DNA from: an uncultured Mycoplasmatota bacterium
GTDB taxonomy: Bacteria > Bacillota_I > Bacilli_A > RF39 > UBA660
Assembly (NCBI GenBank): GCA_947365915.1
Contig: CANAXT010000001.1
Coordinates: 7,347-71,346 of the forward strand
DNA: 64,000 nucleotides
Direction of reading: 5' to 3'
Part shown: positions 1 through 64,000 of the stretch, in pieces
How the letters are laid out: each line of letters starts with the position of its first letter
How positions within the stretch are numbered: position 1 is the first letter of the stretch
Program-made: the position numbers and the translations under genes
Notes under the pieces: model-generated
Seen by the model: only the letters and a program-made list of their open reading frames with translations
Database searches by the model: none
Told to the model about the DNA's origin: nothing

Positions 1-507
1 TTCGTCTCCTTCTAATACAAATTTTCCATTTACTTTTCTTCCTTGGAATTTTGCTTTTTTCGTTCCACAGCAACCACATAAATTGACGAGTTCTTCTAAA
101 TTGTCTGCGATTCTCATGAGGGGCCCACTTCCTGTAAAAAAATCAGTTTTGAATGTTGTTCTAAGCCCATAACAAATGACTGGCATATCATAATATTTTG
201 CGATTCGATAAAGGTCAAAAACTTGTCTTTCACTTAAGAATTCTGCTTCATCTACTAGGACACACGCAATTCCGTGCTGCTTCCAAGTTTCTCCATACGG
301 TAATAATTCTTCGTTATCTTCTACTAAGAGGTTGACTTCTCTACTAACACCTAATCTAGAAACTACAGTATTTTCTCCTTTTGTGTCTTTTTTTGATTTA
401 ATTAAGATAATTTTTTGTCCATTTTCTTCATAATTGTGGGCTACTTGTAAAAGGGCTGTTGTTTTGCCACAATTCATAGCACCATATCTAAAATACATAC
501 TTGCCAT
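1..507 (-). CDS. tdk: thymidine kinase (partial; continues beyond window start)
   Basis: Minus-strand translation from ATG at 507 gives MASMYFRYGAMNCGKTTALLQVAHNYEENGQKIILIKSKKD... with a P-loop (GAMNCGKT) and a typical TK N-terminus. The ORF runs off the window edge. It is absent from the ORF track. Confidence 0.85.
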   Translation of the reverse strand, partial: MASMYFRYGAMNCGKTTALLQVAHNYEENGQKIILIKSKKDTKGENTVVSRLGVSREVNLLVEDNEELLPYGETWKQHGIACVLVDEAEFLSERQVFDLYRIAKYYDMPVICYGLRTTFKTDFFTGSGPLMRIADNLEELVNLCGCCGTKKAKFQGRKVNGKFVLEGDE

Positions 508-520
508 ATTACTCCTCTTT

Positions 521-1195
521 CTAAAATACTTTTTTTTCTTCTATTTTCTTTTTAAAACGGTATTGTTTTGCGGGTTTCTTTCCTTCAAATTTGGCGGTAT
601 CTCCAGTGTCTTCAATTAAGTTTAAACTGAGCATTTTTTTTCTAAAGTTTCTTCGGTCTAATTTTTTTTCTAGTATTGCTTCATAAACTTTTTGAAGCTC
701 TGGTAATGAGAATGAATCTGGGAATAATGATTTTAAAATGGTTGATCTTGTAATTTGTTTTTGTAGTTCTTTTAATGCTTCTATTAGGATTTCATTGTGA
801 TCAAATCCAAGGGGCGGGACTTTATTAATGGCAAACCAATCAGCGTTTGAGGTTCTTAGTGTTTCTCTTAAGACTGCCACTCGTTTGCTATCAATGACTC
901 CAATATAGGCAATTGCAACCATTCTCATGACAGGTGAACGATCTACTCTACCAAATACTCCAAATTGTTGGATTTCGATATTTTCTATTCCTGTTTTTTC
1001 TTTGATTTCTCGTTTGGCTCCTTCATATAAGTCTTCATTGTTATAAAGGGCTCCGCCTGTTAAAATCCAGTCTCCCATGAATGGTTCGTTTTTTCGTTTT
1101 ACTAGTAATACTTTTGTGTTTCCCTGCTCTACCGTAAAGATGGCAGTGATTACATGAATTCCTTGATTTTTATAAAGTTTATCTCTTACATTCAT
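521..1195 (-). CDS. NUDIX hydrolase with a C-terminal ~70-aa extension (possibly an NrtR-like winged helix)
   Basis: Nudix box GGALYNNEDLYEGAKREIKEKTGI (GX5EX7REUXEEXGU). The start was moved to MNVRD, which has an RBS; the longer ORF-track start overlaps the promoter. Confidence 0.6.
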   Translation of the reverse strand: MNVRDKLYKNQGIHVITAIFTVEQGNTKVLLVKRKNEPFMGDWILTGGALYNNEDLYEGAKREIKEKTGIENIEIQQFGVFGRVDRSPVMRMVAIAYIGVIDSKRVAVLRETLRTSNADWFAINKVPPLGFDHNEILIEALKELQKQITRSTILKSLFPDSFSLPELQKVYEAILEKKLDRRNFRKKMLSLNLIEDTGDTAKFEGKKPAKQYRFKKKIEEKKVF

Positions 1196-1211
1196 TCTAC
1201 CACCTATTTTC

Positions 1212-1240
1212 ATTATAAGTGTATAACAAACACTTGTCAA
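1212..1240 (-). promoter_or_regulatory. sigma-A consensus promoter (TTGACA-17nt-TATAAT) upstream of the NUDIX gene
   Basis: The reverse complement reads TTGACAagtgtttgttatacactTATAATg. It is followed by RBS GGTGG and the ATG at 1195. Confidence 0.5.
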
Positions 1241-1265
1241 TAGAAAAAATAAAAAAAATTAGATT

Positions 1266-1706
1266 TTATTTTCCTAATTTTTCTCTTACTTTTTTGCTAA
1301 CTAGGCTCATGTCCGTTTTTCCTTTTAATTTTGGTGTTAGTAATCCCATGATTTTTCCCATGTCACTTGGTGCAGCCGGTTTTAATGTGCTAAAAGCTTC
1401 ATCAATAATTTTGTTTACTTCGTCATCGCTTAGTTGTTCTGGCATATATTGTTCTAATATTTTGATTTCTTGTTCTGTTTTCTCAATTAAATCGGTTCTA
1501 TTTCCTTTTTCAAATTCTGATATGGATTCTTTTCTCGTTTTGATTTCTCTTGTGATAATGGTGATCATTTCGTCATCGGTTAATGGATGCTTTACTTTTA
1601 ATTCTTCCATTTGCATGGCCCCTTTTACCATGCGAATGACAGTTAATATTTCTTTGTCTTGGTTTTTCATTGCTTGTTTTAAGTCTTCTAAAATTTTTTC
1701 TCTCAT
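1266..1706 (-). CDS. yqeY: GatB/YqeY domain protein
   Basis: MREKILEDLKQAMKNQDKEILTVIRMVKGA... matches the YqeY family pattern. RBS AGGAA lies 8 nt upstream of the chosen ATG. It is adjacent to rpsU, as in Bacillus. Confidence 0.7.
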   Translation of the reverse strand: MREKILEDLKQAMKNQDKEILTVIRMVKGAMQMEELKVKHPLTDDEMITIITREIKTRKESISEFEKGNRTDLIEKTEQEIKILEQYMPEQLSDDEVNKIIDEAFSTLKPAAPSDMGKIMGLLTPKLKGKTDMSLVSKKVREKLGK

Positions 1707-1736
1707 TTTTGATTTCCTTTCTAAAAAAGTCATAAC

Positions 1737-1931
1737 TTAGTTATAACTTCTTTCTCTTCTGCGACTGTTACGAATTGCTTCTTTTTTTGCTTTTCTTCTT
1801 TTTACGCCTGGTTTCATGTACCCTTCTTGTCTTTCACGTACGTTTTTTAGGAGGCCATCTTTTGCGTTTTTTTGTTTCATGGTTCTTAGTGCTCCATCTA
1901 CATTCCCATTTCGAACAACCACTTTAGTCAT
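1737..1931 (-). CDS. rpsU: 30S ribosomal protein S21
   Basis: MTKVVVRNGNVDGALRTMKQKNAKDGLLKNVRERQEGYMKPGVKRRKAKKEA... is a typical S21 sequence of 64 aa. Confidence 0.85.
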   Translation of the reverse strand: MTKVVVRNGNVDGALRTMKQKNAKDGLLKNVRERQEGYMKPGVKRRKAKKEAIRNSRRRERSYN

Positions 1932-2060
1932 ATAGAATCCCTCCCTTCTTAGCTAAATGTATTATAGCACTTTCATTTCTATATTTCAACAAAAAGTGTG
2001 AGAAAATAAGCGGAAATGGTCAAAATCTGACAAGTGTTTGATGATTTTTGCGTTATACGA

Positions 2061-2095
2061 ACAAAAGAGCGTTAGAATTTCTAACGCTCTTTTTA
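2061..2095 (-). terminator. bidirectional stem-loop terminator downstream of the bacteriocin operon
   Basis: A 10-bp perfect stem AGAGCGTTAG/CTAACGCTCT flanked by A and T runs. Confidence 0.55.
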
Positions 2096-2226
2096 ATAAA
2101 CTCGAATGAGTGTTCCTACAATTCTTCCTGCTTTTAATACAATTTCTGTACATTGCGCTAGAAAAGGAATTGTGATTGGAATTGATACAATGGATATGAT
2201 TCCAAGTACAACATTTTGATATTTTT

Positions 2227-2394
2227 TTAATATGAACATAAGCTTCGATCTTTTGCTCTACGAAAGGCGGATCCTAGACTTCTTCCTAAATCCATAATAA
2301 TATCAATGCCTCTTACTAAAGAACTGATGAATGTTCCTGTAATATTAATTCCTCCGTTCACTTCATTCAATTTTTGTTTTGTTATTTCTTTCAT
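2227..2394 (-). CDS. double-glycine-leader bacteriocin-like peptide B (55 aa precursor)
   Basis: MKEITKQKLNEVNGG|INITGTFISSLVRGIDIIMDLGRSLGSAFRRAKDRSLCSY. It has a canonical GG leader with hydrophobic residues at -4, -7, -12 and -15, and an RBS AAGGGAGA 5 nt upstream. It is not in the ORF track. Confidence 0.75.
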   Translation of the reverse strand: MKEITKQKLNEVNGGINITGTFISSLVRGIDIIMDLGRSLGSAFRRAKDRSLCSY

Positions 2395-2409
2395 TTTGTT
2401 TCTCCCTTC

Positions 2410-2550
2410 TTAGTTACATCTTAGTGGTCTAAAAAAACCATCAATTACGCCGATTAGGAATACGACTCCTGCTGCTATGGCGAGTCCAATTCCTAGTTTG
2501 GCGGCTCCTCCATTAATTGTTGTTAAACGTTCTTGTTCTATTTGTTTCAT
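2410..2550 (-). CDS. double-glycine-leader bacteriocin-like peptide A (46 aa precursor)
   Basis: MKQIEQERLTTINGG|AAKLGIGLAIAAGVVFLIGVIDGFFRPLRCN. The GG leader is followed by a GxxxG-rich amphiphilic core typical of two-peptide (class IIb) bacteriocins. RBS GAAGGA is present. It is not in the ORF track. Confidence 0.8.
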   Translation of the reverse strand: MKQIEQERLTTINGGAAKLGIGLAIAAGVVFLIGVIDGFFRPLRCN

Positions 2551-2962
2551 CTTTGATTCCTTCTTTCCATTTTTGACTCAGTTCTTTCCATAGATTTACG
2601 TTTTTGATTTTCAATCTGATGGGAATAATATTGTTTTCTACTAATAATTTTTTTGAAATCGACATTACCACATACGCATATATTATATTTTCGCCAGCGA
2701 TTAATTCGGTGTCTATTTTTTGTAGTTTGATGTTGTTTTTTAATAATGCTTGTTCAAATGGTTCTAGTTGTTCTTTTGTTAGGGCGATTTTAATGGTTGC
2801 GTTTTCGGATTTCTCTACAATTCCATAAAAGGTTTGATAGATTGGATAATGGATATAAATAGTACTAAATAATAGAAGTATGGTTAAAATAAAAATCAGT
2901 ATTAAGGATCCTTTTATTCCTTTGGGATAGTTGGTATTGGTTGTCCAATTTATGTTATCCAT
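2513..2962 (-). CDS. short single-TM protein; possible truncated HlyD/LcnD-type export accessory protein or an immunity protein
   Basis: 149 aa with an N-terminal TM (LILIFILTILLLFSTIYI) followed by a coiled-coil-like region. It lies between the ABC exporter and the peptides. The 3' end overlaps the peptide A start by 38 nt. It is far shorter than the usual ~450-aa accessory proteins. Confidence 0.4.
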   Translation of the reverse strand: MDNINWTTNTNYPKGIKGSLILIFILTILLLFSTIYIHYPIYQTFYGIVEKSENATIKIALTKEQLEPFEQALLKNNIKLQKIDTELIAGENIIYAYVVMSISKKLLVENNIIPIRLKIKNVNLWKELSQKWKEGIKDETNRTRTFNNN

Positions 2963-5045
2963 TTTTTAACACATCCTTTGTTATTTTCCCATTTGATATT
3001 TCTATAAATTGATCAAATAGATCTCTATTTTCCATTCTATGTGATACCATGATTATGGTTTTGTCTGGAAATTGTTTAAATATTCGTTTTAAAATTCTCC
3101 GTTCCATATTTTCATCCATTTGACTGGTTGCTTCATCAAGTAATAGTATGTTAAATGGACGTAATAGTGTTCTAGCCAGTACGACTCTTTGTTTTTCTCC
3201 CCCTGATAAATTGGCACCATTTTCTTCTAATAGTAAGTGATGACCAAGATGATTTTTTTTGATAATTTCATCTACCTCAGTTAATTCTAATATTTCTTGA
3301 TATTGATGATCGGCTTTTTTTCCTAGTAAAATGTTTTGATCGATGGGGCCTGTAAATAGTAGTTCTTTCATGGAGATATAGATGATGTTTTGTTCTATGG
3401 TTTCCGATTTTAAGTCTACTATGTCTATGCCATCAATAAAAATCGAATTTCTCGTTGTTTCATAATATTTCATGAGTAATTTTAAAATGGTACTTTTCCC
3501 GTTTCCGCTTTTTCCAACTAATAAAATTTTGTTTCCTATGTTTGTATGAAATGTTATGTTTTTTAGTATTGGTTGGTTTGCAAAATACGAAAATGTTACA
3601 TTTTTAAATTCTATTTTTCCTTTTATGTCTTGTTCATAAAGTCCTAATTCTTTTTGTTTATAGAATAGATTGGATAGTCTTTTCCATGCTACTTTTACTT
3701 TTTTCCACTCTTCTCCTAAGCGTAATAAGTTTCTAATTGGGTCTATAAAGTAAATAAAAAGGGAATGAAATAATAGTAATGATGCAATAGATAGTTGATT
3801 TTTAGAGATCAGCCATACTCCAAGTCCTAAGGTAAATAAAATTGAAAAGTCAAACAGGCTTTGGTTTAATATTTGTGATTCGTTTTGAACATATTCTAAT
3901 TTTTTGGTTCTTTTCATGTATTTCGCATACTTTTTTTCAAATGTTTGTTCTACTATGGTTTTCAAGTGGCTTCCAAATACGCTTTCATAACCACTGATGG
4001 CTTCTACCATATATGATGTCACTTTGGCGTTTTCTTCTTCTAGTTGTTCTATTTTTTTGTGAATTCGTTTTTGGTAAATATAAAATATGGTAATATAAGT
4101 TAATAGTGTTATGATCGCAATTAGAAACAGTTTTTCATGTATTAAGTAAAGTAAGCTTCCACTGATGAAAAAGAGAGGTAAATCCATCAGTGAAGAAAGT
4201 ATCACGGTTGCAAGAAAAGAACGTATGACACCGATGTCTTGTATTCTGGCAATCATTTCTCCAGTCGTTCGATTTTTGTAATGTCGATAAGGAAGCTCTA
4301 GTATTTGATGAAATATCGTTTTCATGAATTGGAAGTCTATTTTTTGATATACGTGGAAGAACAGTTTGTTACGAATAAAACTGCTTCCATTTTTCAAAAG
4401 AATAAATCCTGCATACAAGAAAATAGAAAAGTAAAGATACAAGGTTTCATTATGTTGTTCTGTCATTGAAATAAAGTGTTGTAATAATGTGGAATAGAAA
4501 AGAGAAAAAATGGTAACTATCATTGAGAGAAGAACCATAACTATCATTGTTTTTTTCATTTGTTTTAACAAATTTAAAAAATAGTTTTTTAAAAAGGGGT
4601 CTTTGTCAATGTAAGTAATCGGGGTTTTTGGATAAAATGTCAAAATGATATGGTTCCATATTTGTTCAAAGTTTTGAAATGATATTTTTTCAATTCCTTT
4701 GGCTGGGTCTCCAATAATCATGTACCGTTTTTTCGGGTTTATTTCAAATAGGACAATATAATGATAATATGATTCGCTTAGTAGTACATGCGCAATACAA
4801 GGGAGTATGATTGTTTCTTCTGTCAGTTCTTGAAAGTCTCCTTCCATTCCTTTTGCTTCGAATCCAAGTTGTTTGGCAGTTTCTACAATCTCGCTCGCTT
4901 TCACTCCGTTTTTGTTTACATGTAGTTTGTCTTTTAGTTGTTCGTAGGGAACATGTCCATGGTAATATTCTATGATCATAGCTAGACATGCTGCTCCACA
5001 ATCTTTATAATCTTCTTGTCGTATGATTGGATATTTTTTTCTCAT
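2955..5045 (-). CDS. bacteriocin ABC transporter with N-terminal C39 peptidase domain (LagD/LcnC/ComA family)
   Basis: The N-terminus QEDYKDCGAACLAMI is the C39 Cys motif. Six TM segments follow. Walker A is GKSGNGKST, the signature is LSGGEKQR, and Walker B is LLLDEAT. RBS AAGGAGG is present. Confidence 0.9.
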   Translation of the reverse strand: MRKKYPIIRQEDYKDCGAACLAMIIEYYHGHVPYEQLKDKLHVNKNGVKASEIVETAKQLGFEAKGMEGDFQELTEETIILPCIAHVLLSESYYHYIVLFEINPKKRYMIIGDPAKGIEKISFQNFEQIWNHIILTFYPKTPITYIDKDPFLKNYFLNLLKQMKKTMIVMVLLSMIVTIFSLFYSTLLQHFISMTEQHNETLYLYFSIFLYAGFILLKNGSSFIRNKLFFHVYQKIDFQFMKTIFHQILELPYRHYKNRTTGEMIARIQDIGVIRSFLATVILSSLMDLPLFFISGSLLYLIHEKLFLIAIITLLTYITIFYIYQKRIHKKIEQLEEENAKVTSYMVEAISGYESVFGSHLKTIVEQTFEKKYAKYMKRTKKLEYVQNESQILNQSLFDFSILFTLGLGVWLISKNQLSIASLLLFHSLFIYFIDPIRNLLRLGEEWKKVKVAWKRLSNLFYKQKELGLYEQDIKGKIEFKNVTFSYFANQPILKNITFHTNIGNKILLVGKSGNGKSTILKLLMKYYETTRNSIFIDGIDIVDLKSETIEQNIIYISMKELLFTGPIDQNILLGKKADHQYQEILELTEVDEIIKKNHLGHHLLLEENGANLSGGEKQRVVLARTLLRPFNILLLDEATSQMDENMERRILKRIFKQFPDKTIIMVSHRMENRDLFDQFIEISNGKITKDVLKNG

Positions 5046-5091
5046 ACTTTTACCTCCTTACTAATATATACGACAAAAAAAGGTGTTGCAC

Positions 5092-5625
5092 CTACAACAT
5101 CTTTGAATTTTTTATAATTTTTATCATTTTTTTTCCATATTTTCGCTCTTTTAGGAGTTGAAACGGTTCTAAGGGGAAGTTTTCTTCTTCGTATTCGCAT
5201 ACAATGATGGCGTCTTTTTTTAGGAGTTTGTGCTCTAGTAAATAGTCTAATGTGGGTTTTATTAAAGAGAGATGATAAGGTGGATCTAAGAAAACAAAGT
5301 CAAATTGGGTTTGTATTTTTTGATGTATTTGAAAGGCGTCTGATTTTAAAATGGATGCGTTTGGTATTCCTTTTGCATTTTCCCTAATGGTTTTGATGGC
5401 TACTTCATTTTTGTCTACGAATAAGCAAGATTTTGCTCCGTTACTGATAGCTTCTAGTCCAAGGGAACCGCTTCCTGCGTATAAGTCTAAGCATGTTTTG
5501 TTTTTTATTTCTTGTCCAATCATTGCAAATAAGGATTCTTTGACGCGATCCATGGTGGGTCTTGTTCCATCGATATTAAATCCGTTTATTTTTTTTCCTT
5601 TGTATATGCCACTAATAATTCTCAT
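5092..5625 (-). CDS. rsmD: 16S rRNA (guanine966-N2)-methyltransferase
   Basis: DLYAGSGSLGLEAISNGA...FLDPPY are the RsmD motifs. Confidence 0.8.
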   Translation of the reverse strand: MRIISGIYKGKKINGFNIDGTRPTMDRVKESLFAMIGQEIKNKTCLDLYAGSGSLGLEAISNGAKSCLFVDKNEVAIKTIRENAKGIPNASILKSDAFQIHQKIQTQFDFVFLDPPYHLSLIKPTLDYLLEHKLLKKDAIIVCEYEEENFPLEPFQLLKERKYGKKMIKIIKNSKML

Positions 5626-5729
5626 TTTTTTTCACTTCTTCCGTATAGTATTGTTTTTTTTGGTCAATATAGTAATGTGAGCAATCACACATATTAGTAC
5701 TCCCCTTTTGAAAGAGCTTTTGGCTCTTT

Positions 5730-5951
5730 TTATTTTAATGTAGACATAATGGACTGTACCATTTCTAATGTTTCTAAGGCTTTTGAAAGACGGTCAGTGG
5801 GTCTTAGTTTATAATTGGTTTTGACTTCTTCTTCGAATACACGAAACATGTTTGGGTTACGATTTAATATTTTGTACCAATTGGAGTTTTCACGGATGTA
5901 TCTTCCTAGATAGGGGTTATTTTTGATTGCGAATTGTGTTTCTAGTGTCAT
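5730..5951 (-). CDS. ylbE: YlbE-like small protein
   Basis: The NPYLGRYIRENSNWYKILNRNP pattern matches the Bacillus YlbE family. It lies next to ylbD and rsmD, as in B. subtilis. Confidence 0.5.
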   Translation of the reverse strand: MTLETQFAIKNNPYLGRYIRENSNWYKILNRNPNMFRVFEEEVKTNYKLRPTDRLSKALETLEMVQSIMSTLK

Positions 5952-6316
5952 TAGTCTTCGAAGTGTTTGTATAGAGGTCTAGGTTTATACTCCGTCTTTG
6001 TTTCGGTTTTTGTTTCTTTTCCTGTTAGGTCTTGTACAACACTTAATACTCTTTGAATACTGCTAACTCCATTTTGGACACTATCTAAATCGACATTCTT
6101 AAGTAATCCCATTAGGTCTGCCATACTTGTAATTCCAGCGGTTGCTGCTATTGCTTCTGTTGACCCGCTTAAATATGGTTTCCATGTTTCTGTGTCTTCT
6201 CCATATAAGTCATATAATTCATAAAATTTTTGCCAGCTCATTTCCCCACTTTTTGTATATTTAATCAGTCTAGGATTTTTTTTTACAAATCCTTTGAATT
6301 CTTCTATATTTGCCAT
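5951..6316 (-). CDS. ylbD: YlbD-like protein
   Basis: EEFKGFVKKNPRLIKYTKSGEMSWQKFYELYDLYGED resembles the YlbD N-terminal signature. The start overlaps ylbE (ATGA). Confidence 0.5.
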   Translation of the reverse strand: MANIEEFKGFVKKNPRLIKYTKSGEMSWQKFYELYDLYGEDTETWKPYLSGSTEAIAATAGITSMADLMGLLKNVDLDSVQNGVSSIQRVLSVVQDLTGKETKTETKTEYKPRPLYKHFED

Positions 6317-6396
6317 ATAACCACCTATTTCATTATATGTAAGTGATTATAAAATATTTCTGTTTTTAGAAAAACTGTGAGTTTGTTCACAGTTTT

Positions 6397-6807
6397 TTAG
6401 TAACTATAATTAATTACTAGTAAAAATTGAATTATAATGATTGCAAAAGAAACAATTGATAACCATAATCCACTGGTGTTGAATCCATTTATGGTTTTTT
6501 TTCTATCCACTAGTGCGAGAACCAAAGCAATGGTAGATAATACTGTTTGTATTAATACAAATCCGATGGCAAATCCTATTCTCGTTTCTGTAGTATTGTA
6601 AATTTGTAAGGCTTCTTCTGCTACTGCTAAACCTATAAAAGCAGATAAACAATAATAAATAGCTAAAATTCCTAGTACCATACTGGCAATGCCTTTTCCT
6701 TTTGAGGTTTTTGTTCCTGGAACTTGATAGTTATTTAGTGGTCCTCCACAGTTTACACATACAACAGCGTTTTCCCCTACTTCTTTTCCACAATTGGGAC
6801 AATACAT
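6397..6807 (-). CDS. zinc-ribbon membrane protein
   Basis: The N-terminal CPNCG...CVNCG zinc ribbon is followed by 3-4 TM helices. Confidence 0.6.
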   Translation of the reverse strand: MYCPNCGKEVGENAVVCVNCGGPLNNYQVPGTKTSKGKGIASMVLGILAIYYCLSAFIGLAVAEEALQIYNTTETRIGFAIGFVLIQTVLSTIALVLALVDRKKTINGFNTSGLWLSIVSFAIIIIQFLLVINYSY

Positions 6808-6856
6808 AAAATCATACCTCCTACTACTATTAGTATATATTAATTATGGTTTAAAA

Positions 6857-7663
6857 TCAATATATTTTGTGTTTTGTCTTCCATTGATCCAATATTTCGT
6901 ATAAGTTGGTTTGAAGACAAATACGATATAGGTCATGGTCGTCTTTGATGGTACAATTATGTATTACATAATCTGATAATATGTTGGCAAGTGGATAACA
7001 CAATAGATAGTTTATTAGACCAATATGTAGGTCATAGTCTTGATTTAAAATTTGTTTTACTTTTTTTTCATCTAATTCTTTTATTTGTCCTGTTTTTCTA
7101 TAGGTTGTTTCACAGTGTAATTGATAAGCAATGTTTTTCATCATGCGCGATTCAAAATACATTCTATTTTTGTTTCTTGCTTCTATGAGTGGTTTATATA
7201 TGGGGTCTTTTAAATATTGTTCTAGCTTTTTCTCCATATAAAATGCATATACTTCACATAGAAAGTGATACTCGTCTGGAATAATTACTGATGCGCTATT
7301 TCGATCTATAAAATGTGCGAGTTCATGTACAATCATAAATACATCACAGTCATTTCCATCTAGCTTTATATAAGCTATGTTATTACTAGTATCTACAAAA
7401 GATTTTTTTGCTTGATCATCAATTATGATCTTTCCTTGTTCGATTCCCTTTAAAATCATTTGATAATATTGTTCGTTATATTGTTTATAAAATTGAAGTG
7501 CAAGTGTAATTGGATCTGTAATTGTGTTTGGATACTCTAATTTTTGATAGTTATCGCTAAAGATGGAAACCATTTGCCTGATTGCTTCTTCTTCTAAAAA
7601 TTTATGGTAAGTGGATTCTCTTTTTACTCTTGTTATAAATTCATTTATTTTGTCTTCTGACAT
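6857..7663 (-). CDS. putative HExxH zinc metallopeptidase
   Basis: It contains MIVHELAHFIDRNS...E (HExxH plus a downstream Glu) but shows no other recognisable family. Confidence 0.45.
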   Translation of the reverse strand: MSEDKINEFITRVKRESTYHKFLEEEAIRQMVSIFSDNYQKLEYPNTITDPITLALQFYKQYNEQYYQMILKGIEQGKIIIDDQAKKSFVDTSNNIAYIKLDGNDCDVFMIVHELAHFIDRNSASVIIPDEYHFLCEVYAFYMEKKLEQYLKDPIYKPLIEARNKNRMYFESRMMKNIAYQLHCETTYRKTGQIKELDEKKVKQILNQDYDLHIGLINYLLCYPLANILSDYVIHNCTIKDDHDLYRICLQTNLYEILDQWKTKHKIY

Positions 7664-7685
7664 GACTATACTCCTACTCTATCTT

Positions 7686-8273
7686 TTATTTTTTTGACGT
7701 TTGTTGGTCCAGTTTAGATATTTGTTTTTTATATTTTTTTTCTGATTGGTTTAGTTTTTCATTGATATTTCGTAAATATGTTATTCTTTTTTCTAATTTT
7801 GATGGGTTGTGGGCTAAAGCGTCGCAGTATTGGATTATGAATTTGGTATGCGCTAATGCTTTATTGTTTTTTATTTCTTGGTCTGTTATTGGTGTATCGT
7901 GTTGTTCAATTAGGTAACAAATTCTTTCTATTTCATCTTGGTTAAAATGTAATCTTTTTAGTATAGAAAGCGCTATATAAGCTGATACTTTTGGATGCCC
8001 TCTAAAGTGTCTTATTTCTTCATCTTGATAAGAATGTGGTTTCCCAATATCATGAAGTAATAATACAAGTCTTATTTCTGCATCTTTTGGGGCGTTATGA
8101 AGTGCCAGTAAAGTGTGATTCCATACATCAAGGTGATGATGAGGATGATTATGTTCAAAGCCAATCATATCTGAGAGTTCTGGAATGAAGTTTAACAAAA
8201 TATTTAAATTGTTGTGAATACTAGTAACTACATCGTCAGCCATTAAAATACTATATATCGTTTCTTTTTCCAT
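7686..8273 (-). CDS. HD-domain phosphohydrolase
   Basis: It carries the HNHPHHHLDVWNHTL...LLLHDIGKP H..HD..D motif. Confidence 0.65.
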   Translation of the reverse strand: MEKETIYSILMADDVVTSIHNNLNILLNFIPELSDMIGFEHNHPHHHLDVWNHTLLALHNAPKDAEIRLVLLLHDIGKPHSYQDEEIRHFRGHPKVSAYIALSILKRLHFNQDEIERICYLIEQHDTPITDQEIKNNKALAHTKFIIQYCDALAHNPSKLEKRITYLRNINEKLNQSEKKYKKQISKLDQQTSKK

Positions 8274-8282
8274 ATGTTTATC

Positions 8283-8918
8283 CTATTTATTTTTTGTTGA
8301 AATAGATTGTCTTTTTTCTACTTGTTCTTTTATAAAGTCTAGCAAGTTTTTTCTTGGAACTTTTGTATATATAGCTTCTTCATATCCGTGATGCATTAAT
8401 ACTCTACATAGACTTAATGGATATTCTTTGATATAGTCTTCTATCTCCATGTTTAAGTATTTTGTTCCTGCTAAAGCTTTTATTAGTTCTCCTACTTTGA
8501 TTGAATAATCATTTGCAGGATTTTTACTTTGCATTACAGATATTTCAATTAGTTCTTCCATTATAGCTTCGTTTGCTTTTGTTTGGGCTGCTAGATCACA
8601 TATTTTGTACCCTTCTGGAGAAAGATATAGTATTACTGCATTATACCATTTTGAATTTACTGATTCCATAAAATAGTAGTCTGTATCTAGTCCTTGTGAC
8701 CGAAGTAACTCAAAAACCCAACTTGACATGGTAAAACATACACCAGAGTTTAATGCTTTTAGTAGTCTTGCGTTTTTGGCAATTACTTCATGAAATGTTT
8801 GTTCATCTAATGATTTATTTCCTAGAAACTGAACAATTCCATCCTCATTATTAAAGTGTATTTTACTTGCCATTTTTCTACAGCAATATAAAAATGTTTC
8901 ATATTGTTCTTCTGTCAT
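8283..8918 (-). CDS. hypothetical protein
   Basis: The ORF has good coding periodicity. RBS AAGGAGG is 7 nt before the MTEEQ start. Confidence 0.5.
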   Translation of the reverse strand: MTEEQYETFLYCCRKMASKIHFNNEDGIVQFLGNKSLDEQTFHEVIAKNARLLKALNSGVCFTMSSWVFELLRSQGLDTDYYFMESVNSKWYNAVILYLSPEGYKICDLAAQTKANEAIMEELIEISVMQSKNPANDYSIKVGELIKALAGTKYLNMEIEDYIKEYPLSLCRVLMHHGYEEAIYTKVPRKNLLDFIKEQVEKRQSISTKNK

Positions 8919-8934
8919 GATATGACCTCCTTTT

Positions 8935-10065
8935 TTATTCTGAATATTCACTTGTGATACCTAGGTATTCTTCCAATGTAATCCAGTTTCCTCCATTATA
9001 TAGTTTTTTGGATAAATCGCCAACATATCTTAGATGCCATGGTTCGTATTGGTATCCAGTAATATTTTCTTTTCCTTTTGGGTAACGGATAATAAATCCA
9101 TATTTATAAGCATTATTTTGAAGCCACTTTCCTTCCTTTGTTTCTCCAAAGCTGAATAATAAGCTATTGACATCGATGGCAAGTCCTGTTTGATGTTCTG
9201 AGTGTCCTGGTCTTGCGGAATAGGTGTCAGCTTCTGTTTTTCCGTCTCGTGCTACATAGTTGCTATAGAGTCTATTTTGGGTGTTATAGGAACGGAACCC
9301 ACTCACAATTTTTAGTTCAATTCCGTCTTCACTTGCTTTTTGTTTTAGTGTTTCAAAAGCTGATGTTAGTTCTGGTAGTAGTCCTGGTGCATAATTACTT
9401 GGTAAAGCATAGGTTTTATTAGCAATTAAAATGTTTCCAATATAATACATTCCATTTTTTACTTCAATAGAGTAACCTTTAGAAGTTTTTTTGGTTCCTT
9501 GATTTGGTTTTTCATTTTTTGGTTCTTCTATTTTTTTTGATATTTCTTTGACAATGAGTTTAAAAGATTCAGTTTTTTTATTTCCACTTTTGTCTTTTGC
9601 TTCATAGGTAAGATTGTATTCTCCCTTTTTGTGTACATCATACTCTCCAATTACATTGATTTCGATTTTGTCATGACTATTGTCTGTTACTTTAATTTCT
9701 TTTAATAAATCGATTTCTTCATTTTCATAGATTTCAAGATTTTTTACGTTTTCTATGGTTGGTTTTATGTTGTCTGTTACGGTTAAGTTTATTGGATACG
9801 TTTTCTTATTTACAGTAAAGTTTCCTTGATAGTTTCCTGTGTGATAAATATTTTCATTTTCTAGTTTTAAGTTTTTCCATGTTATTTTTGTCGTATTTGT
9901 TTTTTTTTCTAATTGATATTCTATTTTTGTTGGTACTTTTTCTCCTATTTTTAATTTGATTTCTTTTTGGTACGTTAATTCTTTTGGTTTTTTAAAAAAA
10001 AGTATTAGTGTAGTTACTACAATAATGAAGAAAAGTACTATTAAGATTTTTTGTTTCTTTTTCAT
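8935..10065 (-). CDS. membrane-anchored VanY-type D-alanyl-D-alanine carboxypeptidase (M15B) with an Ig-like spacer
   Basis: The C-terminus SGFRSY...SARPGHSEHQTGLAIDV...GFIIRYPKGKENITGYQYEPWHLRYVG carries the VanY/M15 Zn-ligand motifs. It has an N-terminal TM. The start was set at MKKKQKILIV, which has an RBS. Confidence 0.75.
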   Translation of the reverse strand: MKKKQKILIVLFFIIVVTTLILFFKKPKELTYQKEIKLKIGEKVPTKIEYQLEKKTNTTKITWKNLKLENENIYHTGNYQGNFTVNKKTYPINLTVTDNIKPTIENVKNLEIYENEEIDLLKEIKVTDNSHDKIEINVIGEYDVHKKGEYNLTYEAKDKSGNKKTESFKLIVKEISKKIEEPKNEKPNQGTKKTSKGYSIEVKNGMYYIGNILIANKTYALPSNYAPGLLPELTSAFETLKQKASEDGIELKIVSGFRSYNTQNRLYSNYVARDGKTEADTYSARPGHSEHQTGLAIDVNSLLFSFGETKEGKWLQNNAYKYGFIIRYPKGKENITGYQYEPWHLRYVGDLSKKLYNGGNWITLEEYLGITSEYSE

Positions 10066-10149
10066 TTTTTTCCTCTTTTCTACATTTATTATAACATGTT
10101 TTTTCAAAGAAAAATAATCATTTTCCATAATCATTTATTTTTTTAGATA

Positions 10150-10300
10150 TGATCGTCTTTTTACGACACTTTTCCCCTTATTTTGGACAAATTTAAACAA
10201 AAAAATCTTAATTCAATAAGAATTTTTTTATTTCAAACTAGTGCATGAGTAAACCACATTTAGGAATTCGTATTAAAGTTAATTTCTAAACTAATCATAA
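10150..10300. repeat. direct repeat copy 1 (about 80-150 bp): partial copy of the tRNA-Arg 3' flank plus the islet end sequence
   Basis: TTTGGACAAATTTAAACAAAAAAATCTTAATTCAATAAGAATTTTTTTATTTCAAACTAGTGCATGAGTAAACCAC... aligns to 12456-12600 and to 15214-15285. Confidence 0.8.
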
Positions 10301-10400
10301 CATTTGCAATCTTTATAATCAATAAAATTACAACAAAATAATAGTAGAATCGATAGAAATATTCTTCGGAAAATAATTGTAAAAATTTATTGATTATCAT
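10260..10400 (-). CDS. candidate small hydrophobic peptide (46 aa)
   Basis: MIINKFLQLFSEEYFYRFYYYFVVILLIIKIANVMISLEINFNTNS. A strong RBS AAAGGAG lies 7 nt upstream. The 3' end reads into repeat copy 1. It is not in the ORF track. Confidence 0.3.
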   Translation of the reverse strand: MIINKFLQLFSEEYFYRFYYYFVVILLIIKIANVMISLEINFNTNS

Positions 10401-10453
10401 TCTAGATCTCCTTTAAAAATTTTTATTTTATTTGGAAACATTAATAAAAATGA

Positions 10454-10882
10454 TCAAGTTATCGATTTAAAAGTATCTTTCGTTTTTCTAAAGTCTAAAA
10501 CTAAAAAACCATCATATTTTATTTTAATTAATTCATCATTCAATTCAAAAAAAGTTTCAACTTTATTATCTTTTAATTCTTTTATTTTAAGCATTATATT
10601 GCTTTCAATTTCTGTATCTAAAAATTTTTCTGTATCAAATACTTCAAAAAATACATCGTTTTCAAAAGGAATCTCATTATAATTCTTATTCAAAAAACAA
10701 TTTATATTATTATCTTTTTCAAATCCTGCATCTAAATTTATATAACCCTTTTCTTTATTATCAATATTAATAAATGTTAATTGAATATTGATATTATAGC
10801 CTTTAGTTCCATTTTTTGCATATGTTCCAACAAATATTTTTTGTTCAAGAACCTCAATATTTTTATTATCTATATACAACAT
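10454..10882 (-). CDS. hypothetical protein (islet A cargo)
   Basis: A 142-aa ORF that is extremely AT-rich. Confidence 0.4.
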   Translation of the reverse strand: MLYIDNKNIEVLEQKIFVGTYAKNGTKGYNINIQLTFINIDNKEKGYINLDAGFEKDNNINCFLNKNYNEIPFENDVFFEVFDTEKFLDTEIESNIMLKIKELKDNKVETFFELNDELIKIKYDGFLVLDFRKTKDTFKSIT

Positions 10883-11094
10883 AGATACTCCCCTCCTTTT
10901 ATATATTTCTATTACTTAGATACCATATCATTTATTATTAATCTTATTTAATAAAACTGGTGTTAGTATAGATATATAGACACAAAAAGCAAGCTAGCAG
11001 GTGTTATAGTACGTGAATATAGCATAAGTAATGCAGTTCTTTACAGATGGGTAAAAGAATATTTTTTTACTCATTTTTATCGCCTACTTAAAAT

Positions 11095-12183
11095 TTATCT
11101 ATCTATATATTTAACAAAGAAATCATCATCTTCAGAATAATGCATATCAATATCAATATTATTCATTTGAACAAATCCTTTATTTTTGTAAAATGTGTGT
11201 GCATTTTTCAATATTTGTCCACAAGCTAAATAAATCTTGTTTATTTTAGTATTAGATTTAATATACTCAATTAGATTCTCATATAATCTTGTTCCAACAC
11301 CAATATTTTGATACTTTTCATCAACATAAAAACGTTTTAATATACCATAATTATCATTTCTATTTTCTAGTGCTATAGTTCCTATAATTTGTTTCTTTTT
11401 TATATCAATGGCTAACCAAAAGTTTCCATTATTTTTTATATAATAATCATTTATTTTAGATATATCAGGTCTTACTTTGTATTTTCTACCTATAAATTTA
11501 TACATGCTTTCATTTATAAAATAACAAACTTCATCACTATATTTATCATCATAAGTGATAATTTTGACAAGCGCATTTTTATTAATATAGTCATAAATCT
11601 GTTGCCAATTATCAAAATTTTTGATTTTATTATTTAACTTCTTACTATTTCCAATGGTGAATGCTAAAATTCCTGAACTTGATACATTAGAGCAATTGCA
11701 TATGCTATCATCTATTAGTAAATCAATATCATTTTCCAAGCATACTCTTTTTTTATTTCTGGCATTAACTATTAATTTATCATAATATATATCATTTTTC
11801 TTTAACCAAACTTCACTTTGCATATAAGGATTATCGTGAAATTCACTATCTCTAGCAGTAATTATATATATTTCATTGCCTTCATCACGCAACTTTTTTA
11901 TTACTTCTACACAATGATTTCTAGGGGTAGCATTATTTGTTATTTTCTCCTGTATTGTACCTAAAAAATACTTCAATTCATTATAAGTGAAATGAAACAG
12001 TTTTTGATATACATTTCCATCATTGTATGCATCATTAATATTTAAATCTTCATTTTCTACATATTTGTTTAACGTTTTAGCATATTCAACTGCTGCATTC
12101 ATTAATTTGTCATTTATATCAGTTAAAGTGTTATCTATATCAATTCCTATTCTCAATTTAATCACTTCCCAATGCATAATCAT
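11095..12183 (-). CDS. fusion of a HAD-family 5'(3')-deoxyribonucleotidase-like domain and a GNAT acetyltransferase (islet A cargo)
   Basis: The N-terminal RIGIDIDNTLTD is the DxDxT HAD motif, and IYIITAR follows. The C-terminal RFYVDEKYQNIGVGTRLYENL is GNAT motif A. A more likely start is the TTG at 12156 (MRIGIDID...), which has RBS GGGAAGTGA. Confidence 0.6.
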   Translation of the reverse strand: MIMHWEVIKLRIGIDIDNTLTDINDKLMNAAVEYAKTLNKYVENEDLNINDAYNDGNVYQKLFHFTYNELKYFLGTIQEKITNNATPRNHCVEVIKKLRDEGNEIYIITARDSEFHDNPYMQSEVWLKKNDIYYDKLIVNARNKKRVCLENDIDLLIDDSICNCSNVSSSGILAFTIGNSKKLNNKIKNFDNWQQIYDYINKNALVKIITYDDKYSDEVCYFINESMYKFIGRKYKVRPDISKINDYYIKNNGNFWLAIDIKKKQIIGTIALENRNDNYGILKRFYVDEKYQNIGVGTRLYENLIEYIKSNTKINKIYLACGQILKNAHTFYKNKGFVQMNNIDIDMHYSEDDDFFVKYIDR

Positions 12184-12224
12184 TTATATCAATTATACCA
12201 AGAATCTCTAATAATCGATATAAA

Positions 12225-12600
12225 TGATACGCTATTACATTAAAAATGTTAAAAATAACTAGTATTCATTTATCATATAAAGACATTCAGATTTCAAAAT
12301 GAGAATGATTTTTTCAAAGTTAATCATTTATTTTTTGAGATAGGATAATTTTTTCGCGACACTTTTAGTAAAAAAAGCTATCCTAGCATACAAAATCATA
12401 AATGCTGAAAATTATCTATGCTTGAAAATAAATATATAGGCAACCGTCTTTTACCCTTTATTTTTGGCGAATTTAAGCAAAAAAAATTCTTAATTGAATA
12501 AGAATTTTTTTATTTCAAACTGGTGCATGAGTAAACCACGTTTGGGAATTCATATTAAGGTTAATTTCTACATTAATTATAACTATATAGTTTTTGTATA
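12225..12600. repeat. direct repeat copy 2 (about 375 bp), including the palindrome and the tRNA-flank copy
   Basis: It is about 90% identical to 15005-15285 over about 300 bp, and the last 60 bp match copy 1. Confidence 0.8.
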
Positions 12601-12799
12601 TTAAAAATGTCTCAGTTTTATTATTTTCTATTGATTTTAGCCATTCTTCATAGTAACAGCTATATTCTTCTATATCTCCCATACCTGAATATTGCCACTT
12701 AAGATTTTCATCGAATTTTTTAATTTCCTCTAAAAATTTTAAAAGTTCCTCCTTGTAAGATAAATCAGGTTTAATCAACTTAAAATCATTTCTTTTCAT
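12515..12799 (-). pseudogene. truncated gene remnant whose reading frame runs into repeat copy 2
   Basis: The N-terminal 75 aa are unique. The C-terminal INVEINLNMNSQTWFTHAPV is encoded by the repeat, which parallels the small ORF at copy 1. Confidence 0.35.
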
Positions 12800-13691
12800 T
12801 ATATTCCTTCTTAATATCGTTTAATGCAATTAATTGTAAATCTTTGCTATTTAAAAGTATGTTCCTATCTATTTCTAAACAATCTGCAACGTCAAACATT
12901 AGCCATGTGCTCATATATTTACTTGAATATAACATTTCTAAAAAGAGTTGCAATCCTTTTAATTTATCAATATTATGTTTTTCTTCTAGTGTTATTATAC
13001 AGCCCCTAACAAACAAATAAGAGCTTATATAAGAGAATCTAAACGAACAAGTTTTATTAGGTAGTAGTTCTGCTACCCCAAAGCTATTTTCTTCTTCCTC
13101 ATTTAGTAATTCTTCTACTGTCAATATTTGTTTTTCATCTAAATCAATTAAAGCTTGTGTATGATTTGTATATTGTTTTTGTAAATCTAGAATATAAAGT
13201 GGTATTGTTTCAGCAACTCCTTCTCCTAAAATTGTCGAATTTCTAAAAAAGTTGCTATGAAGTATATGAGATAATTCGTGTATTTCATTTTCAAAACAAG
13301 CAATGCTTTTTTTATTTTTTTCAAAATTCTCACACAAATTATCACTAATCCCAAAAGCAGAGGAAAAACCGTCTATATCAAAACAATTTACAGGTTTACC
13401 TCCACCATTTCCTTTGTTAAATTTATCTGGATATCCTAAAAGTTCTACATACTGATCAAATGGCACAATATATAAATAATAAATTGGCTTAGCATTAGAT
13501 GGATAATTTAAATTCAACTTATATAATAATTTATAACATTCATTTGTATATTCTAAATAATCATCGTAAAAACCTTTATCATATCTAATAGCTAATTCTT
13601 TACTTAATCTTACTTTGATATTTTCATTAAAAATTCTAAGTTCTGAATTTTTTATATATTCCCTTAAGTCATCTTTTTTTAATTCATTCAT
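12786..13691 (-). CDS. putative HExxH metallopeptidase-like protein (islet B cargo)
   Basis: It contains ENEIHELSHILHSNFFRNSTILGEGVAE (HExxH...E), which is similar to the motif of the core gene at 6857-7663. Confidence 0.4.
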   Translation of the reverse strand: MNELKKDDLREYIKNSELRIFNENIKVRLSKELAIRYDKGFYDDYLEYTNECYKLLYKLNLNYPSNAKPIYYLYIVPFDQYVELLGYPDKFNKGNGGGKPVNCFDIDGFSSAFGISDNLCENFEKNKKSIACFENEIHELSHILHSNFFRNSTILGEGVAETIPLYILDLQKQYTNHTQALIDLDEKQILTVEELLNEEEENSFGVAELLPNKTCSFRFSYISSYLFVRGCIITLEEKHNIDKLKGLQLFLEMLYSSKYMSTWLMFDVADCLEIDRNILLNSKDLQLIALNDIKKEYNEKK

Positions 13692-13713
13692 AAATTTCTA
13701 CCTTCTCTCATAA

Positions 13714-14595
13714 TTAATGAAATATTTTATTTAACAATCTATTAATTAATTCTTCTGATTCCATCTCATTAATGGCAAAACATTTTTTGCCTAAATCTTT
13801 AAATGATGAGCCACAGGAATATAATTTTTTTCTATCTATAATTATGAATCTATCATGAAATATATCAGTGTTTTTAAATTCTATATTAGAATACTGATTT
13901 TTGTATTTTTTCACCAAAATGTCATCAATATTTTTGGAAATAATGACTATTTTCTTATTTACATTTTTTAAAATCTTCAATAACTCTTTTCCAGCATAAT
14001 TATCAATAATAATTATTTCTTCTTTTGCAGTGTCAAATATATTTAATAAAAGCACATAAGCGTCAAATATTTGACCTTCAAAGAATATCGTATTAATTTT
14101 TTCTTTTTCTTGCATTTTATTAAATGTATTTTCTAGCTTTAATATTCTATTTTCGTGATTTAATAGCATTTCACTATTTACTAAACTGTTAGAAACATAC
14201 CTTCTTAATTTTACAAATGCATCAATGATTTGTACATTTACTTTAACTGCTATATCACTTTTAAGTAATCCAGATAACATCATTATTCCTTGTTCTGTTA
14301 AAACATAAGGTAAATATCTTACACCACCATGATTATTTTCACTTGAGATCGCAAATTGCGACCTCAAGTTATAAAATTCAGTCTCTGTTAATTGAAAGCA
14401 AAAAGTATCAGGAAATCTTTTAATATTTCTTTTAATAACCTCATTAATTCTTCTTGTTTCTACTTGATAAAGTTTAGCAACATCTGATGATAACATTACT
14501 TGAACCCCTCTTATTTCATATATCATTTTTTCTACATTATTATTAACATTAACAATATTATTATTTTCTTTTTCTTTAACTGTAATATTTGACAT
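13714..14595 (-). CDS. ORF6N/KilA-N-like DNA-binding domain protein (mobile-element associated)
   Basis: MIYEIRGVQVMLSSDVAKLYQVETRRINEVIKRNIKRFPDTFCFQLT...GGVRYLPYVLTEQGIMMLSGLLKSDIAV is an ORF6N domain. The C-terminal half is ORF6C-like. Confidence 0.65.
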   Translation of the reverse strand: MSNITVKEKENNNIVNVNNNVEKMIYEIRGVQVMLSSDVAKLYQVETRRINEVIKRNIKRFPDTFCFQLTETEFYNLRSQFAISSENNHGGVRYLPYVLTEQGIMMLSGLLKSDIAVKVNVQIIDAFVKLRRYVSNSLVNSEMLLNHENRILKLENTFNKMQEKEKINTIFFEGQIFDAYVLLLNIFDTAKEEIIIIDNYAGKELLKILKNVNKKIVIISKNIDDILVKKYKNQYSNIEFKNTDIFHDRFIIIDRKKLYSCGSSFKDLGKKCFAINEMESEELINRLLNKIFH

Positions 14596-15004
14596 TTAAA
14601 ACCTCCTTTCAAGCAATTTGTTTTAAGAAGCACCTAAAAAATATTTAATTTAGAGCAAAATTTCAAAATAAATCTTAAAGTATTTAGGCTCACACCTAAC
14701 TGTTTCTGTTTCTTAGGTACCTTGTTCATTCACTTTTCTATTCTTGATTCACCATCATACAAATTTTTTTATTTGTTCATATTCTTTCTTTTTATCTTCT
14801 AAGTAATAATTGTAAAGTAATCGGTTGCAATCAAATATTTTATGAATCAACTCTTTCCATTCTATGTTTAGAATAAATTCTAAATTTATGGGCTTTATGA
14901 ATTATCATTTTCATCACCTTTGTATAATCGATTATATCAAGAACAAATATTCACATCAATGCTTTTTTACAAATTTTTGTATGACTTTTCTATTCTATAA
15001 AAAT

Positions 15005-15280
15005 AACTAGTGTTCATTTATCATATAAAACAATTTAGATTGTAAAACGAGAGCGATTTTCTCAAAATCAATCATTTATTTTTTGAGATAGGATAGTTTT
15101 TTCGCGACATTTTCGCGACACTTTTAGTTAAAAAAACTATCCTAATATACAAAACCATAAGCATTGAAAATCATTTATGTTTGAAAAGAAATATATAGAC
15201 AACCGTCTTTTACCCTTTATTTTGGGCGAATTTAAGCAAAAAAAAATTCTTAATTTAATAAGAATTTTTTTATTTCAAAC

Positions 15281-15285
<5 letters not shown>
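15005..15285. repeat. direct repeat copy 3, the native 3' flank of tRNA-Arg
   Basis: It is homologous to copy 2 over about 280 bp. It contains the palindrome AGGATAGTTTTTT-CGCGACATTTTCGCGACA-CTTTTAGTTAAAAAAACTATCCT. Confidence 0.8.
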
Positions 15286-15357
<72 letters not shown>

Positions 15358-15401
15358 GATTTGTTCAAATGAACAAATAAATTATACATCAAATATTTTA
15401 A

Positions 15402-16376
15402 TTATTCAATAGTTTTTATTACACTTTTATAAATTTCTTCATGATCTACTGTAAATGAGACTTGACTGACATCGTAATTGTCTCCTACTGATAGGCAAAT
15501 GGTATAAATGACTTCCTCTAATATGTTTTTTTCGTCTACATCGTTAAATATATAAGAGTTAAATTCTAGATTTAATTCTGCTCCTGCGAGTTCTGAAGAT
15601 AATAATTTTACGTTTTGGTTTAAAAAGCTCATGAGATTGCTTTGATATATGGGAGCACTTGCTAGTTCATCAATAATAATATTGATTTTTTCCCGTTTGT
15701 CATTTAAATATTTTGTCACTGGAACATAGTATGTTTCGTCATGATATTCATTGATATAATAGATGGTTACTTGATTGATTTCTTTGTTACTTTTTATATC
15801 ATATTCTTTGTTGATTCCAAAGTTCCGATCTAATGTTGCAGGAAGCGTGATTTTTGATTTTGGAAGATAGTTTACAATGTCTCCTTCCATATAAATAATG
15901 ACTTGTTTCACTTCTGGAATACTTGTCACTGTATAAACAATGGCTTCGATGATTTTTTCTTCTTCTTTGGCTTTGACTTCTTCTAATAATTCTTTTGAAA
16001 AGTTTATTTTTAATAAGTTATCTTTATAGTCTAGACTGAGTATTTTTGTGTCACTTGGTATCACGGCTTTAAATCCATTTGGAATTTTGCTTTCGCCTGC
16101 TCCATCTTTGATTAATACTTCTAGGGTTTCTTTTATATTTTCTTCGATTGATTTTTTGGAAGAAGTTGCTACTTTGGTGCGCGCTAAAAAGTCGTTGTGA
16201 TCGTATAGATAAATGGTACTTGTTACTATTTCTTTATCTACATATTCTAGTTCTGTTGCTACTTTGTCTTTTAAGCTATAGATGTTTTCTTTTGGAATTA
16301 GATATATCAAGAAGAGGGCTGTCAAGGCCGCTGTTGATACTAAAAATTTTCGAATCGTGATTTTTTTTAACATGTC
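15402..16376 (-). CDS. gerM: GerM-like germination/sporulation protein (GerMN domain, membrane anchored)
   Basis: An N-terminal TM and two GerMN-like repeats. The start was moved to MLKKITIRKF, which has RBS GGTGGAG. Confidence 0.5.
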   Translation of the reverse strand, partial: DMLKKITIRKFLVSTAALTALFLIYLIPKENIYSLKDKVATELEYVDKEIVTSTIYLYDHNDFLARTKVATSSKKSIEENIKETLEVLIKDGAGESKIPNGFKAVIPSDTKILSLDYKDNLLKINFSKELLEEVKAKEEEKIIEAIVYTVTSIPEVKQVIIYMEGDIVNYLPKSKITLPATLDRNFGINKEYDIKSNKEINQVTIYYINEYHDETYYVPVTKYLNDKREKINIIIDELASAPIYQSNLMSFLNQNVKLLSSELAGAELNLEFNSYIFNDVDEKNILEEVIYTICLSVGDNYDVSQVSFTVDHEEIYKSVIKTIE

Positions 16377-16423
16377 TCCACCTCTACCTAATAGTATGAA
16401 AAAAATTGCAAAAGAATGCAATT

Positions 16424-16630
16424 TTATAATGAAATTTCACCAAGTTTTAATAATTCTACTACCGCTCCTGCGCGTCCTTTTACGCCTAGTTTTTGCATGA
16501 CATTGGAAACGTGATTCCGAACTGTTTTTTCGCTAATTCCTAATTTGGCGGCAATTTCTAATGTATCATAATTTTTAATTAGTAATTCAAATACTTCTTT
16601 TTCCCGTCTGGTTAAAATATTCTTTTTCAT
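16424..16630 (-). CDS. LuxR/GerE-family HTH transcriptional regulator
   Basis: REKEVFELL...LEIAAKLGISEKTVRNHVSNVMQKLGV is a LuxR-type HTH. It is 68 aa, like GerE. Confidence 0.75.
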   Translation of the reverse strand: MKKNILTRREKEVFELLIKNYDTLEIAAKLGISEKTVRNHVSNVMQKLGVKGRAGAVVELLKLGEISL

Positions 16631-16721
16631 CTTTCCCTCACTTTCTAAGTTGGGTGGTTTATATTATCTCATATTATTTTATGTTCCATTTTTATTTTGG
16701 TGCAAAAGAAAAACTCCAAAT

Positions 16722-17246
16722 TTATTTTTGGAATTTTACGGATATATATTTTTTTGTTTTGTATTCTTCTTGAACGCTTCTCATAATGTTATTGGCAAGT
16801 GTTGTATCATGTTTTTCACTTGTTGCAACAACCCGAATTTGATCGTTGTCAATTTTGACAAATGTTTCTAAGTTGAATTTTTCTTTTATTTTCTTTTCTA
16901 GTTTTTCTTCTTCTCCTCTTGTCATATTTAGGAGTTTTAGTTTTTCATAGGCTTCATTTTTTTGTTCTTTAGTTGATTCTACACTTGTTAATATGAGTTG
17001 TAAGTCTTCCATGTCTTGTTTCATTTGTTCGTCTGCTTCTACTCGAAGGGCTGTTAAAATTTCACTTTCTTCTACTTCTACAGATGCTTCATTTTCTTTT
17101 TTGGATGCATTTACTTTGGCTGTTTCTTCTACTTTTTTCTTTCCCCCTGTAATTAATAATTCTGAAGGCATTGTAATGTAATATACGCTAAGTACTAATA
17201 TTAAGCTAAACAATGTTAAAAACCACAAACTTTTTTTATTAATCAT
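16722..17246 (-). CDS. spoIIIAH: SpoIIIAH-like sporulation protein
   Basis: The N-terminus KKSLWFLTLFSLILVLSVYYITMP closely resembles the B. subtilis SpoIIIAH TM region. The C-terminal ...IRVVATSEKHDTTLANNIMRSVQEE...VKF is like the YscJ/FliF ring motif. Confidence 0.55.
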   Translation of the reverse strand: MINKKSLWFLTLFSLILVLSVYYITMPSELLITGGKKKVEETAKVNASKKENEASVEVEESEILTALRVEADEQMKQDMEDLQLILTSVESTKEQKNEAYEKLKLLNMTRGEEEKLEKKIKEKFNLETFVKIDNDQIRVVATSEKHDTTLANNIMRSVQEEYKTKKYISVKFQK

Positions 17247-17330
17247 TCTTGTTCCTCCTCTAGTAACTCTAGTTAACTATATGATTAAAATAGAAAAATA
17301 TTCAAAAAAAGAAAATGGTTTTTCCATTTT

Positions 17331-18803
17331 CTAATTTATTTTTTTGTTTAACATATAAGCCCCACCAAATAATAAGATTGAGAAAAGTCCTAATAATAAA
17401 TATTGTGTAATTCCATCATAGGTATTTGGATTTTGCTCCTCCAAAATTGTTGTTTGTCCTGTTTTTTCTTCTGCTATCACATAAGTACTGAAATGATTTG
17501 TTTCAAATGTTGCATTTCCATATTCATCTAAAGTTATTTTGTGTTTCTCTAACGTATTATCGTTTTTAATATAATAAGCAACTAAGCTTTTTCCTATATA
17601 ATTTGTTCCTAATGGAATAGTAATTTTAAATAGGCCTGTCTCTAATTTTGTTATAAATTTTCCTAGAGTTTCAGAGTATAAATTAATATCAAATGCTCTA
17701 AAATTATCTGTCATGAGTACTTCTTTAATTTTATTATATTCTTGTGTATTTTTACCTACTTCACTTGCTTCTACTGTGGCATCTAATGGTACTTCTAAAC
17801 TATCAGTAGAAACTTGAATTGCGGTCTCACTACTTGTTTTTGTATATGTTGGTAGCTTCATTTCTTCTGGTTTTTTTATTACAACAAATGGATAAGTTTT
17901 TCCGTTTATTTTAATGTAATAGTAGTTTCCATCTGTTTGGGTTTGATCTACAAAAGTGTATTCATTTGGATCATTTAGGAAAGTATTTAAGTCGCCTCCA
18001 TAAGTAACTTCGATGTTTTTATTGGCAAAAGAATTTGATAATTTTTGCTTTATTGCCTCTATATATGCTTCCTTGGTAGAAACTGTATTAGCAGGAATAT
18101 ATATTACATTATTCAGTTTCACACTTGAAATTTCCCCATATCCATAAGCTGTACCTTTATAATAAACAATTGAACTACCTGTTTCATCATCTCCGATAGA
18201 TGGGTCTCTTTTCGCACTTACATTTATTTTAATAGAAATGCTATAATCTTTTGTGAAATTGATCACTTCTGGTACAAACATAATACTAGAAGTCAATGGG
18301 TTATATTCTGATCCTGTTGGAATCGTCAAATAATAATTTATCAAGTTTAAATCTTCTAGGATATAGTTTTCTAAGTTATTATTGAAATTCACCTTTTTGA
18401 TATTGTTCACAACTTGTTGGGCGTTATTTGCAATTGCCTCATTTCTAGACTGATATTTTAATTGAACAGTACGAGTTTCTATTGTTGTATAATTTCTTGA
18501 GTTCTCTGCATCTTGCTTTTCAATAGAAAGATTACATTGTTCTGGTGTTTGAAAGTCTATATTCCATCTATATCCATCATTCAATTTGAAGTTTTTTAGA
18601 TATATATCTAATATTGTGCGCTCCCAATCATTTTCATAAGAACTTTTTGTCTTATAAACTGGCTCTTTTATGGCATTTAATTCAATGATATTACTAGGTG
18701 CTGCCTTATTAAAGATTGGTGCAGTATATTCATCTGCTTTCGCACTTACAGAAAATCCTAAAAATATCAGTGCTGTAAAAAGTAAAATTTTTAAATTTTT
18801 CAT
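17331..18803 (-). CDS. surface protein, putative sortase B substrate (signal peptide; NPNTY motif + hydrophobic segment + KK tail)
   Basis: Signal peptide MKNLKILLFTALIFLGFSVSAKA. The C-terminus is ...EEQNPNTYDGITQYLLLGLFSILLFGGAYMLNKKIN. It is divergent from srtB. RBS AGGAGAG is present. Confidence 0.6.
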   Translation of the reverse strand: MKNLKILLFTALIFLGFSVSAKADEYTAPIFNKAAPSNIIELNAIKEPVYKTKSSYENDWERTILDIYLKNFKLNDGYRWNIDFQTPEQCNLSIEKQDAENSRNYTTIETRTVQLKYQSRNEAIANNAQQVVNNIKKVNFNNNLENYILEDLNLINYYLTIPTGSEYNPLTSSIMFVPEVINFTKDYSISIKINVSAKRDPSIGDDETGSSIVYYKGTAYGYGEISSVKLNNVIYIPANTVSTKEAYIEAIKQKLSNSFANKNIEVTYGGDLNTFLNDPNEYTFVDQTQTDGNYYYIKINGKTYPFVVIKKPEEMKLPTYTKTSSETAIQVSTDSLEVPLDATVEASEVGKNTQEYNKIKEVLMTDNFRAFDINLYSETLGKFITKLETGLFKITIPLGTNYIGKSLVAYYIKNDNTLEKHKITLDEYGNATFETNHFSTYVIAEEKTGQTTILEEQNPNTYDGITQYLLLGLFSILLFGGAYMLNKKIN

Positions 18804-18934
18804 AAACTCTCTCCTATCTGTTCTTAGTATATCATTTCCATAAAATTTGGTCAAGAAAAAAATTTTTTATTTTTGCCTGCCTTAAATAATTGATACTTTT
18901 AAAAAAAACGTGATATAATCAAAGCGGTGATTAC

Positions 18935-19753
18935 ATGTTCGAAAAAATAAAGAAAAAGAAAAAAACGTTTATTTTAATCATTATGATCATGAGTATGATT
19001 ACTTTACTATTTTCTATTTTTCAAATTATAAATTGGAAAAAAGATTCGAATAAAACAAAAAAGGAAACTGTTAAAATTGAAAAAATTACTGATATCAAGG
19101 AAAAAGAAGACTCTAGTAATACTGAAATTATTGGTCAAGATATTTCTAAAGATGATCCTTACTGGGATTACATCAAGATGAACTTAATGGATGTTAATTT
19201 TAAAGATTTAAAGAAAAAAAACAGTTCTGTTGCTGGATGGATCCAAGTGCTTGGAACAAATATCAATTATCCTTATGTTTGGACAACAGATAATGAGTAT
19301 TATTTGACACATTCATTTGATAAGTCTAAGAATTATGCTGGATGGGTATTTTTGGATTATCGAAATCATAAAAGTGAGTTGTCTAAAAATAATATTATTT
19401 ATGCTCATGGTAGAAAGGATCATACAATGTTTGGTTCTTTAAATAAAATTTTAACAAATGGTTGGTTCTTAAATTCTAAAAATCATGTAGTTCGTATGTC
19501 TACAGAAACAGAGAATACTTTATGGCAAGTGTTTAGTGTATATCGAATTCCAAATACTAGTGATTATATTCAAGTTAATTTTAATAATGATGATGAATTT
19601 TCAAAGTTTGGCTCGATGATATTATCAAGAAGTAAACACAATTTTAGTACTTCTATTGATGGTAATGATACGATTTTAACGCTTTCTACTTGTTATGATG
19701 ATTATGAAAAAGTAGTTTTACACGCAAAATTGATTAAAAGAGAAAAAAAATAA
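18935..19753 (+). CDS. srtB: class B sortase
   Basis: An N-terminal TM, then GWIQVLGTNINYPYV, YAHGRKDHTMFGSL (catalytic His), LTLSTCYD (TLxTC Cys) and a conserved Arg. An extended -10 TGaTATAAT promoter is present. Confidence 0.8.
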   Translation: MFEKIKKKKKTFILIIMIMSMITLLFSIFQIINWKKDSNKTKKETVKIEKITDIKEKEDSSNTEIIGQDISKDDPYWDYIKMNLMDVNFKDLKKKNSSVAGWIQVLGTNINYPYVWTTDNEYYLTHSFDKSKNYAGWVFLDYRNHKSELSKNNIIYAHGRKDHTMFGSLNKILTNGWFLNSKNHVVRMSTETENTLWQVFSVYRIPNTSDYIQVNFNNDDEFSKFGSMILSRSKHNFSTSIDGNDTILTLSTCYDDYEKVVLHAKLIKREKK

Positions 19754-19760
19754 CTTCATG

Positions 19761-21509
19761 TTATTTTTTTAATTCGATTTGTTCTTTTAGAAAAGATAAA
19801 AAGTCTTCTTTTTTTAGTATGATTGTTTCGTTGCTTCCATGTTTCCGATAACTGATGCTTCCTTCATCTCTTTCTTTGTCTCCTAAAATTAAGGTATATG
19901 GAATTTTTTTGGTTTGGCTTTCTCTCATCTTGTAGCTTAGTTTTTCATCTTTTGTGTCTAATTCTACTCGGATGTGGTTTTGTTCTAAATAGGTTTTGAT
20001 TTCTTCTGCATATGTTAAGTGGTACTCGTTATTAACTGGAATGATGTTTACTTGGGTTGGTGCTAGCCAAACTGGAAATACACCTTTGGTTTCTTCGATT
20101 AAGAATGCAATAAATCGATCTAATGATCCTAAAATGGCTCTATGAATGACTACTGGTCTTTTTTTGTTTCCTTCTTCATCAATATAAGTTAAGTCAAATC
20201 GTTCTGGAAGTTGATAGTCTAATTGAACTGTAGAAAGTGTGACATCATGACCAATTGCGCTTTTTACTTGAACATCTAGTTTTGGTCCATAAAATGCTGC
20301 TTCTCCTTCGGCTTCATAAAAGTCTGCATTTAATTCTTGTAATACTTCTCGAAGTTCGTTTTCGCTTTTTTCCCATAGTTCGTCATTTCCAAAGTATTTG
20401 TCTTTGTTTTCTTTGTCTCTTAGTGATAAGCGAAAGCGGTAATTTGTAAAGTCAAAATCTTTATATACTTCTAAAATTAAATCGACTACTGCTTTAAATT
20501 CTTCTTTGATTTGTTCTTCTGTACAAAAGATATGGGAATCATTTTGGGTAAATGCTCTTGTTCTTTCTATTCCACAAACGGCTCCACTTGCTTCATATCT
20601 AAAATCATTGGCAATTTCAGCAATACGAAGTGGTAAATCACGATAAGAATGAAGATTATTTTTAAACATCATCATGTGATGTGGGCAATTCATTGGTCTT
20701 AATACATAGGCTTCATTGTCTAGTTCCATAGCTGGAAACATGTCTTCTCTGTAATGGTCCCAATGTCCACTTGTTTTATATAAGTCAACACTTGCTAAAG
20801 ATGGTGTCATAACGTGTTTATATCCATGTTCATATTCTTTTTCAGTAATATAATCTACTAGTTTTTTACGAATTATAAATCCATTTGGAAGCCACATTGG
20901 AAGGCCTCTTCCAACAATATCTGAAAACATAAAGATGTCTAATTCTTTTCCGATTTTTCTGTGGTCTCTCATTTTTGCTTCTTCTAGCAATTTTAAATGT
21001 TCTTCTAAGTCTTCTGCTGTTTCAAAGCAGATTCCATAGATACGTTGTAACATCTTGTTTTTTGAGTCTCCTTTAAAGTAAGCGCCACTAAATTTTAGAA
21101 GTTTAAAGTGTTTTAGTTCTTTTACCGTTTCGACATGTGGTCCTCTACAAAGGTCTGTGAAGTCTCCTTGGGTATAACATGAGATATTTCCATCTTCCAT
21201 TCTAGAGATTAAATCTATTTTGTATGGATCATCATGAAACATGTCTAGTGCTTCTTTTTTAGAAATTTCATGACGAACAATTCGTTTTCCATCTTTGGCT
21301 ATTTTTTTCATTTCTTTTTCGATTTTTGGGATGTCTTCTTCTTTAATAACTTCATCTCCTAAATCGATATCATAATAAAATCCTTCTTCTATGACTGGTC
21401 CTACCCAGAATTTTGCATCTTTGTATAAGTGTTTTACAGCTTGTGCTAGAAGATGGGCACAGCTATGGTTTAATTTGTTTAATCTTTCATCATTTTTGAT
21501 ATTTTTCAT
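19761..21509 (-). CDS. thrS: threonine--tRNA ligase lacking the N-terminal TGS domain
   Basis: HSCAHLLAQAV (N2 editing-domain HxxxH), class II motifs and an anticodon-binding domain. The protein is 582 aa and begins directly at the N2 domain. Confidence 0.9.
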   Translation of the reverse strand: MKNIKNDERLNKLNHSCAHLLAQAVKHLYKDAKFWVGPVIEEGFYYDIDLGDEVIKEEDIPKIEKEMKKIAKDGKRIVRHEISKKEALDMFHDDPYKIDLISRMEDGNISCYTQGDFTDLCRGPHVETVKELKHFKLLKFSGAYFKGDSKNKMLQRIYGICFETAEDLEEHLKLLEEAKMRDHRKIGKELDIFMFSDIVGRGLPMWLPNGFIIRKKLVDYITEKEYEHGYKHVMTPSLASVDLYKTSGHWDHYREDMFPAMELDNEAYVLRPMNCPHHMMMFKNNLHSYRDLPLRIAEIANDFRYEASGAVCGIERTRAFTQNDSHIFCTEEQIKEEFKAVVDLILEVYKDFDFTNYRFRLSLRDKENKDKYFGNDELWEKSENELREVLQELNADFYEAEGEAAFYGPKLDVQVKSAIGHDVTLSTVQLDYQLPERFDLTYIDEEGNKKRPVVIHRAILGSLDRFIAFLIEETKGVFPVWLAPTQVNIIPVNNEYHLTYAEEIKTYLEQNHIRVELDTKDEKLSYKMRESQTKKIPYTLILGDKERDEGSISYRKHGSNETIILKKEDFLSFLKEQIELKK

Positions 21510-21511
21510 TT

Positions 21512-21910
21512 TTATTTCCTCTTTTCTATTATTTGGTTATCATATGGTGCTATTCTTTTACTTAATATTGTTTCGGCTTTTCCTCGAATTAAATCAAATT
21601 CTGCTTCTGTTGCTAGTCTCCATATTGCTTTAATGGGAAACAGAGCAAGTAATTCTTCTAGCGTTTCTAAATCGATTGGTCCTATATAATTTTGTAATTT
21701 TTTAGATAATGAATCACATTCATATTCTCTTAATCCTAGATCTGTTTCTTTTACTATCATTTTAGATAATTCTATGATGTCTAAATCGTATAATGTATAG
21801 GCAATTTCTGTTTTATAAGCTAGATATAATTCTTGACGTTCTTTTGTATCCATTTTTCTTGATTGTAATCTTAGCATATTAAAATTGACTCGTGGCTGAT
21901 ATTGTTTCAT
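21512..21910 (-). CDS. unknown 132-aa protein, T-box controlled and translationally coupled to thrS
   Basis: Strong RBS AAGGAGG immediately after the T-box terminator. The stop overlaps the thrS ATG (ATGA). It has no TGS-like sequence. Confidence 0.55.
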   Translation of the reverse strand: MKQYQPRVNFNMLRLQSRKMDTKERQELYLAYKTEIAYTLYDLDIIELSKMIVKETDLGLREYECDSLSKKLQNYIGPIDLETLEELLALFPIKAIWRLATEAEFDLIRGKAETILSKRIAPYDNQIIEKRK

Positions 21911-22168
21911 CTAAAGACCTCCTTATAAATGAAAAATCCCTGCATTTCTGCAAGGAGCGAATGACGCGGTACCATCCTTTTTTGTTCTTTTTTTGATAAC
22001 GGCTTTGCCGGAAATCCTTTTGGGATTCAGTTCATAGGGAGTAACTGTTTCTATTTCATGTTGGACTTCCACCATCTCCAACTCGCTTTGATGAAATTTT
22101 TTAGAAAAAGTCGTGTCCTAATCAAAACTTTTCTAGTTTTATTTTATCATTTTTTTATTTTTTGTCAA
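21911..22168 (-). promoter_or_regulatory. T-box riboswitch leader (Thr) with promoter
   Basis: T-box sequence AAGGAUGGUACCGCG, then terminator CUCCUUGCAG-AAA-UGCAGGGA followed by UUUUU. Promoter TTGACA-16-TAAAAT at 22141-22168. A possible ACA specifier sits in GAAACAG. Confidence 0.75.
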
Positions 22169-23123
22169 TCTTTTTTAAGACGCTATCTACAAAAAATTGG
22201 AATGTTTGTTTTCTCTTTTTTTTGTTTGGAATGAATGTCAAATATAAATCTGGGTCAATGAGTTCGATTTCCATGATTTGATATTCGTCTTTTATTTTGA
22301 CTGCATCAATCCGCATATATAGATGATTTTGGTATTCTTTTATGTTTCTAATTTGATGCGCTAAAGAGGATAGTTTGGGATCTATTTGTTCTAAATATGT
22401 GATGGTATTGGTTTGTGTGAAAATACTTGGATATCTAAGAACTGCATTTTTTAATTGTCCATTGATAAAAACAAGGGAATATTCTCCATTTTCAATTTCT
22501 TTGATATATGGTTGAATCATGATTCTACTGGTTACATTTTGTAATAGTGTTTCTATTTCGTCTATGGTTTTGCTGTTTTTTTTGCTTTTTCCTCCTAAAA
22601 GATAGGTATCATTTCCGCTTTCTGACATGGTTGGTTTTATTACAATACGAGAGTGTTTTTGTTTTTTTATGATTTCTTTTATGTTTTTTGGTTCTGTGAA
22701 AGTTGTTTCGATATGTTTGATGTTATATTTGTCTAAGAGTTTAAATTGTTTTTCTTTGTCCATGTTTTCTTTTATGATGTTGGCTGTGTTAAATAATGAG
22801 ATATGGTTTTTGATGATCATGTTTAACCAGTTTTCAAATTCTTTTTTGTAATGATGAAATCCCCAAATGGATTTGATAATCAGGGCATCATATTGTTTGA
22901 AGTCGATGTTTTGATCTTTCCAAGAGATGATCTCTGCTTTTATTTTAGAACGTTCAAACATGCATTTTAAGTAGACATCTTCTTTTTGTTTTCCTAGGTA
23001 TTCATCGGTTGAGACAATGGCAATTTTTTTTGTAAATTGTTTTTTATGAAGTGTTACATATAATTTGGTGTTCCATTTGAATAAATGAAATGGAATTCGT
23101 TTGATTCTTCTTTTGATATTCAT
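22155..23123 (-). CDS. ATP-grasp domain protein (RimK/YheC-like ligase)
   Basis: The pre-ATP-grasp region is KIAIVSTDEY...YDALIIKS. The central region is RIVIKPTMSESGNDTYLLG. Confidence 0.55.
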   Translation of the reverse strand: MNIKRRIKRIPFHLFKWNTKLYVTLHKKQFTKKIAIVSTDEYLGKQKEDVYLKCMFERSKIKAEIISWKDQNIDFKQYDALIIKSIWGFHHYKKEFENWLNMIIKNHISLFNTANIIKENMDKEKQFKLLDKYNIKHIETTFTEPKNIKEIIKKQKHSRIVIKPTMSESGNDTYLLGGKSKKNSKTIDEIETLLQNVTSRIMIQPYIKEIENGEYSLVFINGQLKNAVLRYPSIFTQTNTITYLEQIDPKLSSLAHQIRNIKEYQNHLYMRIDAVKIKDEYQIMEIELIDPDLYLTFIPNKKKRKQTFQFFVDSVLKKIDKK

Positions 23124-24679
23124 TTTAGATCCCTCACTGCTTGATTGATTAGAAACATGTTATGTATTAGGTCTTGTTTTTCTATGGCGAAGTTACATCG
23201 TGCTACAATTTCATCGGTTGGCCAAGACATGTTAAGACCCATTAAACAGTTAATTTTGGTTTTTTTATAAAGGTAAGTAACGAAGTCGGCATCATTTTCT
23301 ATGGTGATGTCTCCATCTGTTAATCCTTTTAATTCAGTGAAATCAATCATAGCAAAGAAACCAGATTCTGGGGTAATTTTGATTTTTGTTTTAGGAATTC
23401 CTTCTTTTAAGATTTCTAATTTTTTTGGGTCTTTGGTATATTGTTTTATGTCTTTCATAATTTTCTTTTGGTTTTCGTCTACTCCTGTTATTAATGCTTC
23501 TAACAGGTCTAATCGGTATTTATATTCTTTGATGGATTTTTTAAAGTATTTATGTGCTAGTTTATAACGCCTTTTGGTCCCATTAAAGGCTCCTGCTAGA
23601 GCTGCTGATTGTAACATCGAGATACAGTCTAGCGAGGAAGCAATTTGGTTTTCAATCCCTCTAATGATTGGAATGGGTGCAATGATGGCTCCTGCTCTTA
23701 GACTTGCTAAGCTATAGGATTTTGAAAGTCCTATAATGGTTATGGTGTTGTTAAAATATTTTGGAATTGTGGCTAAAGGCAGTGCTAGGTCATTTTGGTC
23801 AAATGTTAGGTCACGGTATACCATATCATCAATAACAAATACTCCTTTTTCTAAGCATACATCTCCCATTTTTAGTAAAATATCTTTGGTTTTATTGTTT
23901 AATACTTTCCCTGTTGGATTGTGTGGGTTAATGTTTAGGAAAGCGACTACTTTTGGGATATAGTCTAGTTTGTTTTCAAATTCTTTTTTTAGTTTTTGAT
24001 TGATTTCATCAATTCGTTTTGATAGTTGTTCTGGGTTGATATACCAGTCGTCTTCTTCTCTTAAGTTGATGATTTCGACTCTGGCATTAAATACTTCGGT
24101 TGAAACGGCAAAGATTCCATAGTTTGGTCCTGTCATTAGTATGACATCTTCTGGTCTTGCTATCGTATTTAACACTAGTGTATAGGCGTGCATGGTGGAA
24201 TATGCGAAGGCGATATTTTCAACTCCTAGTCCATCTTTTTGGTTTCGTTTGAATCCTTCTTTTTCTAGGTAATCTACGACATGTGCGCGGTAGTCTGTTT
24301 CTCCTATAATGGATGGCGGGTAGATATAAAGGTGTCTACTAAATAGGCTTCTCATCATATATTCTTTGCAAAGTGGGAATGGTTTTTTCCTTAGTGGATT
24401 CCCGTTACGGATGGAAGAATATTCATCGATTTTTGGTACTCCGTTATCGTCATATATGGATAAGTCTTTGTATAGTAGGTTATATCCATCTTCTATTTTT
24501 TTTACTTCTTCATAAAAGTTTTTTTGATCATTTCTTTTTCCTACATCACGAAATTCGGATAAGGTGGTTGGATTCCGTCTAGTATAATCTATGAGTGATG
24601 CAGAAAAGTTTTCTTTTTGGTAGTCACTATGTGTTACTGTTACGTCTGTTTTTAATATTTTTTGTATCCACTTTTTCAT
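23120..24679 (-). CDS. PLP-dependent aminotransferase, class I/II, with a ~130-aa N-terminal extension
   Basis: NPHNPTG motif and GLSKSYSLASLRAG (the PLP-binding Lys). The 5' end overlaps dnaI and the 3' end overlaps the ATP-grasp gene (ATGA). Confidence 0.75.
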   Translation of the reverse strand: MKKWIQKILKTDVTVTHSDYQKENFSASLIDYTRRNPTTLSEFRDVGKRNDQKNFYEEVKKIEDGYNLLYKDLSIYDDNGVPKIDEYSSIRNGNPLRKKPFPLCKEYMMRSLFSRHLYIYPPSIIGETDYRAHVVDYLEKEGFKRNQKDGLGVENIAFAYSTMHAYTLVLNTIARPEDVILMTGPNYGIFAVSTEVFNARVEIINLREEDDWYINPEQLSKRIDEINQKLKKEFENKLDYIPKVVAFLNINPHNPTGKVLNNKTKDILLKMGDVCLEKGVFVIDDMVYRDLTFDQNDLALPLATIPKYFNNTITIIGLSKSYSLASLRAGAIIAPIPIIRGIENQIASSLDCISMLQSAALAGAFNGTKRRYKLAHKYFKKSIKEYKYRLDLLEALITGVDENQKKIMKDIKQYTKDPKKLEILKEGIPKTKIKITPESGFFAMIDFTELKGLTDGDITIENDADFVTYLYKKTKINCLMGLNMSWPTDEIVARCNFAIEKQDLIHNMFLINQAVRDLK

Positions 24680-24691
24680 GTTCTCTCCCCT

Positions 24692-25603
24692 TTATTTTCT
24701 CCTGTTTGTACTAATCATTTCGATTTGATCTGTGAGTTGGATAATTCTAGATATAATTCGTTTGGCTTTTAGTTCATTAATTCCGTGTTTACTAAGACTG
24801 AAATGTTCTTCTAATAGTTTTAAGTCTAAGTTGGAAGTAAAAAAGGTTGGTAGTTTTTCATCCATTCTATATTGAATGAGTGGACAAAAGATTTCATCTC
24901 TCCCCCATTCTGTTGTGGCTTCAGCTCCGATGTCGTCAATGAGTAAGAGTGGTGCGGTTTTGACAATTTCATATTTTTCTTTAAAGTCATGTCCGAATGA
25001 TGCTTTTAGGTCTTTTAAAAATTCTGGCCAAAAGATGATGGCGCTTTTTATGTTTTGCCGTGCGAGTTCAGAAAACATGGCAACAATTAAATAGCTTTTC
25101 CCGGCTCCAAAGTTTCCATGTAGGTATAATCCTTTTTGATGTGGATTTTTTTTATAGTTTTTAATGAAATTTTGAATCCATTTAATGGTTGGATATCTTG
25201 ATGAATCTTTGGTGTCTATTTCTTTCATAGAGGCGTTTTTTAGTTCTTCTCCAATTTCAAAGAGTTCCATGTTTTTTTGGTAGCTTTTTGTTTTTTGTAG
25301 TTGTTTTTGGTATTTACAGGCTTGATATTCAAAGTTTAGATGATTTTCTGTTACAGATGGTAGATAGGCATATCCAGTGATGCTGTTTCTGCATTCTAAT
25401 AGATTTTTACAGTTTTTACAGTGTTCATATTCTGTTGCGCATTCTTCTAATGTGGAGGTATATTTGATTAGTTCTTTTTTGGAAAGTGGTAAAACGGTTA
25501 CTAGGTCATAGAATGTTTGATTTTTTAATGCTTGTTCATAAGATTCTGTTAATGTTTCTTCTATGTTTTTGGTCTTGGATAGTGTATCTGCTATTTTTTG
25601 CAT
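24692..25603 (-). CDS. dnaI: primosomal helicase loader DnaI
   Basis: An N-terminal Cys-rich zinc module (CKNCKNLLEC), the AAA+ Walker A GNFGAGKSY and Walker B LLIDDIG. Confidence 0.85.
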   Translation of the reverse strand: MQKIADTLSKTKNIEETLTESYEQALKNQTFYDLVTVLPLSKKELIKYTSTLEECATEYEHCKNCKNLLECRNSITGYAYLPSVTENHLNFEYQACKYQKQLQKTKSYQKNMELFEIGEELKNASMKEIDTKDSSRYPTIKWIQNFIKNYKKNPHQKGLYLHGNFGAGKSYLIVAMFSELARQNIKSAIIFWPEFLKDLKASFGHDFKEKYEIVKTAPLLLIDDIGAEATTEWGRDEIFCPLIQYRMDEKLPTFFTSNLDLKLLEEHFSLSKHGINELKAKRIISRIIQLTDQIEMISTNRRK

Positions 25604-26886
25604 TATGATACCTCCTTATATTCTTTTAATAATTCTTCGATTTCGGCTTGTTCTTCTTTGGAAGCTGTTTTGGCTTGGTATTCTTCTTTTAACCAGTTTG
25701 GATTAGTAGTTACTTTTTTGTTTTCTTTGTATGCTTTGCTTTTTCGGTATTCAGTTCCTGCTATTTTCATGGCTTCTTCGACTGTTTCTATGTTGCTTTT
25801 TTTCCACTGACTGGCTATTTTTTCGATGAATGGTTTTAATAGTTTGTTGTTATTGATTCTAAGTACATAATCAATTAGGACATTTACTACCCCTGGGTTT
25901 AAGTTGAAGTCTAAAAGTAAGTATTCTAATATGAGTAAGTCACTTTTGCTTGGGGCGGTATCTTTATATTTGCTGGCTAGAAAGTCATATGGTGAGGTTG
26001 TTTCGAATGTATAGATGATTTTGGCTCTATTTGAAGTATCTCCTGTTGGTTTTCTTAGGTATTCTGGTTGGGTTCGATATATTAGGTTTGGTAGTTTCCC
26101 ATGATGGTCAAATTGATAGAATTTACGGGCATTCATTCGTAATAGTTCTTTATCTATGGTATGTTTTTCGTTAATGGAGTTACGGATAATTTCGATTAGT
26201 AGTTCTTCTGTAAAGTCATAAATAAAGGATAATTGATAGATTAGTTTTTTTGTTGTTTTTGTAATACTTCGTTTGTTTAATAGTTCGTCTGGTATCATTT
26301 CTAAGACGGTGGATAGTTCAAATTTTGGTTCGATATTCATGCCTAGTTGATTTTTGTCTCTAACGTTGATTGGGTTTAAGTTTATGCCGTTTGGGGTGGT
26401 TGTATATATATCGTTAAAGTGGCACGTGATTTCTTCATAGTTGTTTAAGTTTAGTTTTGGGATTTTAAAGTATTCTACAATTTTATCGAATTCTCTTTTT
26501 CCTATGGTAGTATATAAGGCTGTTGATAGAACTGGGTTTCCAAAGAATTCTTTGGCTGAGATTGGAGAATATAGTTCATATAAGTAGGTATTCATGTGGT
26601 CTTTTTTGAGAAATGTTTTTAATAGTCCAATTGCTTCTAGTTTTTGTCTAGCTTCTACAATTTCTGATAAACTAATTCCCATATTTGTCATTAGGTGATG
26701 ATGTGTCCATTCAAGTGATAATAGTTCATTTTTGTCTAGGTATGAACAGAGAGTAAAATAAAAACTAATTGCCTGATAGCCAACGATTGGTTGGTATAAG
26801 GTAATTAATAGTTTTCGGTCATAATCATTTAAAATTGTTTTATTAATTACGATATATATGTCTGCTGGTAACAATCCTTTTTCCAT
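25603..26886 (-). CDS. dnaB: replication initiation and membrane attachment protein DnaB (Bacillus type)
   Basis: MEKGLLPADIYIVINKTILNDYDRKLLITLYQPIVG aligns to the B. subtilis DnaB N-terminus. The start was set at MEKGLL, which has RBS AGGTGGA. Confidence 0.75.
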   Translation of the reverse strand: MEKGLLPADIYIVINKTILNDYDRKLLITLYQPIVGYQAISFYFTLCSYLDKNELLSLEWTHHHLMTNMGISLSEIVEARQKLEAIGLLKTFLKKDHMNTYLYELYSPISAKEFFGNPVLSTALYTTIGKREFDKIVEYFKIPKLNLNNYEEITCHFNDIYTTTPNGINLNPINVRDKNQLGMNIEPKFELSTVLEMIPDELLNKRSITKTTKKLIYQLSFIYDFTEELLIEIIRNSINEKHTIDKELLRMNARKFYQFDHHGKLPNLIYRTQPEYLRKPTGDTSNRAKIIYTFETTSPYDFLASKYKDTAPSKSDLLILEYLLLDFNLNPGVVNVLIDYVLRINNNKLLKPFIEKIASQWKKSNIETVEEAMKIAGTEYRKSKAYKENKKVTTNPNWLKEEYQAKTASKEEQAEIEELLKEYKEVS

Positions 26887-26945
26887 AATTTCCACCTTCA
26901 TAGAAATAGTGTATCACAAAAAAAATTAGAAAAAAAGGAAATATC

Positions 26946-27161
26946 CTAAATTTCCTTATTTTTTTCCACATAATCGTCATAAAAAATTTCATCCGGTTTT
27001 GATTTAAAAATAGCTGCTATTTTAATCGCCATTTGATATGATAGTCTTCTAGTTCTGTTTTCTAATTGACAGTAAAATGGCTTACTAATTCCAAGCTTTT
27101 CACTCATTACTTTGGTTGTATATTTTTCACGATATCGTAATTCTTTTAAGCGATTTGACAT
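26946..27161 (-). CDS. XRE-family HTH regulator (71 aa)
   Basis: MSNRLKELRYREKYTTKVMSEKLGISKPFYCQLENRTRRLSYQMAIKIA. RBS GGAGG is 6 nt upstream. The longer ORF-track start lacks an RBS. Confidence 0.65.
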   Translation of the reverse strand: MSNRLKELRYREKYTTKVMSEKLGISKPFYCQLENRTRRLSYQMAIKIAAIFKSKPDEIFYDDYVEKNKEI

Positions 27162-27292
27162 GTTCATCCTCCTACCAACCTCATTATACCACAAAAGTAC
27201 ACTTGTAGTGCACTGTTTTTCGATTTCTTTTATGAGAAAATAGTAGTGATTGGAAATTTTTTCCATTTTTGTAGCATGTTGGAGGCGGTAGT

Positions 27293-27532
27293 ATGATTCG
27301 GAATCGAGACTTGAATCTTGAATATTCAAATTTTAGTAATAATGTTAGATACTATCGCAGACTCCATCAGTTAACACAAGAGGAGTTAGCTGAAAAGGCT
27401 GATCTTAGTACTTCTTATGTAAAACAAATTGAGTCTAATCATGAGTATAAGAATATTTCATTAACTACTATATTAAAGATTTCAAAGGCTTTGGATGTTG
27501 GTGTTAATGAGTTATTTTATCATCAGAAATAG
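27293..27532 (+). CDS. XRE-family HTH regulator (79 aa), divergent partner
   Basis: LHQLTQEELAEKADLSTSYVKQIESNHEYKNISLTTILKISKALDVGVNEL is an XRE-type HTH. Confidence 0.7.
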   Translation: MIRNRDLNLEYSNFSNNVRYYRRLHQLTQEELAEKADLSTSYVKQIESNHEYKNISLTTILKISKALDVGVNELFYHQK

Positions 27533-27535
27533 CAC

Positions 27536-27568
27536 TACTTCTACATTATAATGTAGAAGTATTTTTTT
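27536..27568 (+). terminator. rho-independent terminator
   Basis: An 11-bp perfect stem TACTTCTACAT/ATGTAGAAGTA with loop TATA, followed by TTTTTTT. Confidence 0.8.
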
Positions 27569-27688
27569 GTCAAGTTTTATTTTTAAGGACACCTCTATTC
27601 CAAAAAAACTGTCCATTTCCACTTTTTAGGGAATGAACAGTTGATCGTTTTGTCTTTGATATGATATTTAAAGAAAGTTCAATATCAT

Positions 27689-29059
27689 TTAAAATTCTAT
27701 TTTTTTATTGATATAATCTATTACTTCTTCTAATGGAAGGGTGATTTGTTCCATGGTATCTCTATCTCTTAGTGTTACTGTGTTGTTGTTTAAGGTTTCG
27801 TCATCTATGGTGATACAGATTGGTGTTCCAATTGCATCTTGTCTACGGTAACGTTTTCCAATGTTTCCAGCCTCGTCGTATGTTACGGAAAACTGTTTGG
27901 ATAGTGTTTTATATATTTCTATTGCTTTTTCTGAGTGATATTTTTTAATTAATGGAAGTATTGCAGCTTTATATGGTGCTAAAGCGGGAATAAAGCTTAA
28001 TACTTCTCTTGTTTCTTCGTTTTCTAGTTTGTCTACACGGTAAGCGTCACAAAGAAGGGCTAAAGTAAGACGATCGGCTCCGCATGATGATTCAATGACA
28101 TATGGAATATATTTTTCATTTGTTTCTGGGTCTAGGTATTCCATTGATTTTTTAGAATAGTTTTGATGTTGTGATAAGTCATAGTCTGTTCTATTATGGT
28201 TTCCGTAAATTTCTCCCCAACCGAATGGAAATTTGTATTCTACATCACATGCTTCTTTGGCATAGTGTGCGAGTTTTTCATGGTCTTTGAATCGTAGGTT
28301 TTGTTTTTTGATTCCTAAATCGGTAAAGAATGTTTTGGCAAATTCTTTGTAGTATTGGTAATATTCACTATCGGTTCCTTCTTTACAGAAAAATTGATGT
28401 TCCATTTGTTCAAATTCGATGGTCCTAAAAGTAAAGTTTCCTGGTGTGATTTCGTTTCTGAATGCTTTTCCAATTTGTCCAATTCCAAATGGTATTTTTG
28501 GTCTCATGGTTCTATATACGTTTAAGAAGTTTACGAATTCTCCTTGGGCTGTTTCTGGTCTTAGGTATACTAGGGAGGTGTTATCTGTAACCACTCCTCT
28601 ATTGGTTTTGAACATAAGGTTAAATTCTCTAATGTCTGTATAGTTTGTTTTGCCACAGTTTGGACATGGAACGTTATGTTCTTTGATATAAGTTACCATC
28701 TCTTCTTCTGTCATGGTATCTGCGTTTATGTTTTCGTCAAAATTTTCGATTAGTTTGTCTGCTCGATGTCTTGTTTTGCATTCTTTACAGTCTAATAATG
28801 GATCGGTAAAGCTTCCTACGTGACCACTTGCTTCCCATACTTTTGGGTTCATAAATATGGCAGCGTCTACTCCGTAACTGTTTGAACTTTCTTGAACAAA
28901 TCGTTTCCACCATAGCTTTTTTACGTTGTTTTTGAGTTCTACTCCAAGTGGACCGTAGTCCCAGGTATTGGCAAGTCCGTCATATATTTCGCTTCCTTGA
29001 AAGATAAATCCATATTGTTTGCATAAGTTTACTAATTTTTCCATTGTTAATGTTTCCAT
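27689..29059 (-). CDS. glyQS: glycine--tRNA ligase (alpha2-type)
   Basis: METLTMEKLVNLCKQYGFIFQGSEIYDGLANTWDYGPLGVELKNNVKKLWW... is the typical GlyRS N-terminus. The protein is 456 aa. Confidence 0.9.
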   Translation of the reverse strand: METLTMEKLVNLCKQYGFIFQGSEIYDGLANTWDYGPLGVELKNNVKKLWWKRFVQESSNSYGVDAAIFMNPKVWEASGHVGSFTDPLLDCKECKTRHRADKLIENFDENINADTMTEEEMVTYIKEHNVPCPNCGKTNYTDIREFNLMFKTNRGVVTDNTSLVYLRPETAQGEFVNFLNVYRTMRPKIPFGIGQIGKAFRNEITPGNFTFRTIEFEQMEHQFFCKEGTDSEYYQYYKEFAKTFFTDLGIKKQNLRFKDHEKLAHYAKEACDVEYKFPFGWGEIYGNHNRTDYDLSQHQNYSKKSMEYLDPETNEKYIPYVIESSCGADRLTLALLCDAYRVDKLENEETREVLSFIPALAPYKAAILPLIKKYHSEKAIEIYKTLSKQFSVTYDEAGNIGKRYRRQDAIGTPICITIDDETLNNNTVTLRDRDTMEQITLPLEEVIDYINKKIEF

Positions 29060-29250
29060 GTTTTTTCCTCTTTTCTATTTTGGATCATGCAAATAAAAAG
29101 ATTCTTCTAGAAGTTGTAAGGACGAGTTTTACCCGCGGTTCCACCTTACTTATTCTAAAAGAATCGGCTTTTTTTATATTGCTCTAGGTTTCCAAGCCTG
29201 TCATCGCATTGATCTATATTTATTTTACGTGATTATTTTGATTTCGTCAA
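29060..29250 (-). promoter_or_regulatory. T-box riboswitch leader (Gly) with promoter
   Basis: T-box GUAAGGUGGAACCGCGGG. A GNUGA motif and a GGC specifier sit in GCGAUGACAGGCU. Promoter TTGACG-17-TAAAAT at 29222-29250. Confidence 0.7.
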
Positions 29251-29292
29251 TGATTTTTATCAAATATGTCTTGATTCATACTTAAATTCATT

Positions 29293-29502
29293 CTATTTAA
29301 TTTGTCTAATTTGCTTTTTTGTTAAATTTGTTGCTTTCATAATTACATTGAGGTCGATTCCTTGTTCTAATAAATTACGAGTTGTTTCTAAGTTAGCTTC
29401 TTCTCGTCCTTGCTTTCTTCCTCCTTCATTTTTTGAACATTTTGCCTCCTTGCAAAAGGAATGAATTATCTTCGTTATACAAAAGTATACAAATTTTGTC
29501 AA
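29293..29502 (-). pseudogene. C-terminal fragment of an Rpn/YhgA-family (PD-(D/E)XK) nuclease/transposase
   Basis: The C-terminus TTRNLLEQGIDLNVIMKATNLTKKQIRQIK matches the Rpn C-terminal motif seen in the full-length copy at 43122-44003. No nuclease domain is present. Confidence 0.45.
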
Positions 29503-29669
29503 TGAGATATTACCTCCTCACTAATAATATACCACATAAGTATGGTAGACACCTTCTGGGAGAGCTCAAAAAAAGGAAATTTTTTTAAATTTCCTAATTT
29601 ACAAAAGATTCAAATACTATGATTTCTTAATGAACTCAAATTTTATGCTGTACTCGTTCATATAGATTT

Positions 29670-31628
29670 TTATTGATTGATTTTAATTCTATATGAAGTG
29701 GCTGCACTTAAATTGGTTGTTTCTGATCCTGATATTGAAAACATATAAGTAAGTGGTGAATCAGTGTCTACTTCATTGTCTAGAACAGCATTTCCAATTA
29801 CTTTCCCAGTACTGTCGTACAATTCAAAGTTTCCTTTCATTGTTCTTGTACTTGTTCCTTTATTGGTAATTTGTAATGTAATCATCATCGTTTGTTGATC
29901 ATCATATATTGTAGCATTTATAAATTTCACATTCCAATTATTATAGTTTACTTCACTATTTCCTGTTTTACTTTGTAATGAAATTTCTTTTTCTTTTGGT
30001 ACTTCAATCTCTTTTTTCTCTCCATCACAAGTGTATCCTTCGTTTAAGTAATATCCTTTTGCTTCATCTATTGTTGCATACCAAGTATTATCTTTTTCTT
30101 CTTCTTTTGCTTTTCTGTGATCTCTTTCTTCTATTACTGTGTACGAGAATACAGCATCTTGGAAGTTATAGGTTTGACTTTTTCCATCTGTATTTTTATT
30201 CGTTTGTGATAATGATTGTAATAATTGTTTCATTTGGTTATAATCGTTCACATTTTCAAATGTTGCTTTTCCTTCTAAGCGTTCTGTTAAAATATTATGT
30301 GTTTTTTTATTATAAGTGATCGTTACAGTGGTATCTGTTAATGATCCTTGATTTTTATCCGAGAATGTACAAACCATCTTTTCGTTTACCGCTGTTGCTG
30401 GTTTATTTGTTTTCTTTGGTGTTTTGTTTAAGTTTGGTTCTATTACAAATAGGTATAATGAAATAATTCCAGCTATTAATAATATAATAACCATGATTAT
30501 AATTATTATTTTTGAACCTTTTCCTTTTTTTGGTTTCTTCATAGGAACTGGTGGAATAGGTTCTAAATTGGTTAGTTTTGAACTCATTTGTTCTTCTTTA
30601 TTCTGAATTGGTTCTATTGGGGTTCCTATACTTGTTTCTGGTTGTACTTCTTTATTTGTCTCTTCCACTATTTCTTTGTTTTCTTCTAATGGTGCAATTG
30701 GGGTTTCTATGTTTGTTTCTGGTTGTATTTCTTTATTTGTTTCTTCTACTATTTCTTTATTTTCTTCTGGTGAAACAATTGGAGTTTCTATGTTTGTTTC
30801 TGGCTGTATATTGTTATTGTTTTCCCCAATAATTTCTCCGCTTGTTTCTAATGGAATGATTGGAATTTCTATGTCTATATCTAATATTTCTTTATCTTCT
30901 TGTTTTTCGCCAATGATTTCTCCACTTGTTTCTAAAGGTATGATTGGAATTTCTATATCTTCTGCCATCTTATTTTCTATTTGTGCTTCACTATTTGTCT
31001 CGTTTATAACCTCTTTATTCTCTTCTGATGAGATGATTTGTGGTTCTAAATTTGCTGGTGATTGATCTATTTGTATTTCTTGTTTTGTCTCTTCTACCGT
31101 TTTTTCATTTTGCATGATTGAAGTTTCTACTTTTGGTTCAGGAATCGGTGCGTTATGTTCTAATGATGCTTGTGGTGTTACAATTTCAGTCTCTTCTACA
31201 GGTTTCTTTTTCATGAAAAAGTTAGAAAAATTCAGATTTGCATCAATTTCTTCTTTTTCTGGCAATGTGAAAAGGTTTGGGTATGCTTCTTGTTTTTCTG
31301 GAAATTCATTAAAACTAACAATACTAATACGATCAATGGTGCTATAATCAATTAATTCAATCTCGCTATTTTCTTTTTCTGAAAATACATCTTTAAATAA
31401 TGAAAATACTTGTTGTTTTTCTGAATCTGTTTCACATTTAAATATTAAGTATTGATCTCTTACATGAGATAATTTTCCGATATAGATTTCTAAGCGAATG
31501 TCTCTTTTTTTCTTTGGTTTTTCTATAAATGCGAGATATTGATTTTGATTATAAATAATTTTTAATCCTGCTACGACTTCTATAAAGTGATCTTCTTTTG
31601 TTGTGTCTTTTACTAATTTCTTTTCCAT
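29670..31628 (-). CDS. repeat-rich single-pass membrane protein, unknown function
   Basis: 652 aa. The N-terminal domain is cytoplasmic. There are tandem acidic repeats (IEIPIIPLETSGEIIGE x2 and ETNKEIQPETNIETPI x3), one TM helix (IIIIIMVIILLIAGIISLYLFVI) and a C-terminal extracytoplasmic domain. Confidence 0.6.
   Translation of the reverse strand: MEKKLVKDTTKEDHFIEVVAGLKIIYNQNQYLAFIEKPKKKRDIRLEIYIGKLSHVRDQYLIFKCETDSEKQQVFSLFKDVFSEKENSEIELIDYSTIDRISIVSFNEFPEKQEAYPNLFTLPEKEEIDANLNFSNFFMKKKPVEETEIVTPQASLEHNAPIPEPKVETSIMQNEKTVEETKQEIQIDQSPANLEPQIISSEENKEVINETNSEAQIENKMAEDIEIPIIPLETSGEIIGEKQEDKEILDIDIEIPIIPLETSGEIIGENNNNIQPETNIETPIVSPEENKEIVEETNKEIQPETNIETPIAPLEENKEIVEETNKEVQPETSIGTPIEPIQNKEEQMSSKLTNLEPIPPVPMKKPKKGKGSKIIIIIMVIILLIAGIISLYLFVIEPNLNKTPKKTNKPATAVNEKMVCTFSDKNQGSLTDTTVTITYNKKTHNILTERLEGKATFENVNDYNQMKQLLQSLSQTNKNTDGKSQTYNFQDAVFSYTVIEERDHRKAKEEEKDNTWYATIDEAKGYYLNEGYTCDGEKKEIEVPKEKEISLQSKTGNSEVNYNNWNVKFINATIYDDQQTMMITLQITNKGTSTRTMKGNFELYDSTGKVIGNAVLDNEVDTDSPLTYMFSISGSETTNLSAATSYRIKINQ
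30600..30970. repeat. intragenic tandem DNA repeats (about 54-nt units x3 and about 51-nt units x2)
   Basis: Near-identical tandem units are visible in the nucleotide sequence. They encode the acidic repeats. Confidence 0.7.
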
Positions 31629-31784
31629 ATCATCATCTACTTTCCTATTTTATAGTTTAACATTCTATGAAATAAAAGTCAAAATAAAAATTAAAAATCG
31701 TAAAAAAAAGTAAATCAATTATCAAGTATGTGTTAGAATTCCAATCATCTCCTTATTTTATTAATATTTTTCTAAACTCACTAC

Positions 31785-31945
31785 TTGAAAAAAATAAAAT
31801 TTTATAGTACAATGTATATGGATGAAGGAAACTTCATAAAATAAAAAGAGACATGTATAACTTTTGTACGTTAAGCGTTGTCTCTATTAGATTTTGTTGA
31901 TAAAGAAAACGCTTTGGACATTGTTGCCAAGCGTTTTCTTTTTAG
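31785..31945 (+). ncRNA. candidate small RNA (orphan promoter-to-terminator unit)
   Basis: TTGAAA-17-TACAAT promoter. The predicted ~130-nt transcript has a GAAA-tetraloop hairpin (AUGAAG-GAAA-CUUCAU), an AGAGACA...UGUCUCU stem, and a strong terminator GAAAACGCUUUGG...CCAAGCGUUUUC followed by UUUUU. No downstream plus-strand gene exists. Confidence 0.3.
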
Positions 31946-32130
31946 TCTTTGTTTTTTGGAGTTCGGTCTAGAAGTAAAATTAAGATAACTAAGATTACTA
32001 AATATTCCATAATACCCTTTCCACATAAGACATCACCTCACTTTCATGAGGAACGCTTAACAGTTGATACATATCTCTTTATTCATTGTACCACATTTTA
32101 ATGTAGTGGTAAACACTTGTTCGTTATTTT

Positions 32131-32160
32131 TCAAAATAAAAGTAAGTGTTCACTTACTTT
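32131..32160 (-). terminator. terminator downstream of recO
   Basis: Perfect 9-bp palindrome AAGTAAGTG-TT-CACTTACTT with a U-run on the minus strand. Confidence 0.65.
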
Positions 32161-32170
32161 CAAATAATGA

Positions 32171-32911
32171 TTATGTTAATGTTACTTTACTAATATTCTT
32201 TAGAAAGTCCTTACTTTTTAAATATAGTCCTGTATATTGATCATAATAAGCATCTAAAAAACTGTTGATTTCTCTTTTGCTAATTTCTTTTACATCTAAT
32301 TTTGTTATTTTTGATATATCTACATAATAGAACATGCGAATTAATTTAATTGTGTTACTGCTCACAATGGTTTCATTTTTTAAACAGTTTCTACAGATGT
32401 ATCCTCCTCTTACACTAGAAAGGGTCGCTATTGAGGTTTTATTTCCACATATGCTACAAGCATCAATGATTGGCATAACCCCTAAAAAGTAAAGGTATTT
32501 TAATTCTAGTATGTTGGTAATGACTAAGGGATCATATCCCTCTTCTATTTTTTTTAATGATGCCAATAATAAATCATAAATCGTTTCATCATTGTTTTGC
32601 TTGTATACTTGTTCAGATAGTTCTAATAAAAAACTAGCATAGCTAATTTTTACGATGTCTGTTTTCAAGTTTCTAAATGGTTCAATGATATCGACACTGG
32701 TTAAATTAGATAGTTTGTTTTCGCGATAATAAATATAAAAAAAGCCATAAGTTAGTTTGTCTGTTACGCTTCGTAGTTCACTTTTTAAACTTCTGGCTCC
32801 TTTTGCCATAAATCCAATAATTCCATGTTCTTTGGTTAAGACATTGACTATTTTACTGGTTTCTCCGTAGTTTCTAACATTTAGTATGATTCCTTCTACT
32901 TTTTCAACCAT
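32171..32911 (-). CDS. recO: DNA repair protein RecO
   Basis: MVEKVEGIILNVRNYGETSKIVNVLTKEHGIIGFMAKGARS... and a C-terminal Cys cluster (CSICG...CRNC). Confidence 0.85.
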   Translation of the reverse strand: MVEKVEGIILNVRNYGETSKIVNVLTKEHGIIGFMAKGARSLKSELRSVTDKLTYGFFYIYYRENKLSNLTSVDIIEPFRNLKTDIVKISYASFLLELSEQVYKQNNDETIYDLLLASLKKIEEGYDPLVITNILELKYLYFLGVMPIIDACSICGNKTSIATLSSVRGGYICRNCLKNETIVSSNTIKLIRMFYYVDISKITKLDVKEISKREINSFLDAYYDQYTGLYLKSKDFLKNISKVTLT

Positions 32912-32913
32912 AG

Positions 32914-33138
32914 TTATTCTCCAATGTATTCGAAGCGGTAAACTTGTTTTACATCTGGATATTTTTGATGGTCTACTTCTGATGTAAATAAGTCATATGG
33001 TCTTGCCCAAATTTCTCCTGAATCTTCATGGGTGTATATTACCATTTGTTCTAATGTTTCTGAATGTTTTGCGATTGCGATTACTTTGTGTAATGTTCCT
33101 TTAAAATGTTTATATGTTCCTCCTACTTTTACTTCCAT
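32914..33138 (-). CDS. small conserved hypothetical protein
   Basis: 74 aa. It lies between era and recO, as in many Firmicutes. Confidence 0.5.
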   Translation of the reverse strand: MEVKVGGTYKHFKGTLHKVIAIAKHSETLEQMVIYTHEDSGEIWARPYDLFTSEVDHQKYPDVKQVYRFEYIGE

Positions 33139-33261
33139 TTTGTTCCTCCTTCTTCCATTCTAAATAATACTCTATTTTTCCTGTATTTGCAAATAATTTC
33201 CATAATAATTCTTGTTTCATGTGACTCACCTCATTATTATAGTGAGATGTATTTTTAAAAT

Positions 33262-34149
33262 TTATTCCATAAAGTCTCTAAATCCGAATTCCGTCAGATA
33301 CTTTTCTTTGTCTCTCCATTTTTTAATGGTTTTTACAAAGAGTTCTAGATATACTTTTTTTCCTAGTAAGGTTTCTATATCTAGTCTGGCAAGTCTACCA
33401 ATTTCTTTAATCATTGAACCATTTTTTCCAATAATGATTCGTTTTAGGGAATCTCTTTCTACAATAATTGCAACATGAATATGGACACTATTTTTGCTTT
33501 TTTCCATTTGTTCTGTTACACATGTAATGGAATGTGGTACTTCTTCTTCTGTCAAATTAAATACTTTTTCTCTTACGATTTCGGATATTAAAAATTGTAT
33601 AGATCTATTGGTAACTGTATTCGTATCATAATATATGGTATCATCTTTTAAATATTTTTTTAATGTTTTGATTACTTCTTTTGTGTTATTATTTTTTAAG
33701 GCTGATACTGGTATGATTTCTTTAAAGTCATAAAGGTCTTTATATTCTATGATTTTTTCTAAGATTTGTTCTTTTGATATTTTATCAATTTTGTTTAATA
33801 TCAATAATACTGGCTTGTCCACTTCTTTTAGTTTTTCTAATATATATTTGTCGCCTGGTCCTAAGGTGTCGCTTGCATCTACTAGAAATAAAATGGCATC
33901 TACATCATCGATGCTGTAATAGGCTTGTTTGTTTAATATTTTTCCTAGTTTGTTTGATGGTTTATGAATTCCTGGGGTATCTACAAATACGATTTGTGAT
34001 TCTGTATCGTTGTAAATTCCTTGGATGATATTTCTGGTTGTTTGTGGTTTTGATGATGTGATTGCTACTTTAGATCCTATCATTTCGTTTAATAAGGTGG
34101 ATTTCCCTACGTTTGGTCTTCCAATTAAGCTTACAAATCCACTTTTCAT
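33262..34149 (-). CDS. era: GTPase Era
   Basis: G1 GRPNVGKST, DTPG, NKID and a KH domain. Confidence 0.9.
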   Translation of the reverse strand: MKSGFVSLIGRPNVGKSTLLNEMIGSKVAITSSKPQTTRNIIQGIYNDTESQIVFVDTPGIHKPSNKLGKILNKQAYYSIDDVDAILFLVDASDTLGPGDKYILEKLKEVDKPVLLILNKIDKISKEQILEKIIEYKDLYDFKEIIPVSALKNNNTKEVIKTLKKYLKDDTIYYDTNTVTNRSIQFLISEIVREKVFNLTEEEVPHSITCVTEQMEKSKNSVHIHVAIIVERDSLKRIIIGKNGSMIKEIGRLARLDIETLLGKKVYLELFVKTIKKWRDKEKYLTEFGFRDFME

Positions 34150-34535
34150 ATGTTTAAATCCTCTTCATCAAAGGGATGGGGACATAGTTCTCCTACTGTA
34201 AATCTTTGTTCTTCTCCTTTTTGATTCATGCAGATAATGGTTTTATCTGGCTCCATCATTTCGGTTATTACTTGTCTACATAAAAAGCAACAAGTACTCA
34301 CTTTTGGGCTATCTACCATGATATATAATTCTTCAAAGTCATTTGGGCGATATCCATCACTAATGGCTCTTGTAAAAGCGCTTCTTTCCGCACATATGGT
34401 CGCTCCATAAGAGGCGTTTTCTACGTTTACTCCTTCAAATTCGGTTCCATTTTTTGCTACTAATATGGCTGCTACTTTAAAGTCTGAGTAAGGGCTATAG
34501 GAATTCGCTAATAGTTTTTGTAATTTTTCTTTCAT
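34146..34535 (-). CDS. cdd: cytidine deaminase
   Basis: CAERSA...CRQ zinc-binding motifs. 129 aa. Confidence 0.85.
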   Translation of the reverse strand: MKEKLQKLLANSYSPYSDFKVAAILVAKNGTEFEGVNVENASYGATICAERSAFTRAISDGYRPNDFEELYIMVDSPKVSTCCFLCRQVITEMMEPDKTIICMNQKGEEQRFTVGELCPHPFDEEDLNI

Positions 34536-34548
34536 TTTTGTTCTCCTT

Positions 34549-34941
34549 TTATCTTAACATTTCTATGATTTTTGGTAGGAATATGATTGCTCCTGATAGG
34601 GCTGCAAAAAAAGCTACTATCATGACGGCTCCTGCTGCTGCATCTTTGGCTATTTTCGCTAAGGGATGTTTTTCTGGACTTACTAAGTCAACTACGGCTT
34701 CTAGTGCTGTATTCATTAATTCTGCGGACATTACTAGTCCCATAAATAGAAAACATATGAGCCATTCTAATGTACTGATTTCAAAAAAACAACCTGCAAT
34801 GATTACAAATAAAGATATCATTAAATGTACTAGCATGTTTTGTTCATTTTTTAAAGTATATTTAATTCCTTCCCATGCATAACCAAAACTATGAATGAGT
34901 CTTTTGGATCCTAATTTTTTACCGTTTGATTCCAAAGCCAT
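34549..34941 (-). CDS. dgkA: diacylglycerol/undecaprenol kinase
   Basis: A 3-TM DgkA fold. NMLVHL, EL(M)NTALE. Confidence 0.8.
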
Positions 34942-35362
34942 CTAAAATCAACTCCTGACGTTTAAACATAATGGTTTCTTCTTCTTTTGTCATATGATCA
35001 TAACCTAGAAGGTGCAAGAAGCCATGAATGGTTAGAAAGCAAAGTTCTCTTTTTCGTGAATGTCCATAGTTTTGGGCTTGTTCTTCTGCTTTTTCTATTG
35101 AGATATAAATATCTCCTAAGACTCTGAAATCAGTTTTTATATCCATTCCTTCTTCTAGTGCAAATGAAATGACATCGGTTGGAGTATCTTTTCCTCTATA
35201 ATCTCTATTGATTTCTCTAATTCTTTCGTTATCAATAATAATGACGTTAAAAATAGCGTTTTCTACATTTTCTTCTTTAGCTGCGTATTCTAATAGTTGA
35301 TACATTGTATCTATTTCTTCTATTTTTTTTTCAGTTTCATTAAATATTTCAATTTGATTCAT
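34919..35362 (-). CDS. ybeY: rRNA maturation RNase YbeY
   Basis: [11 protein letters not shown] metal-binding motif. The start was set at MNQIEIF, which has RBS AGGAG. Confidence 0.85.
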
Positions 35363-35970
35363 ACGACTCCTACTTTCCAATTACATAAGTACAATATGGC
35401 AACAGCAATTACAATTATGATTAGTATATTATAAATGGTCTGTTTTTTCAAGACTTCTGGCAGTCGATCTTTTACTTTCATGACAATATAATAGATCAAA
35501 AATCCAAGTAGTGATCCTATAATGTTGAGTAAAATGTCATCTACATCAAATACTCTTCCGATTTTTAGTTGTGTGAATTCAATTGTAAATGAAGTTAAAA
35601 CAGAGAGTAAAAAAATTGATAATGGTTTTTCTAGTTTTAAAAAGTAAGATACAAAGAATCCATATGGCATAAACATAATCATGTTGCCTAGTACATTTTT
35701 GAAAAATGGGGCTGATCCAATTTTATATCGAAACATTTCCTGAAATGGGATAAAGTTTGAGGTTGACCAGCTGACATCTTGGAATGTTACAACATAAAAT
35801 AGACACATAATGTAGATGATAAAACAGAGAGATAATATTTCTTTATAAAAAATTACATTTTTTTTCTCTTTTAAAATCCAGACAATTCTCATTGATACTA
35901 TGATGACAGAGCAGATGAAAATCATGGGCCAGGTTTCATTTAAAATTGTTAAAAAGGTTGAGCGAAACAT
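35359..35970 (-). CDS. VanZ-like family membrane protein
   Basis: [20 protein letters not shown]anZ signature and 5 TM helices. Confidence 0.7.
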
Positions 35971-35978
35971 GAAATCAC

Positions 35979-37142
35979 CTACTCACTTTCTATTTTTTCT
36001 TCTACGATTTCTTGATAACTGGTAATATCTTCTAATACAGTAAAAAATACTTCTAGTTCTATTTTACTCTTTTTTACTTCAACTTTCAAATTTTTCGCAC
36101 TAATTATTTTTTCTTTGTCAGTCAGTTGACTCTCCATTTTCTTTTTGGCTAAGTTTTCTGCTTTTGATATGGCTTCATCTTCGGTATTGATTTCATCAAT
36201 TTCGATTGTTTCTTGTTGTTTTTCTTTGTAGAATGTGATGGGCAAAAAAGGATGTGATAGTAATTTTGTTTTTTTTGCTTTTTTGGTGTGAAATTGATTC
36301 CAAGGGTAAAACTGAATGTCATGGTTTAGTAGTTTTAAGGTATAGGCGGTTTGTTCTTTTCCAGTAAGGGTCGTTTCTTGATAGGCAAATGGATAAGAAA
36401 CGGTTACTTTATACCATACTTCTCCATAGATTTTACCTTCTGCTGAAACGGTATTTTTGATTTCTTCGTTTAGTTTTAAGTCCCCACTAATGACAACATC
36501 TCCAGTTTTCACATAATCATTCGTATTTTTGATGATTTCTCCTTTGGAAGCTTCGACTAGTTTTAATATGGCATTTTTTTTGGCGACTACGTTTCTTTTT
36601 GCGTTTGGTTGTTCTATTTTTTCAAGTTTTCTCATTTCAACACGAACCACATATTTGGTTCCGATTGCTTCAATGGATAGCCATTCTATTTTGTCTCGAT
36701 TTTTTTCTGTGATGTCTTGTTTGATTTGTTCTAGTTGTTTGAAGTTTTTTTTGATACTGAGTTCATGAATTCCTCTTTCTTCTAGTTCTCTAGTTAGTAA
36801 TGCTCTTAATTCTTTATTGGTATGCACAATTTCGATTTTGAATATCACGTTGGATAGGAAATAAAGAATTCCAAATCCAATGAAAAGGGCAATCAATAAG
36901 AGTCTACTCTTTTTTATTTTTCGTTTTATTTTTATGATACCTGCGGTTCCTATTGGGTTTATTTCATAGATTGTTTTTATGTCCATCACGGTCTTTAGGT
37001 CTTTTTCGTAAATGGTTATGATCACTGTTTTATAGTTGGGATAGGAAAGTTTTAATATTTCGATTTTGTGTTTGTATAGTTTTTGAATGAATCGTTCTAT
37101 GTTTTTCCCAGTTACCTTTAGAATCACTTTACTTTGAAACAT
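35979..37142 (-). CDS. yqfD: sporulation protein YqfD
   Basis: N-terminal KVILKVTGKNIERFI, a central TM, and size and position next to yqfC. Confidence 0.7.
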   Translation of the reverse strand: MFQSKVILKVTGKNIERFIQKLYKHKIEILKLSYPNYKTVIITIYEKDLKTVMDIKTIYEINPIGTAGIIKIKRKIKKSRLLLIALFIGFGILYFLSNVIFKIEIVHTNKELRALLTRELEERGIHELSIKKNFKQLEQIKQDITEKNRDKIEWLSIEAIGTKYVVRVEMRKLEKIEQPNAKRNVVAKKNAILKLVEASKGEIIKNTNDYVKTGDVVISGDLKLNEEIKNTVSAEGKIYGEVWYKVTVSYPFAYQETTLTGKEQTAYTLKLLNHDIQFYPWNQFHTKKAKKTKLLSHPFLPITFYKEKQQETIEIDEINTEDEAISKAENLAKKKMESQLTDKEKIISAKNLKVEVKKSKIELEVFFTVLEDITSYQEIVEEKIESE

Positions 37143-37146
37143 GTTA

Positions 37147-37386
37147 TCACCTAAATTCTACTGTTTTTATGGTTCCTGAAATCAATATTTCTTCTTGCAT
37201 TAGTTTCGAAACAACGAGTTGTTCTCCATGGATGATTATCTCCCCTTGGTTATAATAGATACTTACTTTTTTAGAGTCAAAATGTCCAATTGATTGATAG
37301 TTTACAACACTGACTTTGTTTTGATAGATATGGATGGAAAATTCTGATTCTAAAATAAAACTACGGACTTCATCAAATAGTTTCAT
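37147..37386 (-). CDS. yqfC: sporulation protein YqfC
   Basis: 79 aa. ...IHGEQLVVSKLMQEEILISGTIKTVEF matches the YqfC family pattern. Confidence 0.65.
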   Translation of the reverse strand: MKLFDEVRSFILESEFSIHIYQNKVSVVNYQSIGHFDSKKVSIYYNQGEIIIHGEQLVVSKLMQEEILISGTIKTVEFR

Positions 37387-37471
37387 CTGACCACCTATTA
37401 CTACTATATGAAAAAAGGAACCAGTCTATGATCCCCTTATTAATATTATACTCGATAAGTTTTCAAATTCC

Positions 37472-37711
37472 TTACTCTATGACGTTTAAATTTCCACCGA
37501 ATTTGATGTCATAATCATCTAATATGTCGTAAAATGTGATTTTGTCTAGTGAAACGACTTCTTTTACATCGATCATGATATCCATGATTCCATATTCGTT
37601 TAGAATATAATAGAGCTTGCGTTTAAGCTCTATTAGGTTTTTATGGTTGGCATTTCCTCTTATTTTTACGTAGAGGATATTTTTACTAAATTCAATTTCG
37701 GTCTTAAACAT
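37472..37711 (-). CDS. small hypothetical protein (79 aa)
   Basis: RBS AGGAG is 9 nt upstream of the MFKTEIEF start. The longer track ORF (254 aa) overlaps the murT start and is treated as an artefact. Confidence 0.4.
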   Translation of the reverse strand: MFKTEIEFSKNILYVKIRGNANHKNLIELKRKLYYILNEYGIMDIMIDVKEVVSLDKITFYDILDDYDIKFGGNLNVIE

Positions 37712-37841
37712 AATTATCAGCTCCTGCTTTACTATATCATTTTTGTTTTTTTCTAGGAACCGATTCGACAAAACTAGAAAAAACTTGTCTTTTATTTGTT
37801 CTTTGTGATAAAATAGTAATACGTTTTTATTGAGGTGAATC

Positions 37842-39164
37842 ATGAAAAAATTTCTACTTATTTTATTAGGCAAATGTGTTATTGTGTTGGGTCGTGTTAT
37901 TCGTAGGGGAAGTTCTCTTCCTGGGGAACTTATTTTAAAGATAGATTCTAATTTTATGAGAAAAATAGAGTTACCAAAAACCGTAATTGCGGTTACAGGG
38001 AGTTCTGGTAAGGGTTCTGTTTCTAGTATGATTCGAAAGGTATATGAGCAAAATGGATATACGGTTGCACATAATTCTAAGGGATCTAATTTGAGTGCGG
38101 GAATTATGACTTTATTATTAGAAAATTCAACGTTGTTTGGGAGAATAAAAAAAGATGTTTTGGTTTTTGAGATTGATGAGCGATATTTAAAGTTTGTGTT
38201 TCCTGTTTTATCTCCTAGCTTTGTAGTGATTACCAATTTAACACGTGATCAACCTCCTAGACAGGGACATTTTGATCTTGTGTTTGAGGAGATGGAAAAA
38301 GCAATTACCAATGATATGCATTTGATTTTAAATGGTGATGATGCTTATCTACATAAGTTTGCTTTTCGTCATAATGGTCCAATTACTTATTATGGTATTT
38401 CTAAGAATAAGTATTCTTATTCTAAAAATAAGTTTCAAAATCTTAATTTGAATTATTGTCCAAAGTGTCATAAAAAATTAGAGTATGATTTTTATCAGTT
38501 TGAGAATTTAGGAAGTTATCATTGTAGTAAGTGTAGTTTTAAAAGACCTAGTATTGATTTTGAGGTTACTCGTTTAAATTTTGAAAATAAAGAAATGGTG
38601 ATTAATGGTTTGTATACGATCCCTATTTCTTCCGAGGTTTTATATGAGGTCTATAATTTGTTAGCGGTTTTTAGTACTGTTGTTACGGTTGGTTTAGATC
38701 CTACTTTGGTCTCTAATAGTATTGGTTTGCTTCCAAAAAAGGTATGTGATGAGTATCAATATGAAGGTAGAATTGTTCATGTTTTAAGTAATAAGAATGA
38801 AAATAGTACAACTTTTAATCAGTCTTTGTTGTTTTTGGAACGCTTTCGTGATTTAAAGACAGTTGTTATTGGTTGGAAAGAAATTAGTAGGCGTTATCAG
38901 TTTGATGATTTATCTTGGTTATATGATATCGATTTTGAGTTGTTGAAAAAGCATGATATTGATAAGATTGTTTGTGTTGGAATTCATCGTTATGATATTG
39001 CAACCAGGATGAAGTATGCTGGTATATCAGAGAAAAAAATTGTTGTTTTTGATGATTTAAGAGAAGCTACTCATGAAATTAAGTTAAAGACAAAGGGAAA
39101 TATATACGCTGTTTTGAATTTTGATTATGTGGAACCATTTAATCGCTATATGAAGGAGAGCTGA
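37842..39164 (+). CDS. murT: lipid II isoglutaminyl synthase subunit MurT (Mur ligase family)
   Basis: VTGSSGKGS P-loop, a Mur-ligase middle domain, and a C4 zinc ribbon CPKCHKK...CSKCSF. Confidence 0.85.
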   Translation: MKKFLLILLGKCVIVLGRVIRRGSSLPGELILKIDSNFMRKIELPKTVIAVTGSSGKGSVSSMIRKVYEQNGYTVAHNSKGSNLSAGIMTLLLENSTLFGRIKKDVLVFEIDERYLKFVFPVLSPSFVVITNLTRDQPPRQGHFDLVFEEMEKAITNDMHLILNGDDAYLHKFAFRHNGPITYYGISKNKYSYSKNKFQNLNLNYCPKCHKKLEYDFYQFENLGSYHCSKCSFKRPSIDFEVTRLNFENKEMVINGLYTIPISSEVLYEVYNLLAVFSTVVTVGLDPTLVSNSIGLLPKKVCDEYQYEGRIVHVLSNKNENSTTFNQSLLFLERFRDLKTVVIGWKEISRRYQFDDLSWLYDIDFELLKKHDIDKIVCVGIHRYDIATRMKYAGISEKKIVVFDDLREATHEIKLKTKGNIYAVLNFDYVEPFNRYMKES

Positions 39165-39169
39165 GATTC

Positions 39170-39919
39170 ATGAATATTACAATTGCCCATTTTTATTATG
39201 ATTTGTTAAATTTGTATGGGGAAAGTGGTAATGTGAAGGCATTACAATATCAGTTAGAAAATCAAGGAATTCGTGTAAAAATACAGTTTGTTACAATTGG
39301 AGATACGCCTGATTTTAGTAAGTATGATTTTATTTATATGGGGGCTGGAACGGAAGCGAATCAAAAGCTTGCTTTAAAGCATTTGATGAAGTATAAGGAT
39401 GAAGTGAAAAATGCGATTCATCAAGGAAAGTTTTTTTTGGTTACTGGGAATTCGTTGGAATTATTTGGAAAATGTATTATTAATAAGAATGAGAAAAAGG
39501 TTCGTGCGCTTCATGTTTTTGATTTTTATACAAAAGAGGAAAATTTTAGGATGGTCGATGAGGCTTTGGTAAAATCTAAGTTTATGAAGCCCTATCTGAT
39601 TGGGTTTCAAAATCAAAGCAGTGTGATTAAGGGCAATGATAATTTTATGTTTGAAGTTATTAAAGGGATTGGTAGTTTTCCAAATAGTAAGATTGAAGGA
39701 GTTCAATCAAATAATTTCTATGGTACTTATTTGATTGGTCCCATTTTGGTTCGTAATCCTGAGTTTTTAAAGTATATGGTGAAAAAGTTAGTGACAAGTA
39801 AAAATGAGAATTTTAAGTTTCAGCGCTTTAATTTGACTTTGGAAAATAAGGCCTATCAAGAGTTTATGAAAAATTATTATAAAGAATATGTGAGTATACA
39901 AAAAAGTGGTCAATTGTGA
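39170..39919 (+). CDS. gatD: lipid II isoglutaminyl synthase glutaminase subunit GatD (CobQ-type GATase)
   Basis: GATase1-like. It lies immediately downstream of murT. Confidence 0.8.
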   Translation: MNITIAHFYYDLLNLYGESGNVKALQYQLENQGIRVKIQFVTIGDTPDFSKYDFIYMGAGTEANQKLALKHLMKYKDEVKNAIHQGKFFLVTGNSLELFGKCIINKNEKKVRALHVFDFYTKEENFRMVDEALVKSKFMKPYLIGFQNQSSVIKGNDNFMFEVIKGIGSFPNSKIEGVQSNNFYGTYLIGPILVRNPEFLKYMVKKLVTSKNENFKFQRFNLTLENKAYQEFMKNYYKEYVSIQKSGQL

Positions 39920-39932
39920 TCACTCTTTTTTG

Positions 39933-42776
39933 TTAGTCTAATAGGACTACTCGGAAGGAGAAATTAGTAACTGCAAGACCACTATAATGATCAAAAGTGA
40001 AAATTCCTGCAAGAGTCTTATTTTCGTATCTACCACCACGAATGAACCATGGAGCCTTGACAGAGAAAATAATAGTACTATCAAAATACCATCCGCTCGT
40101 CTCACTTAGGGCATGCCCATAACATATTCCTCCGTTACATGCTGTTTCTATTGAATTGCTCGCATAATTATCATAATATTTATTTGCTGGTAAACTATTA
40201 AACCCTGCATTTCCTATTGTACTATTATATACCCCCATTACGTATTCATATGCTCCTCCGCTCATGTCATATACTCCGTATATTGTTCCTGTTGTACTTG
40301 CTCCTGTTCCCGCTAGACTGATATTATATTTATTTATGCAAGTTGTTGTTTCTTTACCATTTGGTGTCCCTGCACTACAGCCTGTTATACAATTACTATT
40401 ATTGTTGATATATACTTCTTTATTTACTCCTGTGTAATTACTGTTCCCATATTTTCCATATTTACTCTGACTTAAGTACGCTACTGCTCCCCATTCACTG
40501 TTCTTCATCATATGCGAATCCGCACTCGTACTTATTCCGTAACTATTTCCTGATGCACTAAATTTTTGTGCTGTTGTAAACTGCGTACTTACATCCTGAT
40601 TTGTTATCGAACTTGAATTTGGTTTTATCATTGGTGTTGTCGCATTTCCCGTTGTTTCAAATTTTCCTACCCATATTCCTGCTAATTCTTGATTTCCAAA
40701 ATTAAACGCTGGATGTATCTTGTAATTATTACTTGGACTTGTCTTACTTGTTGTTATAAAGTTTATATTTATCTGGCCTGGAGTTGATTCACTTCCTCCT
40801 GCATAATTCACTATATTTACATAATCATATTCATATCTTGGGATCCATACAAAATATGCATTTATCGCACTCTCCGGTATAGAATCACCTACTGCTGCAT
40901 TCCGATAACTACTTGTTACTGCTGCTGCATTTGCCCACATCTGAGTATTATAATCATACCATTGATTTGCTCCGCTTCCATTATTCTCATCTGCTCTTAT
41001 CCATGTACTTCCATTCCATTTAATTGGGATAAGTCCATTTGACAATGTTGGCTTATTCGCTCCTGTCGTATCTACATTTGGCACTTTTACAACAATTGTT
41101 TTATTTGCTGATTTTTTTAATCCAGTATTTCCTGTTGCTGTACATGTTATTGTATGAGTTCCGACTGCTAAGCTACTTGTATTTGTTACTGTAGTTGATC
41201 CATTCTTACAAACTATACTTCCTGTTCCACTTATTCCCCATATTGGTGTATTAAAGTAACTTGTAATTACATTACTTGCTCCTTCTAAAATCGTTACTGG
41301 ATCAGTAGATTTTACTGTATATGTTGGTTCTGTCACATCAATTTTATATTGATCACTTGTATCTTCATTTGTATTACCATGGATGTCACTTCCTGTTAAT
41401 TTAATAATATAAATTCCACTCTCATTTAACTCTATATCTACTTCTGTACTTTTCCCACTTACACTTACATTTTGGATTCCCTTTGATACTCCATCTTTGA
41501 TCACTTCATATGTAAATGTCTTTAAATTACTGTTGTCAGTTGCTGTTACTGTAATTGTTTGACTCTGCGTCCATAATTCACTCCCCCGATTACTAAAGTT
41601 TAGTATTGGTCCTTCCGCTTCTACTACTGTAAACTTCCTTACAACACTTTCTTCATTTCCTGCTTCATCTATTACCTTATATGTTACAGTCTGTTCTCCT
41701 AATACAGCTGATAATCCACCAATCGTTTCTACTGTTGGATTTTGATCTACATTGTCACTAACTATAACTCCAGTCATTAAGTCATAACTTGTTACTTCTG
41801 TAATCTTAATATTTGTATTTTCTGGAACTGTAATACTTGGTTTTGTTTGATCTATTTTATAGATTTTACTTAATGTATTTGTATGACTGTTGTCATCTGT
41901 TACTGTAACTACTATTTCATAAAGTCCTGTTTCATTTAATGTTAAAGTCTTAGTTAATCCTGATACCGTTTCAGTTTTGATACTCGTTCCATCTTTTTTA
42001 ATCTCATATATAAAACCTTCTACTTTATTTGGTCTTATTCCACTTACACTAATTAAAACCTCCTTTTCTTTTACATAAGTTTCATTACTCTCTGTCATTG
42101 TAATTACTGGTGTCATAGAAAGTACTACTACAGTTCTAGTAATAGTTGCTACTTTATCATTACTACTTGTACTATAAATAACCTTATATGTTCCTTCTAC
42201 TGAAGTATCTATATTACTTATAACTTCATCATTCTTCTTTATTTCACTTGTATATTCAAGAACATCTCCACCTCTAGTTTGAGCTGCTGCTCCTAATTCT
42301 TCATATGTTCCATCAATTTCTACATACACTGTTGCATCCCCATTTAATGTAATTACAGGATCTTTTTCATTTTCAGACAACATACATTTTCCTTTTTCAT
42401 ATTTAGAAAGTGTTACTTCACTATCTAAAAATCCTTTGATTGCACACCATTCATTGTTATGAATCGCTACACTAATTTCTCCATTTGGAGTTATAGTTAG
42501 CATTCCACCTTTTGGACTAGATCCACTATACTCTAATCCAACTGGTTTTCCACTATCAAAAGAAAATGTTTTTTCTTCCGATAATCCTCCATCTAAAATA
42601 CTTTCCGCATATAATAATTTCGCACTTTCTATTAATCCATAAGTACTATCTTTAAAAGCGCTTTTCTTAGATTTCTCTACAATATTTAATATAATTGGTA
42701 CCGCAATTAACGCAATAATTGCAAGTATTACAATTACTGCTAGTAACTCAATTAAAGTAAAACCTTTCTTCTTCAT
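39933..42776 (-). CDS. 947-aa protein with a prepilin-type N-terminal leader, multiple Ig-like domains and a C-terminal FGE-sulfatase (SUMF1)-like domain
   Basis: The N-terminus MKKKGFTLIELLAVIVILAIIALIAVPII is a class III (type IV pilin/ComGC-like) signal. The C-terminus ...WFIRGGRYENKTLAGIFTFDHYSGLAVTNFSFRVV has the FGE RGGxW...GFR motifs. Local GC is visibly higher than the surroundings. Confidence 0.65.
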   Translation of the reverse strand: MKKKGFTLIELLAVIVILAIIALIAVPIILNIVEKSKKSAFKDSTYGLIESAKLLYAESILDGGLSEEKTFSFDSGKPVGLEYSGSSPKGGMLTITPNGEISVAIHNNEWCAIKGFLDSEVTLSKYEKGKCMLSENEKDPVITLNGDATVYVEIDGTYEELGAAAQTRGGDVLEYTSEIKKNDEVISNIDTSVEGTYKVIYSTSSNDKVATITRTVVVLSMTPVITMTESNETYVKEKEVLISVSGIRPNKVEGFIYEIKKDGTSIKTETVSGLTKTLTLNETGLYEIVVTVTDDNSHTNTLSKIYKIDQTKPSITVPENTNIKITEVTSYDLMTGVIVSDNVDQNPTVETIGGLSAVLGEQTVTYKVIDEAGNEESVVRKFTVVEAEGPILNFSNRGSELWTQSQTITVTATDNSNLKTFTYEVIKDGVSKGIQNVSVSGKSTEVDIELNESGIYIIKLTGSDIHGNTNEDTSDQYKIDVTEPTYTVKSTDPVTILEGASNVITSYFNTPIWGISGTGSIVCKNGSTTVTNTSSLAVGTHTITCTATGNTGLKKSANKTIVVKVPNVDTTGANKPTLSNGLIPIKWNGSTWIRADENNGSGANQWYDYNTQMWANAAAVTSSYRNAAVGDSIPESAINAYFVWIPRYEYDYVNIVNYAGGSESTPGQININFITTSKTSPSNNYKIHPAFNFGNQELAGIWVGKFETTGNATTPMIKPNSSSITNQDVSTQFTTAQKFSASGNSYGISTSADSHMMKNSEWGAVAYLSQSKYGKYGNSNYTGVNKEVYINNNSNCITGCSAGTPNGKETTTCINKYNISLAGTGASTTGTIYGVYDMSGGAYEYVMGVYNSTIGNAGFNSLPANKYYDNYASNSIETACNGGICYGHALSETSGWYFDSTIIFSVKAPWFIRGGRYENKTLAGIFTFDHYSGLAVTNFSFRVVLLD

Positions 42777-43121
42777 TTAGCCATCTCCATTCTAAATATA
42801 TTATAGTCTAGTATAGGCTATAAATCAAGTTTTTGTTTTCTATTCCTTATTATGAATAACAAATGAAAAACTATACCTTTTCCTTCTATTACGTTATACT
42901 AGAGCATTTAAAAATTGTCAAAAAAACTTTAATATCTTCTTAAAGTTTCTATTTTTCATCATGTTTTTAATTTATTTTTTCATATAATTTAGAATATAAA
43001 ATAAACGGTTCGTGCCAATTTTCATAATATCTCATAATAGCATCTCTAGAAGAAATCCTAATTCTACCAATTTTTTTAGGAAGTTGGAACTGTTTTTTTC
43101 TAAAATAGATACAAAAAAATC

Positions 43122-44003
43122 CTAGTTTTCACTAAGACCTTTCTCTATTTGTTCCACATGTTCTTTTGATAATTCTGTAATTTCCATAATCGTTTCCATA
43201 TCAAATCCTTTATGAAACATATTTTTTACAGTTTCGCTTTTTCCTTGTTCAACTCCTTTTAGTCTGGCCTCTTCTATGTAAGTATTTTGTTCCAGTACTT
43301 TTTTAGGTAGTTCCATAAATAATCCTACGATTTCTTCATCTTTGCTGTATTTGTCTATTTCGTCCACTAATTTTTCATTTGATTCTCTACTCATTAAATC
43401 ATCCCCAATCGCTTCCTTTAGTTCTTTTTCAGTTGTTGACGTGAATACTTTACACCATTTCATAATCCTCTCATCTTTACTAGTATACCACAGTTTTGAT
43501 CCTAGTACCATATCTATGATATCGATTTGAAATTTTTTTGATAGAATCTCTCCTTTTTCATTGGTTAGAAAATATGATTCTTTGATGTCTTTTTCATTAC
43601 ACCTAAAGTTATTTAATTGAATTTGTAGGGTTCTTTCAATATGGGTGTAATCATTGTCACCATATTTGAGTCGTCTTCCATGGATACTACAAGCAGATAC
43701 TAAATTTCTTTCAGTGATATATTCAGAACCTCGATTGGATAGCTCAATGTTGATTTTTTCTTGTCCAAAACGGATGACTAAATCGACTTGGATATTTTTG
43801 TCTTTTTTGTGCTCAAGTTTTAAATCTCTAGGTTGTATGGTTACATTTCCTTTGATTTTATTATATGGGATTTTTAGATAATCTGATAGAAAGTACTCTA
43901 TTAAGTCAATATTGTCTGGATTATTAAATATGGCAGCAAATACGTAATCAAATGAGAGTGGAACGATTTCTCCTGGAGCTAATGTTTGCTTTCTTTTGTT
44001 CAT
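43122..44003 (-). CDS. Rpn/YhgA-family recombination-promoting nuclease / putative transposase (PD-(D/E)XK)
   Basis: N-terminus LSFDYVFAAIFNNP. C-terminus GVEQGKSETVKNMFHKGFDMETIMEITELSKEHVEQI, which resembles the E. coli RpnA C-terminal repeats. Confidence 0.65.
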   Translation of the reverse strand: MNKRKQTLAPGEIVPLSFDYVFAAIFNNPDNIDLIEYFLSDYLKIPYNKIKGNVTIQPRDLKLEHKKDKNIQVDLVIRFGQEKINIELSNRGSEYITERNLVSACSIHGRRLKYGDNDYTHIERTLQIQLNNFRCNEKDIKESYFLTNEKGEILSKKFQIDIIDMVLGSKLWYTSKDERIMKWCKVFTSTTEKELKEAIGDDLMSRESNEKLVDEIDKYSKDEEIVGLFMELPKKVLEQNTYIEEARLKGVEQGKSETVKNMFHKGFDMETIMEITELSKEHVEQIEKGLSEN

Positions 44004-44159
44004 AGTGCTCCTCCTTTCGAATATCAGATTATCATTTAGGAGTCAGTAACACAAATGATATTTTTTCAAAATCTGTTTTGTTTTATTATGTAATTTTTTT
44101 AATTTTGTTTATCAAATTTCTTTTAATTGATTATAAAAATTTTACAAAAAAATAAAGTT

Positions 44160-44188
44160 TAAAAAAAGATGAAAAATTTTATTCATCT
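44160..44188 (-). terminator. terminator downstream of pheT
   Basis: Stem AGATGAA/TTCATCT overlaps the stop codon. UUUUUUU follows on the minus strand. Confidence 0.5.
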
Positions 44189-46568
44189 ATTTGTTTCTAA
44201 GTACTGCATTTAAATTTGTTGTCACATCTTTAATGATTTGTTCAAATATATCAGTTACTTCTTCATCATTTAATGTTCTATTTGGATCACTAAAGGTAAG
44301 AGCATACGCAATCGATTTTTCATCTTGCCCTACATTTTCACCAACATACACATCAAATACATCAATATTAGTTAATAATCTTCCTCCAGATTTTTTTATA
44401 ATCTCTTCTATTTCTTTTGAATTAACTTTTTGATTTACAATGAAAGCTACATCTTTTTTGACACTTGGAAATTTAGGAATTTCTTTAAATTTAATTGACT
44501 TTATTTTCAATTCTAATATTTTTTGTAGGTTTAGTTCAAAAACATATACTTCTTTTTTACAAATACTAGGATGTACTCTTCCTATAAAGCCAATTGGATT
44601 TTTATCGATTACAATTCTTGCACTCATTCCAGGATGCAATTCTGCAACTAAATTTTCAATATCAAATTGGTAACGATTTTGAAACCCTAAATATATAAGT
44701 AAGTTTTCTATGATTCCTTTTACCAAATAAAAATCTATTTTTAAGTTTCTATTTTGCCATGTATTTTCTTCGTAAATCCCACTCATTAATCCTGATAACA
44801 TCATATCTTCTTTGTATTTTTCTTGTTCTAAATAATAAACAGAACCTGTTTCAAAAATGGATATATCATGTATGTTTCTGGCTATATTATACTCATATAC
44901 ATGAATTAATGATGGAATTAATGATTGTCTCATCATTTTACGATCTTCACTCATTGGTGATTCTAATACAACTGGTTTTTGTTTTTGATGAAACAGTGGT
45001 ATTTCTTTTTCGCTTACTAAAGAATAGGTAATCACTTGCTTTAGTCCTAAAGCACATAATCGGTTTCTGATGTCTCGTTCTAATTTCCTTTTTTTTGAAT
45101 ATGTTCCTTTTTTGATTGGTGTTGTTGGAAGGGTTCCTACTACTTTGTTATATCCATATATTTTTCCAATTTCCGCAATCAAGTCTTCTTTTATGTTTAC
45201 ATCGAGCCTTCTTGTTGGTACGGATACTTCAAACGTGTTATCTTTTATTTGGTGTTCAAATCCAAGACGATTTAAAATATCACTTACCTCTTCTTTTGTT
45301 ATGTTCATACCTAGTACGCTATTGATTTTTTCTAAAGAAAGTTCTATTTTTTTGTCTTGTTTGTTTGTTTTATCATATTCTAATACTCCAGAGCAAACTT
45401 CTCCATTGGCATATTGTTCTAATAATTCACAGGCACGGTTTAAAGCAAGTAAAGTTCTAGATGGATCAATTCCTTTTTCATATCTACTACTTGCTTCACT
45501 TCTTAAAATTGATTTTGAAGTATAACGAATATGAATTGGATCAAAAATAGCAGCTTCAATAAAAATATTTTTGGTGTCTTTTTCTATTTCTGTTTCTAAT
45601 CCTCCCATGACTCCTGCCAGTGCTACTGCCTTTTTGGAATCTGTAATGACTATGTCTGAAGTTTTTAGTGTCCTTTCTTTTCCATCTAACGTTGTTAATG
45701 TTTCTGATTCTTTTGCCATTCTTACTTCTATTTTGTCTCCTAATCGATCTTTGTCAAAGAAATGAAGTGGTTGACCATATTCTAGCATCACGTAATTACT
45801 AATATCGACTACATTATTAATTGGTCTTATTCCGCTCGCCATTAATCGATTTTTAATAAATTTTGGGCTTTCTTTGATTTCAACATTTTTTACGATTTTT
45901 CCAAGATAAATAGAACAGTTTTCGGTATTTACTTCTAATTTCATGATGTCATTCATGTTTTCTTTTGTTTCATGAAGTGTTATTGTAGGTAATTTTACTT
46001 TGCGGTTGTAGATGGCTCCTATTTCATAAGCCATTCCAATAATGCTTAATAAATCGGCTCTATCCGCAGTTAGTTCGAAATCAATAATTTCATCATCAAA
46101 TCCAAGATAATGTAGTGCATCTTCTCCAATTTTGGCATCTTCTCCAAGAATGTGAATGCCTTTTGTATCTTCTTCTGTTAAGTATTTTGATTCTAGTCCT
46201 AATTCTGCTATGGAACAAATCATTCCATTGGATTCCATTCCTGCTAGTTTGGCTTTTTTAATGGTTCCTCCTGGTAAGGTGGCTCCTACTGGAGCAACTA
46301 TTACTTTTTGTTTTGCTTTTATGTTTGGAGCTCCACATAAGATTTGAACGGTTTTATTTCCTAGGTTTACTTTACAAATATGTAAGTGATCTGAATTTTC
46401 ATGTTTCGTACATTCTTCTACATATCCTACGATTAATCCTTTTGCTTTACAAAGGGGTTCTATGCTTTCATATTCGTTTCCTGCAAATACCATTTTGTCT
46501 GCTACTTCTTGATAAGAAATATCAGATAGGTCAATATAGTCTTTTATAAAGTCTTTGCTTAGTCTCAT
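44187..46568 (-). CDS. pheT: phenylalanine--tRNA ligase beta subunit
   Basis: 793 aa with tRNA-binding, B3/B4 and B5 domains. [14 protein letters not shown]... is the typical N-terminus. Confidence 0.9.
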
Positions 46569-47617
46569 TTTTCTTCACTCCCTTCTACTCGATTAAAGTT
46601 TTCTAAAAAGCGTAAGTCATTTGTGTAAAAATGACGGATATCGTTGATTCCATATTTTAACATGGCTACTCTTTCTGGTCCAATTCCAAAGGCAAAGCCT
46701 GTATATTTTTCTGGATCATAGCCACATCCTCTTAATACGTTTGGATGAACCATTCCAGATCCTAGTATTTCGATCCAACCAGTTCCTTTACAAATAGAGC
46801 ATCCAACGCCTCCACATTTAAAGCAGCTTACATCTACTTCTAGGCTTGGTTCTGTAAATGGAAAAAAGCTTGGTCTAAAACGAACTTCACGATCACTTCC
46901 GAATAGTTTTTTGGCTATTTCTTCTAAGGTTCCTTTTAAGTGAGATAGATTGATATTTTCTCCTACTACCAGTCCTTCTATTTGGGTAAATTGATGAGAA
47001 TGGGTTGCATCATCGTCATCTCTTCTGTATACTTTACCAGGACAAATCACTCGGATTGGTGTTTTTTCTAAGTTGGCATCCATCGTTCTTGCTTGAACTG
47101 GTGATGTTTGGGTACGTAGTAACATTTCTTCTGTGATATAAAAGCTATCTTGGGCATCTCTTGCTGGATGTCCTTTTGGAAGATTTAGTTTTTCAAAGTT
47201 ATATAAGTCTTCTTCTATTTCTGGTCCTTCTACGACATCATATCCCATAGAAATAAACAAATCTTCTATTTCTTCTATGACTTTGGTAAGGGGATGGATT
47301 CCTCCTATGTGAAGTTTTGTACTTGGAAGGGTAATGTCAATTTTTTCAGTTTCTAGTTTTTTATTCAATTCTTGTTCTTCTAGAGTTTTACGTGTTTGTT
47401 CAAATAAGGTATTTGTTTCATTTTTGAGTTCGTTTAAGATTTTTCCAAATTCTTTTTTTTCTTCTATTGATAGTTCTTTCATCATAGAAGTTAGTTCATT
47501 TATTGGTCCTTTTTTTCCTAAGTATTTCACTTTTAGGTCATTTAATTCTTTTACTGAAGCTACTGATTTTAAGCTTTCTTTTATTTCTTGTTTTAAAGCT
47601 TCTACTTTTTCTTTCAT
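46565..47617 (-). CDS. pheS: phenylalanine--tRNA ligase alpha subunit
   Basis: Class II aaRS motifs. The start was set at the [13 protein letters not shown], which has an RBS. The track start is a TTG inside the RBS. Confidence 0.9.
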
Positions 47618-47639
47618 TTTATCAATTCCTTTCAAAAAA

Positions 47640-47850
47640 AATCACAATCCTATAAGGACGTGATTTGACGTGGTACCACCTTAATTTGTAGAGATCTCTA
47701 CCTTGAAACTGTAACGCGTTACCGTTATATGTTTGGCATATAAAACTCCAAGCTGAATTCATAAATGGATATGATCTATTTCCACCAACCATAGACTCTC
47801 TTTTCATATCTCTATTTATTACTACTTCTCTTCTTTGTTTTTCAAATTTA
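47640..47850 (-). promoter_or_regulatory. T-box riboswitch leader (Phe) with promoter
   Basis: T-box AAUUAAGGUGGUACCACG. Terminator AAUCACGUCCU-UAU-AGGAUUGUGAUU followed by U8. Specifier UUC-A. Promoter TTGTAA-17-TACAAT. Confidence 0.8.
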
Positions 47851-47891
47851 CAAATTTATTGTAACACAATTTTTTTATACTTACAATAGTT

Positions 47892-48329
47892 TTAATGTCT
47901 TCTATGACCTTTTCCTGGTCTTCTATTTTTGGTTCCGTTTTTCTTTGTTAAGACTTTTGTCTTTGGTGTTTCTGTTTTTTCTAGTTCTACATCTATTGCA
48001 TATAATTTTTTTGCTTGTTCTGTTAATCCATCTTTTTCTAGTTCATAGAGGCCAGCGATTGCAGAAGTGGCTCCTTCTGCTCTTTCCATTTGTGTTAACG
48101 CGTAATTTCCTTCTAGCCAAGTTAAAGCGTGATTTGCCATTCTACCTAATACTCGAATATCATTAGAAACCATGGCTGATTCTTCAAAGTGTAAACAGCC
48201 CATATGTGTAAGTTCAAAATAAGCCATTGTCTCTTGATTTCTTGCAAACCAATCTGTTAGTGGTTCTGATAATAAAATAATACTTTCTATTTTTGGATTA
48301 AAGTTCTGGTTTAAAAACATAGTATTCAC
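47892..48329 (-). CDS. hypothetical protein
   Basis: 145 aa with a basic C-terminal tail (NRRPGKGHRRH). No family recognised. Confidence 0.45.
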   Translation of the reverse strand: MNTMFLNQNFNPKIESIILLSEPLTDWFARNQETMAYFELTHMGCLHFEESAMVSNDIRVLGRMANHALTWLEGNYALTQMERAEGATSAIAGLYELEKDGLTEQAKKLYAIDVELEKTETPKTKVLTKKNGTKNRRPGKGHRRH

Positions 48330-48360
48330 CCTCCTAATAAATTGTTTCTATATTAGCATT

Positions 48361-49122
48361 TTATCTAAAATATGTCAAATTTTTATATGCAACCATTAAG
48401 GAGAGTGCAGATAGAAATAGTGAGATTTCGATCCACATTGGATTTGGATAAATGATTGTACTAAATAAAACACTTCCTGCATTCGCACTTATATGTGTTA
48501 TAATGGATGCCTTTAATTGATATTTTTCATGTGCAAAAATTAGCATAAAGTTAAAGATAAAAGCATAAATCATTTGAAATATATTTTGATGAAAAAGCGC
48601 GAAAATAAGTCCTGTTAATAGTATTGATTTCATTACTGGATAATATTTTTGTAGTCTATGATACGTGATTCCTCGAAATAAGTATTCTTCTAATATGGGG
48701 CCAATCAGTATTGTTCCGATTATTGATGAAAGATATATTTTTCCATTAAATAGGTCTGTTATTGGAATGATATGGTTGATACTACCTAAGATGGAATTAT
48801 AGACAAAGCTAAAGGAAAGTCCTAACAGGATAAAATATAACATGTGAATAAAAGGAATTTTTATTTTTGTTTCTTTTACTTCTTCATGGTATTTTTTATA
48901 TAACAGTGGTAAGAAAATACAAAATAATATGAGTAGGCATATAATGCCATATTTTGATAAGTATTCTGATAATTCTATGGTGTAATTTTCACTTCCAATC
49001 CAGTTTTCTACATTGTGCTGATTCCTTGTTATTATAAAGATTATCGTTACAATAATGGTCATAAAAAATTGGCTAACTACAAATAACAGTGGAAAGCCAA
49101 TAATATTTAATAATTTTTTCAT
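48361..49122 (-). CDS. CPBP-family intramembrane metalloprotease (CAAX protease/Abi)
   Basis: EEYLFRG and FALFH motifs. Multi-TM. Confidence 0.7.
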   Translation of the reverse strand: MKKLLNIIGFPLLFVVSQFFMTIIVTIIFIITRNQHNVENWIGSENYTIELSEYLSKYGIICLLILFCIFLPLLYKKYHEEVKETKIKIPFIHMLYFILLGLSFSFVYNSILGSINHIIPITDLFNGKIYLSSIIGTILIGPILEEYLFRGITYHRLQKYYPVMKSILLTGLIFALFHQNIFQMIYAFIFNFMLIFAHEKYQLKASIITHISANAGSVLFSTIIYPNPMWIEISLFLSALSLMVAYKNLTYFR

Positions 49123-50003
49123 TATTTTTTTAACATCTCTGAAATGGTTGTTCCAATGGTTGCTATATTTTGTAATTCTGATGGAACAATAATTTTCGTA
49201 GATTGACCGTTTGCAACGTTTTCTAATGCTTCAAAGCTTTTTAAGGTAAGTACTGAAGAATCTGCTTTTGCTTCTTTTAAGAGTCTAATTCCTTCGGCTT
49301 CAGCACTTTTTAGTTTAATGATTGCTTCTGCTTCTCCTTCGGCTTTTTTGATTTTTGATTGTTTGTCAGCTTCAGCTCTTAAAATCGCACTTTCTTTTTC
49401 TCCTTCAGCAATTAAAACGCTTGATTTTTTTTCTCCTTCGGCTTGAAGGATTTTTTCTCTTCTTTCACGTTCTGCACGCATTTGTTTTTCCATTGCTTCT
49501 TGAATATCTCTTGGTGGCAAAATGTTTTTTACTTCCACACGGTTTACTTTAATTCCCCATGGATCCGTTGCTTCGTCTAAAATAGAACGCATTTTGGAAT
49601 TGATAATGTCTCTTGAAGTTAATGTTTGGTCTAATTCTAGTTCTCCTATAATATTACGAAGTGTGGTTGCTGTTAAGTTTTCAATAGCATTGATTGGATT
49701 TTCTACTCCATAGGTGTATAATTTTGCATCTGTGATTTGAAAATAAACTACTGTATCAATTTGCATTGTTACGTTGTCTTTGGTAATTACTGGTTGTGGA
49801 TCAAAGTCTTTTACAATTTCTTTTAAAATGACTTGATTAGCAACACGATCTAAAAATGGAATTTTAAAATGAAGTCCATTTTTCCATGTTGTATAATAAG
49901 ATCCTACTCTTTCAATTACATAGCTTTTTGCTTGTGGGACAATTTTGACATTTGGTACAATTAGTACAATTGCAAGTACCAAGATAATGAAAAATACTTC
50001 CAT
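49122..50003 (-). CDS. SPFH/band-7 (stomatin/HflK-like) protein
   Basis: An N-terminal TM, an SPFH domain, and a charged coiled-coil with AEGE repeats. Confidence 0.75.
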   Translation of the reverse strand: MEVFFIILVLAIVLIVPNVKIVPQAKSYVIERVGSYYTTWKNGLHFKIPFLDRVANQVILKEIVKDFDPQPVITKDNVTMQIDTVVYFQITDAKLYTYGVENPINAIENLTATTLRNIIGELELDQTLTSRDIINSKMRSILDEATDPWGIKVNRVEVKNILPPRDIQEAMEKQMRAERERREKILQAEGEKKSSVLIAEGEKESAILRAEADKQSKIKKAEGEAEAIIKLKSAEAEGIRLLKEAKADSSVLTLKSFEALENVANGQSTKIIVPSELQNIATIGTTISEMLKK

Positions 50004-50006
50004 ACT

Positions 50007-50435
50007 CTACTCCTCTACTTTCTCTACTTTTAGTTTGGCACCATCAATTTCTAATATTTTGACGATGCTATCTTTGGTAATTTTTTTGTCACTGTAAGCA
50101 CTCCATTTTTTCCCATCTACTTTGACTTCTCCAATGGTATTTTTGGATATTGCTTCAGTTACAATCCCCTCCATTCCAATGATTCTGTCAAAGTTTGTTT
50201 TTTCTTCTTTTGTTTTTAGGAATTTTAACAATAGTGGTCTTGTCGTAATTAGTAAAATTACTCCTAGTATTACAAAGATACCAAATTGTAATACAAAGTT
50301 ATCAATGATTAATGATACTAATAGTGCGACTAATGCACTAATGACAAACCAAATTGTTGTAAGTCCTACTGTCATACATTCTGCTAAAGTAAGCAATATG
50401 ACAACTCCTAACCATATATAAGACATGTACATCAC
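50007..50435 (-). CDS. NfeD-family membrane protein
   Basis: Three TM helices and a C-terminal OB-fold beta domain. It is paired with the SPFH gene. Confidence 0.7.
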   Translation of the reverse strand: MMYMSYIWLGVVILLTLAECMTVGLTTIWFVISALVALLVSLIIDNFVLQFGIFVILGVILLITTRPLLLKFLKTKEEKTNFDRIIGMEGIVTEAISKNTIGEVKVDGKKWSAYSDKKITKDSIVKILEIDGAKLKVEKVEE

Positions 50436-50522
50436 CTAATTTCATTATACACTAATCTATGCGGAATTTCAAACTAAAAATATCTATTTTTATTATATTT
50501 TTGAAAATGAAAAAAAGAACCT

Positions 50523-50978
50523 TTATCTGTTCTGAATTCGTTTTTGAAATGTATCAATTTCTTCTTTTGATCCGCATACTTCTATGGTTTTTATTTTTAT
50601 TCCATAAAAATAGATTTTTTCTATTTCTTTTTGCTGTCCTAGTTGCTTTAATCTTTTTGTTATGTATGCTTCCATTTTTTGCAGTCCTTTTTCTGGAGAT
50701 TCAGTTTCAAAATGATATATATTTAGCCCCGAAAATTTAGATTGATACAATTTTGGTAGTTCATATTCTACTTTAATCAGGGATAATTCTTCTAAAAATG
50801 AGGTGATATTTTTAGAGGTGATGAAGTCTTCTGAAACATCAAGTCTCACGATTTCAAAACTATTTTTGTCTATTTTGTTTAAATAGTTTTCTTGAAATAC
50901 AGGTTCTAATTTTTCATTTTGTTTCCATAATGTTGTTATGAAACAACATAATAGCAATACAACAAACCACTTTTTCAT
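50523..50978 (-). CDS. hypothetical secreted or lipoprotein-like protein
   Basis: The N-terminal hydrophobic signal is MKKWFVVLLLCCF. Confidence 0.4.
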   Translation of the reverse strand: MKKWFVVLLLCCFITTLWKQNEKLEPVFQENYLNKIDKNSFEIVRLDVSEDFITSKNITSFLEELSLIKVEYELPKLYQSKFSGLNIYHFETESPEKGLQKMEAYITKRLKQLGQQKEIEKIYFYGIKIKTIEVCGSKEEIDTFQKRIQNR

Positions 50979-51046
50979 GCTTCACCTCATTATTAGAATG
51001 GATGAATTTTGGAAAAATATGAAAAAAAATATGAAATTTCATATTT

Positions 51047-52696
51047 TTAAAATAACCCTGTAATGGTTCCATTGGTTACATCAATTTGTTCATAGTTTGG
51101 CTTTTTTGGAAATCCTGGCATTGTCATGATATCTTTTAGTAATATGGTAATGAATTCGGCTCCTGCATAAAGGGTCACATCGTTTACATGAAGTTCATAT
51201 TCTCTTGGGTCACCTAGTTTTTTTGGGTCATCGGATAATGAGTATTGGGTTTTGGCAACACAAATCGGATAGTTTTTATATTTCGATTTTGAAAGTTGCT
51301 CTATTTTTTTCTGGGCTTTTTCTGAGTAAGTGATGGTTTTGGCATGATAAATATGAAATGCTAGTTTTTCTATTTTTTCTGTTAGTGTGTCTTCTAATTC
51401 GTATTGGTATTCAATTTTGTTGTCTTGCTCTGATAGAGAGATTACGGTTTGTGCTAATGAAATAGCGCCTAATCCGCCTTCTTGATAGGTTCTACTTTCT
51501 TCTAATGGGACTTCTAATTCGGTACATATTTCTTTTATGGTTTTTATTTCTAAGTCGGTATCTTCTTGGTAACGATTTAAACAAACAACGATTGGTATTT
51601 TAAATTTTTTTAGATTTTCAATATGGGCTTTTAAGTTTTGTGAGCCTTGTTTAATGGCTTTTACGTTTTCTTCTAGGATTTCTTCTTTTGGAATCCCAGC
51701 ATTATATTTTAATGATTTTAATGTTGTTACTAAGACAACCACGGATGGACGTAAGTTCCCGATTCTACATTTGATGTCTAAAAACTTTTCAGCTCCTAGG
51801 TCTGATCCAAAGCCAGCTTCTGTGACTACAAAGTCAGATAATTTTAAAGCGAGCTTGGTGGCAATTAAGCTATTGCATCCATGGGCGATATTGGCAAATG
51901 GGCCTCCATGAACAAGGGCTGGGTTGCCTTCTAATGTTTGTACTAGGTTTGGTTTGATGGCGTCTTTTAATAGTGTCATGATACTTCCTGTGATTTTTAA
52001 TTGTTGCGCTAATACTTCTTTTCCTTCATATGTATATCCGATTACAATTTGATTGATTCTTCTTTTTAGGTCTTCTTCGTTAGAAGCTAGACAGAAAATA
52101 GTCATCATTTCACTGGCTGCTGTTATGTTAAAGTGTTCTTCTCTTTTGATTTCTTTTTCCATGGATAAACCTATTTGAATGGTTCTTAAAGCTCGATCAT
52201 TCATGTCCATACATCTTCTACAAGTAATGGTTTCAGGATCAATATTCAATTCATTTCCAAAGTATAAGTGGTTGTCAATGGCTGCACATAGTAAGTTGTT
52301 GGCAGTTGTAATGGCATGAAAGTCTCCTGTAAAGTGTAAGTTGATGTCTTCCATTGGTATGATTTGAGAGTAACCTCCTCCTGTTGCTCCACCTTTCATT
52401 CCGAATACTGGTCCTAAGGATGGTTCTCTTAAAGCTAATATGGCATTTTTTCCGATCCTACATAAGGCGTCATTTAGACCAATACTTACGGTTGTTTTTC
52501 CTTCTCCATATGGGGTTGGAGAAATGGCTGTTACTAAAATAAGTTTTCCTTGTTTTTTGGAGTTTATTTTTTCTGGATCTATTTTGGCTTTATTGTTTCC
52601 ATAAAGTTCTAAGTCTTCTTTTTTTAGGTTTATTTTTTGCGCAATTGTTTCAATCTTTTGAATTGTTGTTTGGTGCGCGATTTCAATATCTGTCAT
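51047..52696 (-). CDS. fhs: formate--tetrahydrofolate ligase
   Basis: PTPYGEGKTT motif. It is about 550 aa. The start was set at MTDIEIAHQ, which has RBS AGAGGTGA. Confidence 0.9.
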   Translation of the reverse strand: MTDIEIAHQTTIQKIETIAQKINLKKEDLELYGNNKAKIDPEKINSKKQGKLILVTAISPTPYGEGKTTVSIGLNDALCRIGKNAILALREPSLGPVFGMKGGATGGGYSQIIPMEDINLHFTGDFHAITTANNLLCAAIDNHLYFGNELNIDPETITCRRCMDMNDRALRTIQIGLSMEKEIKREEHFNITAASEMMTIFCLASNEEDLKRRINQIVIGYTYEGKEVLAQQLKITGSIMTLLKDAIKPNLVQTLEGNPALVHGGPFANIAHGCNSLIATKLALKLSDFVVTEAGFGSDLGAEKFLDIKCRIGNLRPSVVVLVTTLKSLKYNAGIPKEEILEENVKAIKQGSQNLKAHIENLKKFKIPIVVCLNRYQEDTDLEIKTIKEICTELEVPLEESRTYQEGGLGAISLAQTVISLSEQDNKIEYQYELEDTLTEKIEKLAFHIYHAKTITYSEKAQKKIEQLSKSKYKNYPICVAKTQYSLSDDPKKLGDPREYELHVNDVTLYAGAEFITILLKDIMTMPGFPKKPNYEQIDVTNGTITGLF

Positions 52697-52744
52697 ATTT
52701 TCACCTCTCATAAATTATACTAAAAAGTCGAAAAAAAAGAAAGT

Positions 52745-53980
52745 TTACTTTCGTTTCTTTCGTATTTTCTTTTTGATACGCTTTTTTTTATGATGGATAT
52801 AAATTAGTAAGGTTATGATGATGGTACTAATGATGATAATTTCTATATGTGCTTTTATATATTTAAGTAATGAAAATGGAATTTTTTCTTCTAATATGAT
52901 GTCTTGTTTGTATACGGTTGTTCCTTGATATGATATTGTTAGAGTTCCTAGTTTGGTTCCTATTTTCATGTCTGGAGTTATGTTTTGTTCTCCTTCATAT
53001 TGTTTTTTTAAGTCTTTTGAGTTAAAGTCATTGGATAGGTATTTTTGGACGGTTTTGTCTGCTGTCCATTTTGTTTGTTCTTGTTTGGAATATTTTGTTT
53101 TTAGTTCTAATAAGGTTTCCCCTTTTTCTACAATGGTTTTGTTTCCATAATGTTCCATAAAGTGGTCATAAATTGTCTCTGCATCATAAAAGTTTAGTGG
53201 TTCTTTGTCATAAGGGGCACGTGCTGTTACAAGCATATAGGAAACACCATCTTTTTTGGCGATACTAGCAAGACACAAACCTGCGTCATAGGTGGTCCCT
53301 GTTTTTCCACCTTCTAAGTAATCTAATTTTAAGTTGTATCTTTTTTTATTTCTTTCTAGTGTGCTGTAAACGACAAATGATTTGTCACTCATTGTATAGG
53401 AGGAACTGGTGATTATTTCTTTAAAGTCTTTGTTTTTTAGAGCATATTCGAATATATTTGCTACTTCTTTTACGGTGGAATAATGGTCTTCTTCGTCTAG
53501 TCCTGTTTCATTCATGAAATGAGTGTTTTTTAGTTTTAATTCTTTTGCTTTTTGGTTCATTAATTTGATAAATTCTGTTTTGTTTCCTGCTACATTTCTG
53601 GTAAGTGCTTTGGCTGCATCTGCTCCTGATGGAAGTAAAAGACCATATAGTAAATCTCTATAGGTAACTTTCTGTCCTATTTTAAATCCTGCAACGGAAG
53701 CGTTTGCTTCTTCTAATCCTTGAAAGTCAGAAGAAGTTAGTGTAATTTTCTGATCTAGGTCGTCTATGTGTTCTAATGCAATTATGGCTGTCATGATTTT
53801 GGTCATAGAAGCGATCGAGATTTGTTTATCTGCGTTTTTTTCATATAGTATTTTATGTTCATCTAGGTTATATAAGATGATGTTTTCTGAGTTTGTTTGT
53901 AATTCGATTGCTTTTACATTTCCGATCTGTAGTATTATTACTGTTATGATAAGATATAAATATTTTCCCATATGTTTCAC
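52745..53980 (-). CDS. serine-type D-Ala-D-Ala carboxypeptidase (S11, DacA/DacF-like)
   Basis: Signal peptide. SxxK motif in ASMTKIMTAIIALE, SGN-like and KTG motifs. It ends in a C-terminal TM and a basic tail. Confidence 0.8.
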   Translation of the reverse strand: MKHMGKYLYLIITVIILQIGNVKAIELQTNSENIILYNLDEHKILYEKNADKQISIASMTKIMTAIIALEHIDDLDQKITLTSSDFQGLEEANASVAGFKIGQKVTYRDLLYGLLLPSGADAAKALTRNVAGNKTEFIKLMNQKAKELKLKNTHFMNETGLDEEDHYSTVKEVANIFEYALKNKDFKEIITSSSYTMSDKSFVVYSTLERNKKRYNLKLDYLEGGKTGTTYDAGLCLASIAKKDGVSYMLVTARAPYDKEPLNFYDAETIYDHFMEHYGNKTIVEKGETLLELKTKYSKQEQTKWTADKTVQKYLSNDFNSKDLKKQYEGEQNITPDMKIGTKLGTLTISYQGTTVYKQDIILEEKIPFSLLKYIKAHIEIIIISTIIITLLIYIHHKKKRIKKKIRKKRK

Positions 53981-54118
53981 CTATATTAGTATAATATAAA
54001 TTTCAGAAAAATAAAAGAAAAAAAGTTTTGTCTGCTTTTCGTTTATGGTAAAATTTTTATTTACTTTTTTTGATAATTATTATATGATAATGTAAATGTT
54101 TTTGAGGGGGAAATAAAT

Positions 54119-55162
54119 ATGGACTTGAATTTGCAAATTCCAGATAATGAACATAGGAGCTTAACTGATAGAAGAGTTAAAAAATTAAGCAATATAAAAA
54201 CTAATCTATCCTATTTGAGATCAAATCATAATAATATGCTTACTAATTTGTCTAATAAACATTTGGAAAAATTACGTACTGTTCTTTTTGAAATTATGGA
54301 TGCTATAATAAAATGCGATCGTGAAAAAATTAATATTGATTTTTCTTTTTTAGATAGTGTATGTGCTGATTCATTGGTAGCTGATATAAATTTAACTAGT
54401 CTAAATCAAATGCTTGAAGAATATCTAAAATTTTTAAAAGGTAAAAATTTGTCAAATGAGATTATTATGGCAAAAAGAGCAGAATTATCTGATTGCCTTC
54501 CAGAAACTTTAAAACCATTTACTAATCAACTTTTTCCTTATTATTGTTATTATAAAATTGATTTTTTTTCTGATAAAATAAGATTTTATCTTAATTATCG
54601 AATTGAATTATTTGATTTTGAGGGAGCTCTTAGAACAACAAATTTAAATTTTACTAATGTAGATTATGAAATAGACGCTATTCCTTTTGCGTATGCTCAT
54701 ATTGGTGGCATAATTCCTCGCATACCAATTGATGATAAAAACAAAATAAAACTATTAATCATTAATGGAGGTAAAGCAAGAATACATCCTATGTCTAATT
54801 ATAGTGATATGAACCAATTTGGTTATATTACAACTATTGAATATAATAATTACAGTAGTTATTTTGATAATGAAGGAATTGAAATGTTTTATTCTACTGA
54901 AGATAATCAAAATAAAAAACTAAATTGGGCATTTAGTCCTCGTGCTATTATATCTAAAGATATTAGAAATTCTACATTTTACTATAATCTTTTAAAAAAT
55001 CTATCCTCACAAATAACTCTTAATTTATTACATCAATATACTGAAATATTAGAAGAAATCAAAAGACAAATTTCATTAGCAACTGATGAAAACACAGGAG
55101 AAAAATCAAAACAAAAGGTCAAAAGCGTTAATGAAAGTAAACTTAATGGAGAAAAAGAATAG
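54119..55162 (+). CDS. hypothetical protein (lone plus-strand, very AT-rich gene)
   Basis: 347-aa ORF with an extended -10 promoter (TGgTAAAAT) and RBS GAGGGGGAA. No recognised domain. Confidence 0.45.
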   Translation: MDLNLQIPDNEHRSLTDRRVKKLSNIKTNLSYLRSNHNNMLTNLSNKHLEKLRTVLFEIMDAIIKCDREKINIDFSFLDSVCADSLVADINLTSLNQMLEEYLKFLKGKNLSNEIIMAKRAELSDCLPETLKPFTNQLFPYYCYYKIDFFSDKIRFYLNYRIELFDFEGALRTTNLNFTNVDYEIDAIPFAYAHIGGIIPRIPIDDKNKIKLLIINGGKARIHPMSNYSDMNQFGYITTIEYNNYSSYFDNEGIEMFYSTEDNQNKKLNWAFSPRAIISKDIRNSTFYYNLLKNLSSQITLNLLHQYTEILEEIKRQISLATDENTGEKSKQKVKSVNESKLNGEKE

Positions 55163-55235
55163 ATGATATCAATTGTAAAATAAGTGATAAAGATATTTAA
55201 AATGAGAAAGTCGTTATACAAAACCATATGAAGTT

Positions 55236-56522
55236 TTATCCTTCTTCATATGGTTTTGTTTCTCTTACAAAGGTAAATGTTTTTCCAAGGTCATTTGATG
55301 TATAAAGTGCTTCTAAGTTCCCATAGTCTCCATCTGCTCCTTGTCCTACAATCAGATATATTTTAGAATTTTCTAAAATTGGGAGCATTGGGGTATCATA
55401 GATTTCTTTAAATGAAAACATGGGTTTTGTGTTTAATAATGATTCATCAAAGGTTCCGCTTGGTAAGTCTACTTCTTGGAATGTTTTTCCTCCATCTTCG
55501 CTTCGATATAATACTCCATTATTTCCTCCATTTTTGGTATCTGTAATAAAGATTATGTTTTCATTTATGATATTATATTCTGAAGATTGATGAATAGTTT
55601 CTAAGTTATGTTCTATATTTTCGAATGTTTTTCCTCCATCTGTTGTTTTTAAGATGCGTATTCCGATTACTCCTCCTAAGGCATTTCCAGACATAGTAAA
55701 TACGTAACCTGTTTCTTGTGTTAAAAATTTGACATACAAAATTGATTCTTCTACGGGGAGTTTTAATTGTTGGAAGGTCCCATCTTGAGTATTTGAATAA
55801 TAGAGTTGATTATGATCGGCCAGTAGTGTAAAGTCTTTTGTAATTTGGTACATTCCATCATTTAGTTGATATGGTTTTTCTAAGTTTAATGAAGTTGTTA
55901 ACTTCGCTTTTTTGTAGTTTTTTCCTTTGTCATAAGTTAGATAGATTTCTCCATTTTCTATTTTGTAAAAATATTTGTTTTGATTGGCTTGTTTTTTTAA
56001 TTCTTCTATATCTTGATAGTATTGTTTTTCATATTCAAATCTTCCACTTTTGTTTCCTTCTTCTAAGTCTAGTTGGACAAGTGGCATTTTATTCTTGACT
56101 GCATAAAGGGTTTGATCTTCTATTTCTTTGGTTTCAAATTGTAGAGCCCAAATGTACATGACGGATTGATCTAATTCATCCATCACTCCAAAATGGTTTT
56201 TGTCAAAGAAGTGTTTATATCTTGGATATAATTTAGTGTTTACTTGCACTACTTTGTTTTCTTCATCATAGACATCGATATTGATTAGACTTTGCTTTTC
56301 TAAGGCAATGTTCCACCATACATGTTTTTCTTGGTATTGGTCTAAATAGGCGTATGTCCATAAAATGGCTGCTTCTTTTAGAGTGGTTTCTTTTGGTACT
56401 TGTATGGTAAAGTCTTTCCAATCTAATGTTTTTTTATTGTAATATGGTTTTAGGAAGAAGTAAATGGATATTCCAATCATACATAGTATAAGTAAAATGA
56501 TCGCTATAATTTTTTGTTTCAT
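55236..56522 (-). CDS. membrane-anchored BNR/Asp-box repeat protein
   Basis: An N-terminal TM. C-terminal repeated S/TxDxGKTF motifs (TTDGGKTF, SEDGGKTF, SNDLGKTF). Confidence 0.55.
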   Translation of the reverse strand: MKQKIIAIILLILCMIGISIYFFLKPYYNKKTLDWKDFTIQVPKETTLKEAAILWTYAYLDQYQEKHVWWNIALEKQSLINIDVYDEENKVVQVNTKLYPRYKHFFDKNHFGVMDELDQSVMYIWALQFETKEIEDQTLYAVKNKMPLVQLDLEEGNKSGRFEYEKQYYQDIEELKKQANQNKYFYKIENGEIYLTYDKGKNYKKAKLTTSLNLEKPYQLNDGMYQITKDFTLLADHNQLYYSNTQDGTFQQLKLPVEESILYVKFLTQETGYVFTMSGNALGGVIGIRILKTTDGGKTFENIEHNLETIHQSSEYNIINENIIFITDTKNGGNNGVLYRSEDGGKTFQEVDLPSGTFDESLLNTKPMFSFKEIYDTPMLPILENSKIYLIVGQGADGDYGNLEALYTSNDLGKTFTFVRETKPYEEG

Positions 56523-56567
56523 AATATCACCTATTTCTAATATAACAGAAGAAACGCGAAAAAGAAA

Positions 56568-58550
56568 CTATTTCGTTTCTTTTATCATTTGTTCAATCAA
56601 TTCTGATGTTTTTTCGGCACCAAACAAGTCTACGTTTAAACATAGGTCATAATGGCTGGCATCTTTCCATTTCATGTTGGTATAGTGTTCGTAATGACGT
56701 TCTCTTGCTTTGTCGATTTTTTGTATTTCTTTGTTTGCTTTTGTTTTTGAAATTCCATAATATTTGGTTGCTCTTTCTATTTTATGTTTGGAATCACTAT
56801 ATAGAAATATTTTAAAGACATTTTTGTGTTCTTTTAGTACATAGTCTGCACATCTTCCGATAATGATACAAGATCCTTTTTTGGCAATGTTTTGTATGGC
56901 TTTCGTTTCTGCTAGAAAAAGGGTGTCATCATTGCTTAAGTTTTGAAAGTAATTTAGGTTTAGATCTGATAATAGATTTAAGTTTCTATTTTGTTCTTTT
57001 TCTTCAATATAAGAAGCGGATAAGCCACTTTCATCTGAGACAATTCCAATTAGGTTTTTATCATATAAGGGAATTCCCAATTTTTCTGAAAGAAGTTTTC
57101 CAACATATCGTCCACCAGATCCATATTCACGGTTGATGGTGATAATTGGGCCTTTTTTTGTTTTTTCTACTTTTTCTGGTTGTTGTAATTCGATTTGCGG
57201 TTCTGCTTTTAGTTGTTTTGCTTCTAAATATAATAAAACTGCGGAAATGATGAATGCTAAAAGGTCTGCGACTGGTCCTGCATAAAGAAGTCCCATAACT
57301 CCAAATAGGTATGAAAGTAAGAAGGCTGCTGGAATAAAGATCAAGATTTGTCTAGAAAGACTTAACAAAGCTGATTTTCCTGATTTTCCAATTGCTTGAA
57401 AGAAAATTCCTGAAGCAATTTGTATTCCATTTAATATGGTCAACAATAAAAATATCCGGAATGTAAGGCAGGCAAATTCGTTATACAATTGATCTCCTGA
57501 TCCAAATAGTCCAATCAGTCTTTCTGGTATGGTTTGGAATAAAATAAAGGCGATTGTGGAAATACAAATACTTAATGATAATACTATTTTTAATGTTTTT
57601 CCTACTCTATCATATTTTTTGGCTCCATAATTGAATCCTACAATGGGAGAACTTCCTGCTGCGATTCCGATGATGATGCTTGTTAAAATTTGGTTAATTT
57701 TCATAACAATTCCAAGTACTGTAATTGGAATTTCACTTCCATATTTGCTCATTGCTCCATATTTGCTTAATAGATTGTTTTGAACTGCAATGATTACTAC
57801 AATTGACATTTGTGTGATAAACGAAGAGATTCCTAGTAATGATACTTTTTTGGCGCTTTCTATTGAGAATGTCATTGTTTGTTTGTTCATTTCAATTGAT
57901 TTGAATTTTCGGATATATAAAATATTCATAAGAAAGGTTACAAATTGACTGATAATGGTGGCAAGGGCTGCTCCTTTGACTCCAAGATTCAATACGAAAA
58001 TGGCGATTGGATCTAGTATAACATTTAATAGGGCGCCAACTACCATAGAAGCCATAGCGTATTTTGGGGAACCGTCGGCCCGAATAATTGAGTTAAAGGT
58101 TGTTCCAATCATCATAAATGGAATTCCCATAGCGATAATGTATCCATAGTCTTGGGCGAATGTTTGAAGTGTTTTTGTACAACCAAATAAGTTTAATAGA
58201 TTGGGCAAAAAAAGAAGGGCGAAGATGCAAAATAAAATGGAAATAACAATGGATGAAAAGATTCCACTCCATACTCCTTTTTCTGCTTCTCGGTGTTTTT
58301 TTTCACCTAGTTTTAAACTTAGATAGGCTGCTGTTCCGTCTCCAAACATAAGGGCAAATGCGAGACAGATTACTGTAATTGGAAAGACAACGTTTGTTGC
58401 TCCGTTTCCTAAATATCCTACTCCCCATCCGATAAAGATTTGGTCTACAATGTTATATAGGGCATTTACGACTAATGATATGATACATGGGATTGAAAAT
58501 GCTTTTAGTAGTTTACTAATGTTTTCTGTTCCTAAGTCCAGTTTTTTCAT
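56568..58550 (-). CDS. MATE efflux transporter fused to a C-terminal cytidylate-kinase-like domain
   Basis: The first ~450 aa form 12 TM helices (MATE: ...VNALYNIVDQIFIG...). The last ~200 aa are ITINREYGSGGRYVGKLLSEKLGIPLYDKNLI, a Cytidylate_kin2-like P-loop. RBS AAGGAGG is before MKKLDLG. Confidence 0.65.
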   Translation of the reverse strand: MKKLDLGTENISKLLKAFSIPCIISLVVNALYNIVDQIFIGWGVGYLGNGATNVVFPITVICLAFALMFGDGTAAYLSLKLGEKKHREAEKGVWSGIFSSIVISILFCIFALLFLPNLLNLFGCTKTLQTFAQDYGYIIAMGIPFMMIGTTFNSIIRADGSPKYAMASMVVGALLNVILDPIAIFVLNLGVKGAALATIISQFVTFLMNILYIRKFKSIEMNKQTMTFSIESAKKVSLLGISSFITQMSIVVIIAVQNNLLSKYGAMSKYGSEIPITVLGIVMKINQILTSIIIGIAAGSSPIVGFNYGAKKYDRVGKTLKIVLSLSICISTIAFILFQTIPERLIGLFGSGDQLYNEFACLTFRIFLLLTILNGIQIASGIFFQAIGKSGKSALLSLSRQILIFIPAAFLLSYLFGVMGLLYAGPVADLLAFIISAVLLYLEAKQLKAEPQIELQQPEKVEKTKKGPIITINREYGSGGRYVGKLLSEKLGIPLYDKNLIGIVSDESGLSASYIEEKEQNRNLNLLSDLNLNYFQNLSNDDTLFLAETKAIQNIAKKGSCIIIGRCADYVLKEHKNVFKIFLYSDSKHKIERATKYYGISKTKANKEIQKIDKARERHYEHYTNMKWKDASHYDLCLNVDLFGAEKTSELIEQMIKETK

Positions 58551-58604
58551 AATATACCTCCTTTTCCAAAGAAAAAACACAGTTTTTGCATGTGTTGTTC
58601 GTTA

Positions 58605-58640
58605 GTCATTATCTATTGATAATGTACGTTTCCAATATTT
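58605..58640 (-). terminator. terminator downstream of the DUF362 gene
   Basis: Stem AACACA/TGTGTT with a U-run on the minus strand. Confidence 0.4.
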
Positions 58641-58691
58641 TACCAATGCTTTTTCATTTTAGCACATAATATTTTTAATTTCAATGTTTTT

Positions 58692-59564
58692 TTAATCGAT
58701 TGTGATTCGTTCATATTGTCTGCTGCCTACTTGTTGTTTTTCGGCGCTTTCTATGGTTAATAATCCGTTACGAGATTCAATTCTTTCGATCAGTTTGTCT
58801 TTTCCTGGATCGTTTGATTGATATACTAAGTCAATGCAAGCTTGGTCTAAAGCCACTGGGTCTTTTGAAGCTAATATGCCAATGTCTTTCATGCAAGGGT
58901 CTTCTGCTACTTTACAGCAGTCACAGTCTACTGACATGTCACACATAACATTGATATAAGCAATGTTATTTTGATAGTAGTCTGTAATGGTTTTGGCTGC
59001 ATCTGCCATGGATTTTAGGAAAATGTCTTGGTCTGTTTTAAACATATCTTCGTAAGTTGCGTTTTCTCTGCCTCCAGTATGGATGTATCTTTTTCCTTTG
59101 CTTGATGCAAGTCCAATTGATATGTTTTTGATGGCTCCTCCAAATCCTCCCATTGGATGTCCTTTGAAGTGAGATAATACTAGCATGAAATCATATTGTT
59201 CTAGATTTTTTCCTACTATGTTTTTTTTGATCATTTCTCCGTTTTTATTTTCTAAGGTCATTTCTTCGGTTGCATCTAAAATGTCTACTTTGAAGTATTT
59301 ACTCCAACCATGTTTGTTCATTAGTTCTATGTGTTTTTCTGTGGTATCTCTTGCACCATCATATGCTGTATTGCATTCAACAACGGTTCCTTTTACATGT
59401 TCAATCAATGGTTTTACGAAGTCTGGTTTCAAGTAGTTTTGGTTTCCTTCTTCTCCGGAGTGTAGTTTGACTGCTATGTTTCTTTTTTGTGGGATTTCTA
59501 GTTGGTCATATATTTTTATTAAGTTTTCTGGGGTAATATTTTTTATAAACCATACTTTTTCCAT
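58692..59564 (-). CDS. DUF362-like protein with a C-terminal Cys cluster
   Basis: MEKVWFIKNI... It contains CDMSVDCDCCKVAEDPC. Confidence 0.45.
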   Translation of the reverse strand: MEKVWFIKNITPENLIKIYDQLEIPQKRNIAVKLHSGEEGNQNYLKPDFVKPLIEHVKGTVVECNTAYDGARDTTEKHIELMNKHGWSKYFKVDILDATEEMTLENKNGEMIKKNIVGKNLEQYDFMLVLSHFKGHPMGGFGGAIKNISIGLASSKGKRYIHTGGRENATYEDMFKTDQDIFLKSMADAAKTITDYYQNNIAYINVMCDMSVDCDCCKVAEDPCMKDIGILASKDPVALDQACIDLVYQSNDPGKDKLIERIESRNGLLTIESAEKQQVGSRQYERITID

Positions 59565-59578
59565 TCGATTCCTCTTTT

Positions 59579-60112
59579 CTATTCATTCGCTTCATACAAG
59601 TTATAGCTTCCGTGATAAATTTCATGAAAGTCTTGTTGGTCAAAGTCTTTTGGCACTACCATGCAAACGTTTTTATTAAATTCGCATATGTTTGCTTGTT
59701 CTAATACTGAAGCAACAAAATAGCTACATACGTATTTATTTTTGATTTGAATTGGTATTCCAAAATATCTCAGTATGACTCCTACAAAGTCATATTTGTA
59801 TTGTTGTTTATAATCATGCATATGTTGGAGTATTTTTGTTACGGTTTGATATTGTTCTTCTGTAATTTCTAGTTCATATATTTTACATTTTGTTTTGTTG
59901 AAGTTATTGAAAAATTCTCCATTTTTTGATTCAATTGTAAATCCACAATTAATTACTGAGTGAAGTGTTTTTCTGCCAAAGCTATAAATTTTATCACAGT
60001 TTTTTTCGAGAGATATCCCTACATGACTAAATTCATAACGTGTGAAAAAACGAATTAGTTTTGATGGAACGGTATTGGTATGCATTAACAGTATATATAT
60101 TTTTTTAGTCAT
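59579..60112 (-). CDS. hypothetical protein (possibly a permuted papain-like YiiX-type)
   Basis: 177 aa with an EFSHVGI motif. Weak support only. Confidence 0.35.
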   Translation of the reverse strand: MTKKIYILLMHTNTVPSKLIRFFTRYEFSHVGISLEKNCDKIYSFGRKTLHSVINCGFTIESKNGEFFNNFNKTKCKIYELEITEEQYQTVTKILQHMHDYKQQYKYDFVGVILRYFGIPIQIKNKYVCSYFVASVLEQANICEFNKNVCMVVPKDFDQQDFHEIYHGSYNLYEANE

Positions 60113-60228
60113 TTATCGTCTTTTTATTATTCTGTTTTCGTTTTGCTATTATTTTCATACCTCTACCTCAATCTCCATCATTATATTTCTATTATAACAA
60201 AATTGTAATATTTTTGAAATATAGTTTT

Positions 60229-60657
60229 TCATTTTTTTAATATTTTTTCTAATTTTTGAATTGTGTTTTTATCAGAAATTTTGATTTCTTTATGGTTATA
60301 ATAAAGGGAATAGTAGATTTCACGATTCGTATTATATTGTTGTTGATTGTTTATTATGTTTTTTATTATATTCTTTAGTTGTTTTATTTCTCGATGGCTC
60401 AGCTTTTTTTGATACAGTATTTTATCTTTATATTGTATTCCTTCAAAACCTTTATAGTAGTCTTCTTTTTTGGTGATTGTTTTTTTGGAAAAGTCTATGG
60501 TGTATTTTCGGTCATAGTGTGTTCCTCCATCATCCTGTAATGTCAGAAATCGATCATATGTAATTAGGTCATATTTCTGTGTTGTTTGGCTATAATATAG
60601 TGGGATTATACAAAGTATAGTCATCAATATGATTGGGATAGTGTATCTTATTTTCAT
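60229..60657 (-). CDS. hypothetical secreted protein
   Basis: N-terminal signal/TM MKIRYTIPIILMTILCIIPLYYS. Confidence 0.4.
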   Translation of the reverse strand: MKIRYTIPIILMTILCIIPLYYSQTTQKYDLITYDRFLTLQDDGGTHYDRKYTIDFSKKTITKKEDYYKGFEGIQYKDKILYQKKLSHREIKQLKNIIKNIINNQQQYNTNREIYYSLYYNHKEIKISDKNTIQKLEKILKK

Positions 60658-60705
60658 GATTTTCTCCTTTCAAACACAAAAAAAGCAATTTTTGTGTTTG
60701 CTTCG

Positions 60706-61206
60706 TTATTTTTGTAGCATATTTAATAAGTTAATTTTGAACATGTCTTTTTCTGAATGTTTTTTAGAGACCATAACGCCTTTGAAGGTTTCTAATTCAG
60801 ATTGATGCCCTTCTGATAATATATCTTCTGGAGTTATTGTATTTAACATTATAATTGATTCTTTTTCATAAACGATGTAGTGCAGTTTGATATCGCCATG
60901 AACTTTTGAAAACATTGCATCTGTTGGTAGTTTTAATTCATATGATTTGGTTCCTTTTGTTTTATTCGTAGATACGATTTCACCTAGAAAGTTTCCTTCT
61001 TTTAATGCTGGATAGTATTCAAAGTATAGTTTTTTGTAAGCTAACATATTGTATTTTTTTAAAGAACGTTCTAGTTTTTTAAATTCATTTTCATTCACAT
61101 ATTCAAAAATCCAAGATTCTTTCATACAACTAACTCCTCCTCTCTTAATTATAATATGGTCACTATTAGCTTCTATTATTGTACCAAAAATTAGAAATGA
61201 AGTCAA
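60706..61206 (-). CDS. hypothetical protein
   Basis: 166-aa ORF. Weak RelE/ParE-like motif (HYIVYEKESIIMLNT). Confidence 0.35.
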   Translation of the reverse strand: MTSFLIFGTIIEANSDHIIIKRGGVSCMKESWIFEYVNENEFKKLERSLKKYNMLAYKKLYFEYYPALKEGNFLGEIVSTNKTKGTKSYELKLPTDAMFSKVHGDIKLHYIVYEKESIIMLNTITPEDILSEGHQSELETFKGVMVSKKHSEKDMFKINLLNMLQK

Positions 61207-61297
61207 TCGTAGCTCAAGATACTATGTCAAAAGTAGTAAACAAATGACAAGTGGATTTTCTAAGTTCACAAATTTTGTAAAAATTTCAAAAAAGTAT

Positions 61298-61327
61298 TGA
61301 CTTCTATTTTGAAACGAGTATAATTAA
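61298..61327 (+). promoter_or_regulatory. consensus promoter for tRNA-Gly (TTGACT-16-TATAAT)
   Basis: TTGACTtctattttgaaacgagTATAAT lies about 15 nt upstream of the tRNA 5' end. Confidence 0.65.
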
Positions 61328-61344
61328 AAGTGCCTACTTGATTT

Positions 61345-61418
61345 GCAGGTGTAGTTCAATGGTAGAACCCCAGCCTTCCAAGCTGGCTACGTGGGTCCGA
61401 TTCCCATCACCTGCTCCA
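61345..61418 (+). tRNA. tRNA-Gly (anticodon TCC), CCA encoded
   Basis: Acceptor GCAGGTG/CACCTGC, D-arm GTTC-AATGGTA-GAAC, anticodon stem CCAGC/GCTGG with loop CTTCCAA, and T-arm GTGGG-TCCGATT-CCCAT. Confidence 0.9.
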
Positions 61419-61427
61419 TATTGAATT

Positions 61428-61457
61428 TTAAAGAACCATAATAAGTTCTTTTTTTAT
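61428..61457 (+). terminator. rho-independent terminator after tRNA-Gly
   Basis: AAAGAAC-CATAATAA-GTTCTTT followed by TTTTT. Confidence 0.75.
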
Positions 61458-61507
61458 ATTTTGTTCCACGTAGCCTGCTTGGAAACAAAATGTTTCTATA
61501 CAGCTAT

Positions 61508-62275
61508 TCACGATCTATTATTCATCACTTCTATAATATCATCTGAAATATTATACCATTTGGCTTGTATGTAATGTCTATCTTTTTCATATCGAGGATT
61601 TTTATTTAGGCATCTTGCCATTGGTTGTAATGATAAATGACTAATATGTAATCCTGATGAATATTCATCTTTTTTATTCAAAAGAATTTGTATAACTTCT
61701 TCTTTTGTAATCCATATAAAGTCCTCCATAATTCCATAGATAATACAATCTATTGATTTATCGCCTTGATTTCCTTTTAAAACTAACTTATCGATTGCCT
61801 TTCTAATAAAGTCCGCTTGATTCATAACTTTGTTTATTTGATTTATTTCATCTTGATACTTTTCTTTATATTGTGCTACTGAAAATCTTTCCGCTCCTGT
61901 TCCATCTGTCGTTCCATCAGCATAATGATATTTCAAAATATTTACAATAGTCTTTTGATCAAATCCATTGTTAGTTAAAAACTTCAAAAACATTGAAATT
62001 GGTTCTGCATGTACAGAGTTCTTTACTCCTTTTTTTATACTAATTCTTTTTATAATATTGTTAATTTTAATGAAAATATCTGCTTTTTCTAGTTGATCAT
62101 TTTTCCACGCCCATATTATATCATCATCATGGATCTTTCCAAAAATAGATTCTAAGAAATCATAAAACATTGGATTTACTTGACATACTTTCTTTTTATT
62201 TAAATACTGTACAAATTCGTCTTCATTCTTATAACCACTAATGTTTTTATTAAATGGTTTTACTTCTTGCTCCAT
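61508..62275 (-). CDS. hypothetical protein (possibly a PD-(D/E)XK-type nuclease)
   Basis: 255 aa, adjacent to tRNA-Gly. It contains an EKADIFIKINN...RISIKKG pattern but has no confident family. Confidence 0.35.
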   Translation of the reverse strand: MEQEVKPFNKNISGYKNEDEFVQYLNKKKVCQVNPMFYDFLESIFGKIHDDDIIWAWKNDQLEKADIFIKINNIIKRISIKKGVKNSVHAEPISMFLKFLTNNGFDQKTIVNILKYHYADGTTDGTGAERFSVAQYKEKYQDEINQINKVMNQADFIRKAIDKLVLKGNQGDKSIDCIIYGIMEDFIWITKEEVIQILLNKKDEYSSGLHISHLSLQPMARCLNKNPRYEKDRHYIQAKWYNISDDIIEVMNNRS

Positions 62276-62392
62276 TTAATACTCCTCCCTTCTCTTTTTT
62301 CCCCTCATATATATTATTCCACGTTTATATGTCAAAATCCTCATCATTACGATATATTTTTTTATTATATTTCAAATATAATAACTATATCA

Positions 62393-62432
62393 AAAAAACA
62401 ATTCAAGACTACAAGCTGAATTGTTTTTTCTT
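62393..62432 (-). terminator. bidirectional terminator downstream of tyrS
   Basis: ACAATTCA-N11-TGAATTGT stem flanked by A7 and T7 runs. Confidence 0.65.
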
Positions 62433-63669
62433 ATTCAAAATCTACTTTTAAAAATACTTTTTTTCCTTTTTTTAAAATTAATGAATTTTCGTTTAAATCT
62501 TTAGTTGTAACTAATTGTTCAGTAGATTTTACCTTTTCTTGATTTAAAGAAAGACCATTTTGTTCAATCAATCTTCTTGCTTCTGATTTAGAAGATACTA
62601 GATTTGTTTCAATAAGTAAATCAACAATATTGATATCTAATAAATCTTTTGAAATTGTAATTGATGGCATATTTTCTGAAATGCTTTTATTACTAAATAA
62701 TTCTTGTGCTGTTTGTTTCGCTTTCATCGCTTCATCTTCACCATGAACTAATTTAGTAACTTCAAATGCAAGTAATTTTTTTGCTTCTCTAATATCTTTT
62801 TGACATAGCTTTTTAATGTCAGACACTTCCATTCTAGTAAAGAAAGATAAACTTCTTTCAACATCTTCATCAAACGAATTTATCCATGCTTGGAAAAAAT
62901 CAAAAGGAGTAGTTTTATCCCTCGATACCCATAATGTACCTGAAGCAGTTTTTCCCATCTTTTCTCCATCTGCTTTTATAAGTAATGGACAAGTAAATCC
63001 AAATAATGGATCAATTTTCTTTCCTTCACTAAAGCCAATTTTACGAGAAAGGTCTGCTCCCGCTAAAATGTTTCCCCATTGATCTGAGCCACCAATTTGC
63101 AACCTACAGCCAAATTCTTTATTTAAGTAAACAAAGTCAAATGCTTGCATTAACATGTATCCCATTTCAAGAAATGTTAATCCACCATTTTCTAATCTTT
63201 TCTTATAACAATCAGCAGATAACATATTATTAACATTAAAATGGACTCCAATGTCTCTCATAAAATTTACATAAGTCTTATCACAAATCCAATCTGCATT
63301 ATCAACAATAATAGCCGGGTTTTCTCCATCAACTTTTACAAATCTTTTAACTAGCTCTTTTACCTCTGCCTTATTATGAGCAACTTCTTCCTTAGATAAC
63401 ATTTTTCTCATATCACTTTTACCCGTTGGGTCACCAATCAAAGCAGTAGCTCCACCAATTAATATAATTCCATGATGTCCGAAATCTTGTAACCATCTAA
63501 ACATAGTAAGTGCGAAAAAATGTCCTATATGAAGACTATCAGCAGTAGGATCAATTCCTAAGTAGAAAGTCATAGGCTTTCCATTGACTAAATCAATGAT
63601 TTCACTTTCGTGTGTTAAATCTTTTACATATCCTCTTTCTTTGAGAATATCAAATAATTTCTTTTCCAT
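62431..63669 (-). CDS. tyrS: tyrosine--tRNA ligase
   Basis: HIGH motif in DPTADSLHIGHF, KMGKT (KMSKS-like), and a C-terminal S4 domain. Confidence 0.9.
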   Translation of the reverse strand: MEKKLFDILKERGYVKDLTHESEIIDLVNGKPMTFYLGIDPTADSLHIGHFFALTMFRWLQDFGHHGIILIGGATALIGDPTGKSDMRKMLSKEEVAHNKAEVKELVKRFVKVDGENPAIIVDNADWICDKTYVNFMRDIGVHFNVNNMLSADCYKKRLENGGLTFLEMGYMLMQAFDFVYLNKEFGCRLQIGGSDQWGNILAGADLSRKIGFSEGKKIDPLFGFTCPLLIKADGEKMGKTASGTLWVSRDKTTPFDFFQAWINSFDEDVERSLSFFTRMEVSDIKKLCQKDIREAKKLLAFEVTKLVHGEDEAMKAKQTAQELFSNKSISENMPSITISKDLLDINIVDLLIETNLVSSKSEARRLIEQNGLSLNQEKVKSTEQLVTTKDLNENSLILKKGKKVFLKVDFE

Positions 63670-63751
63670 ATTTTTTTATTCCTCCTTGGTATTTTGTATA
63701 GTTAATTAAATTACAATCATCAAAGTAATAATAGTAATAGTCACTATCCAT
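63650..63751 (-). CDS. tyrosine-codon-rich upstream ORF (33 aa) overlapping the tyrS start
   Basis: MDSDYYYYYFDDCNLINYTKYQGGIKKYGKEII, with 8 Tyr including five consecutive. RBS AAGGAGG is 8 nt upstream. The ORF runs through the tyrS SD and ATG in the +2 frame. It stops at UGA 17 nt inside tyrS. It is not in the ORF track. Confidence 0.5.
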   Translation of the reverse strand: MDSDYYYYYFDDCNLINYTKYQGGIKKYGKEII

Positions 63752-63754
63752 ACA

Positions 63755-64000
63755 AACCACCTCCTTGAAATAAAAAAAGAGCAAAACATCCAAAAAGGAC
63801 GAATTGCTCGTGGTACCACCTTTATTTGTAATAATAGTTTATTACCTCTTATTGATAACGGATACTATCCGATTTAAAATCATCATTTGTAATTCATTAT
63901 TTTAATTTTGCTTATTTTCACCAGCCATAAGCTCTCTACAAATTATTTTAAAATAATTACTTTGAATGAATCACTTTTTAATTAACTGACTAGATTATAC
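63755..64000 (-). promoter_or_regulatory. T-box riboswitch leader (Tyr); the promoter -10 sits at the window edge
   Basis: Stem I AGAGAG. Specifier UAC-A in AAUUACAAAUG. T-box AAAGGUGGUACCACG. Terminator GAGCAA...UUGCUC followed by U7. A TATAAT lies at 63994-63999. Confidence 0.8.

What the first reader, a model, noticed from the sequence alone, without database searches (positions are those of the whole stretch)
17331..19753. Divergent class B sortase and a cognate surface protein with a non-canonical NPNTY sorting signal
srtB (18935-19753) has the TLxTC Cys (LTLSTCYD), the catalytic His (YAHGRKDH) and an N-terminal TM. The divergently transcribed 490-aa protein has a signal peptide and ends with ...QNPNTYDG-ITQYLLLGLFSILLFGGAYML-NKKIN. 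This is the motif, hydrophobic segment and basic tail arrangement of a sortase substrate. NPNTY is not among the described SrtB motifs (NPQTN, NPKTG, NAKTN, SPKTG). The substrate has no recognisable adhesin domain.
Basis: partly seen in the sequence, partly recalled or inferred. Interest (0 to 1): 0.55.

Follow-up and report, generated by a model that had tools for sequence, protein, structure and literature searches.

The report
Lys-variant sortase B with self-cleaving substrate
An uncultured gut bacterium carries a class B sortase beside the surface protein it most likely anchors; the pair is real but unusual, because the enzyme has lysine where sortases have their 'universal' catalytic arginine, the sorting signal has tyrosine after the cleavage site, and the substrate carries a recently described self-cleaving 'release' domain.

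Summary
srtB (18935-19753, +) and a divergently transcribed 490-aa secreted protein (17331-18803, -) are both present. That protein is the only ORF in 64 kb with a motif + hydrophobic segment + basic tail, and srtB is the only sortase.

The enzyme is class B by every test. It has Lys259 where B. anthracis R243 and C. difficile R217 sit. Lys is found in 118 of 119 close homologues.

NPNTYDG is one form of a lineage-wide signal, (E/D)-N/V/T-P-x-T-(Y/F/G/S)-D. In related gut Bacilli MAGs, 26 signal-bearing ORFs lie within 400 bp of srtB. Distant homologues of the substrate that carry (E/T)PKTG or NPQTGD signals sit next to other class B sortases. No searchable paper or curated anchor model covers the Tyr form.

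It is a GAIN-like MAIN autoproteolysis domain with an invariant HFS turn, a family described in a May 2026 preprint. The N-terminal 290 residues have no solved structural relative.

Likely mechanism: self-cleavage at F438|S439, SrtB cleavage at T461|Y462, wall anchoring of a 23-residue stub that holds a releasable 47-kDa ectodomain.

Verdict: a new variant of a known kind, of moderate interest.

The parts
18935..19753 (+). srtB: class B sortase, 272 aa
   Evidence: Pfam Sortase 32.7 bits. TIGR03064 class B sortase 151.9 bits against a cut-off of 153.75. All 15 PDB hits are SrtB. 38% identical to the BaSrtB catalytic domain.
18965..19033 (+). N-terminal membrane anchor of SrtB (TFILIIMIMSMITLLFSIFQIIN), preceded by KKKKK
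   Evidence: Translation. Read directly from the sequence.
19406..19408 (+). Catalytic His158 (IIYAHGRKD)
   Evidence: Aligns with the His of BaSrtB 'LYGHRM'. His in 119 of 119 close homologues.
19691..19693 (+). Catalytic Cys253 (LTLSTC)
   Evidence: Aligns with the BaSrtB and C. difficile SrtB TLSTC Cys. Cys in 119 of 119 close homologues.
19709..19711 (+). Lys259 (codon AAA) at the position of the conserved catalytic Arg
   Evidence: Aligns with BaSrtB R243 (GRLVVHAKL) and C. difficile R217. The engineered mutant chain 6kyd has Ala in the same column. Close homologues: K 118, R 1. 50%-identity representatives: R 97, K 34.
18804..18934 (.). Divergent intergenic region with promoter-like hexamers facing each gene (+ 18890-18919 TTGATA-18-TATAAT; - 18854-18826 TTGACC-17-TATACT)
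   Evidence: Consensus scan only. 19 sites found against 17.8 expected in the 3-kb region, so this is weak evidence.
17331..18803 (-). Substrate gene: 490-aa secreted surface protein (coordinates include the stop codon)
   Evidence: ORF. Identical public protein P0001 and 96 homologues. No Pfam, NCBIfam or PDB sequence hit.
18735..18803 (-). Signal peptide, residues 1-23 (MKNLKILLFTALIFLGFSVSAKA)
   Evidence: Translation. Helix 2-16 in the model. The cleavage site after AKA is inferred.
17859..18734 (-). N-terminal ectodomain, residues 24-315: two alpha+beta sub-domains of unknown function
17466..17858 (-). MAIN (GAIN-like autoproteolysis) domain, residues 316-446
17487..17495 (-). H437-F438-S439, predicted self-cleavage site (F|S)
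   Evidence: Invariant in 64 aligned homologues, together with F433, T435 and Y441. Lies in the turn between the last two strands, 430-435 and 440-445. HFS is intact in 86 of 96 homologues. Cleavage itself is inferred from YfkN.
17433..17465 (-). Linker KTGQTTILEEQ between the last MAIN strand and the sorting motif
   Evidence: pLDDT below 50 for residues 451-463. Translation.
17412..17432 (-). Sorting motif N458-P-N-T461-Y462-D-G464; predicted SrtB cleavage T461|Y462
   Evidence: P459 and T461 are invariant. Position statistics. The cleavage position is inferred from characterised SrtB enzymes.
17349..17411 (-). Hydrophobic segment ITQYLLLGLFSILLFGGAYML
   Evidence: Translation. Helix 465-489 in the model.
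17334..17348 (-). Basic tail NKKIN
   Evidence: Translation.
17310..17332 (-). Terminator-like hairpin that overlaps the stop codon of the substrate gene
   Evidence: Consensus scan: 9-bp stem followed by a T run.

Best explanation
This is a dedicated class B sortase and its cognate surface protein, in an uncultured, spore-forming gut member of the Bacilli.

Proposed sequence of events:
1. The 490-aa precursor is exported by its signal peptide and held in the membrane by its C-terminal hydrophobic segment and basic tail.
2. Its C-terminal MAIN (GAIN-like) beta-sandwich cleaves itself between F438 and S439 of the invariant HFS turn. The two pieces stay joined by beta-sheet hydrogen bonds.
3. 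SrtB (His158, Cys253, Lys259) cuts the signal (EEQ)NPNT|YDG after Thr461 and transfers the acyl intermediate to a peptidoglycan precursor.
4. The wall then carries a 23-residue stub, STYVIAEEKTGQTTILEEQNPNT. Its first seven residues form the last strand of the MAIN sandwich and hold the 47-kDa ectodomain (residues 24-438) non-covalently. Force or denaturing conditions can release the ectodomain.

Shown here: gene structure, class B homology, the Lys at the Arg position, conservation of the signal and its linkage to class B sortases, fold similarity of the C-terminal domain to GAIN/ZU5, and the invariant HFS.

Inferred: both cleavage sites, the wall linkage, that Lys259 supports catalysis, and release of the ectodomain. 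The biochemical role of the ectodomain is unknown.
For: Class B identity.

Lys at the Arg column, with His and Cys fully conserved, points to an active enzyme rather than a decaying one. K and R alternate within one clade in the same column: 66 K and 13 R among 79 loci.

Pairing:
- This is the only signal-bearing ORF and the only sortase in 64 kb, and they are 131 bp apart.
- 26 signal-bearing ORFs lie within 400 bp of srtB among the 79 related loci with a complete srtB. Only 9 of the 80 fetched loci show a tblastn match to this substrate. The signal stays with the sortase while the passenger protein changes.
- Distant homologues of the substrate with EPKTG, TPKTG or NPQTGDN signals are adjacent to three other class B sortases, at 161-202 bits on TIGR03064.
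- In assembly JBJEEA01 an unlinked homologue with NPKTYDG coexists with a Lys-type srtB.

Signal: P and T are invariant and P2' is Asp in 76% of tails. This matches the extended requirement of BaSrtB.

MAIN domain: together with the experimental description.
Against: - No biochemistry exists for any member of this sortase clade.
- Arg-to-Lys substitutions impair S. aureus SrtA (Marraffini et al. 2004; known to me from its title in the reference list and from memory). Activity of a Lys enzyme therefore cannot be assumed.
- About two thirds of related srtB loci show no adjacent substrate. None of the 13 Arg-type loci has one.
- The window protein itself gives no significant sequence hit to any MAIN-containing reference. 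The link goes through 10 of 24 relatives at E 5e-6 to 5e-3.
- Only 64 kb of the genome is visible, so another sortase or other substrates elsewhere cannot be excluded.
Confidence: 0.7

Rival explanations
1. The Lys-type enzyme is not a wall-anchoring transpeptidase. With Lys in place of Arg it may act mainly as a hydrolase or signal-removing protease that releases the protein, or it may be a catalytically weak pseudo-enzyme.
For: The catalytic Arg is replaced. The literature treats His-Cys-Arg as universal. Some representatives of the wider family have lost even the Cys (P0250, P0284, P0297, P0302, P0342), so degenerate copies do exist.
Against: His and Cys are retained in 119 of 119 close homologues and Lys in 118 of 119, at 60-70% overall identity. 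That is purifying selection on an intact active site. Substrates keep an invariant P and T, a hydrophobic segment and a basic tail. K and R interchange within the clade with no other visible change in the motif.
Confidence: 0.1
2. The adjacency is incidental. The protein is processed by a different housekeeping sortase encoded outside the window, or it simply stays membrane-anchored by its C-terminal helix.
For: Only 64 kb is visible. Four of seven substrate homologues that were looked up have no adjacent sortase. Curated anchor HMMs do not recognise the tail.
Against: The same arrangement recurs with different passenger proteins. Homologous passengers sit with other class B sortases. No LPXTG-type tail was found among 981 ORFs of the related loci. 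P459 and T461 are invariant, which a plain membrane anchor would not require.
Confidence: 0.08
3. It is a pilus-type class B sortase, as in Streptococcus pyogenes Spy0129, that polymerises the neighbouring protein.
For: Some class B enzymes build pili (PMC3019223, listed). Solved pilus-associated class B enzymes do appear among the hits (3psq, 4y4q).
Against: Those are the weakest hits (E 2e-15 and 5e-17, against 6e-34 for BaSrtB). There is a single substrate gene. It has no YPK-type pilin motif and no CnaB or pilin fold in the models.
Confidence: 0.03
4. It is a sporulation-specific sortase system, like class D B. anthracis SrtC, as suggested by the neighbouring spoIIIAH, gerE-like and gerM genes.
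For: The neighbours are SpoIIIAH, GerE and Germane-domain proteins.
Against: No class D model hits the enzyme. Synteny with spoIIIAH, gerM and gerE is absent from all 80 related loci, and thrS gave only three non-adjacent matches. The signal is not LPNTA.
Confidence: 0.03

Closest known systems
Bacillus anthracis SrtB / IsdC (NPKTG; extended DNPKTGDE)
   Same: Closest solved enzyme (E 5.7e-34, 38% identity). Single-pass N-terminal anchor, TLSTC Cys and the same His. The substrate gene is adjacent. The signal has N-P-x-T with Asp at P2' and acidic residues upstream. BaSrtB needs P5 Asp and P2' Asp.
   Different: Lys259 in place of R243. P1' is Tyr, not Gly. The substrate is not a NEAT or heme protein. 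No iron-uptake genes are nearby.
Clostridioides difficile SrtB ((S/P)PxTG, NVQTG), a class B enzyme that serves as the only sortase
   Same: A class B enzyme with no link to heme uptake, in a spore-forming gut Firmicute. Distant homologues of the substrate carry (E/T)PKTG or NVQTG-type signals and sit beside C. difficile-like class B sortases.
   Different: The C. difficile enzyme has Arg217. Its signals end in Gly and lack the conserved P2' Asp.
MAIN-domain proteins such as B. subtilis YfkN and the S. agalactiae IgA-Fc receptor BAC (Brogan & Rudner, bioRxiv 10.64898/2026.05.12.724683)
   Same: Order of parts: signal peptide, ectodomain, beta-sandwich with an HFS turn, short linker, sortase signal. 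Fold similarity to GAIN. Weak sequence similarity to the BAC C-terminal region.
   Different: Anchored through a class B signal rather than an LPXTG-type one. Much smaller (54 kDa precursor, against a 158 kDa average in the preprint). The ectodomain has no Pfam family or solved relative.
Eukaryotic GAIN, ZU5 and FIIND self-cleaving domains (adhesion GPCRs, PIDD, NLRP1/CARD8)
   Different: No detectable sequence homology. The bacterial domain is tethered to the wall and not to a 7TM or death-fold module.
NPXTG-anchored proteins of Ruminococcus (NCBIfam NF033846) and the generic LPXTG anchor model TIGR01167
   Same: Relatives with NPQTGDN tails score on these models (24.6 and 14.9 bits).
   Different: The Tyr-containing tails (NPNTYDG, NPKTYDG) score on none of them.

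Membership tests
Sortase superfamily (Pfam PF04203 / MEROPS C60) | Sortase domain detectable by profile | tested here: met
   PF04203 at 32.7 bits, above the 26.6 cut-off.
Sortase superfamily (Pfam PF04203 / MEROPS C60) | TLxTC signature with the catalytic Cys, and the catalytic His | tested here: met
   TLSTC with Cys253, and His158. Both align with the BaSrtB residues and are conserved in 119 of 119 close homologues.
Sortase superfamily (Pfam PF04203 / MEROPS C60) | Conserved catalytic Arg, the third member of the His-Cys-Arg triad (stated to be universal in PMC13257024) | tested here: not met
   Lys259 aligns with BaSrtB R243 and C. difficile R217. It is therefore filed as a variant and not as a canonical member.
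Class B sortase (NCBIfam TIGR03064) | Score at or above the curated equivalog cut-off | tested here: inconclusive
   151.9 bits against a cut-off of 153.75. No other sortase class model reaches E <= 0.1.
Class B sortase (NCBIfam TIGR03064) | Closest characterised and solved relatives are SrtB enzymes, not class A, C, D, E or F | tested here: met
   All 15 PDB hits at E <= 0.01 are SrtB from B. anthracis, C. difficile, L. monocytogenes, S. aureus, C. perfringens and streptococci.
Class B sortase (NCBIfam TIGR03064) | Explicit placement in a class A-F phylogeny | not tested
   Reference sequences of classes A and C-F could not be fetched. Class assignment rests on the HMM and PDB ranking.
Class B sorting signal (NPQTN, NPKTG, NAKTN/NPKSS; from memory, Comfort & Clubb 2004 give NP(Q/K)(T/S)(N/G/S)(D/A)) | Three-part C-terminus: motif, hydrophobic segment, basic tail | tested here: met
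   NPNTYDG, then a 21-residue hydrophobic segment, then NKKIN.
Class B sorting signal (NPQTN, NPKTG, NAKTN/NPKSS; from memory, Comfort & Clubb 2004 give NP(Q/K)(T/S)(N/G/S)(D/A)) | N-P-x-T core with D or A at position 6 | tested here: met
   N458-P-N-T461 and D463. P and T are invariant and P2' is Asp in 76% of homologue tails.
Class B sorting signal (NPQTN, NPKTG, NAKTN/NPKSS; from memory, Comfort & Clubb 2004 give NP(Q/K)(T/S)(N/G/S)(D/A)) | Small or polar residue (N, G or S) at position 5 (P1') | tested here: not met
   Tyr462. Y or F at P1' in 34% of homologue tails and in 22 of the 40 signal-pattern ORFs in the srtB loci (a few of the 40 are probably spurious).
Class B sorting signal (NPQTN, NPKTG, NAKTN/NPKSS; from memory, Comfort & Clubb 2004 give NP(Q/K)(T/S)(N/G/S)(D/A)) | Recognised by a curated anchor or sorting-signal HMM | tested here: not met
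   No NCBIfam hit at E <= 10 for the NPNTYDG or NPKTYDG tails. A Gly-type relative does hit TIGR01167.
Class B sorting signal (NPQTN, NPKTG, NAKTN/NPKSS; from memory, Comfort & Clubb 2004 give NP(Q/K)(T/S)(N/G/S)(D/A)) | Cleaved after Thr by the cognate SrtB and linked to peptidoglycan | not testable with these tools
   Requires a peptide cleavage assay and cell-wall mass spectrometry.
MAIN (microbial GAIN-like autoproteolysis) domain, bioRxiv 10.64898/2026.05.12.724683 | GAIN_B-like beta-sandwich fold | tested here: met
MAIN (microbial GAIN-like autoproteolysis) domain, bioRxiv 10.64898/2026.05.12.724683 | Conserved H-x-(S/T) motif in the beta-turn before the last strand | tested here: met
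   H437-F438-S439 is invariant in 64 sequences and lies between strands 430-435 and 440-445. HFS is intact in 86 of 96 homologues.
MAIN (microbial GAIN-like autoproteolysis) domain, bioRxiv 10.64898/2026.05.12.724683 | Architecture: signal peptide, ectodomain, MAIN, cell-surface anchor | tested here: met
   Matches the description read.
MAIN (microbial GAIN-like autoproteolysis) domain, bioRxiv 10.64898/2026.05.12.724683 | Sequence relationship to a validated MAIN domain (the authors used PSI-BLAST from YfkN) | tested here: inconclusive
   10 of 24 family members hit the C-terminal region (~946-1040 of 1127) of the GBS BAC profile, best E 4.7e-6. The window protein alone does not.
MAIN (microbial GAIN-like autoproteolysis) domain, bioRxiv 10.64898/2026.05.12.724683 | Ser-dependent self-cleavage with the fragments remaining associated | not testable with these tools
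   Needs expression of residues 316-450 with and without S439A.
Pilus-assembling sortase system | Pilin motif (YPK) and pilin-type folds in the substrate, with several pilin genes | tested here: not met
   No YPK motif. No pilin or CnaB fold. A single substrate gene.
Class D sporulation sortase (LPNTA) | Class D HMM match and an LPNTA-type signal | tested here: not met
   No class D model hit. The signal is NPNTY. The sporulation neighbours are not syntenic elsewhere.

The most novel reading that the evidence does not exclude
Lys-type class B sortases form a large, unstudied and catalytically competent subgroup with a His-Cys-Lys active site. Together with (N/V/T)PxT-(Y/F)-D-G signals, which curated models do not detect, they may be the main or only protein-anchoring route in a whole lineage of uncultured gut Bacilli. 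If the aromatic P1' preference is real, the enzyme would offer a ligation specificity orthogonal to LPXTG and NPQTN enzymes. Here it is coupled to one of the smallest MAIN-domain release modules, which carries an ectodomain of unknown fold.
Probability: 0.35. Interest if true: 0.65.

Novelty: new variant of a known kind. Interest (0 to 1): 0.5.

Why it matters
- Mechanism. Sortase mechanism papers treat His-Cys-Arg as invariant. A clade in which Lys is fixed, and where K and R swap between close relatives, is a natural experiment on what that residue does.
- Annotation. The Tyr/Phe-containing signal is invisible to current anchor models. Surface proteomes of these abundant gut MAGs are therefore being under-annotated.
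- Engineering. A sortase that accepts NPxT|YDG could be an orthogonal tool for protein ligation.
- MAIN domains. The substrate extends the newly described MAIN self-cleaving release module to class B anchoring, and to a small two-part protein that would be easy to test.

Tried and rejected
- Sequence searches of the substrate against Pfam, NCBIfam and the PDB gave nothing. A profile of its C-terminal domain against the PDB and Pfam gave only noise; one member gave a lone FIIND hit at E 0.0095.
- Foldseek of the full model against the PDB gave nothing at E <= 0.001. The afdb50 library was unavailable.
- The third homologue search, with the MAIN profile, returned only proteins under 245 aa and added little.
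- Exact-sequence look-ups of the window protein and of P0001 found no contig, so the sample of origin is unknown.
- I looked for co-variation between the residue after the cleavage site (Y/F versus G/S) and the loop after the sortase Cys, and between the K/R type and P1'. Lys-type enzymes sit next to both Y/F and G/S signals. Arg-type close relatives had no adjacent substrate to compare. No rule emerged.
- A sporulation link was rejected because the synteny is not conserved.
- Literature searches for the Tyr/Phe motifs and for natural Lys sortases found nothing relevant.
- Promoter-like hits are not enriched over shuffled sequence and are given only as annotation.
Full report
**1. What is there**

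The window is low-GC (about 30%). It comes from a spore-forming Firmicute: SpoIIIAH, GerE-like and Germane-domain genes lie just downstream of the finding, with thrS on the other side and a VanY carboxypeptidase nearby.

At 18935-19753 (+) there is a 272-aa ORF. It has a Lys-rich N-terminus, one membrane helix, IIYAHGRKD and LTLSTC.

At 17331-18803 (-) there is a 490-aa ORF, 131 bp away and divergently oriented. The longest reading of this ORF starts at TTG 18854. The ATG form is identical to a public protein (P0001) and begins with a textbook signal peptide. It ends in NPNTYDG, ITQYLLLGLFSILLFGGAYML and NKKIN.

A six-frame scan shows this is the only ORF in 64 kb with such a three-part tail. 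phmmer finds no other sortase or paralogue. A hairpin with a T run overlaps the stop codon. Promoter-like hexamers face both genes, but such hexamers are not enriched over shuffled sequence.

**2. The sortase is class B but has Lys in place of the catalytic Arg**

Evidence for class B:
- Pfam Sortase scores 32.7 bits.
- In NCBIfam only class B models appear. TIGR03064 scores 151.9 bits, just under its 153.75 cut-off.
- All 15 solved-structure hits are SrtB enzymes, from B. anthracis 5.7e-34 down to the streptococcal pilus-type enzymes at about 1e-15.
- It is 38% identical to the BaSrtB catalytic domain.

So 'divergent' is a mild description, and class C is excluded.

The HMMER alignments put query 'EKVVLHAKLIKR' against BaSrtB 'GRLVVHAKLVKR' and C. 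difficile 'ARMVIHGRL'. The engineered C. difficile mutant chain 6kyd shows Ala in the same column, which marks it as the catalytic Arg.

In a MAFFT alignment with BaSrtB the query residues are His158, Cys253 and Lys259 (codon AAA). Counts in the three catalytic columns:

| Set | His column | Cys column | Arg column |
|---|---|---|---|
| 119 close homologues (60-70% identity) | H 119 | C 119 | K 118, R 1 |
| 135 representatives at 50% clustering | H 129 | C 130 | R 97, K 34 |

Among 79 genome loci with a complete srtB, 66 are Lys-type and 13 Arg-type, with otherwise the same local motif.

A 2026 paper states that all sortases share His-Cys-Arg (PMC13257024). I found no paper on natural Lys variants. 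Conservation of His, Cys and Lys argues for an active enzyme, but that is an inference.

**3. The sorting signal**

Of 96 substrate homologues, 92 have an xPxT motif ahead of a hydrophobic segment and basic tail. Position frequencies:

| Position | Residues |
|---|---|
| P4 | N 64%, T 20% |
| P3 | P 100% |
| P1 | T 100% |
| P1' | G 46%, Y 30%, S 9%, F 4% |
| P2' | D 76% |
| P5, P6 | mostly E or D |

NPNTY occurs in 9 tails, NPKTY in 9 and NPQTY in 5. The window's motif is therefore one state of a family-wide signal, (E/D)-N-P-x-T-(G/Y/F/S)-D-(G/N)-I.

The P2' Asp and the upstream acidic residue match what B. anthracis SrtB requires in DNPKTGDE (PMC11987632).

None of NPNTY, NPKTY, NPQTY, NPKTF, NPQTF or VPNTY appears as a sortase motif in the searchable literature. 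The Tyr-type tails hit no curated anchor model. A Gly-type relative hits TIGR01167 and, weakly, the Ruminococcus NPXTG model.

**4. Is the pairing real?**

A genome-collection scan with SrtB found 211 relatives, of which 80 loci were fetched. All are uncultured gut Bacilli MAGs, for example Candidatus Aphodocola, Candidatus Onthocola, 'Mycoplasma sp. CAG:776' and 'Clostridium sp. CAG:780'.

- In 79 loci with a complete srtB, 26 ORFs with an xPxT-x-D signal lie within 400 bp of it, always on the opposite strand. Among all 40 signal-pattern ORFs found in those loci (a few clearly spurious), P1' is Y 13, F 9, G 7, V 4, L 3, S 2, E 2, and P2' is Asp in 36.
- Only 9 of the 80 loci show a tblastn match to the window substrate. 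The signal travels with the sortase while the passenger protein varies.
- No LPXTG tail was found among the 981 ORFs scanned.

Looking from the substrate side:
- P0022 (EPKTG) and P0093 (TPKTG) are each followed by a class B sortase with a canonical Arg. The surroundings look like a mobile element: resolvase, integrase, TraG-like and ToxN genes.
- P0063 (NPQTGDN) is preceded by a third class B sortase, 43% identical to the window enzyme.
- Four other homologues have no adjacent sortase.
- One of those four, P0007 (NPKTYDG), is in the same assembly as a Lys-type srtB on another contig.

Synteny with thrS and the sporulation genes is not conserved.

**5. The substrate**

AlphaFold2 with 64 homologues gives pLDDT 89.1 and pTM 0.81. 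Foldseek against the PDB finds nothing significant.

- UNC5b ZU5;
- several further adhesion-GPCR GAIN domains.

All of these belong to the class of beta-sandwiches that cleave themselves at an H-hydrophobic-S/T turn.

The family's invariant residues are F433, T435, H437, F438, S439 and Y441 ('FETNHFSTY'). They lie exactly in the turn between the last two strands.

A literature search then found a May 2026 preprint by Brogan & Rudner (10.64898/2026.05.12.724683). It defines MAIN domains as GAIN-like bacterial domains that cleave between F and S of HFS. This was shown by Edman sequencing of B. subtilis YfkN and by Ser-to-Ala mutants. The fragments stay associated. The domains sit between a variable ectodomain and a sortase signal, and the ectodomain can be released.

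Sequence support:
- 10 of 24 members of the window's domain family hit the C-terminal region (positions ~946-1040 of 1127) of the S. agalactiae IgA-Fc-binding BAC profile, best E 4.7e-6. BAC is one of the proteins whose MAIN domain the preprint tested.
- The window protein alone does not reach significance.
- HFS is intact in 86 of 96 homologues, and the Ser-to-anchor-Thr distance has a median of 22 residues.
- A profile of the domain finds 13 MAIN-plus-class-B-signal proteins of 457-929 aa in the srtB loci. Three carry HLS, and one carries DKFS with the His lost.

**6. Mechanism**

Steps marked 'inferred' have not been shown here.
1. The protein is exported.
2. It self-cleaves at F438|S439 (inferred by homology).
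3. SrtB cleaves at T461|Y462 and transfers the protein to peptidoglycan (inferred).
4. A 23-residue wall-linked stub remains. Its first strand holds the 47.3-kDa, pI 5.0 ectodomain non-covalently.
5. Shear or denaturation can release the ectodomain, as proposed for MAIN proteins.

**7. Novelty**

The system works like B. anthracis SrtB/IsdC or C. difficile SrtB. By homology it belongs in class B. It differs in three ways:
- It fails one defining feature of sortases, the catalytic Arg.
- It fails one feature of the described class B signals, a small residue at P1'.
- Its substrate joins a MAIN module to class B anchoring.

All three features are lineage-wide rather than unique to this window. 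I rate it a new variant of a known kind, of moderate interest. Its value lies mainly in the natural His-Cys-Lys active site and in a signal that annotation pipelines miss.

Noticed in passing
window 10000-15400; tRNA-Arg(tct) 15281-15357 (-); ORF 13714-14595 (-): A stretch with very low GC (22-27%, against about 30% elsewhere) ends at a tRNA-Arg gene. It contains an ORF6N/Rha-type phage regulatory protein, a GNAT-HAD fusion and two ORFs with no family. It could be an integrated element or a prophage remnant.
   Followed up: partly
window 15177-15380 (+): This 67-aa ORF overlaps the tRNA-Arg gene on the opposite strand and is almost certainly spurious.
   Followed up: no
window 47651-47844 (-) and 63792-63983 (-): Two T-box leaders score above the Rfam gathering threshold (116 and 97 bits). 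No T-box was detected upstream of thrS at 19761-21509, where a 132-aa ORF with no family (21512-21910) abuts it instead.
   Followed up: no
P0250, P0284, P0297, P0302, P0342 (representatives of the SrtB-like family): These relatives keep the ...HAKL end of the domain but have lost the catalytic Cys (TLITSY, TISSNY, TISTKV, TLSTNF, TISTNN). They may be pseudo-sortases.
   Followed up: no
P0217 (615 aa), P0218, P0223, P0227 and many others: Many close sortase relatives are predicted with N-terminal extensions of 100-350 residues ahead of the membrane anchor. Pfam finds nothing in the extensions. They could be real cytoplasmic domains or gene-calling artefacts.
   Followed up: partly
L082 1-9473 and L083 1-11461: Homologues of the substrate with (E/T)PKTG signals, together with their own Arg-type class B sortase, sit among resolvase, integrase, TraG-like ATPase, ToxN and HTH genes. 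This protein-plus-sortase cassette appears to travel on mobile or conjugative elements.
   Followed up: partly
L071 4375-5748 (-); L038, L047, L055: Variants of the self-cleavage motif occur next to srtB. Three proteins have HLS. One has DKFS, with the catalytic His replaced, and is possibly a non-cleaving MAIN domain.
   Followed up: no
window 8935-10134 (-): A VanY-type D-Ala-D-Ala carboxypeptidase is fused to a bacterial surface Ig-like domain. This shows the organism makes peptidoglycan even though related MAGs are labelled 'Tenericutes' or 'Mycoplasma'.
   Followed up: no
L004 7510-12744; L013 4447-9934; L069 3740-8250: Some related genomes carry two tandem paralogous substrates (855-891 aa, and 447-461 aa) beside one srtB, with near-identical sorting signals. 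This points to local duplication of passenger genes.
   Followed up: no

What the first reader, a model, noticed from the sequence alone, without database searches (positions are those of the whole stretch)
21512..22168. T-box (Thr) leader controls a two-gene operon: an unknown 132-aa ORF translationally coupled to a TGS-less thrS
The T-box sequence (AAGGAUGGUACCGCG) and terminator are followed directly by a strong RBS and a 132-aa ORF. The ORF's stop overlaps the thrS ATG (ATGA). ThrRS here is 582 aa and begins at the N2 editing domain (HSCAHLLAQAV), lacking the ~60-aa N-terminal TGS domain found in Bacillus ThrRS. The upstream ORF does not resemble a TGS domain. It could be a new ThrRS-associated factor or a domain replacement.
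Basis: seen in the sequence. Interest (0 to 1): 0.55.

Follow-up and report, generated by a model that had tools for sequence, protein, structure and literature searches.

The report
Orphan gene inside thrS T-box operon
A threonine-sensing T-box riboswitch here controls a real but unannotated 132-residue helical-repeat protein plus threonyl-tRNA synthetase, and related gut bacteria carry unrelated genes or nothing in that same spot, so the protein is not a stand-in for the synthetase's missing N-terminal domain.

Summary
On the minus strand there is a promoter, a Thr-specific T-box (specifier ACU), a terminator, a strong SD, a 132-aa ORF (21910-21512) and a 582-aa ThrRS with no TGS domain. The ORF stop and the thrS ATG are 2 nt apart (TAA-AA-ATG), not an ATGA overlap.

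The ORF is a real gene. It has about a dozen homologues among billions of proteins, and all 11 examined abut a TGS-less thrS. dN/dS is 0.3-0.6, against about 0.05 for thrS. AlphaFold gives a confident (pLDDT 88) all-helical HEAT-like repeat fold with no specific structural or sequence relative.

The "TGS replacement" idea is not supported. All 80 related species have the same TGS-less ThrRS. In 15 of them the T-box abuts thrS directly. In most others the same slot holds unrelated genes: a second orphan family in 33 loci, plus dUTPase, RNase R, a nucleotidyltransferase and an MBL hydrolase.

ORF132 is best read as one lineage-specific occupant of a hypervariable T-box-to-thrS slot. It is co-induced by uncharged tRNAThr and is probably translationally coupled to thrS. 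Its biochemical role is unknown; a binding or adaptor protein is my inference.

The parts
22141..22168 (-). Sigma-70-type promoter: -35 TTGACA (22168-22163), 16-nt spacer, extended -10 TG-n-TAAAAT (22146-22141)
   Evidence: 11 of 12 matches, with TG. TTGAC-N17-TAnAAT is conserved at the same place in the relatives' leaders.
21950..22134 (-). T-box leader RNA (Stem I, short Stem II region, no Stem III, antiterminator)
   Evidence: cmscan RF00230: 72.9 bits, E 5.5e-16, below GA 93. A clade-specific nhmmer profile scores 150 bits over 22172-21923. RNAalifold on 49 leaders recovers Stem I and the antiterminator, and 24 of 29 pairs show compensatory changes.
22040..22042 (-). Specifier codon ACU (Thr). 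It is followed by C here and by A in most relatives.
   Evidence: 'UUACU[A/C]CC' is invariant or nearly so in 49 leaders. The codon occupies the last positions of the 3' side of the specifier loop, before the closing CC:GG helix.
21965..21979 (-). Conserved T-box sequence AAGGAUGGUACCGCG, with UGGU (21974-21971) as the tRNA acceptor-end pairing site
   Evidence: Sequence. GGAUGGUACCG is invariant in 49 leaders.
21932..21956 (-). Intrinsic terminator (UCCUUGCAGAAAUGCAGGGA + UUUUU). Its 5' arm overlaps the 3' arm of the antiterminator.
   Evidence: 8-bp stem, 4 GC pairs, T-run. The overlap with the antiterminator strand GCUCCU is visible in the sequence.
21917..21924 (-). Shine-Dalgarno AAGGAGGU for ORF132, 7 nt upstream of the ATG
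   Evidence: Sequence.
21512..21910 (-). ORF132: 132-aa orphan protein predicted to be a HEAT-like helical repeat; first cistron of the operon
   Evidence: ORF listed. Homologues. All 11 members examined abut thrS. dN/dS is 0.28-0.63. AF2 gives pLDDT 88.2 and pTM 0.78 with 8 helices. No Pfam, NCBIfam, PHROG or PADLOC hit.
21517..21522 (-). thrS Shine-Dalgarno (AGAGGA), embedded in the ORF132 codons for -EKRK
   Evidence: Sequence. The GAAAAGAGGAAA motif and the -EKRK- tail are conserved across the family.
19761..21509 (-). thrS: 582-aa threonyl-tRNA synthetase with no N-terminal TGS (N1) domain. The N2 editing domain motifs HSCAH and CRGPH are present.
   Evidence: Pfam and TIGR00418. The same N-terminus occurs in 80 related species.

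Best explanation
ORF132 is a genuine, fast-evolving, lineage-restricted gene. It is the first cistron of a bicistronic ORF132-thrS operon controlled by a threonine-specific T-box riboswitch.

Shown:
- The promoter, T-box (specifier ACU), terminator/antiterminator, SD, ORF and thrS are arranged so that ORF132 lies between the terminator and thrS on one strand, with no significant promoter-like site inside it. It should therefore be transcribed mainly when uncharged tRNAThr stabilises the antiterminator.
- The ORF ends 2 nt before the thrS ATG and contains the thrS SD.
- The family is tiny and is always found at this locus.
- The family is under weak-to-moderate purifying selection.
- It is predicted with high confidence to be a compact alpha-helical repeat (HEAT-like) domain.

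Inferred:
- Ribosomes finishing ORF132 reinitiate or unmask thrS, giving translational coupling.
- The product is a non-enzymatic binding or adaptor protein made together with ThrRS during threonine limitation.

Evolutionary reading: ORF132 is one of at least eight unrelated occupants of a hypervariable slot between the thrS T-box terminator and the thrS start codon in this clade of uncultured gut Bacilli. The slot is flanked by two highly conserved sequences, the T-box and the thrS 5' end. This may allow cassette exchange by homologous recombination (my inference). ORF132 is not a replacement for the TGS domain, whose absence is clade-wide.
For: - Regulatory anatomy.
- Real gene: the open frame has chance probability 3.6e-6 and 0 of 200,000 shuffles stayed open. 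Homologues reach E 4.6e-27 and drop to 2e-4, and nine clusters were found by profile search. Conserved core residues include Y29, E55, E64, L68, Y75, G77-P78, W97 and A103.
- Selection: against L082, ORF132 has dN 0.36, dS 0.70, omega 0.52, while thrS has omega 0.05 at the same dS. Across all pairs, omega for the ORF is 0.28-0.63.
- Locus fidelity: 11 of 11 members lie directly 5' of a 578-590-aa TGS-less thrS, with a 2-nt gap or a 4-20-nt overlap.
- Slot variability across 76 loci: 15 empty, 7 short, 54 filled by a single ORF (two ORFs in L059). Families are unrelated by blastp and hhalign. Occupants include dUTPase, RNB, NTase and MBL.
- Occupant states are scattered over the ThrRS tree.
- The Phe and Tyr T-boxes in the same window have no such ORF.
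Against: - There are no expression, ribosome-profiling or interaction data, so co-transcription and coupling are inferred from sequence alone.
- The T-box scores below Rfam's gathering threshold. The base after the specifier is C rather than the usual purine in this genome.
- The AF2 model rests on only 11 sequences; the single-sequence model had pLDDT 42.
- HEAT-like similarity is generic and says little about function.
- Strict thrS linkage and the high evolutionary rate fit a ThrRS-interacting or conflict-related role as well as a passenger role.
- The ThrRS tree is a single-gene NJ tree, so the number of independent replacements is uncertain.
Confidence: 0.62

Rival explanations
1. ThrRS-associated factor or functional replacement of the TGS (N1) domain. 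ORF132 binds ThrRS or tRNAThr in trans and supplies what the missing N-terminal domain did.
For: - It is always encoded immediately 5' of a TGS-less thrS and is co-regulated with it.
- Tight or overlapping junctions imply roughly matched synthesis.
- Helical-repeat scaffolds typically bind proteins or RNA.
Against: - The same TGS-less ThrRS (69-92% identical) occurs with an empty slot in 15 species and with unrelated occupants in more than 50.
- ORF132-bearing ThrRSs do not form one clade.
- The ORF evolves about 8-fold faster in dN than ThrRS.
- The predicted fold is all-alpha, not the beta-grasp of TGS.
- TGS is absent from most Mycoplasma genomes surveyed, which must still encode ThrRS, so TGS-less ThrRS appears common there with no such partner described (PMC3155973; the ThrRS implication is my inference).
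- One member (L037) is split into 61- and 65-aa pieces next to an intact thrS.
Confidence: 0.13
2. Charging-responsive regulator, analogous in logic to B. subtilis anti-TRAP (rtpA). This would be a small protein made only when a given tRNA is uncharged, which then acts on another target such as threonine biosynthesis or transport, or the stringent response.
For: - T-box control of a small non-enzymatic protein has a precedent: rtpA, cited in PMC2494555 (Table 2 and its reference B34).
- ORF132 is induced by uncharged tRNAThr by design.
- It has a scaffold-like fold.
Against: - No sequence or structural similarity to anti-TRAP or to any regulator.
- The family is confined to a few species, and sister species lack it.
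- No candidate target was identified.
Confidence: 0.1
3. Cis-acting spacer ORF. What matters is that the long leader between terminator and thrS is translated, for mRNA protection and delivery of ribosomes to the thrS start. The peptide itself is largely dispensable.
For: - Unrelated ORFs in relatives all fill the slot from just after the terminator to the thrS ATG and carry the thrS SD in their last codons.
- dN/dS is high compared with neighbouring genes.
Against: - omega is clearly below 1 (0.28-0.63), with invariant core residues.
- A confident compact fold is predicted.
- Some occupants are bona fide enzymes.
- Fifteen species manage with no ORF at all.
Confidence: 0.1
4. Chance ORF or annotation artefact; not a gene.
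For: No Pfam, NCBIfam, PHROG or PADLOC hit. The first k-mer search found only the protein itself.
Against: - The open frame has P about 3.6e-6 in this AT-rich sequence.
- There is a strong SD at the correct spacing.
- Homologues at 33-65% identity in at least 11 genomes keep the frame.
- omega is below 1.
Confidence: 0.01

Closest known systems
Bacillus subtilis thrS/thrZ T-box leaders (tRNAThr-dependent transcription antitermination)
   Same: Sigma-A promoter, Stem I with a Thr specifier codon, the conserved T-box sequence with UGGN, a mutually exclusive antiterminator and terminator, and thrS as the regulated synthetase. PMC2494555 reports thrS T-box control in at least 29 of 34 Firmicutes.
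   Different: Here Stem III is missing, so the Rfam score falls below gathering. A 132-codon ORF sits between terminator and thrS. In B. subtilis the leader runs straight into thrS, and that ThrRS carries a TGS domain (both from my own knowledge).
T-box operons in which the synthetase is the second gene (for example cysE-cysS, or asnS as second gene)
   Same: The aaRS is not the first cistron after the T-box. PMC2494555 section 17 notes that cysS and asnS are often the second gene of a T-box-regulated operon.
   Different: In those operons the first gene belongs to the same amino-acid pathway (cysE makes the cysteine precursor; from my own knowledge). Here the first gene is an orphan with no pathway link, and the occupant differs between sister species.
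rtpA (anti-TRAP), a small regulatory protein under a Trp T-box in B. subtilis
   Same: A small non-enzymatic protein whose synthesis reports tRNA charging through a T-box (PMC2494555, Table 2 and reference B34).
   Different: There is no sequence or fold similarity. Anti-TRAP is a 53-aa zinc-binding oligomer (from my own knowledge). No target is known for ORF132, and ORF132 shares its operon with the synthetase.
HEAT/ARM-like alpha-helical repeat proteins (for example E. coli YibA 1oyz, designed DHR14, eukaryotic HEAT solenoids)
   Different: No Pfam HEAT-family hit. Foldseek E-values are all 0.18 or higher. The protein is only 132 aa, and the resemblance is to a generic fold class rather than a family.
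TGS-less ThrRS of Mollicutes
   Same: The ThrRS starts at the N2 editing domain and is about 560-590 aa. TGS is reported absent from most Mycoplasma genomes (PMC3155973). The Mycoplasma ThrRS lengths are from my own knowledge.
   Different: This clade is uncultured gut Bacilli (Ca. Onthousia, CAG-417-like MAGs) with sporulation genes nearby in some loci. The editing motifs HxxxH and CxxxH are intact here.

Membership tests
T-box leader (Rfam RF00230) | Stem I with a specifier loop whose codon matches the downstream synthetase | tested here: met
   ACU (Thr) at 22042-22040 sits at the 3' end of the specifier loop. It is invariant in the aligned leaders except for one ACC (also Thr). Stem I is supported by compensatory changes.
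T-box leader (Rfam RF00230) | Conserved T-box sequence with a UGGN bulge, inside an antiterminator that competes with an intrinsic terminator | tested here: met
   AAGGAUGGUACCGCG at 21979-21965. Terminator at 21956-21937 plus a U-run, overlapping the antiterminator 3' strand.
T-box leader (Rfam RF00230) | Score at or above Rfam's gathering threshold (93 bits) | tested here: not met
   72.9 bits, E 5.5e-16. The Stem III segment is deleted in the alignment. The other two T-boxes in the window pass, at 116 and 97 bits.
T-box leader (Rfam RF00230) | Antitermination dependent on uncharged tRNA | not testable with these tools
   Needs in vitro transcription with tRNAThr, or in vivo reporters.
Threonyl-tRNA synthetase (TIGR00418) | Equivalog HMM above cutoff; class II core, anticodon-binding domain and SAD editing domain | tested here: met
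   722.7 bits against a cutoff of 383.65. PF07973, PF00587 and PF03129 are present. The HSCAH and CRGPH motifs are visible in the sequence.
Canonical bacterial ThrRS architecture (N1-TGS + N2 + core + ABD) | N-terminal TGS domain | tested here: not met
   No TGS hit at E up to 0.1. The protein starts 14 residues before HSCAH. In-frame upstream extension is 0-45 codons in 80 relatives. There is no TGS-like segment in the window.
TGS domain (as a candidate identity for ORF132) | Beta-grasp fold of about 60 aa; Pfam TGS match | tested here: not met
   ORF132 is predicted all-alpha with 8 helices. No member of the family hits any Pfam family at a significant level.
HEAT / HEAT-like repeat families (Pfam HEAT, HEAT_2, HEAT_PBS) | Sequence-profile match to a HEAT-type repeat | tested here: not met
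   No such hit for any of the 11 members at E up to 1. The PDB profile search found nothing significant.
HEAT / HEAT-like repeat families (Pfam HEAT, HEAT_2, HEAT_PBS) | Alpha-solenoid of stacked antiparallel helix pairs | tested here: inconclusive
Phage or defence-system proteins | Match to PHROGs, PADLOC or BFVD | tested here: not met
   No PHROG hit. One isolated weak PADLOC hit (DrmD, E 0.0017) in 1 of 11 members. BFVD best E is 0.1.

The most novel reading that the evidence does not exclude
The segment between the thrS T-box terminator and the thrS start codon may be a recurrent gene-capture or gene-birth site in this clade. Several of its orphan occupants (ORF132, F0, F2/F3 and others) may be non-homologous but functionally analogous proteins made only when tRNAThr is uncharged. 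Examples would be ThrRS or tRNAThr modulators, or starvation-response effectors. On that reading ORF132 would define a new class of charging-responsive accessory proteins.
Probability: 0.15. Interest if true: 0.7.

Novelty: new variant of a known kind. Interest (0 to 1): 0.42.

Why it matters
T-box riboswitches are normally read as direct switches for a synthetase, a biosynthetic gene or a transporter. Here a synthetase leader has repeatedly acquired, swapped and lost unrelated genes between the riboswitch and the gene it controls. The acquisitions include at least two clade-specific orphan protein families with no known homologue.

This has three consequences:
- It cautions against inferring function from "T-box plus neighbour" guilt by association.
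- It shows that loss of the TGS domain in ThrRS needs no encoded partner.
- It provides a defined natural system for asking how new genes gain expression by lodging in an essential, conditionally read-through leader.

If ORF132 or F0 do act on ThrRS or tRNAThr, they would be new accessory factors of an essential enzyme in abundant but uncultured gut bacteria.

Tried and rejected
- The k-mer-indexed homologue search with the single protein found only the protein itself. The exhaustive HMMER search and a profile search were needed to find relatives.
- Single-sequence AF2 was uninformative, with pLDDT 42.
- The afdb50 fold library was unavailable, so the AlphaFold database was not searched.
- Homology between ORF132 and other slot occupants was tested and rejected (hhalign probability below 1%).
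- A paralogue of ORF132 or a relic TGS segment in the window was sought and not found.
- Remnants of ORF132 or F0 in short or empty slots were sought and not found.
- I looked for a target-site duplication, or reuse of the thrS 5' codons at the ORF start. The window's ATGAAACAATATCA resembles the thrS ATGAAAAATATCA, but this is not conserved in relatives, so I rejected it as chance in AT-rich DNA.
- Phage or defence origin: no support.
- YtxC is the gene upstream of thrS in B. subtilis (from my own knowledge). No Pfam family hit ORF132.
- Association with the upstream DcsG-like ATP-grasp and aminotransferase pair is present only in the window, L082 and L002, and not in other ORF132 loci.

Full report
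**1. What is in the sequence**

All features lie on the minus strand.
- A near-consensus sigma-70 promoter, TTGACA-16-TG-TAAAAT, spans 22168-22141.
- A T-box leader follows. Rfam RF00230 matches 22134-21950 at 72.9 bits and E 5.5e-16. This is below the curated gathering score of 93 because the Stem III segment is absent. The two other T-boxes in the window pass that threshold.
- An 8-bp GC-containing hairpin (21956-21937) with a U-run overlaps the 3' strand of the antiterminator.
- After the U-run comes AAGGAGGU, then seven nucleotides, then the ATG at 21910. The ORF runs 132 codons to TAA at 21514-21512.
- The thrS ATG is at 21509. The thrS SD (AGAGGA) is encoded by the last ORF codons.

**2. 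The synthetase**

- thrS encodes 582 aa with SAD, class-II core and anticodon-binding domains, and no TGS domain.
- It scores 722.7 bits on TIGR00418.
- It begins 14 residues before the HSCAH editing motif.

**3. Threonine specificity and reality of the T-box**

- I aligned 49 thrS leaders from related genomes. UUACU[A/C]CC is invariant or nearly so.
- RNAalifold recovers Stem I and the antiterminator. Of 29 pairs, 24 show compensatory changes. ACU falls on the last three positions of the 3' side of the specifier loop, followed by one base and the closing helix.
- That following base is A in most genomes and C in this one.
- By the same register, the window's other T-boxes read UUC and UAC. 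They run directly into pheS and tyrS with no intervening ORF.

**4. Is ORF132 a gene?**

- An open frame of 132 codons has probability about 3.6e-6 at this base composition. None of 200,000 shuffles stayed open.
- The word-indexed search found only the protein itself.
- An exhaustive HMMER scan of 1.8 billion representative proteins found nine relatives of 89-158 aa, with E from 4.6e-27 to 2e-4, plus one marginal hit.
- A profile search of 5.8 billion clusters found nine clusters in total. The family is real but very small.
- The alignment shows an invariant or nearly invariant core: Y29, L48, E55, E64, L68, L72, Y75, G77-P78, L84, W97, L99, A103 and A112. The tail is basic, -EKRK.
- Against the closest relative with DNA in hand (L082, ThrRS 92% identical), Nei-Gojobori estimates for ORF132 are dN 0.36, dS 0.70 and omega 0.52.
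- At similar dS, omega is 0.05 for thrS, 0.11 for dnaI, 0.07 for the aminotransferase and 0.17 for the ATP-grasp gene.
- Over 21 pairs, omega for the ORF is 0.28-0.63.
- The protein is therefore under selection but evolves roughly eight times faster than ThrRS at non-synonymous sites.

**5. Fold**

- With the 11-sequence alignment, AlphaFold2 gives pLDDT 88.2 and pTM 0.78. The model has eight helices (10-18, 22-31, 33-42, 45-54, 58-72, 81-90, 93-102, 106-131).
- Foldseek against the PDB and against BFVD gives nothing below E 0.1.
- Nothing significant came from Pfam on all 11 members, NCBIfam, PHROGs, PADLOC or a PDB profile search.
- The fold class suggests a binding scaffold. It does not identify a function.

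**6. Genomic context of the family**

- Every member whose context I could read lies immediately 5' of a 578-590-aa TGS-less thrS and downstream of the T-box.
- This covers the window, L002, L029 and L037, P0002, P0004, P0005 and P0006, and P0007, P0011 and P0013.
- Junctions range from a 2-nt gap to a 20-nt overlap.
- In L037 the ORF is broken into 61- and 65-aa pieces next to an intact thrS. This is either a pseudogene or a MAG assembly error.

**7.

- A scan of one genome per species with ThrRS returned 80 loci with 69-88% identical ThrRS. These are uncultured gut Bacilli, including Ca. Onthousia, "Clostridium sp. CAG:417" and "Mycoplasma sp. CAG:956".
- All 80 begin at the same N-terminus, and the in-frame extension upstream is only 0-45 codons. 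TGS-lessness is therefore clade-wide.
- A clade-specific T-box profile found a Thr T-box upstream of thrS in 76 loci. The distance from T-box to thrS ATG varies widely:

| Distance (nt) | Loci |
|---|---|
| 9-29 (empty) | 15 |
| 61-165 | 7 |
| 213-265 | 10 |
| 380-667 | 38 |
| 794-2332 | 6 |

- In every filled case but one (L059, two ORFs), a single ORF runs from just after the terminator to the thrS start.
- Clustering gives the following occupants:
  - family F0 in 33 loci, with the related F6 in 2 more;
  - the ORF132 family in only 3 of the 80 species loci (L002, L029, L037), plus the window and the metagenomic contigs;
  - two small families, F2 and F3;
  - several singletons.
- hhalign gives below 1% probability that ORF132 is related to F0, F2, F3, F6 or F8.
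- Pfam identifies some occupants as ordinary enzymes: dUTPase (L004, L030), an RNB exoribonuclease of 771 aa (L016, L018), a nucleotidyltransferase (L075) and an MBL-fold protein (L077).
- F0 is another unnamed, clade-restricted family of 16 clusters. It has a conserved N-terminal domain and strong SDs.
- On a ThrRS NJ tree, ORF132 occurs in three separate places, dUTPase in two, RNB is nested within an F0 clade, and empty slots are scattered.

**8. Interpretation**

- The regulatory and coding anatomy is solid. ORF132 is made when the Thr T-box reads through, and its translation ends on top of the thrS ribosome-binding site.
- The proposal that it compensates for the missing TGS domain fails the co-occurrence test. 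The same ThrRS architecture is found with no ORF, with unrelated orphan ORFs and with housekeeping enzymes in the slot.
- Strict linkage of ORF132 to thrS is what orthologues at one locus show. It adds no independent functional evidence.
- The most economical reading is that the slot is a hypervariable insertion and replacement site.
- I infer that exchange is helped by the two highly conserved flanks, the T-box and the thrS 5' end, and by guaranteed expression. On this reading ORF132 is one lineage-specific occupant, with a scaffold-like fold and an unknown partner.
- A ThrRS/tRNAThr-directed role, or an anti-TRAP-like regulatory role, remains possible but untested.
- A purely cis-acting "spacer ORF" role is disfavoured by omega below 1 and by the confident fold.

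**9. Relation to the literature**

- thrS is T-box-regulated in nearly all Firmicutes.
- About 8% of T-boxes precede genes of unknown or unrelated function.
- Synthetases such as cysS and asnS are often the second gene of a T-box operon.
- rtpA is a small regulatory protein under a T-box. All four points come from PMC2494555.
- TGS domains are absent from most Mycoplasma genomes surveyed (PMC3155973). This implies that TGS-less ThrRS is not unusual in reduced Bacilli-derived lineages.
- I found no description of ORF132, of F0, or of a variable gene slot inside the thrS leader. That is absence in the searchable library only.

**10. Verdict**

- The finding is real, with one detail misread.
- The functional interpretation is not supported in its strong form.
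- The operon is a new variant of a known kind.
- The slot variability is the most interesting by-product.

Noticed in passing
L002-L081 (thrS loci of related species), region between T-box end and thrS ATG; equivalent to window 21510-21935: The T-box-to-thrS slot is hypervariable across about 76 species. It is empty in 15 and holds unrelated genes in the rest: orphan families F0, F2/F3, F7 and F8, plus dUTPase, RNB/RNase R, a nucleotidyltransferase and an MBL-fold protein. Each filled slot is occupied exactly up to the thrS start. Occupant states are scattered on the ThrRS tree.
   Followed up: yes
e.g. L012:5507-5998, L023:5478-5999, L071:5322-5966: Family F0 is a second unannotated, clade-restricted protein family of 108-326 aa. 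Its conserved N-terminal domain follows the pattern F..Y.G...L(T/S)H...G..(I/L)LV.D....Y.NP, followed by a variable K/R/E-rich tail. It occupies the thrS slot in 33 loci. It has no Pfam hit, and only 16 clusters exist in 5.8 billion proteins.
   Followed up: partly
window 22155-24679 (-): A pair of overlapping genes sits between dnaI and the thrS promoter. One is a 519-aa class I/II PLP aminotransferase. The other is a 322-aa ATP-grasp enzyme whose best NCBIfam hit is D-cycloserine synthetase DcsG (92.7 bits, far below the cutoff of 360); a relative shows PF27100 DcsG_N. The pair is conserved in L082 and L002 but absent from other relatives. It may be a small amino-acid ligase or antimetabolite module.
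   Followed up: no
window 47651-47844 (-) and 63792-63983 (-): There are two further T-box leaders above Rfam's gathering score. One has specifier UUC and leads directly into pheS-pheT (47635-44187). The other has specifier UAC and lies 122 nt before tyrS (63669-62431). Neither has an intervening ORF.
   Followed up: partly
L037:434-847: The ORF132 homologue is split into 61-aa and 65-aa ORFs next to an intact thrS. This is either a pseudogene or a MAG assembly error.
   Followed up: no
window 21923-22081 (-); also L085:3538-3696, L089:1-159: A 52-aa ORF lies within the T-box leader in the window, where it is clearly a spurious frame. A 52-residue gene is called just upstream of the ORF132 homologue on several public contigs. 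I did not check whether that call is the equivalent leader frame.
   Followed up: no
L088:6249-8088, L091, L093, L095 (downstream of thrS): In several ORF132-bearing relatives thrS is followed by SpoIIIAH, a GerE-type regulator and a Germane-domain protein. At least part of this 'Tenericutes/Mycoplasma'-labelled clade therefore retains sporulation and germination genes.
   Followed up: no
window 18935-19753 (+): A 272-aa ORF lies convergent with thrS. It has an N-terminal membrane anchor and a C-terminal TLSTC motif that looks sortase-like to me. I did not check this against any library.
   Followed up: no

What the first reader, a model, noticed from the sequence alone, without database searches (positions are those of the whole stretch)
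22155..24692. ATP-grasp ligase and extended class I aminotransferase pair welded into the dnaB-dnaI replication operon
dnaB, dnaI, the aminotransferase (NPHNPTG, SKSYSLASLRAG Lys; 519 aa with a ~130-aa N-terminal extension) and an ATP-grasp protein are joined by overlapping stop and start codons (overlaps at 25603, 24679-24692 and 23120-23123). In Bacillus this position holds ytxB and ytxC. An amino-acid ligase plus aminotransferase pair recalls small peptide or modified amino-acid pathways, bacilysin BacD/BacF-like in logic only. Its placement here would co-express it with replication-initiation genes.
Basis: partly seen in the sequence, partly recalled or inferred. Interest (0 to 1): 0.5.

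Follow-up and report, generated by a model that had tools for sequence, protein, structure and literature searches.

The report
Conserved aminotransferase–ATP-grasp cassette behind dnaI
The two genes are one copy of an uncharacterised, always-paired enzyme cassette (a PLP-dependent aminotransferase-type enzyme plus a DcsG-like ATP-grasp ligase) found across uncultured gut Bacilli; its position behind the replication genes dnaB and dnaI occurs only in this lineage, while elsewhere it often sits beside cell-wall genes.

Summary
The genes, motifs and coordinates are real. dnaB/dnaI overlap by 1 nt and aminotransferase (AT)/ATP-grasp by 4 nt (ATGA). dnaI/AT is a 12-nt spacer carrying an RBS, not an overlap.

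- **ATP-grasp:** neither a BacD-type L-amino-acid ligase nor a YheC/D or RimK protein. Its only significant solved relative is the D-cycloserine synthetase DcsG, and it is far below the equivalog cut-off.
- **AT:** no routine Asp/Ala aminotransferase. It belongs to a distinct 505-545-aa class I family, closest by sequence to PatB/MalY C-S lyases.
- **Pairing:** in every Bacilli locus examined, from about 20 distinct contexts, the AT lies immediately upstream of the ATP-grasp, usually with the same ATGA overlap. The two proteins co-diverge (r = 0.93).
- **Placement:** dnaB-dnaI lies upstream only in the two closest relatives, and in one of those 2.4 kb intervenes. The link to replication genes is therefore lineage-specific and probably incidental.
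- **Other neighbours:** murF, femAB, murJ-like flippases, murA, amidase, PcsB/M23 and a deacetylase. These suggest, but do not prove, a role in cell-wall precursor synthesis.

No characterised member and no literature were found. Moderate interest.

The parts
27545..27573 (-). Promoter-like site (TTGACA-17-TATAAT, 12/12) upstream of the HTH-dnaB-dnaI-AT-ATP-grasp gene string
   Evidence: This is a consensus match only. It is the sole perfect match in 21400-27800, and the total number of sites equals the shuffle expectation.
26946..27329 (-). XRE-family HTH protein, first gene of the string
   Evidence: PF01381/PF12844 hits. 95% identical in L011 at the same position.
25603..26901 (-). Firmicute DnaB (helicase-loading/remodelling protein, not the replicative helicase)
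   Evidence: PF07261 50.3 bits. NF053829 scores 263.6 bits, below its cut-off of 570.
24692..25603 (-). DnaI helicase loader; its start overlaps the dnaB stop by 1 nt (TAATG)
   Evidence: NF006505 259.2 bits, above the cut-off of 228. Junction read.
24680..24691 (-). 12-nt dnaI-AT spacer aggggagagaac carrying the AT ribosome-binding site (not an overlap)
   Evidence: The same 12-nt gap is present in L011.
23120..24679 (-). Long (519 aa) PLP-dependent class I aminotransferase-fold enzyme, first gene of the cassette
   Evidence: PF00155 81.5 bits. Every NCBIfam equivalog is far below its cut-off. Residues invariant across 32 homologues include N251, P252, H253, N254, P255, D284, Y288, K320 and R494; R328 is conserved in at least 90%. 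AF2 pLDDT 92.5. The fold matches class I ATs. The nearest sequence relatives are PatB/MalY C-S lyases.
22155..23123 (-). DcsG-like ATP-grasp ligase (322 aa), second gene of the cassette; its ATG overlaps the AT stop (ATGA)
   Evidence: NF058666 DcsG 92.7 bits against a cut-off of 360. Precomputed Pfam PF27100 DcsG_N. Profile vs PDB finds 6JIL only, at 1.3e-25. AF2 pLDDT 91.5. Best Foldseek hit is 6JIL, TM 0.72-0.78. Junction read.
22141..22168 (-). Promoter-like site (TTGACA-16-TAAAAT with TG, 11/12) straddling the ATP-grasp stop; probable promoter of the thrS leader
   Evidence: consensus match only.
21937..22134 (-). T-box leader (21950-22134) with its terminator hairpin (21956-21937). It bounds the cassette downstream and would also terminate read-through from the dnaB operon.
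   Evidence: RF00230 72.9 bits, E 3.9e-16 in the local search, below the gathering score of 93. Terminator found. GGUGGUACCGCG-like box read.
21512..21910 (-). Conserved 132-aa ORF of no known family, between the T-box and thrS
   Evidence: No Pfam, NCBIfam or PADLOC hit. Present at the same position in L011 (53% id) and L015 (43% id).
19761..21509 (-). Threonine-tRNA ligase
   Evidence: TIGR00418 722.7 bits.

Best explanation
The two genes are a self-contained, translationally coupled two-enzyme cassette. The first gene encodes a long PLP-dependent enzyme with a class I aminotransferase fold. The second encodes a DcsG-like ATP-grasp carboxylate-amine ligase. The cassette is inherited as an inseparable unit across uncultured gut Bacilli: MAGs labelled Bacilli, 'Tenericutes', 'Mycoplasma sp. 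CAG:877' and 'Clostridium sp. CAG:762'.

In the window's lineage the cassette sits between dnaI and the thrS T-box leader. From my own knowledge, that slot holds ytxB-ytxC in Bacillus subtilis. The cassette has no promoter of its own there, so it is read from the dnaB-dnaI transcript. This is a lineage-specific gene-order event, not a replication function.

Inferred mechanism:
1. The PLP enzyme makes or converts an alpha-amino acid. It could transaminate, or it could racemise or beta-eliminate, as its nearest PatB/MalY relatives can.
2. The ATP-grasp activates a carboxylate as an acyl phosphate and joins it to an amine.
3. The product most likely feeds peptidoglycan-precursor or cross-bridge synthesis. 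Known parallels are the racemase + D-Asp ligase (RacD/Asl) and VanT + VanC pairs.

Shown here: the family assignments, the intact catalytic residues, the invariant pairing and the variable context. Inferred: the chemistry and the cell-wall destination.
For: **Pairing.**
- The AT lies directly upstream of the ATP-grasp in all 34 Bacilli loci of the systematic comparison. The junction is -4 (ATGA) in 21 of them and between -1 and +9 in all others except one truncated locus.
- The pairing recurs in the 9 further loci with called genes.
- No other gene is shared by more than 6 of the 34 loci.
- Pairwise divergences of the two proteins correlate at r = 0.93, with 0 of 2000 Mantel permutations reaching that value.
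- Basic amphipathic N-terminal segments are present in both proteins or absent from both, except in three loci of one clade where the AT start may be mis-called.

**Placement.**
- dnaB-dnaI lies upstream only in L011 (12-nt gap) and in L015, where a pilin-like gene and a GNAT gene intervene.
- In most other loci there is an 80-340-nt gap upstream of the AT; five have 17-60 nt and L035 overlaps its upstream gene by 4 nt.

**Active enzymes.**
- The PLP-binding and substrate-binding residues are conserved.
- The ATP-grasp invariants K163, R271, D273, E285 and E287 align with DcsG.
- Both models are confident.

**Cell-wall association.** Genes within two positions of the cassette in independent contexts:
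- murF (TIGR01143 394 bits; L022, L023, L026)
- femAB, two or three copies (L012, L016, L038)
- murJ/SpoVB-like flippase (L012, L031, L032, L046)
- PcsB/M23 hydrolases (L012)
- PF00275 protein of MurA size (L016)
- polysaccharide deacetylase (L046)
- class A beta-lactamase-like protein (L035)
- MurNAc-L-Ala amidase (L052)

That is 7 of about 20 contexts, against 1.5-3.7 expected.

PMC10868615 reports that RF39, ML615J-28 and RFN20 family CAG-631 have peptidoglycan pathways with 'steps missing' unless replaced by 'unidentified redundant genes'.
Against: - No product or substrate is identified, and neither protein reaches any equivalog cut-off.
- The cell-wall association is only guilt by association. 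It rests on a rough base rate (p = 0.0005-0.06 depending on the assumption).
- More than half the contexts are housekeeping or unknown genes: recA, rplM-rpsI, pheST, ychF, dnaBI.
- One clade embeds the pair in an operon with a LysR regulator, a Nudix protein, AAA_28, an LAL-type ATP-grasp and an amino-acid ABC transporter. That looks metabolic rather than cell-wall related.
- Another study called the peptidoglycan pathway complete in four RF39/RFN20 genomes.
- Co-transcription with dnaI is inferred from sequence alone.
Confidence: 0.45

Rival explanations
1. General amino-acid or small-molecule metabolism unrelated to the envelope. The pair would make a dipeptide, an amide, or a cyclised amino-acid derivative (DcsG itself cyclises its substrate) that serves as osmolyte, storage form, signal or cofactor precursor.
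For: - The contexts are mostly housekeeping genes.
- The clade lacking the N-terminal helices carries the pair with a polar-amino-acid ABC transporter, a second LAL-type ATP-grasp, AAA_28, a Nudix protein and a LysR regulator.
- The wider DcsG-like family (2386 representatives at E<=1e-30) sits in very diverse contexts.
Against: - Peptidoglycan genes are over-represented next to the pair.
- The N-terminal basic amphipathic segments on both proteins are compatible with action at the membrane. That reading is itself speculative.
Confidence: 0.27
2. Non-orthologous replacement of alanine racemase plus D-Ala-D-Ala ligase. The PatB/MalY-like PLP enzyme would racemise alanine, and the DcsG-like ATP-grasp would make the D-Ala-D-X dipeptide for MurF.
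For: - murF lies directly upstream of the pair in L022, L023 and L026, with no ddl beside it.
- DcsG acts on a D-amino-acid substrate and Ddl is a close fold neighbour.
- From my own knowledge, MalY/MetC-type enzymes have reported racemase side activities.
- No Ddl or Alr homologue was found in 649 kb of fetched sequence.
Against: - One search has almost no power, since it covers only about 14 kb per genome.
- The bioRxiv study 10.1101/2020.01.21.914887 reports complete peptidoglycan pathways in four RF39/RFN20 genomes, which implies a canonical ddl there.
- Class I aminotransferase-fold enzymes are normally L-specific.
Confidence: 0.1
3. A bacilysin-like small-peptide or antimetabolite pathway. 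An L-amino-acid ligase plus aminotransferase would make a secreted dipeptide or modified amino acid.
For: An aminotransferase plus an ATP-grasp is the minimal logic of BacF/BacD. The DcsG relative makes an antibiotic.
Against: - The window protein has no LAL-type domain.
- There are no accompanying tailoring, export or immunity genes, and only the two genes are conserved.
- The pair is single-copy, sits in core-genome contexts and co-diverges across many species.
- There are no relatives on viral contigs, and only 21-26%-identical relatives on plasmids.
Confidence: 0.06
4. The pair is functionally tied to replication initiation, for example by coupling a metabolite pool to DnaB/DnaI expression or activity.
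For: In the window and in L011 there is a 12-nt gap behind dnaI and no strong promoter of the pair's own.
Against: Only the window, L011 and L015 of about 20 distinct contexts show the linkage, and L015 has 2.4 kb of unrelated genes between dnaI and the AT. Elsewhere the pair follows recA, murF, femAB, pheT and others.
Confidence: 0.03
5. An ordinary arrangement: a YheC/D-type spore-coat ATP-grasp beside a routine aspartate or alanine aminotransferase.
For: The host is a spore-former: YqfD and GerM-type genes are in the window and GerA is in L004.
Against: - No PF14398/PF14397 hit at E<=0.01.
- All Asp/Ala aminotransferase equivalogs score 49-59 bits against cut-offs of 534-617.
- The AT family is 505-545 aa and was always found with the ATP-grasp.
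Confidence: 0.02

Closest known systems
DcsG, D-cycloserine synthetase of Streptomyces lavendulae (PDB 6JIL; NCBIfam NF058666; Pfam DcsG_N PF27100)
   Same: It is the only solved protein with significant sequence similarity: profile E 1.3e-25 over nearly full length. It is also the best fold match, TM 0.72-0.78. The ATP-grasp catalytic residues align, and both proteins are about 300 aa with three domains.
   Different: Identity is 18% in the structural alignment. The score is 92.7 bits against an equivalog cut-off of 360. There are no dcsA-F neighbours. The partner here is a class I aminotransferase-fold enzyme. The Bacilli clade carries an extra N-terminal helix of about 30 aa.
Aspartate racemase + D-aspartate ligase operon (Rac/Asl of Enterococcus faecium and Lactococcus lactis) and VanT + VanC (from my own knowledge)
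   Same: The logic is the same: an amino-acid-converting enzyme is co-transcribed with an ATP-grasp ligase that installs the product in a peptidoglycan precursor. Here the pair neighbours murF, femAB and murJ.
   Different: The families differ. Asl and VanC are not DcsG-like. Rac is PLP-independent, and VanT is a fold-type III racemase. No biochemical evidence exists here.
BacF/BacD of bacilysin biosynthesis
   Same: An aminotransferase together with an ATP-grasp ligase.
   Different: BacD is a four-domain L-amino-acid ligase. The window protein has no LAL_C2 or ATP-grasp_4 hit. There is no bacABCE-like context. The pair lies in a conserved core-genome position rather than a biosynthetic cluster.
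PatB/MalY-type C-S beta-lyases (PDB 4DGT, 6QP3, 7QUG, 9K71)
   Same: They are the best sequence relatives of the AT family, with profile E values of 1e-20 to 1e-15. Both have the class I fold, and the AT has a conserved Schiff-base Lys and carboxylate-binding Arg.
   Different: TIGR04350 scores 57.9 bits against a cut-off of 340. The AT carries about 128 extra residues as an N-terminal extension and two insertions. It is obligatorily paired with an ATP-grasp.
Cj1437 aminotransferase + Cj1438 ATP-grasp amidoligase of the Campylobacter jejuni capsule (from my own knowledge)
   Same: An aminotransferase makes an amine that an ATP-grasp ligates to a carboxylate on a cell-surface polymer. Some contexts here include glycosyltransferases, a Wzx/MurJ-type flippase and GtrA.
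   Different: No sequence relationship was tested or expected. The acceptor and the amine are unknown here.

Membership tests
ATP-grasp superfamily | Three-domain ATP-grasp fold | tested here: met
   AF2 model pLDDT 91.5. Foldseek gives probability 1.00 to DcsG, ArgX/LysX, Ddl, RimK and GshB.
ATP-grasp superfamily | Conserved ATP-binding Lys and the Mg/acyl-phosphate residues (R-x-D ... E-x-E/N) | tested here: met
   K163, R271, D273, E285 and E287 are invariant in 23-24 homologues and align with DcsG.
DcsG, D-cycloserine synthetase (equivalog NF058666) | Score at or above the curated cut-off of 360 bits | tested here: not met
   92.7 bits. This indicates homology, not orthology.
DcsG, D-cycloserine synthetase (equivalog NF058666) | dcs cluster context (O-ureidoserine synthase, racemase and others) | tested here: not met
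   Only the AT is conserved beside it in 34 loci.
L-amino-acid ligases of BacD/YwfE type | LAL-type domains (ATP-grasp_4 / LAL_C2); four-domain protein of about 400-470 aa | tested here: not met
   No such Pfam hit at E<=0.01 and only 322 aa. A separate 419-aa LAL-type protein does exist downstream in the L043 clade.
YheC/YheD spore-coat ATP-grasp | PF14398 ATPgrasp_YheCD match | tested here: not met
   No hit at E<=0.01.
RimK alpha-L-glutamate ligase | TIGR00768 score at or above 143.4 bits | tested here: not met
   30.6 bits. The Pfam RimK domain scores 27 bits, which is generic ATP-grasp similarity.
Fold-type I, class I/II aminotransferase family (PF00155) | Pfam gathering score, the Schiff-base Lys, the Asp binding the pyridine N, the phosphate-binding Arg and the alpha-carboxylate-binding Arg | tested here: met
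   81.5 bits against a cut-off of 19.7. K320, D284/D285, Y288 and R494 are invariant and R328 is conserved in at least 90% of 32 sequences. The fold matches class I aminotransferases at TMt 0.75-0.87.
Routine aspartate / alanine / LL-DAP aminotransferase equivalogs | Score at or above the curated cut-off of any NCBIfam equivalog | tested here: not met
   The best of the 25 families listed (of 57 matched) score 46-73 bits against cut-offs of 276-675.
PatB-family C-S lyase (TIGR04350) | Score at or above 340 bits | tested here: not met
   57.9 bits, although PatB/MalY structures are the top sequence hits in PDB.
dnaB-dnaI helicase-loader operon of Firmicutes | DnaI equivalog and a DnaB_2-domain protein, adjacent and co-oriented | tested here: met
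   DnaI NF006505 scores 259 bits, above 228. DnaB hits PF07261 at 50 bits, but its equivalogs score 262-264 bits against cut-offs of 570-800. The two genes overlap by 1 nt.
Peptidoglycan-precursor amino-acid ligase pairs (Rac/Asl, VanT/VanC) | Demonstrated ligation of the product onto a UDP-MurNAc-peptide, or formation of the MurF dipeptide | not testable with these tools
   Only neighbourhood evidence is available.

The most novel reading that the evidence does not exclude
The AT + DcsG-like ATP-grasp cassette is a previously unrecognised peptidoglycan-precursor pathway of the RF39-like uncultured Bacilli. It would supply and ligate a non-canonical or D-amino acid, either as the dipeptide for MurF or as a cross-bridge or stem-peptide addition. 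This would fill the 'missing steps' that genome surveys report for these lineages and explain how they build a wall with an apparently incomplete gene set.
Probability: 0.2. Interest if true: 0.7.

Novelty: new variant of a known kind. Interest (0 to 1): 0.4.

Why it matters
RF39-like Bacilli are abundant gut bacteria that have never been cultured. Their physiology is known only from gene content, and surveys flag gaps in their cell-wall precursor pathways. This two-enzyme cassette has no characterised member. It is inseparable, well conserved (the AT is 45-55% identical across most of the clade) and repeatedly placed next to murF, femAB and murJ. That makes it a concrete, clonable candidate for one of those gaps, or at least for a lineage-defining metabolite. 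The link to dnaB-dnaI is a local gene-order accident, so no replication-metabolism coupling should be inferred from it.

Tried and rejected
- **Family assignment.** BacD-type LAL, YheC/D and RimK assignments for the ATP-grasp were tested and not met. Routine Asp/Ala/DAP aminotransferase equivalogs were also not met. Aspartate 4-decarboxylase, another long class I enzyme, appears neither among the PDB sequence hits (E<=1e-5 for the protein, <=1e-8 for the profile) nor among the 50 Foldseek matches listed.
- **Defence or mobile origin.** There are no PADLOC hits and no relatives on viral contigs. Plasmid relatives are only 21-26% identical and come from other phyla. Their neighbourhoods (iron-type ABC transporters, GNAT, regulators) were uninformative.
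- **AT-ATP-grasp fusion.** No such Rosetta-stone fusion is among the top 150 profile hits. The two long hits are a carbamoyltransferase fusion and one with an unknown C-terminal domain.
- **Canonical ddl/alr.** Searching the fetched loci with the E. coli proteins found nothing in 649 kb. That covers only about 14 kb per genome, so it has no real power.
- **Literature.** Searches for DcsG homologues, for AT + ATP-grasp + peptidoglycan and for Erysipelotrichia found no description of this pair. The supplementary KO table of PMC10868615 is truncated before the ddl and alr rows.
- **Structure library.** afdb50 was unavailable.
- **Horizontal transfer.** The composition profile gives no sign of it; GC is 0.30-0.36, like the neighbouring genes.

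Full report
**Observation.** The minus strand of 19.7-27.6 kb carries a tight gene string:
- an XRE-type HTH protein (26946-27329)
- the Firmicute helicase-loading protein DnaB (25603-26901; PF07261)
- DnaI (24692-25603; NF006505 259 bits, above its cut-off)
- a 519-aa PF00155 protein (23120-24679)
- a 322-aa ATP-grasp protein (22155-23123)

dnaB/dnaI share one base (TAATG) and AT/ATP-grasp share four (ATGA). The third 'overlap' is wrong. dnaI ends at 24692 and the AT starts at 24679, with the 12-nt spacer aggggagagaac carrying an RBS between them.

The '130-aa N-terminal extension' is really about 63 N-terminal residues plus insertions of about 19, 32 and 12 residues, measured against the nearest solved relative 4DGT.

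A T-box leader with its terminator follows (21950-22134; 72.9 bits, E 3.9e-16), then a conserved 132-aa ORF and thrS. The only perfect sigma-70-like site in the region lies upstream of the HTH gene (27573-27545), and none lies in front of the AT. The cassette is therefore most simply read from the dnaB-dnaI transcript, and read-through would meet the T-box terminator.

**What the two proteins are: the ATP-grasp.**
- Its best NCBIfam hit is the D-cycloserine synthetase DcsG, at 92.7 bits against a cut-off of 360. RimK and glutathione-synthase models score about 30 bits. There is no YheC/D or LAL-type hit.
- Precomputed Pfam annotations give DcsG_N (PF27100) for it and its homologues.
- Against all PDB sequences, a profile of 23 homologues finds DcsG (6JIL) at 1.3e-25 over nearly the full length. 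The only other hit is a RimK-like ligase at 7.7e-4.
- The AF2 model (pLDDT 91.5) matches 6JIL best (TM 0.72-0.78, 18% identity). ArgX/LysX, Ddl and RimK follow.
- The catalytic Lys, Arg, Asp and Glu residues are invariant.
- It is therefore an active ATP-grasp of the DcsG-like family, not DcsG itself.
- That wider family is large: 2386 representatives at E<=1e-30. The Bacilli clade is a small branch of it, distinguished by an extra N-terminal helix of about 30 aa.

**What the two proteins are: the aminotransferase-type enzyme.**
- It matches PF00155 at 81.5 bits, but none of the 25 NCBIfam families listed (of 57 matched) comes near its cut-off.
- The Schiff-base Lys, the Asp binding the pyridine nitrogen, the carboxylate-binding Arg and the NPxNP motif are invariant in 32 homologues, and the phosphate-binding Arg is conserved in at least 90%.
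- The model (pLDDT 92.5) matches generic class I aminotransferases at 14-20% identity.
- By sequence, the nearest solved proteins are PatB/MalY-type C-S lyases.
- Its homologues form a distinct family of 505-545 aa. All come from metagenomes or MAGs and carry only generic names.

**Synteny.**
- A scan of one genome per GTDB species found 30 Bacilli loci, all from uncultured gut MAGs, plus two Bacteroidota loci with a distant ATP-grasp and no AT.
- In the systematic comparison of 34 Bacilli loci, the AT is immediately upstream of the ATP-grasp and co-oriented in all 34. The junction is ATGA (-4) in 21. It lies between -1 and +9 in all others except L040, where the ATP-grasp is truncated at the contig end and the called ORFs overlap by 20 nt.
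- The 9 loci with called genes that were fetched afterwards show the same arrangement.
- No other gene is shared by more than 6 of the 34 loci.
- Pairwise divergences of the two proteins correlate at r = 0.93, with 0 of 2000 Mantel permutations reaching that value.
- The basic amphipathic N-terminal segments are both present or both absent. The exception is three loci of one clade, where the AT ORF call starts late and the start may be mis-called.
- dnaB-dnaI lies upstream only in L011 (74%-identical ATP-grasp, same 12-nt gap) and in L015. In L015 a pilin-like gene and a GNAT gene (2.4 kb) separate dnaI from the AT.
- In most other loci an 80-340-nt gap precedes the AT, consistent with a promoter of its own. 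Five loci have 17-60 nt, and in L035 the AT start overlaps the upstream gene by 4 nt.
- The 'weld' to the replication operon is therefore real here but lineage-specific. It is best read as the cassette occupying the slot that, from my own knowledge, holds ytxB-ytxC in Bacillus subtilis.

**Function.** None of this identifies a substrate. The best clue is the neighbourhood.

| Neighbour | Loci |
|---|---|
| MurF (TIGR01143, 394 bits), directly upstream | L022, L023, L026 |
| FemAB, two or three copies | L012, L016, L038 |
| MurJ/SpoVB-like flippase | L012, L031, L032, L046 |
| PcsB-like and M23/LysM hydrolases, directly downstream | L012 |
| GDSL esterase and a PF00275 protein of MurA size | L016 |
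| Polysaccharide deacetylase | L046 |
| Class A beta-lactamase-like gene overlapping the AT start | L035 |
| MurNAc-L-Ala amidase, directly downstream | L052 |
| LiaF-type envelope-stress genes | L004, L044 |

- By my count, 7 of about 20 distinct contexts have a peptidoglycan gene within two positions. The expectation is 1.5-3.7, giving p = 0.0005-0.06 depending on the assumed base rate. This is suggestive, not conclusive.
- The host makes a wall. The window encodes VanY, a PBP5-type carboxypeptidase and MurT. It also encodes a sortase-homologous ORF next to a 507-aa protein with a C-terminal anchor-like tail.
- A survey of these orders reports m-DAP-type pathways with 'steps missing' unless replaced by 'unidentified redundant genes' (PMC10868615). 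An earlier study called the pathway complete in four genomes.
- I therefore favour, with modest confidence, a two-step module. The PLP enzyme makes or converts an amino acid, and the ATP-grasp ligates it through an acyl phosphate into a wall precursor. Known parallels are Rac/Asl and VanT/VanC.
- The specific idea that the pair replaces Alr + Ddl is attractive because of the murF adjacency, but it is weakly supported.
- A non-envelope metabolic role remains a serious rival. This holds especially for the clade where the pair travels with a LysR regulator, a Nudix protein, AAA_28, an LAL-type ATP-grasp and an amino-acid ABC transporter.

**Comparison and verdict.**
- The bacilysin-like reading is not supported.
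- No paper describing the pair was found. It is neither phage-borne nor on plasmids.
- It is an uncharacterised, lineage-wide variant of the known scheme 'amino-acid-converting enzyme plus ATP-grasp ligase'. Its likely but unproven destination is the cell wall.

Noticed in passing
window 21512-21910 (-) and 19761-21509 (-): A 132-aa ORF with no Pfam, NCBIfam or PADLOC match sits between the thrS T-box leader and thrS, 2 nt from the thrS start. It is conserved at the same position in L011 (53% id) and L015 (43% id). The ThrRS is 582 aa and starts at the editing-domain HxxxH motif, so it seems to lack the N-terminal TGS domain.
   Followed up: partly
window 29115-29256 (-): A second, weak T-box leader match (34.3 bits, E 1.7e-4) lies upstream of the 456-aa class II tRNA ligase gene at 27689-29059, which looks like glycine-tRNA ligase. 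That gene's family was not tested.
   Followed up: no
window 29670-31628 (-): A 652-aa protein has Glu/Ile/Pro-rich tandem repeats (EIPIIPLETSGEIIGE..., ETNIETPI...) followed by a transmembrane segment and a C-terminal globular part. Its function is unknown.
   Followed up: no
window 17331-19753: A 507-aa protein with an N-terminal signal-like segment and a C-terminal hydrophobic anchor tail lies next to a divergently oriented 272-aa ORF. That ORF resembles the PF04203 sortase gene of L004 (43% identity). This is consistent with a walled host.
   Followed up: partly
window 8935-10134, 37842-39919, 52745-53980: Peptidoglycan genes occur elsewhere in the window: a VanY-family D,D-carboxypeptidase, MurT with a possible GatD ORF next to it (not tested), and a PBP5/S11 carboxypeptidase. 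The host's stem peptides probably end in D-Ala-D-Ala and carry amidated D-Glu.
   Followed up: partly
P0205 (872 aa): This is a natural fusion of a NodU/CmcH-like carbamoyltransferase to a DcsG-like ATP-grasp. DcsG's own substrate is a ureido (carbamoylated) amino acid, which makes the fusion notable. The N-terminal domain was identified by eye and not tested.
   Followed up: no
L041 5466-9090 and L042 5388-8991: In two Bacteroidota MAGs a distant DcsG-like ATP-grasp lies in a conserved block: transglutaminase-like protein, an unknown protein of 220-231 aa, the ATP-grasp, then an NlpC/P60 + YARHG protein. This looks like another amide ligase/hydrolase association.
   Followed up: partly
L010 3946-12047; L043 4441-12609; L031/L032 7943-9335: The clade whose AT and ATP-grasp both lack the N-terminal helices carries the pair with a LysR regulator and a Nudix protein. 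In L010 and L043 it also carries AAA_28, a 415-419-aa LAL-type ATP-grasp and a polar-amino-acid ABC transporter. L034 holds a second AT copy at the end of this block.
   Followed up: partly
L015 3403-5339: In the relative L015 a 482-aa protein with a type IV pilin N-methylation motif and a GNAT acetyltransferase lie between dnaI and the AT. This shows that the dnaI-AT junction is evolutionarily labile.
   Followed up: partly
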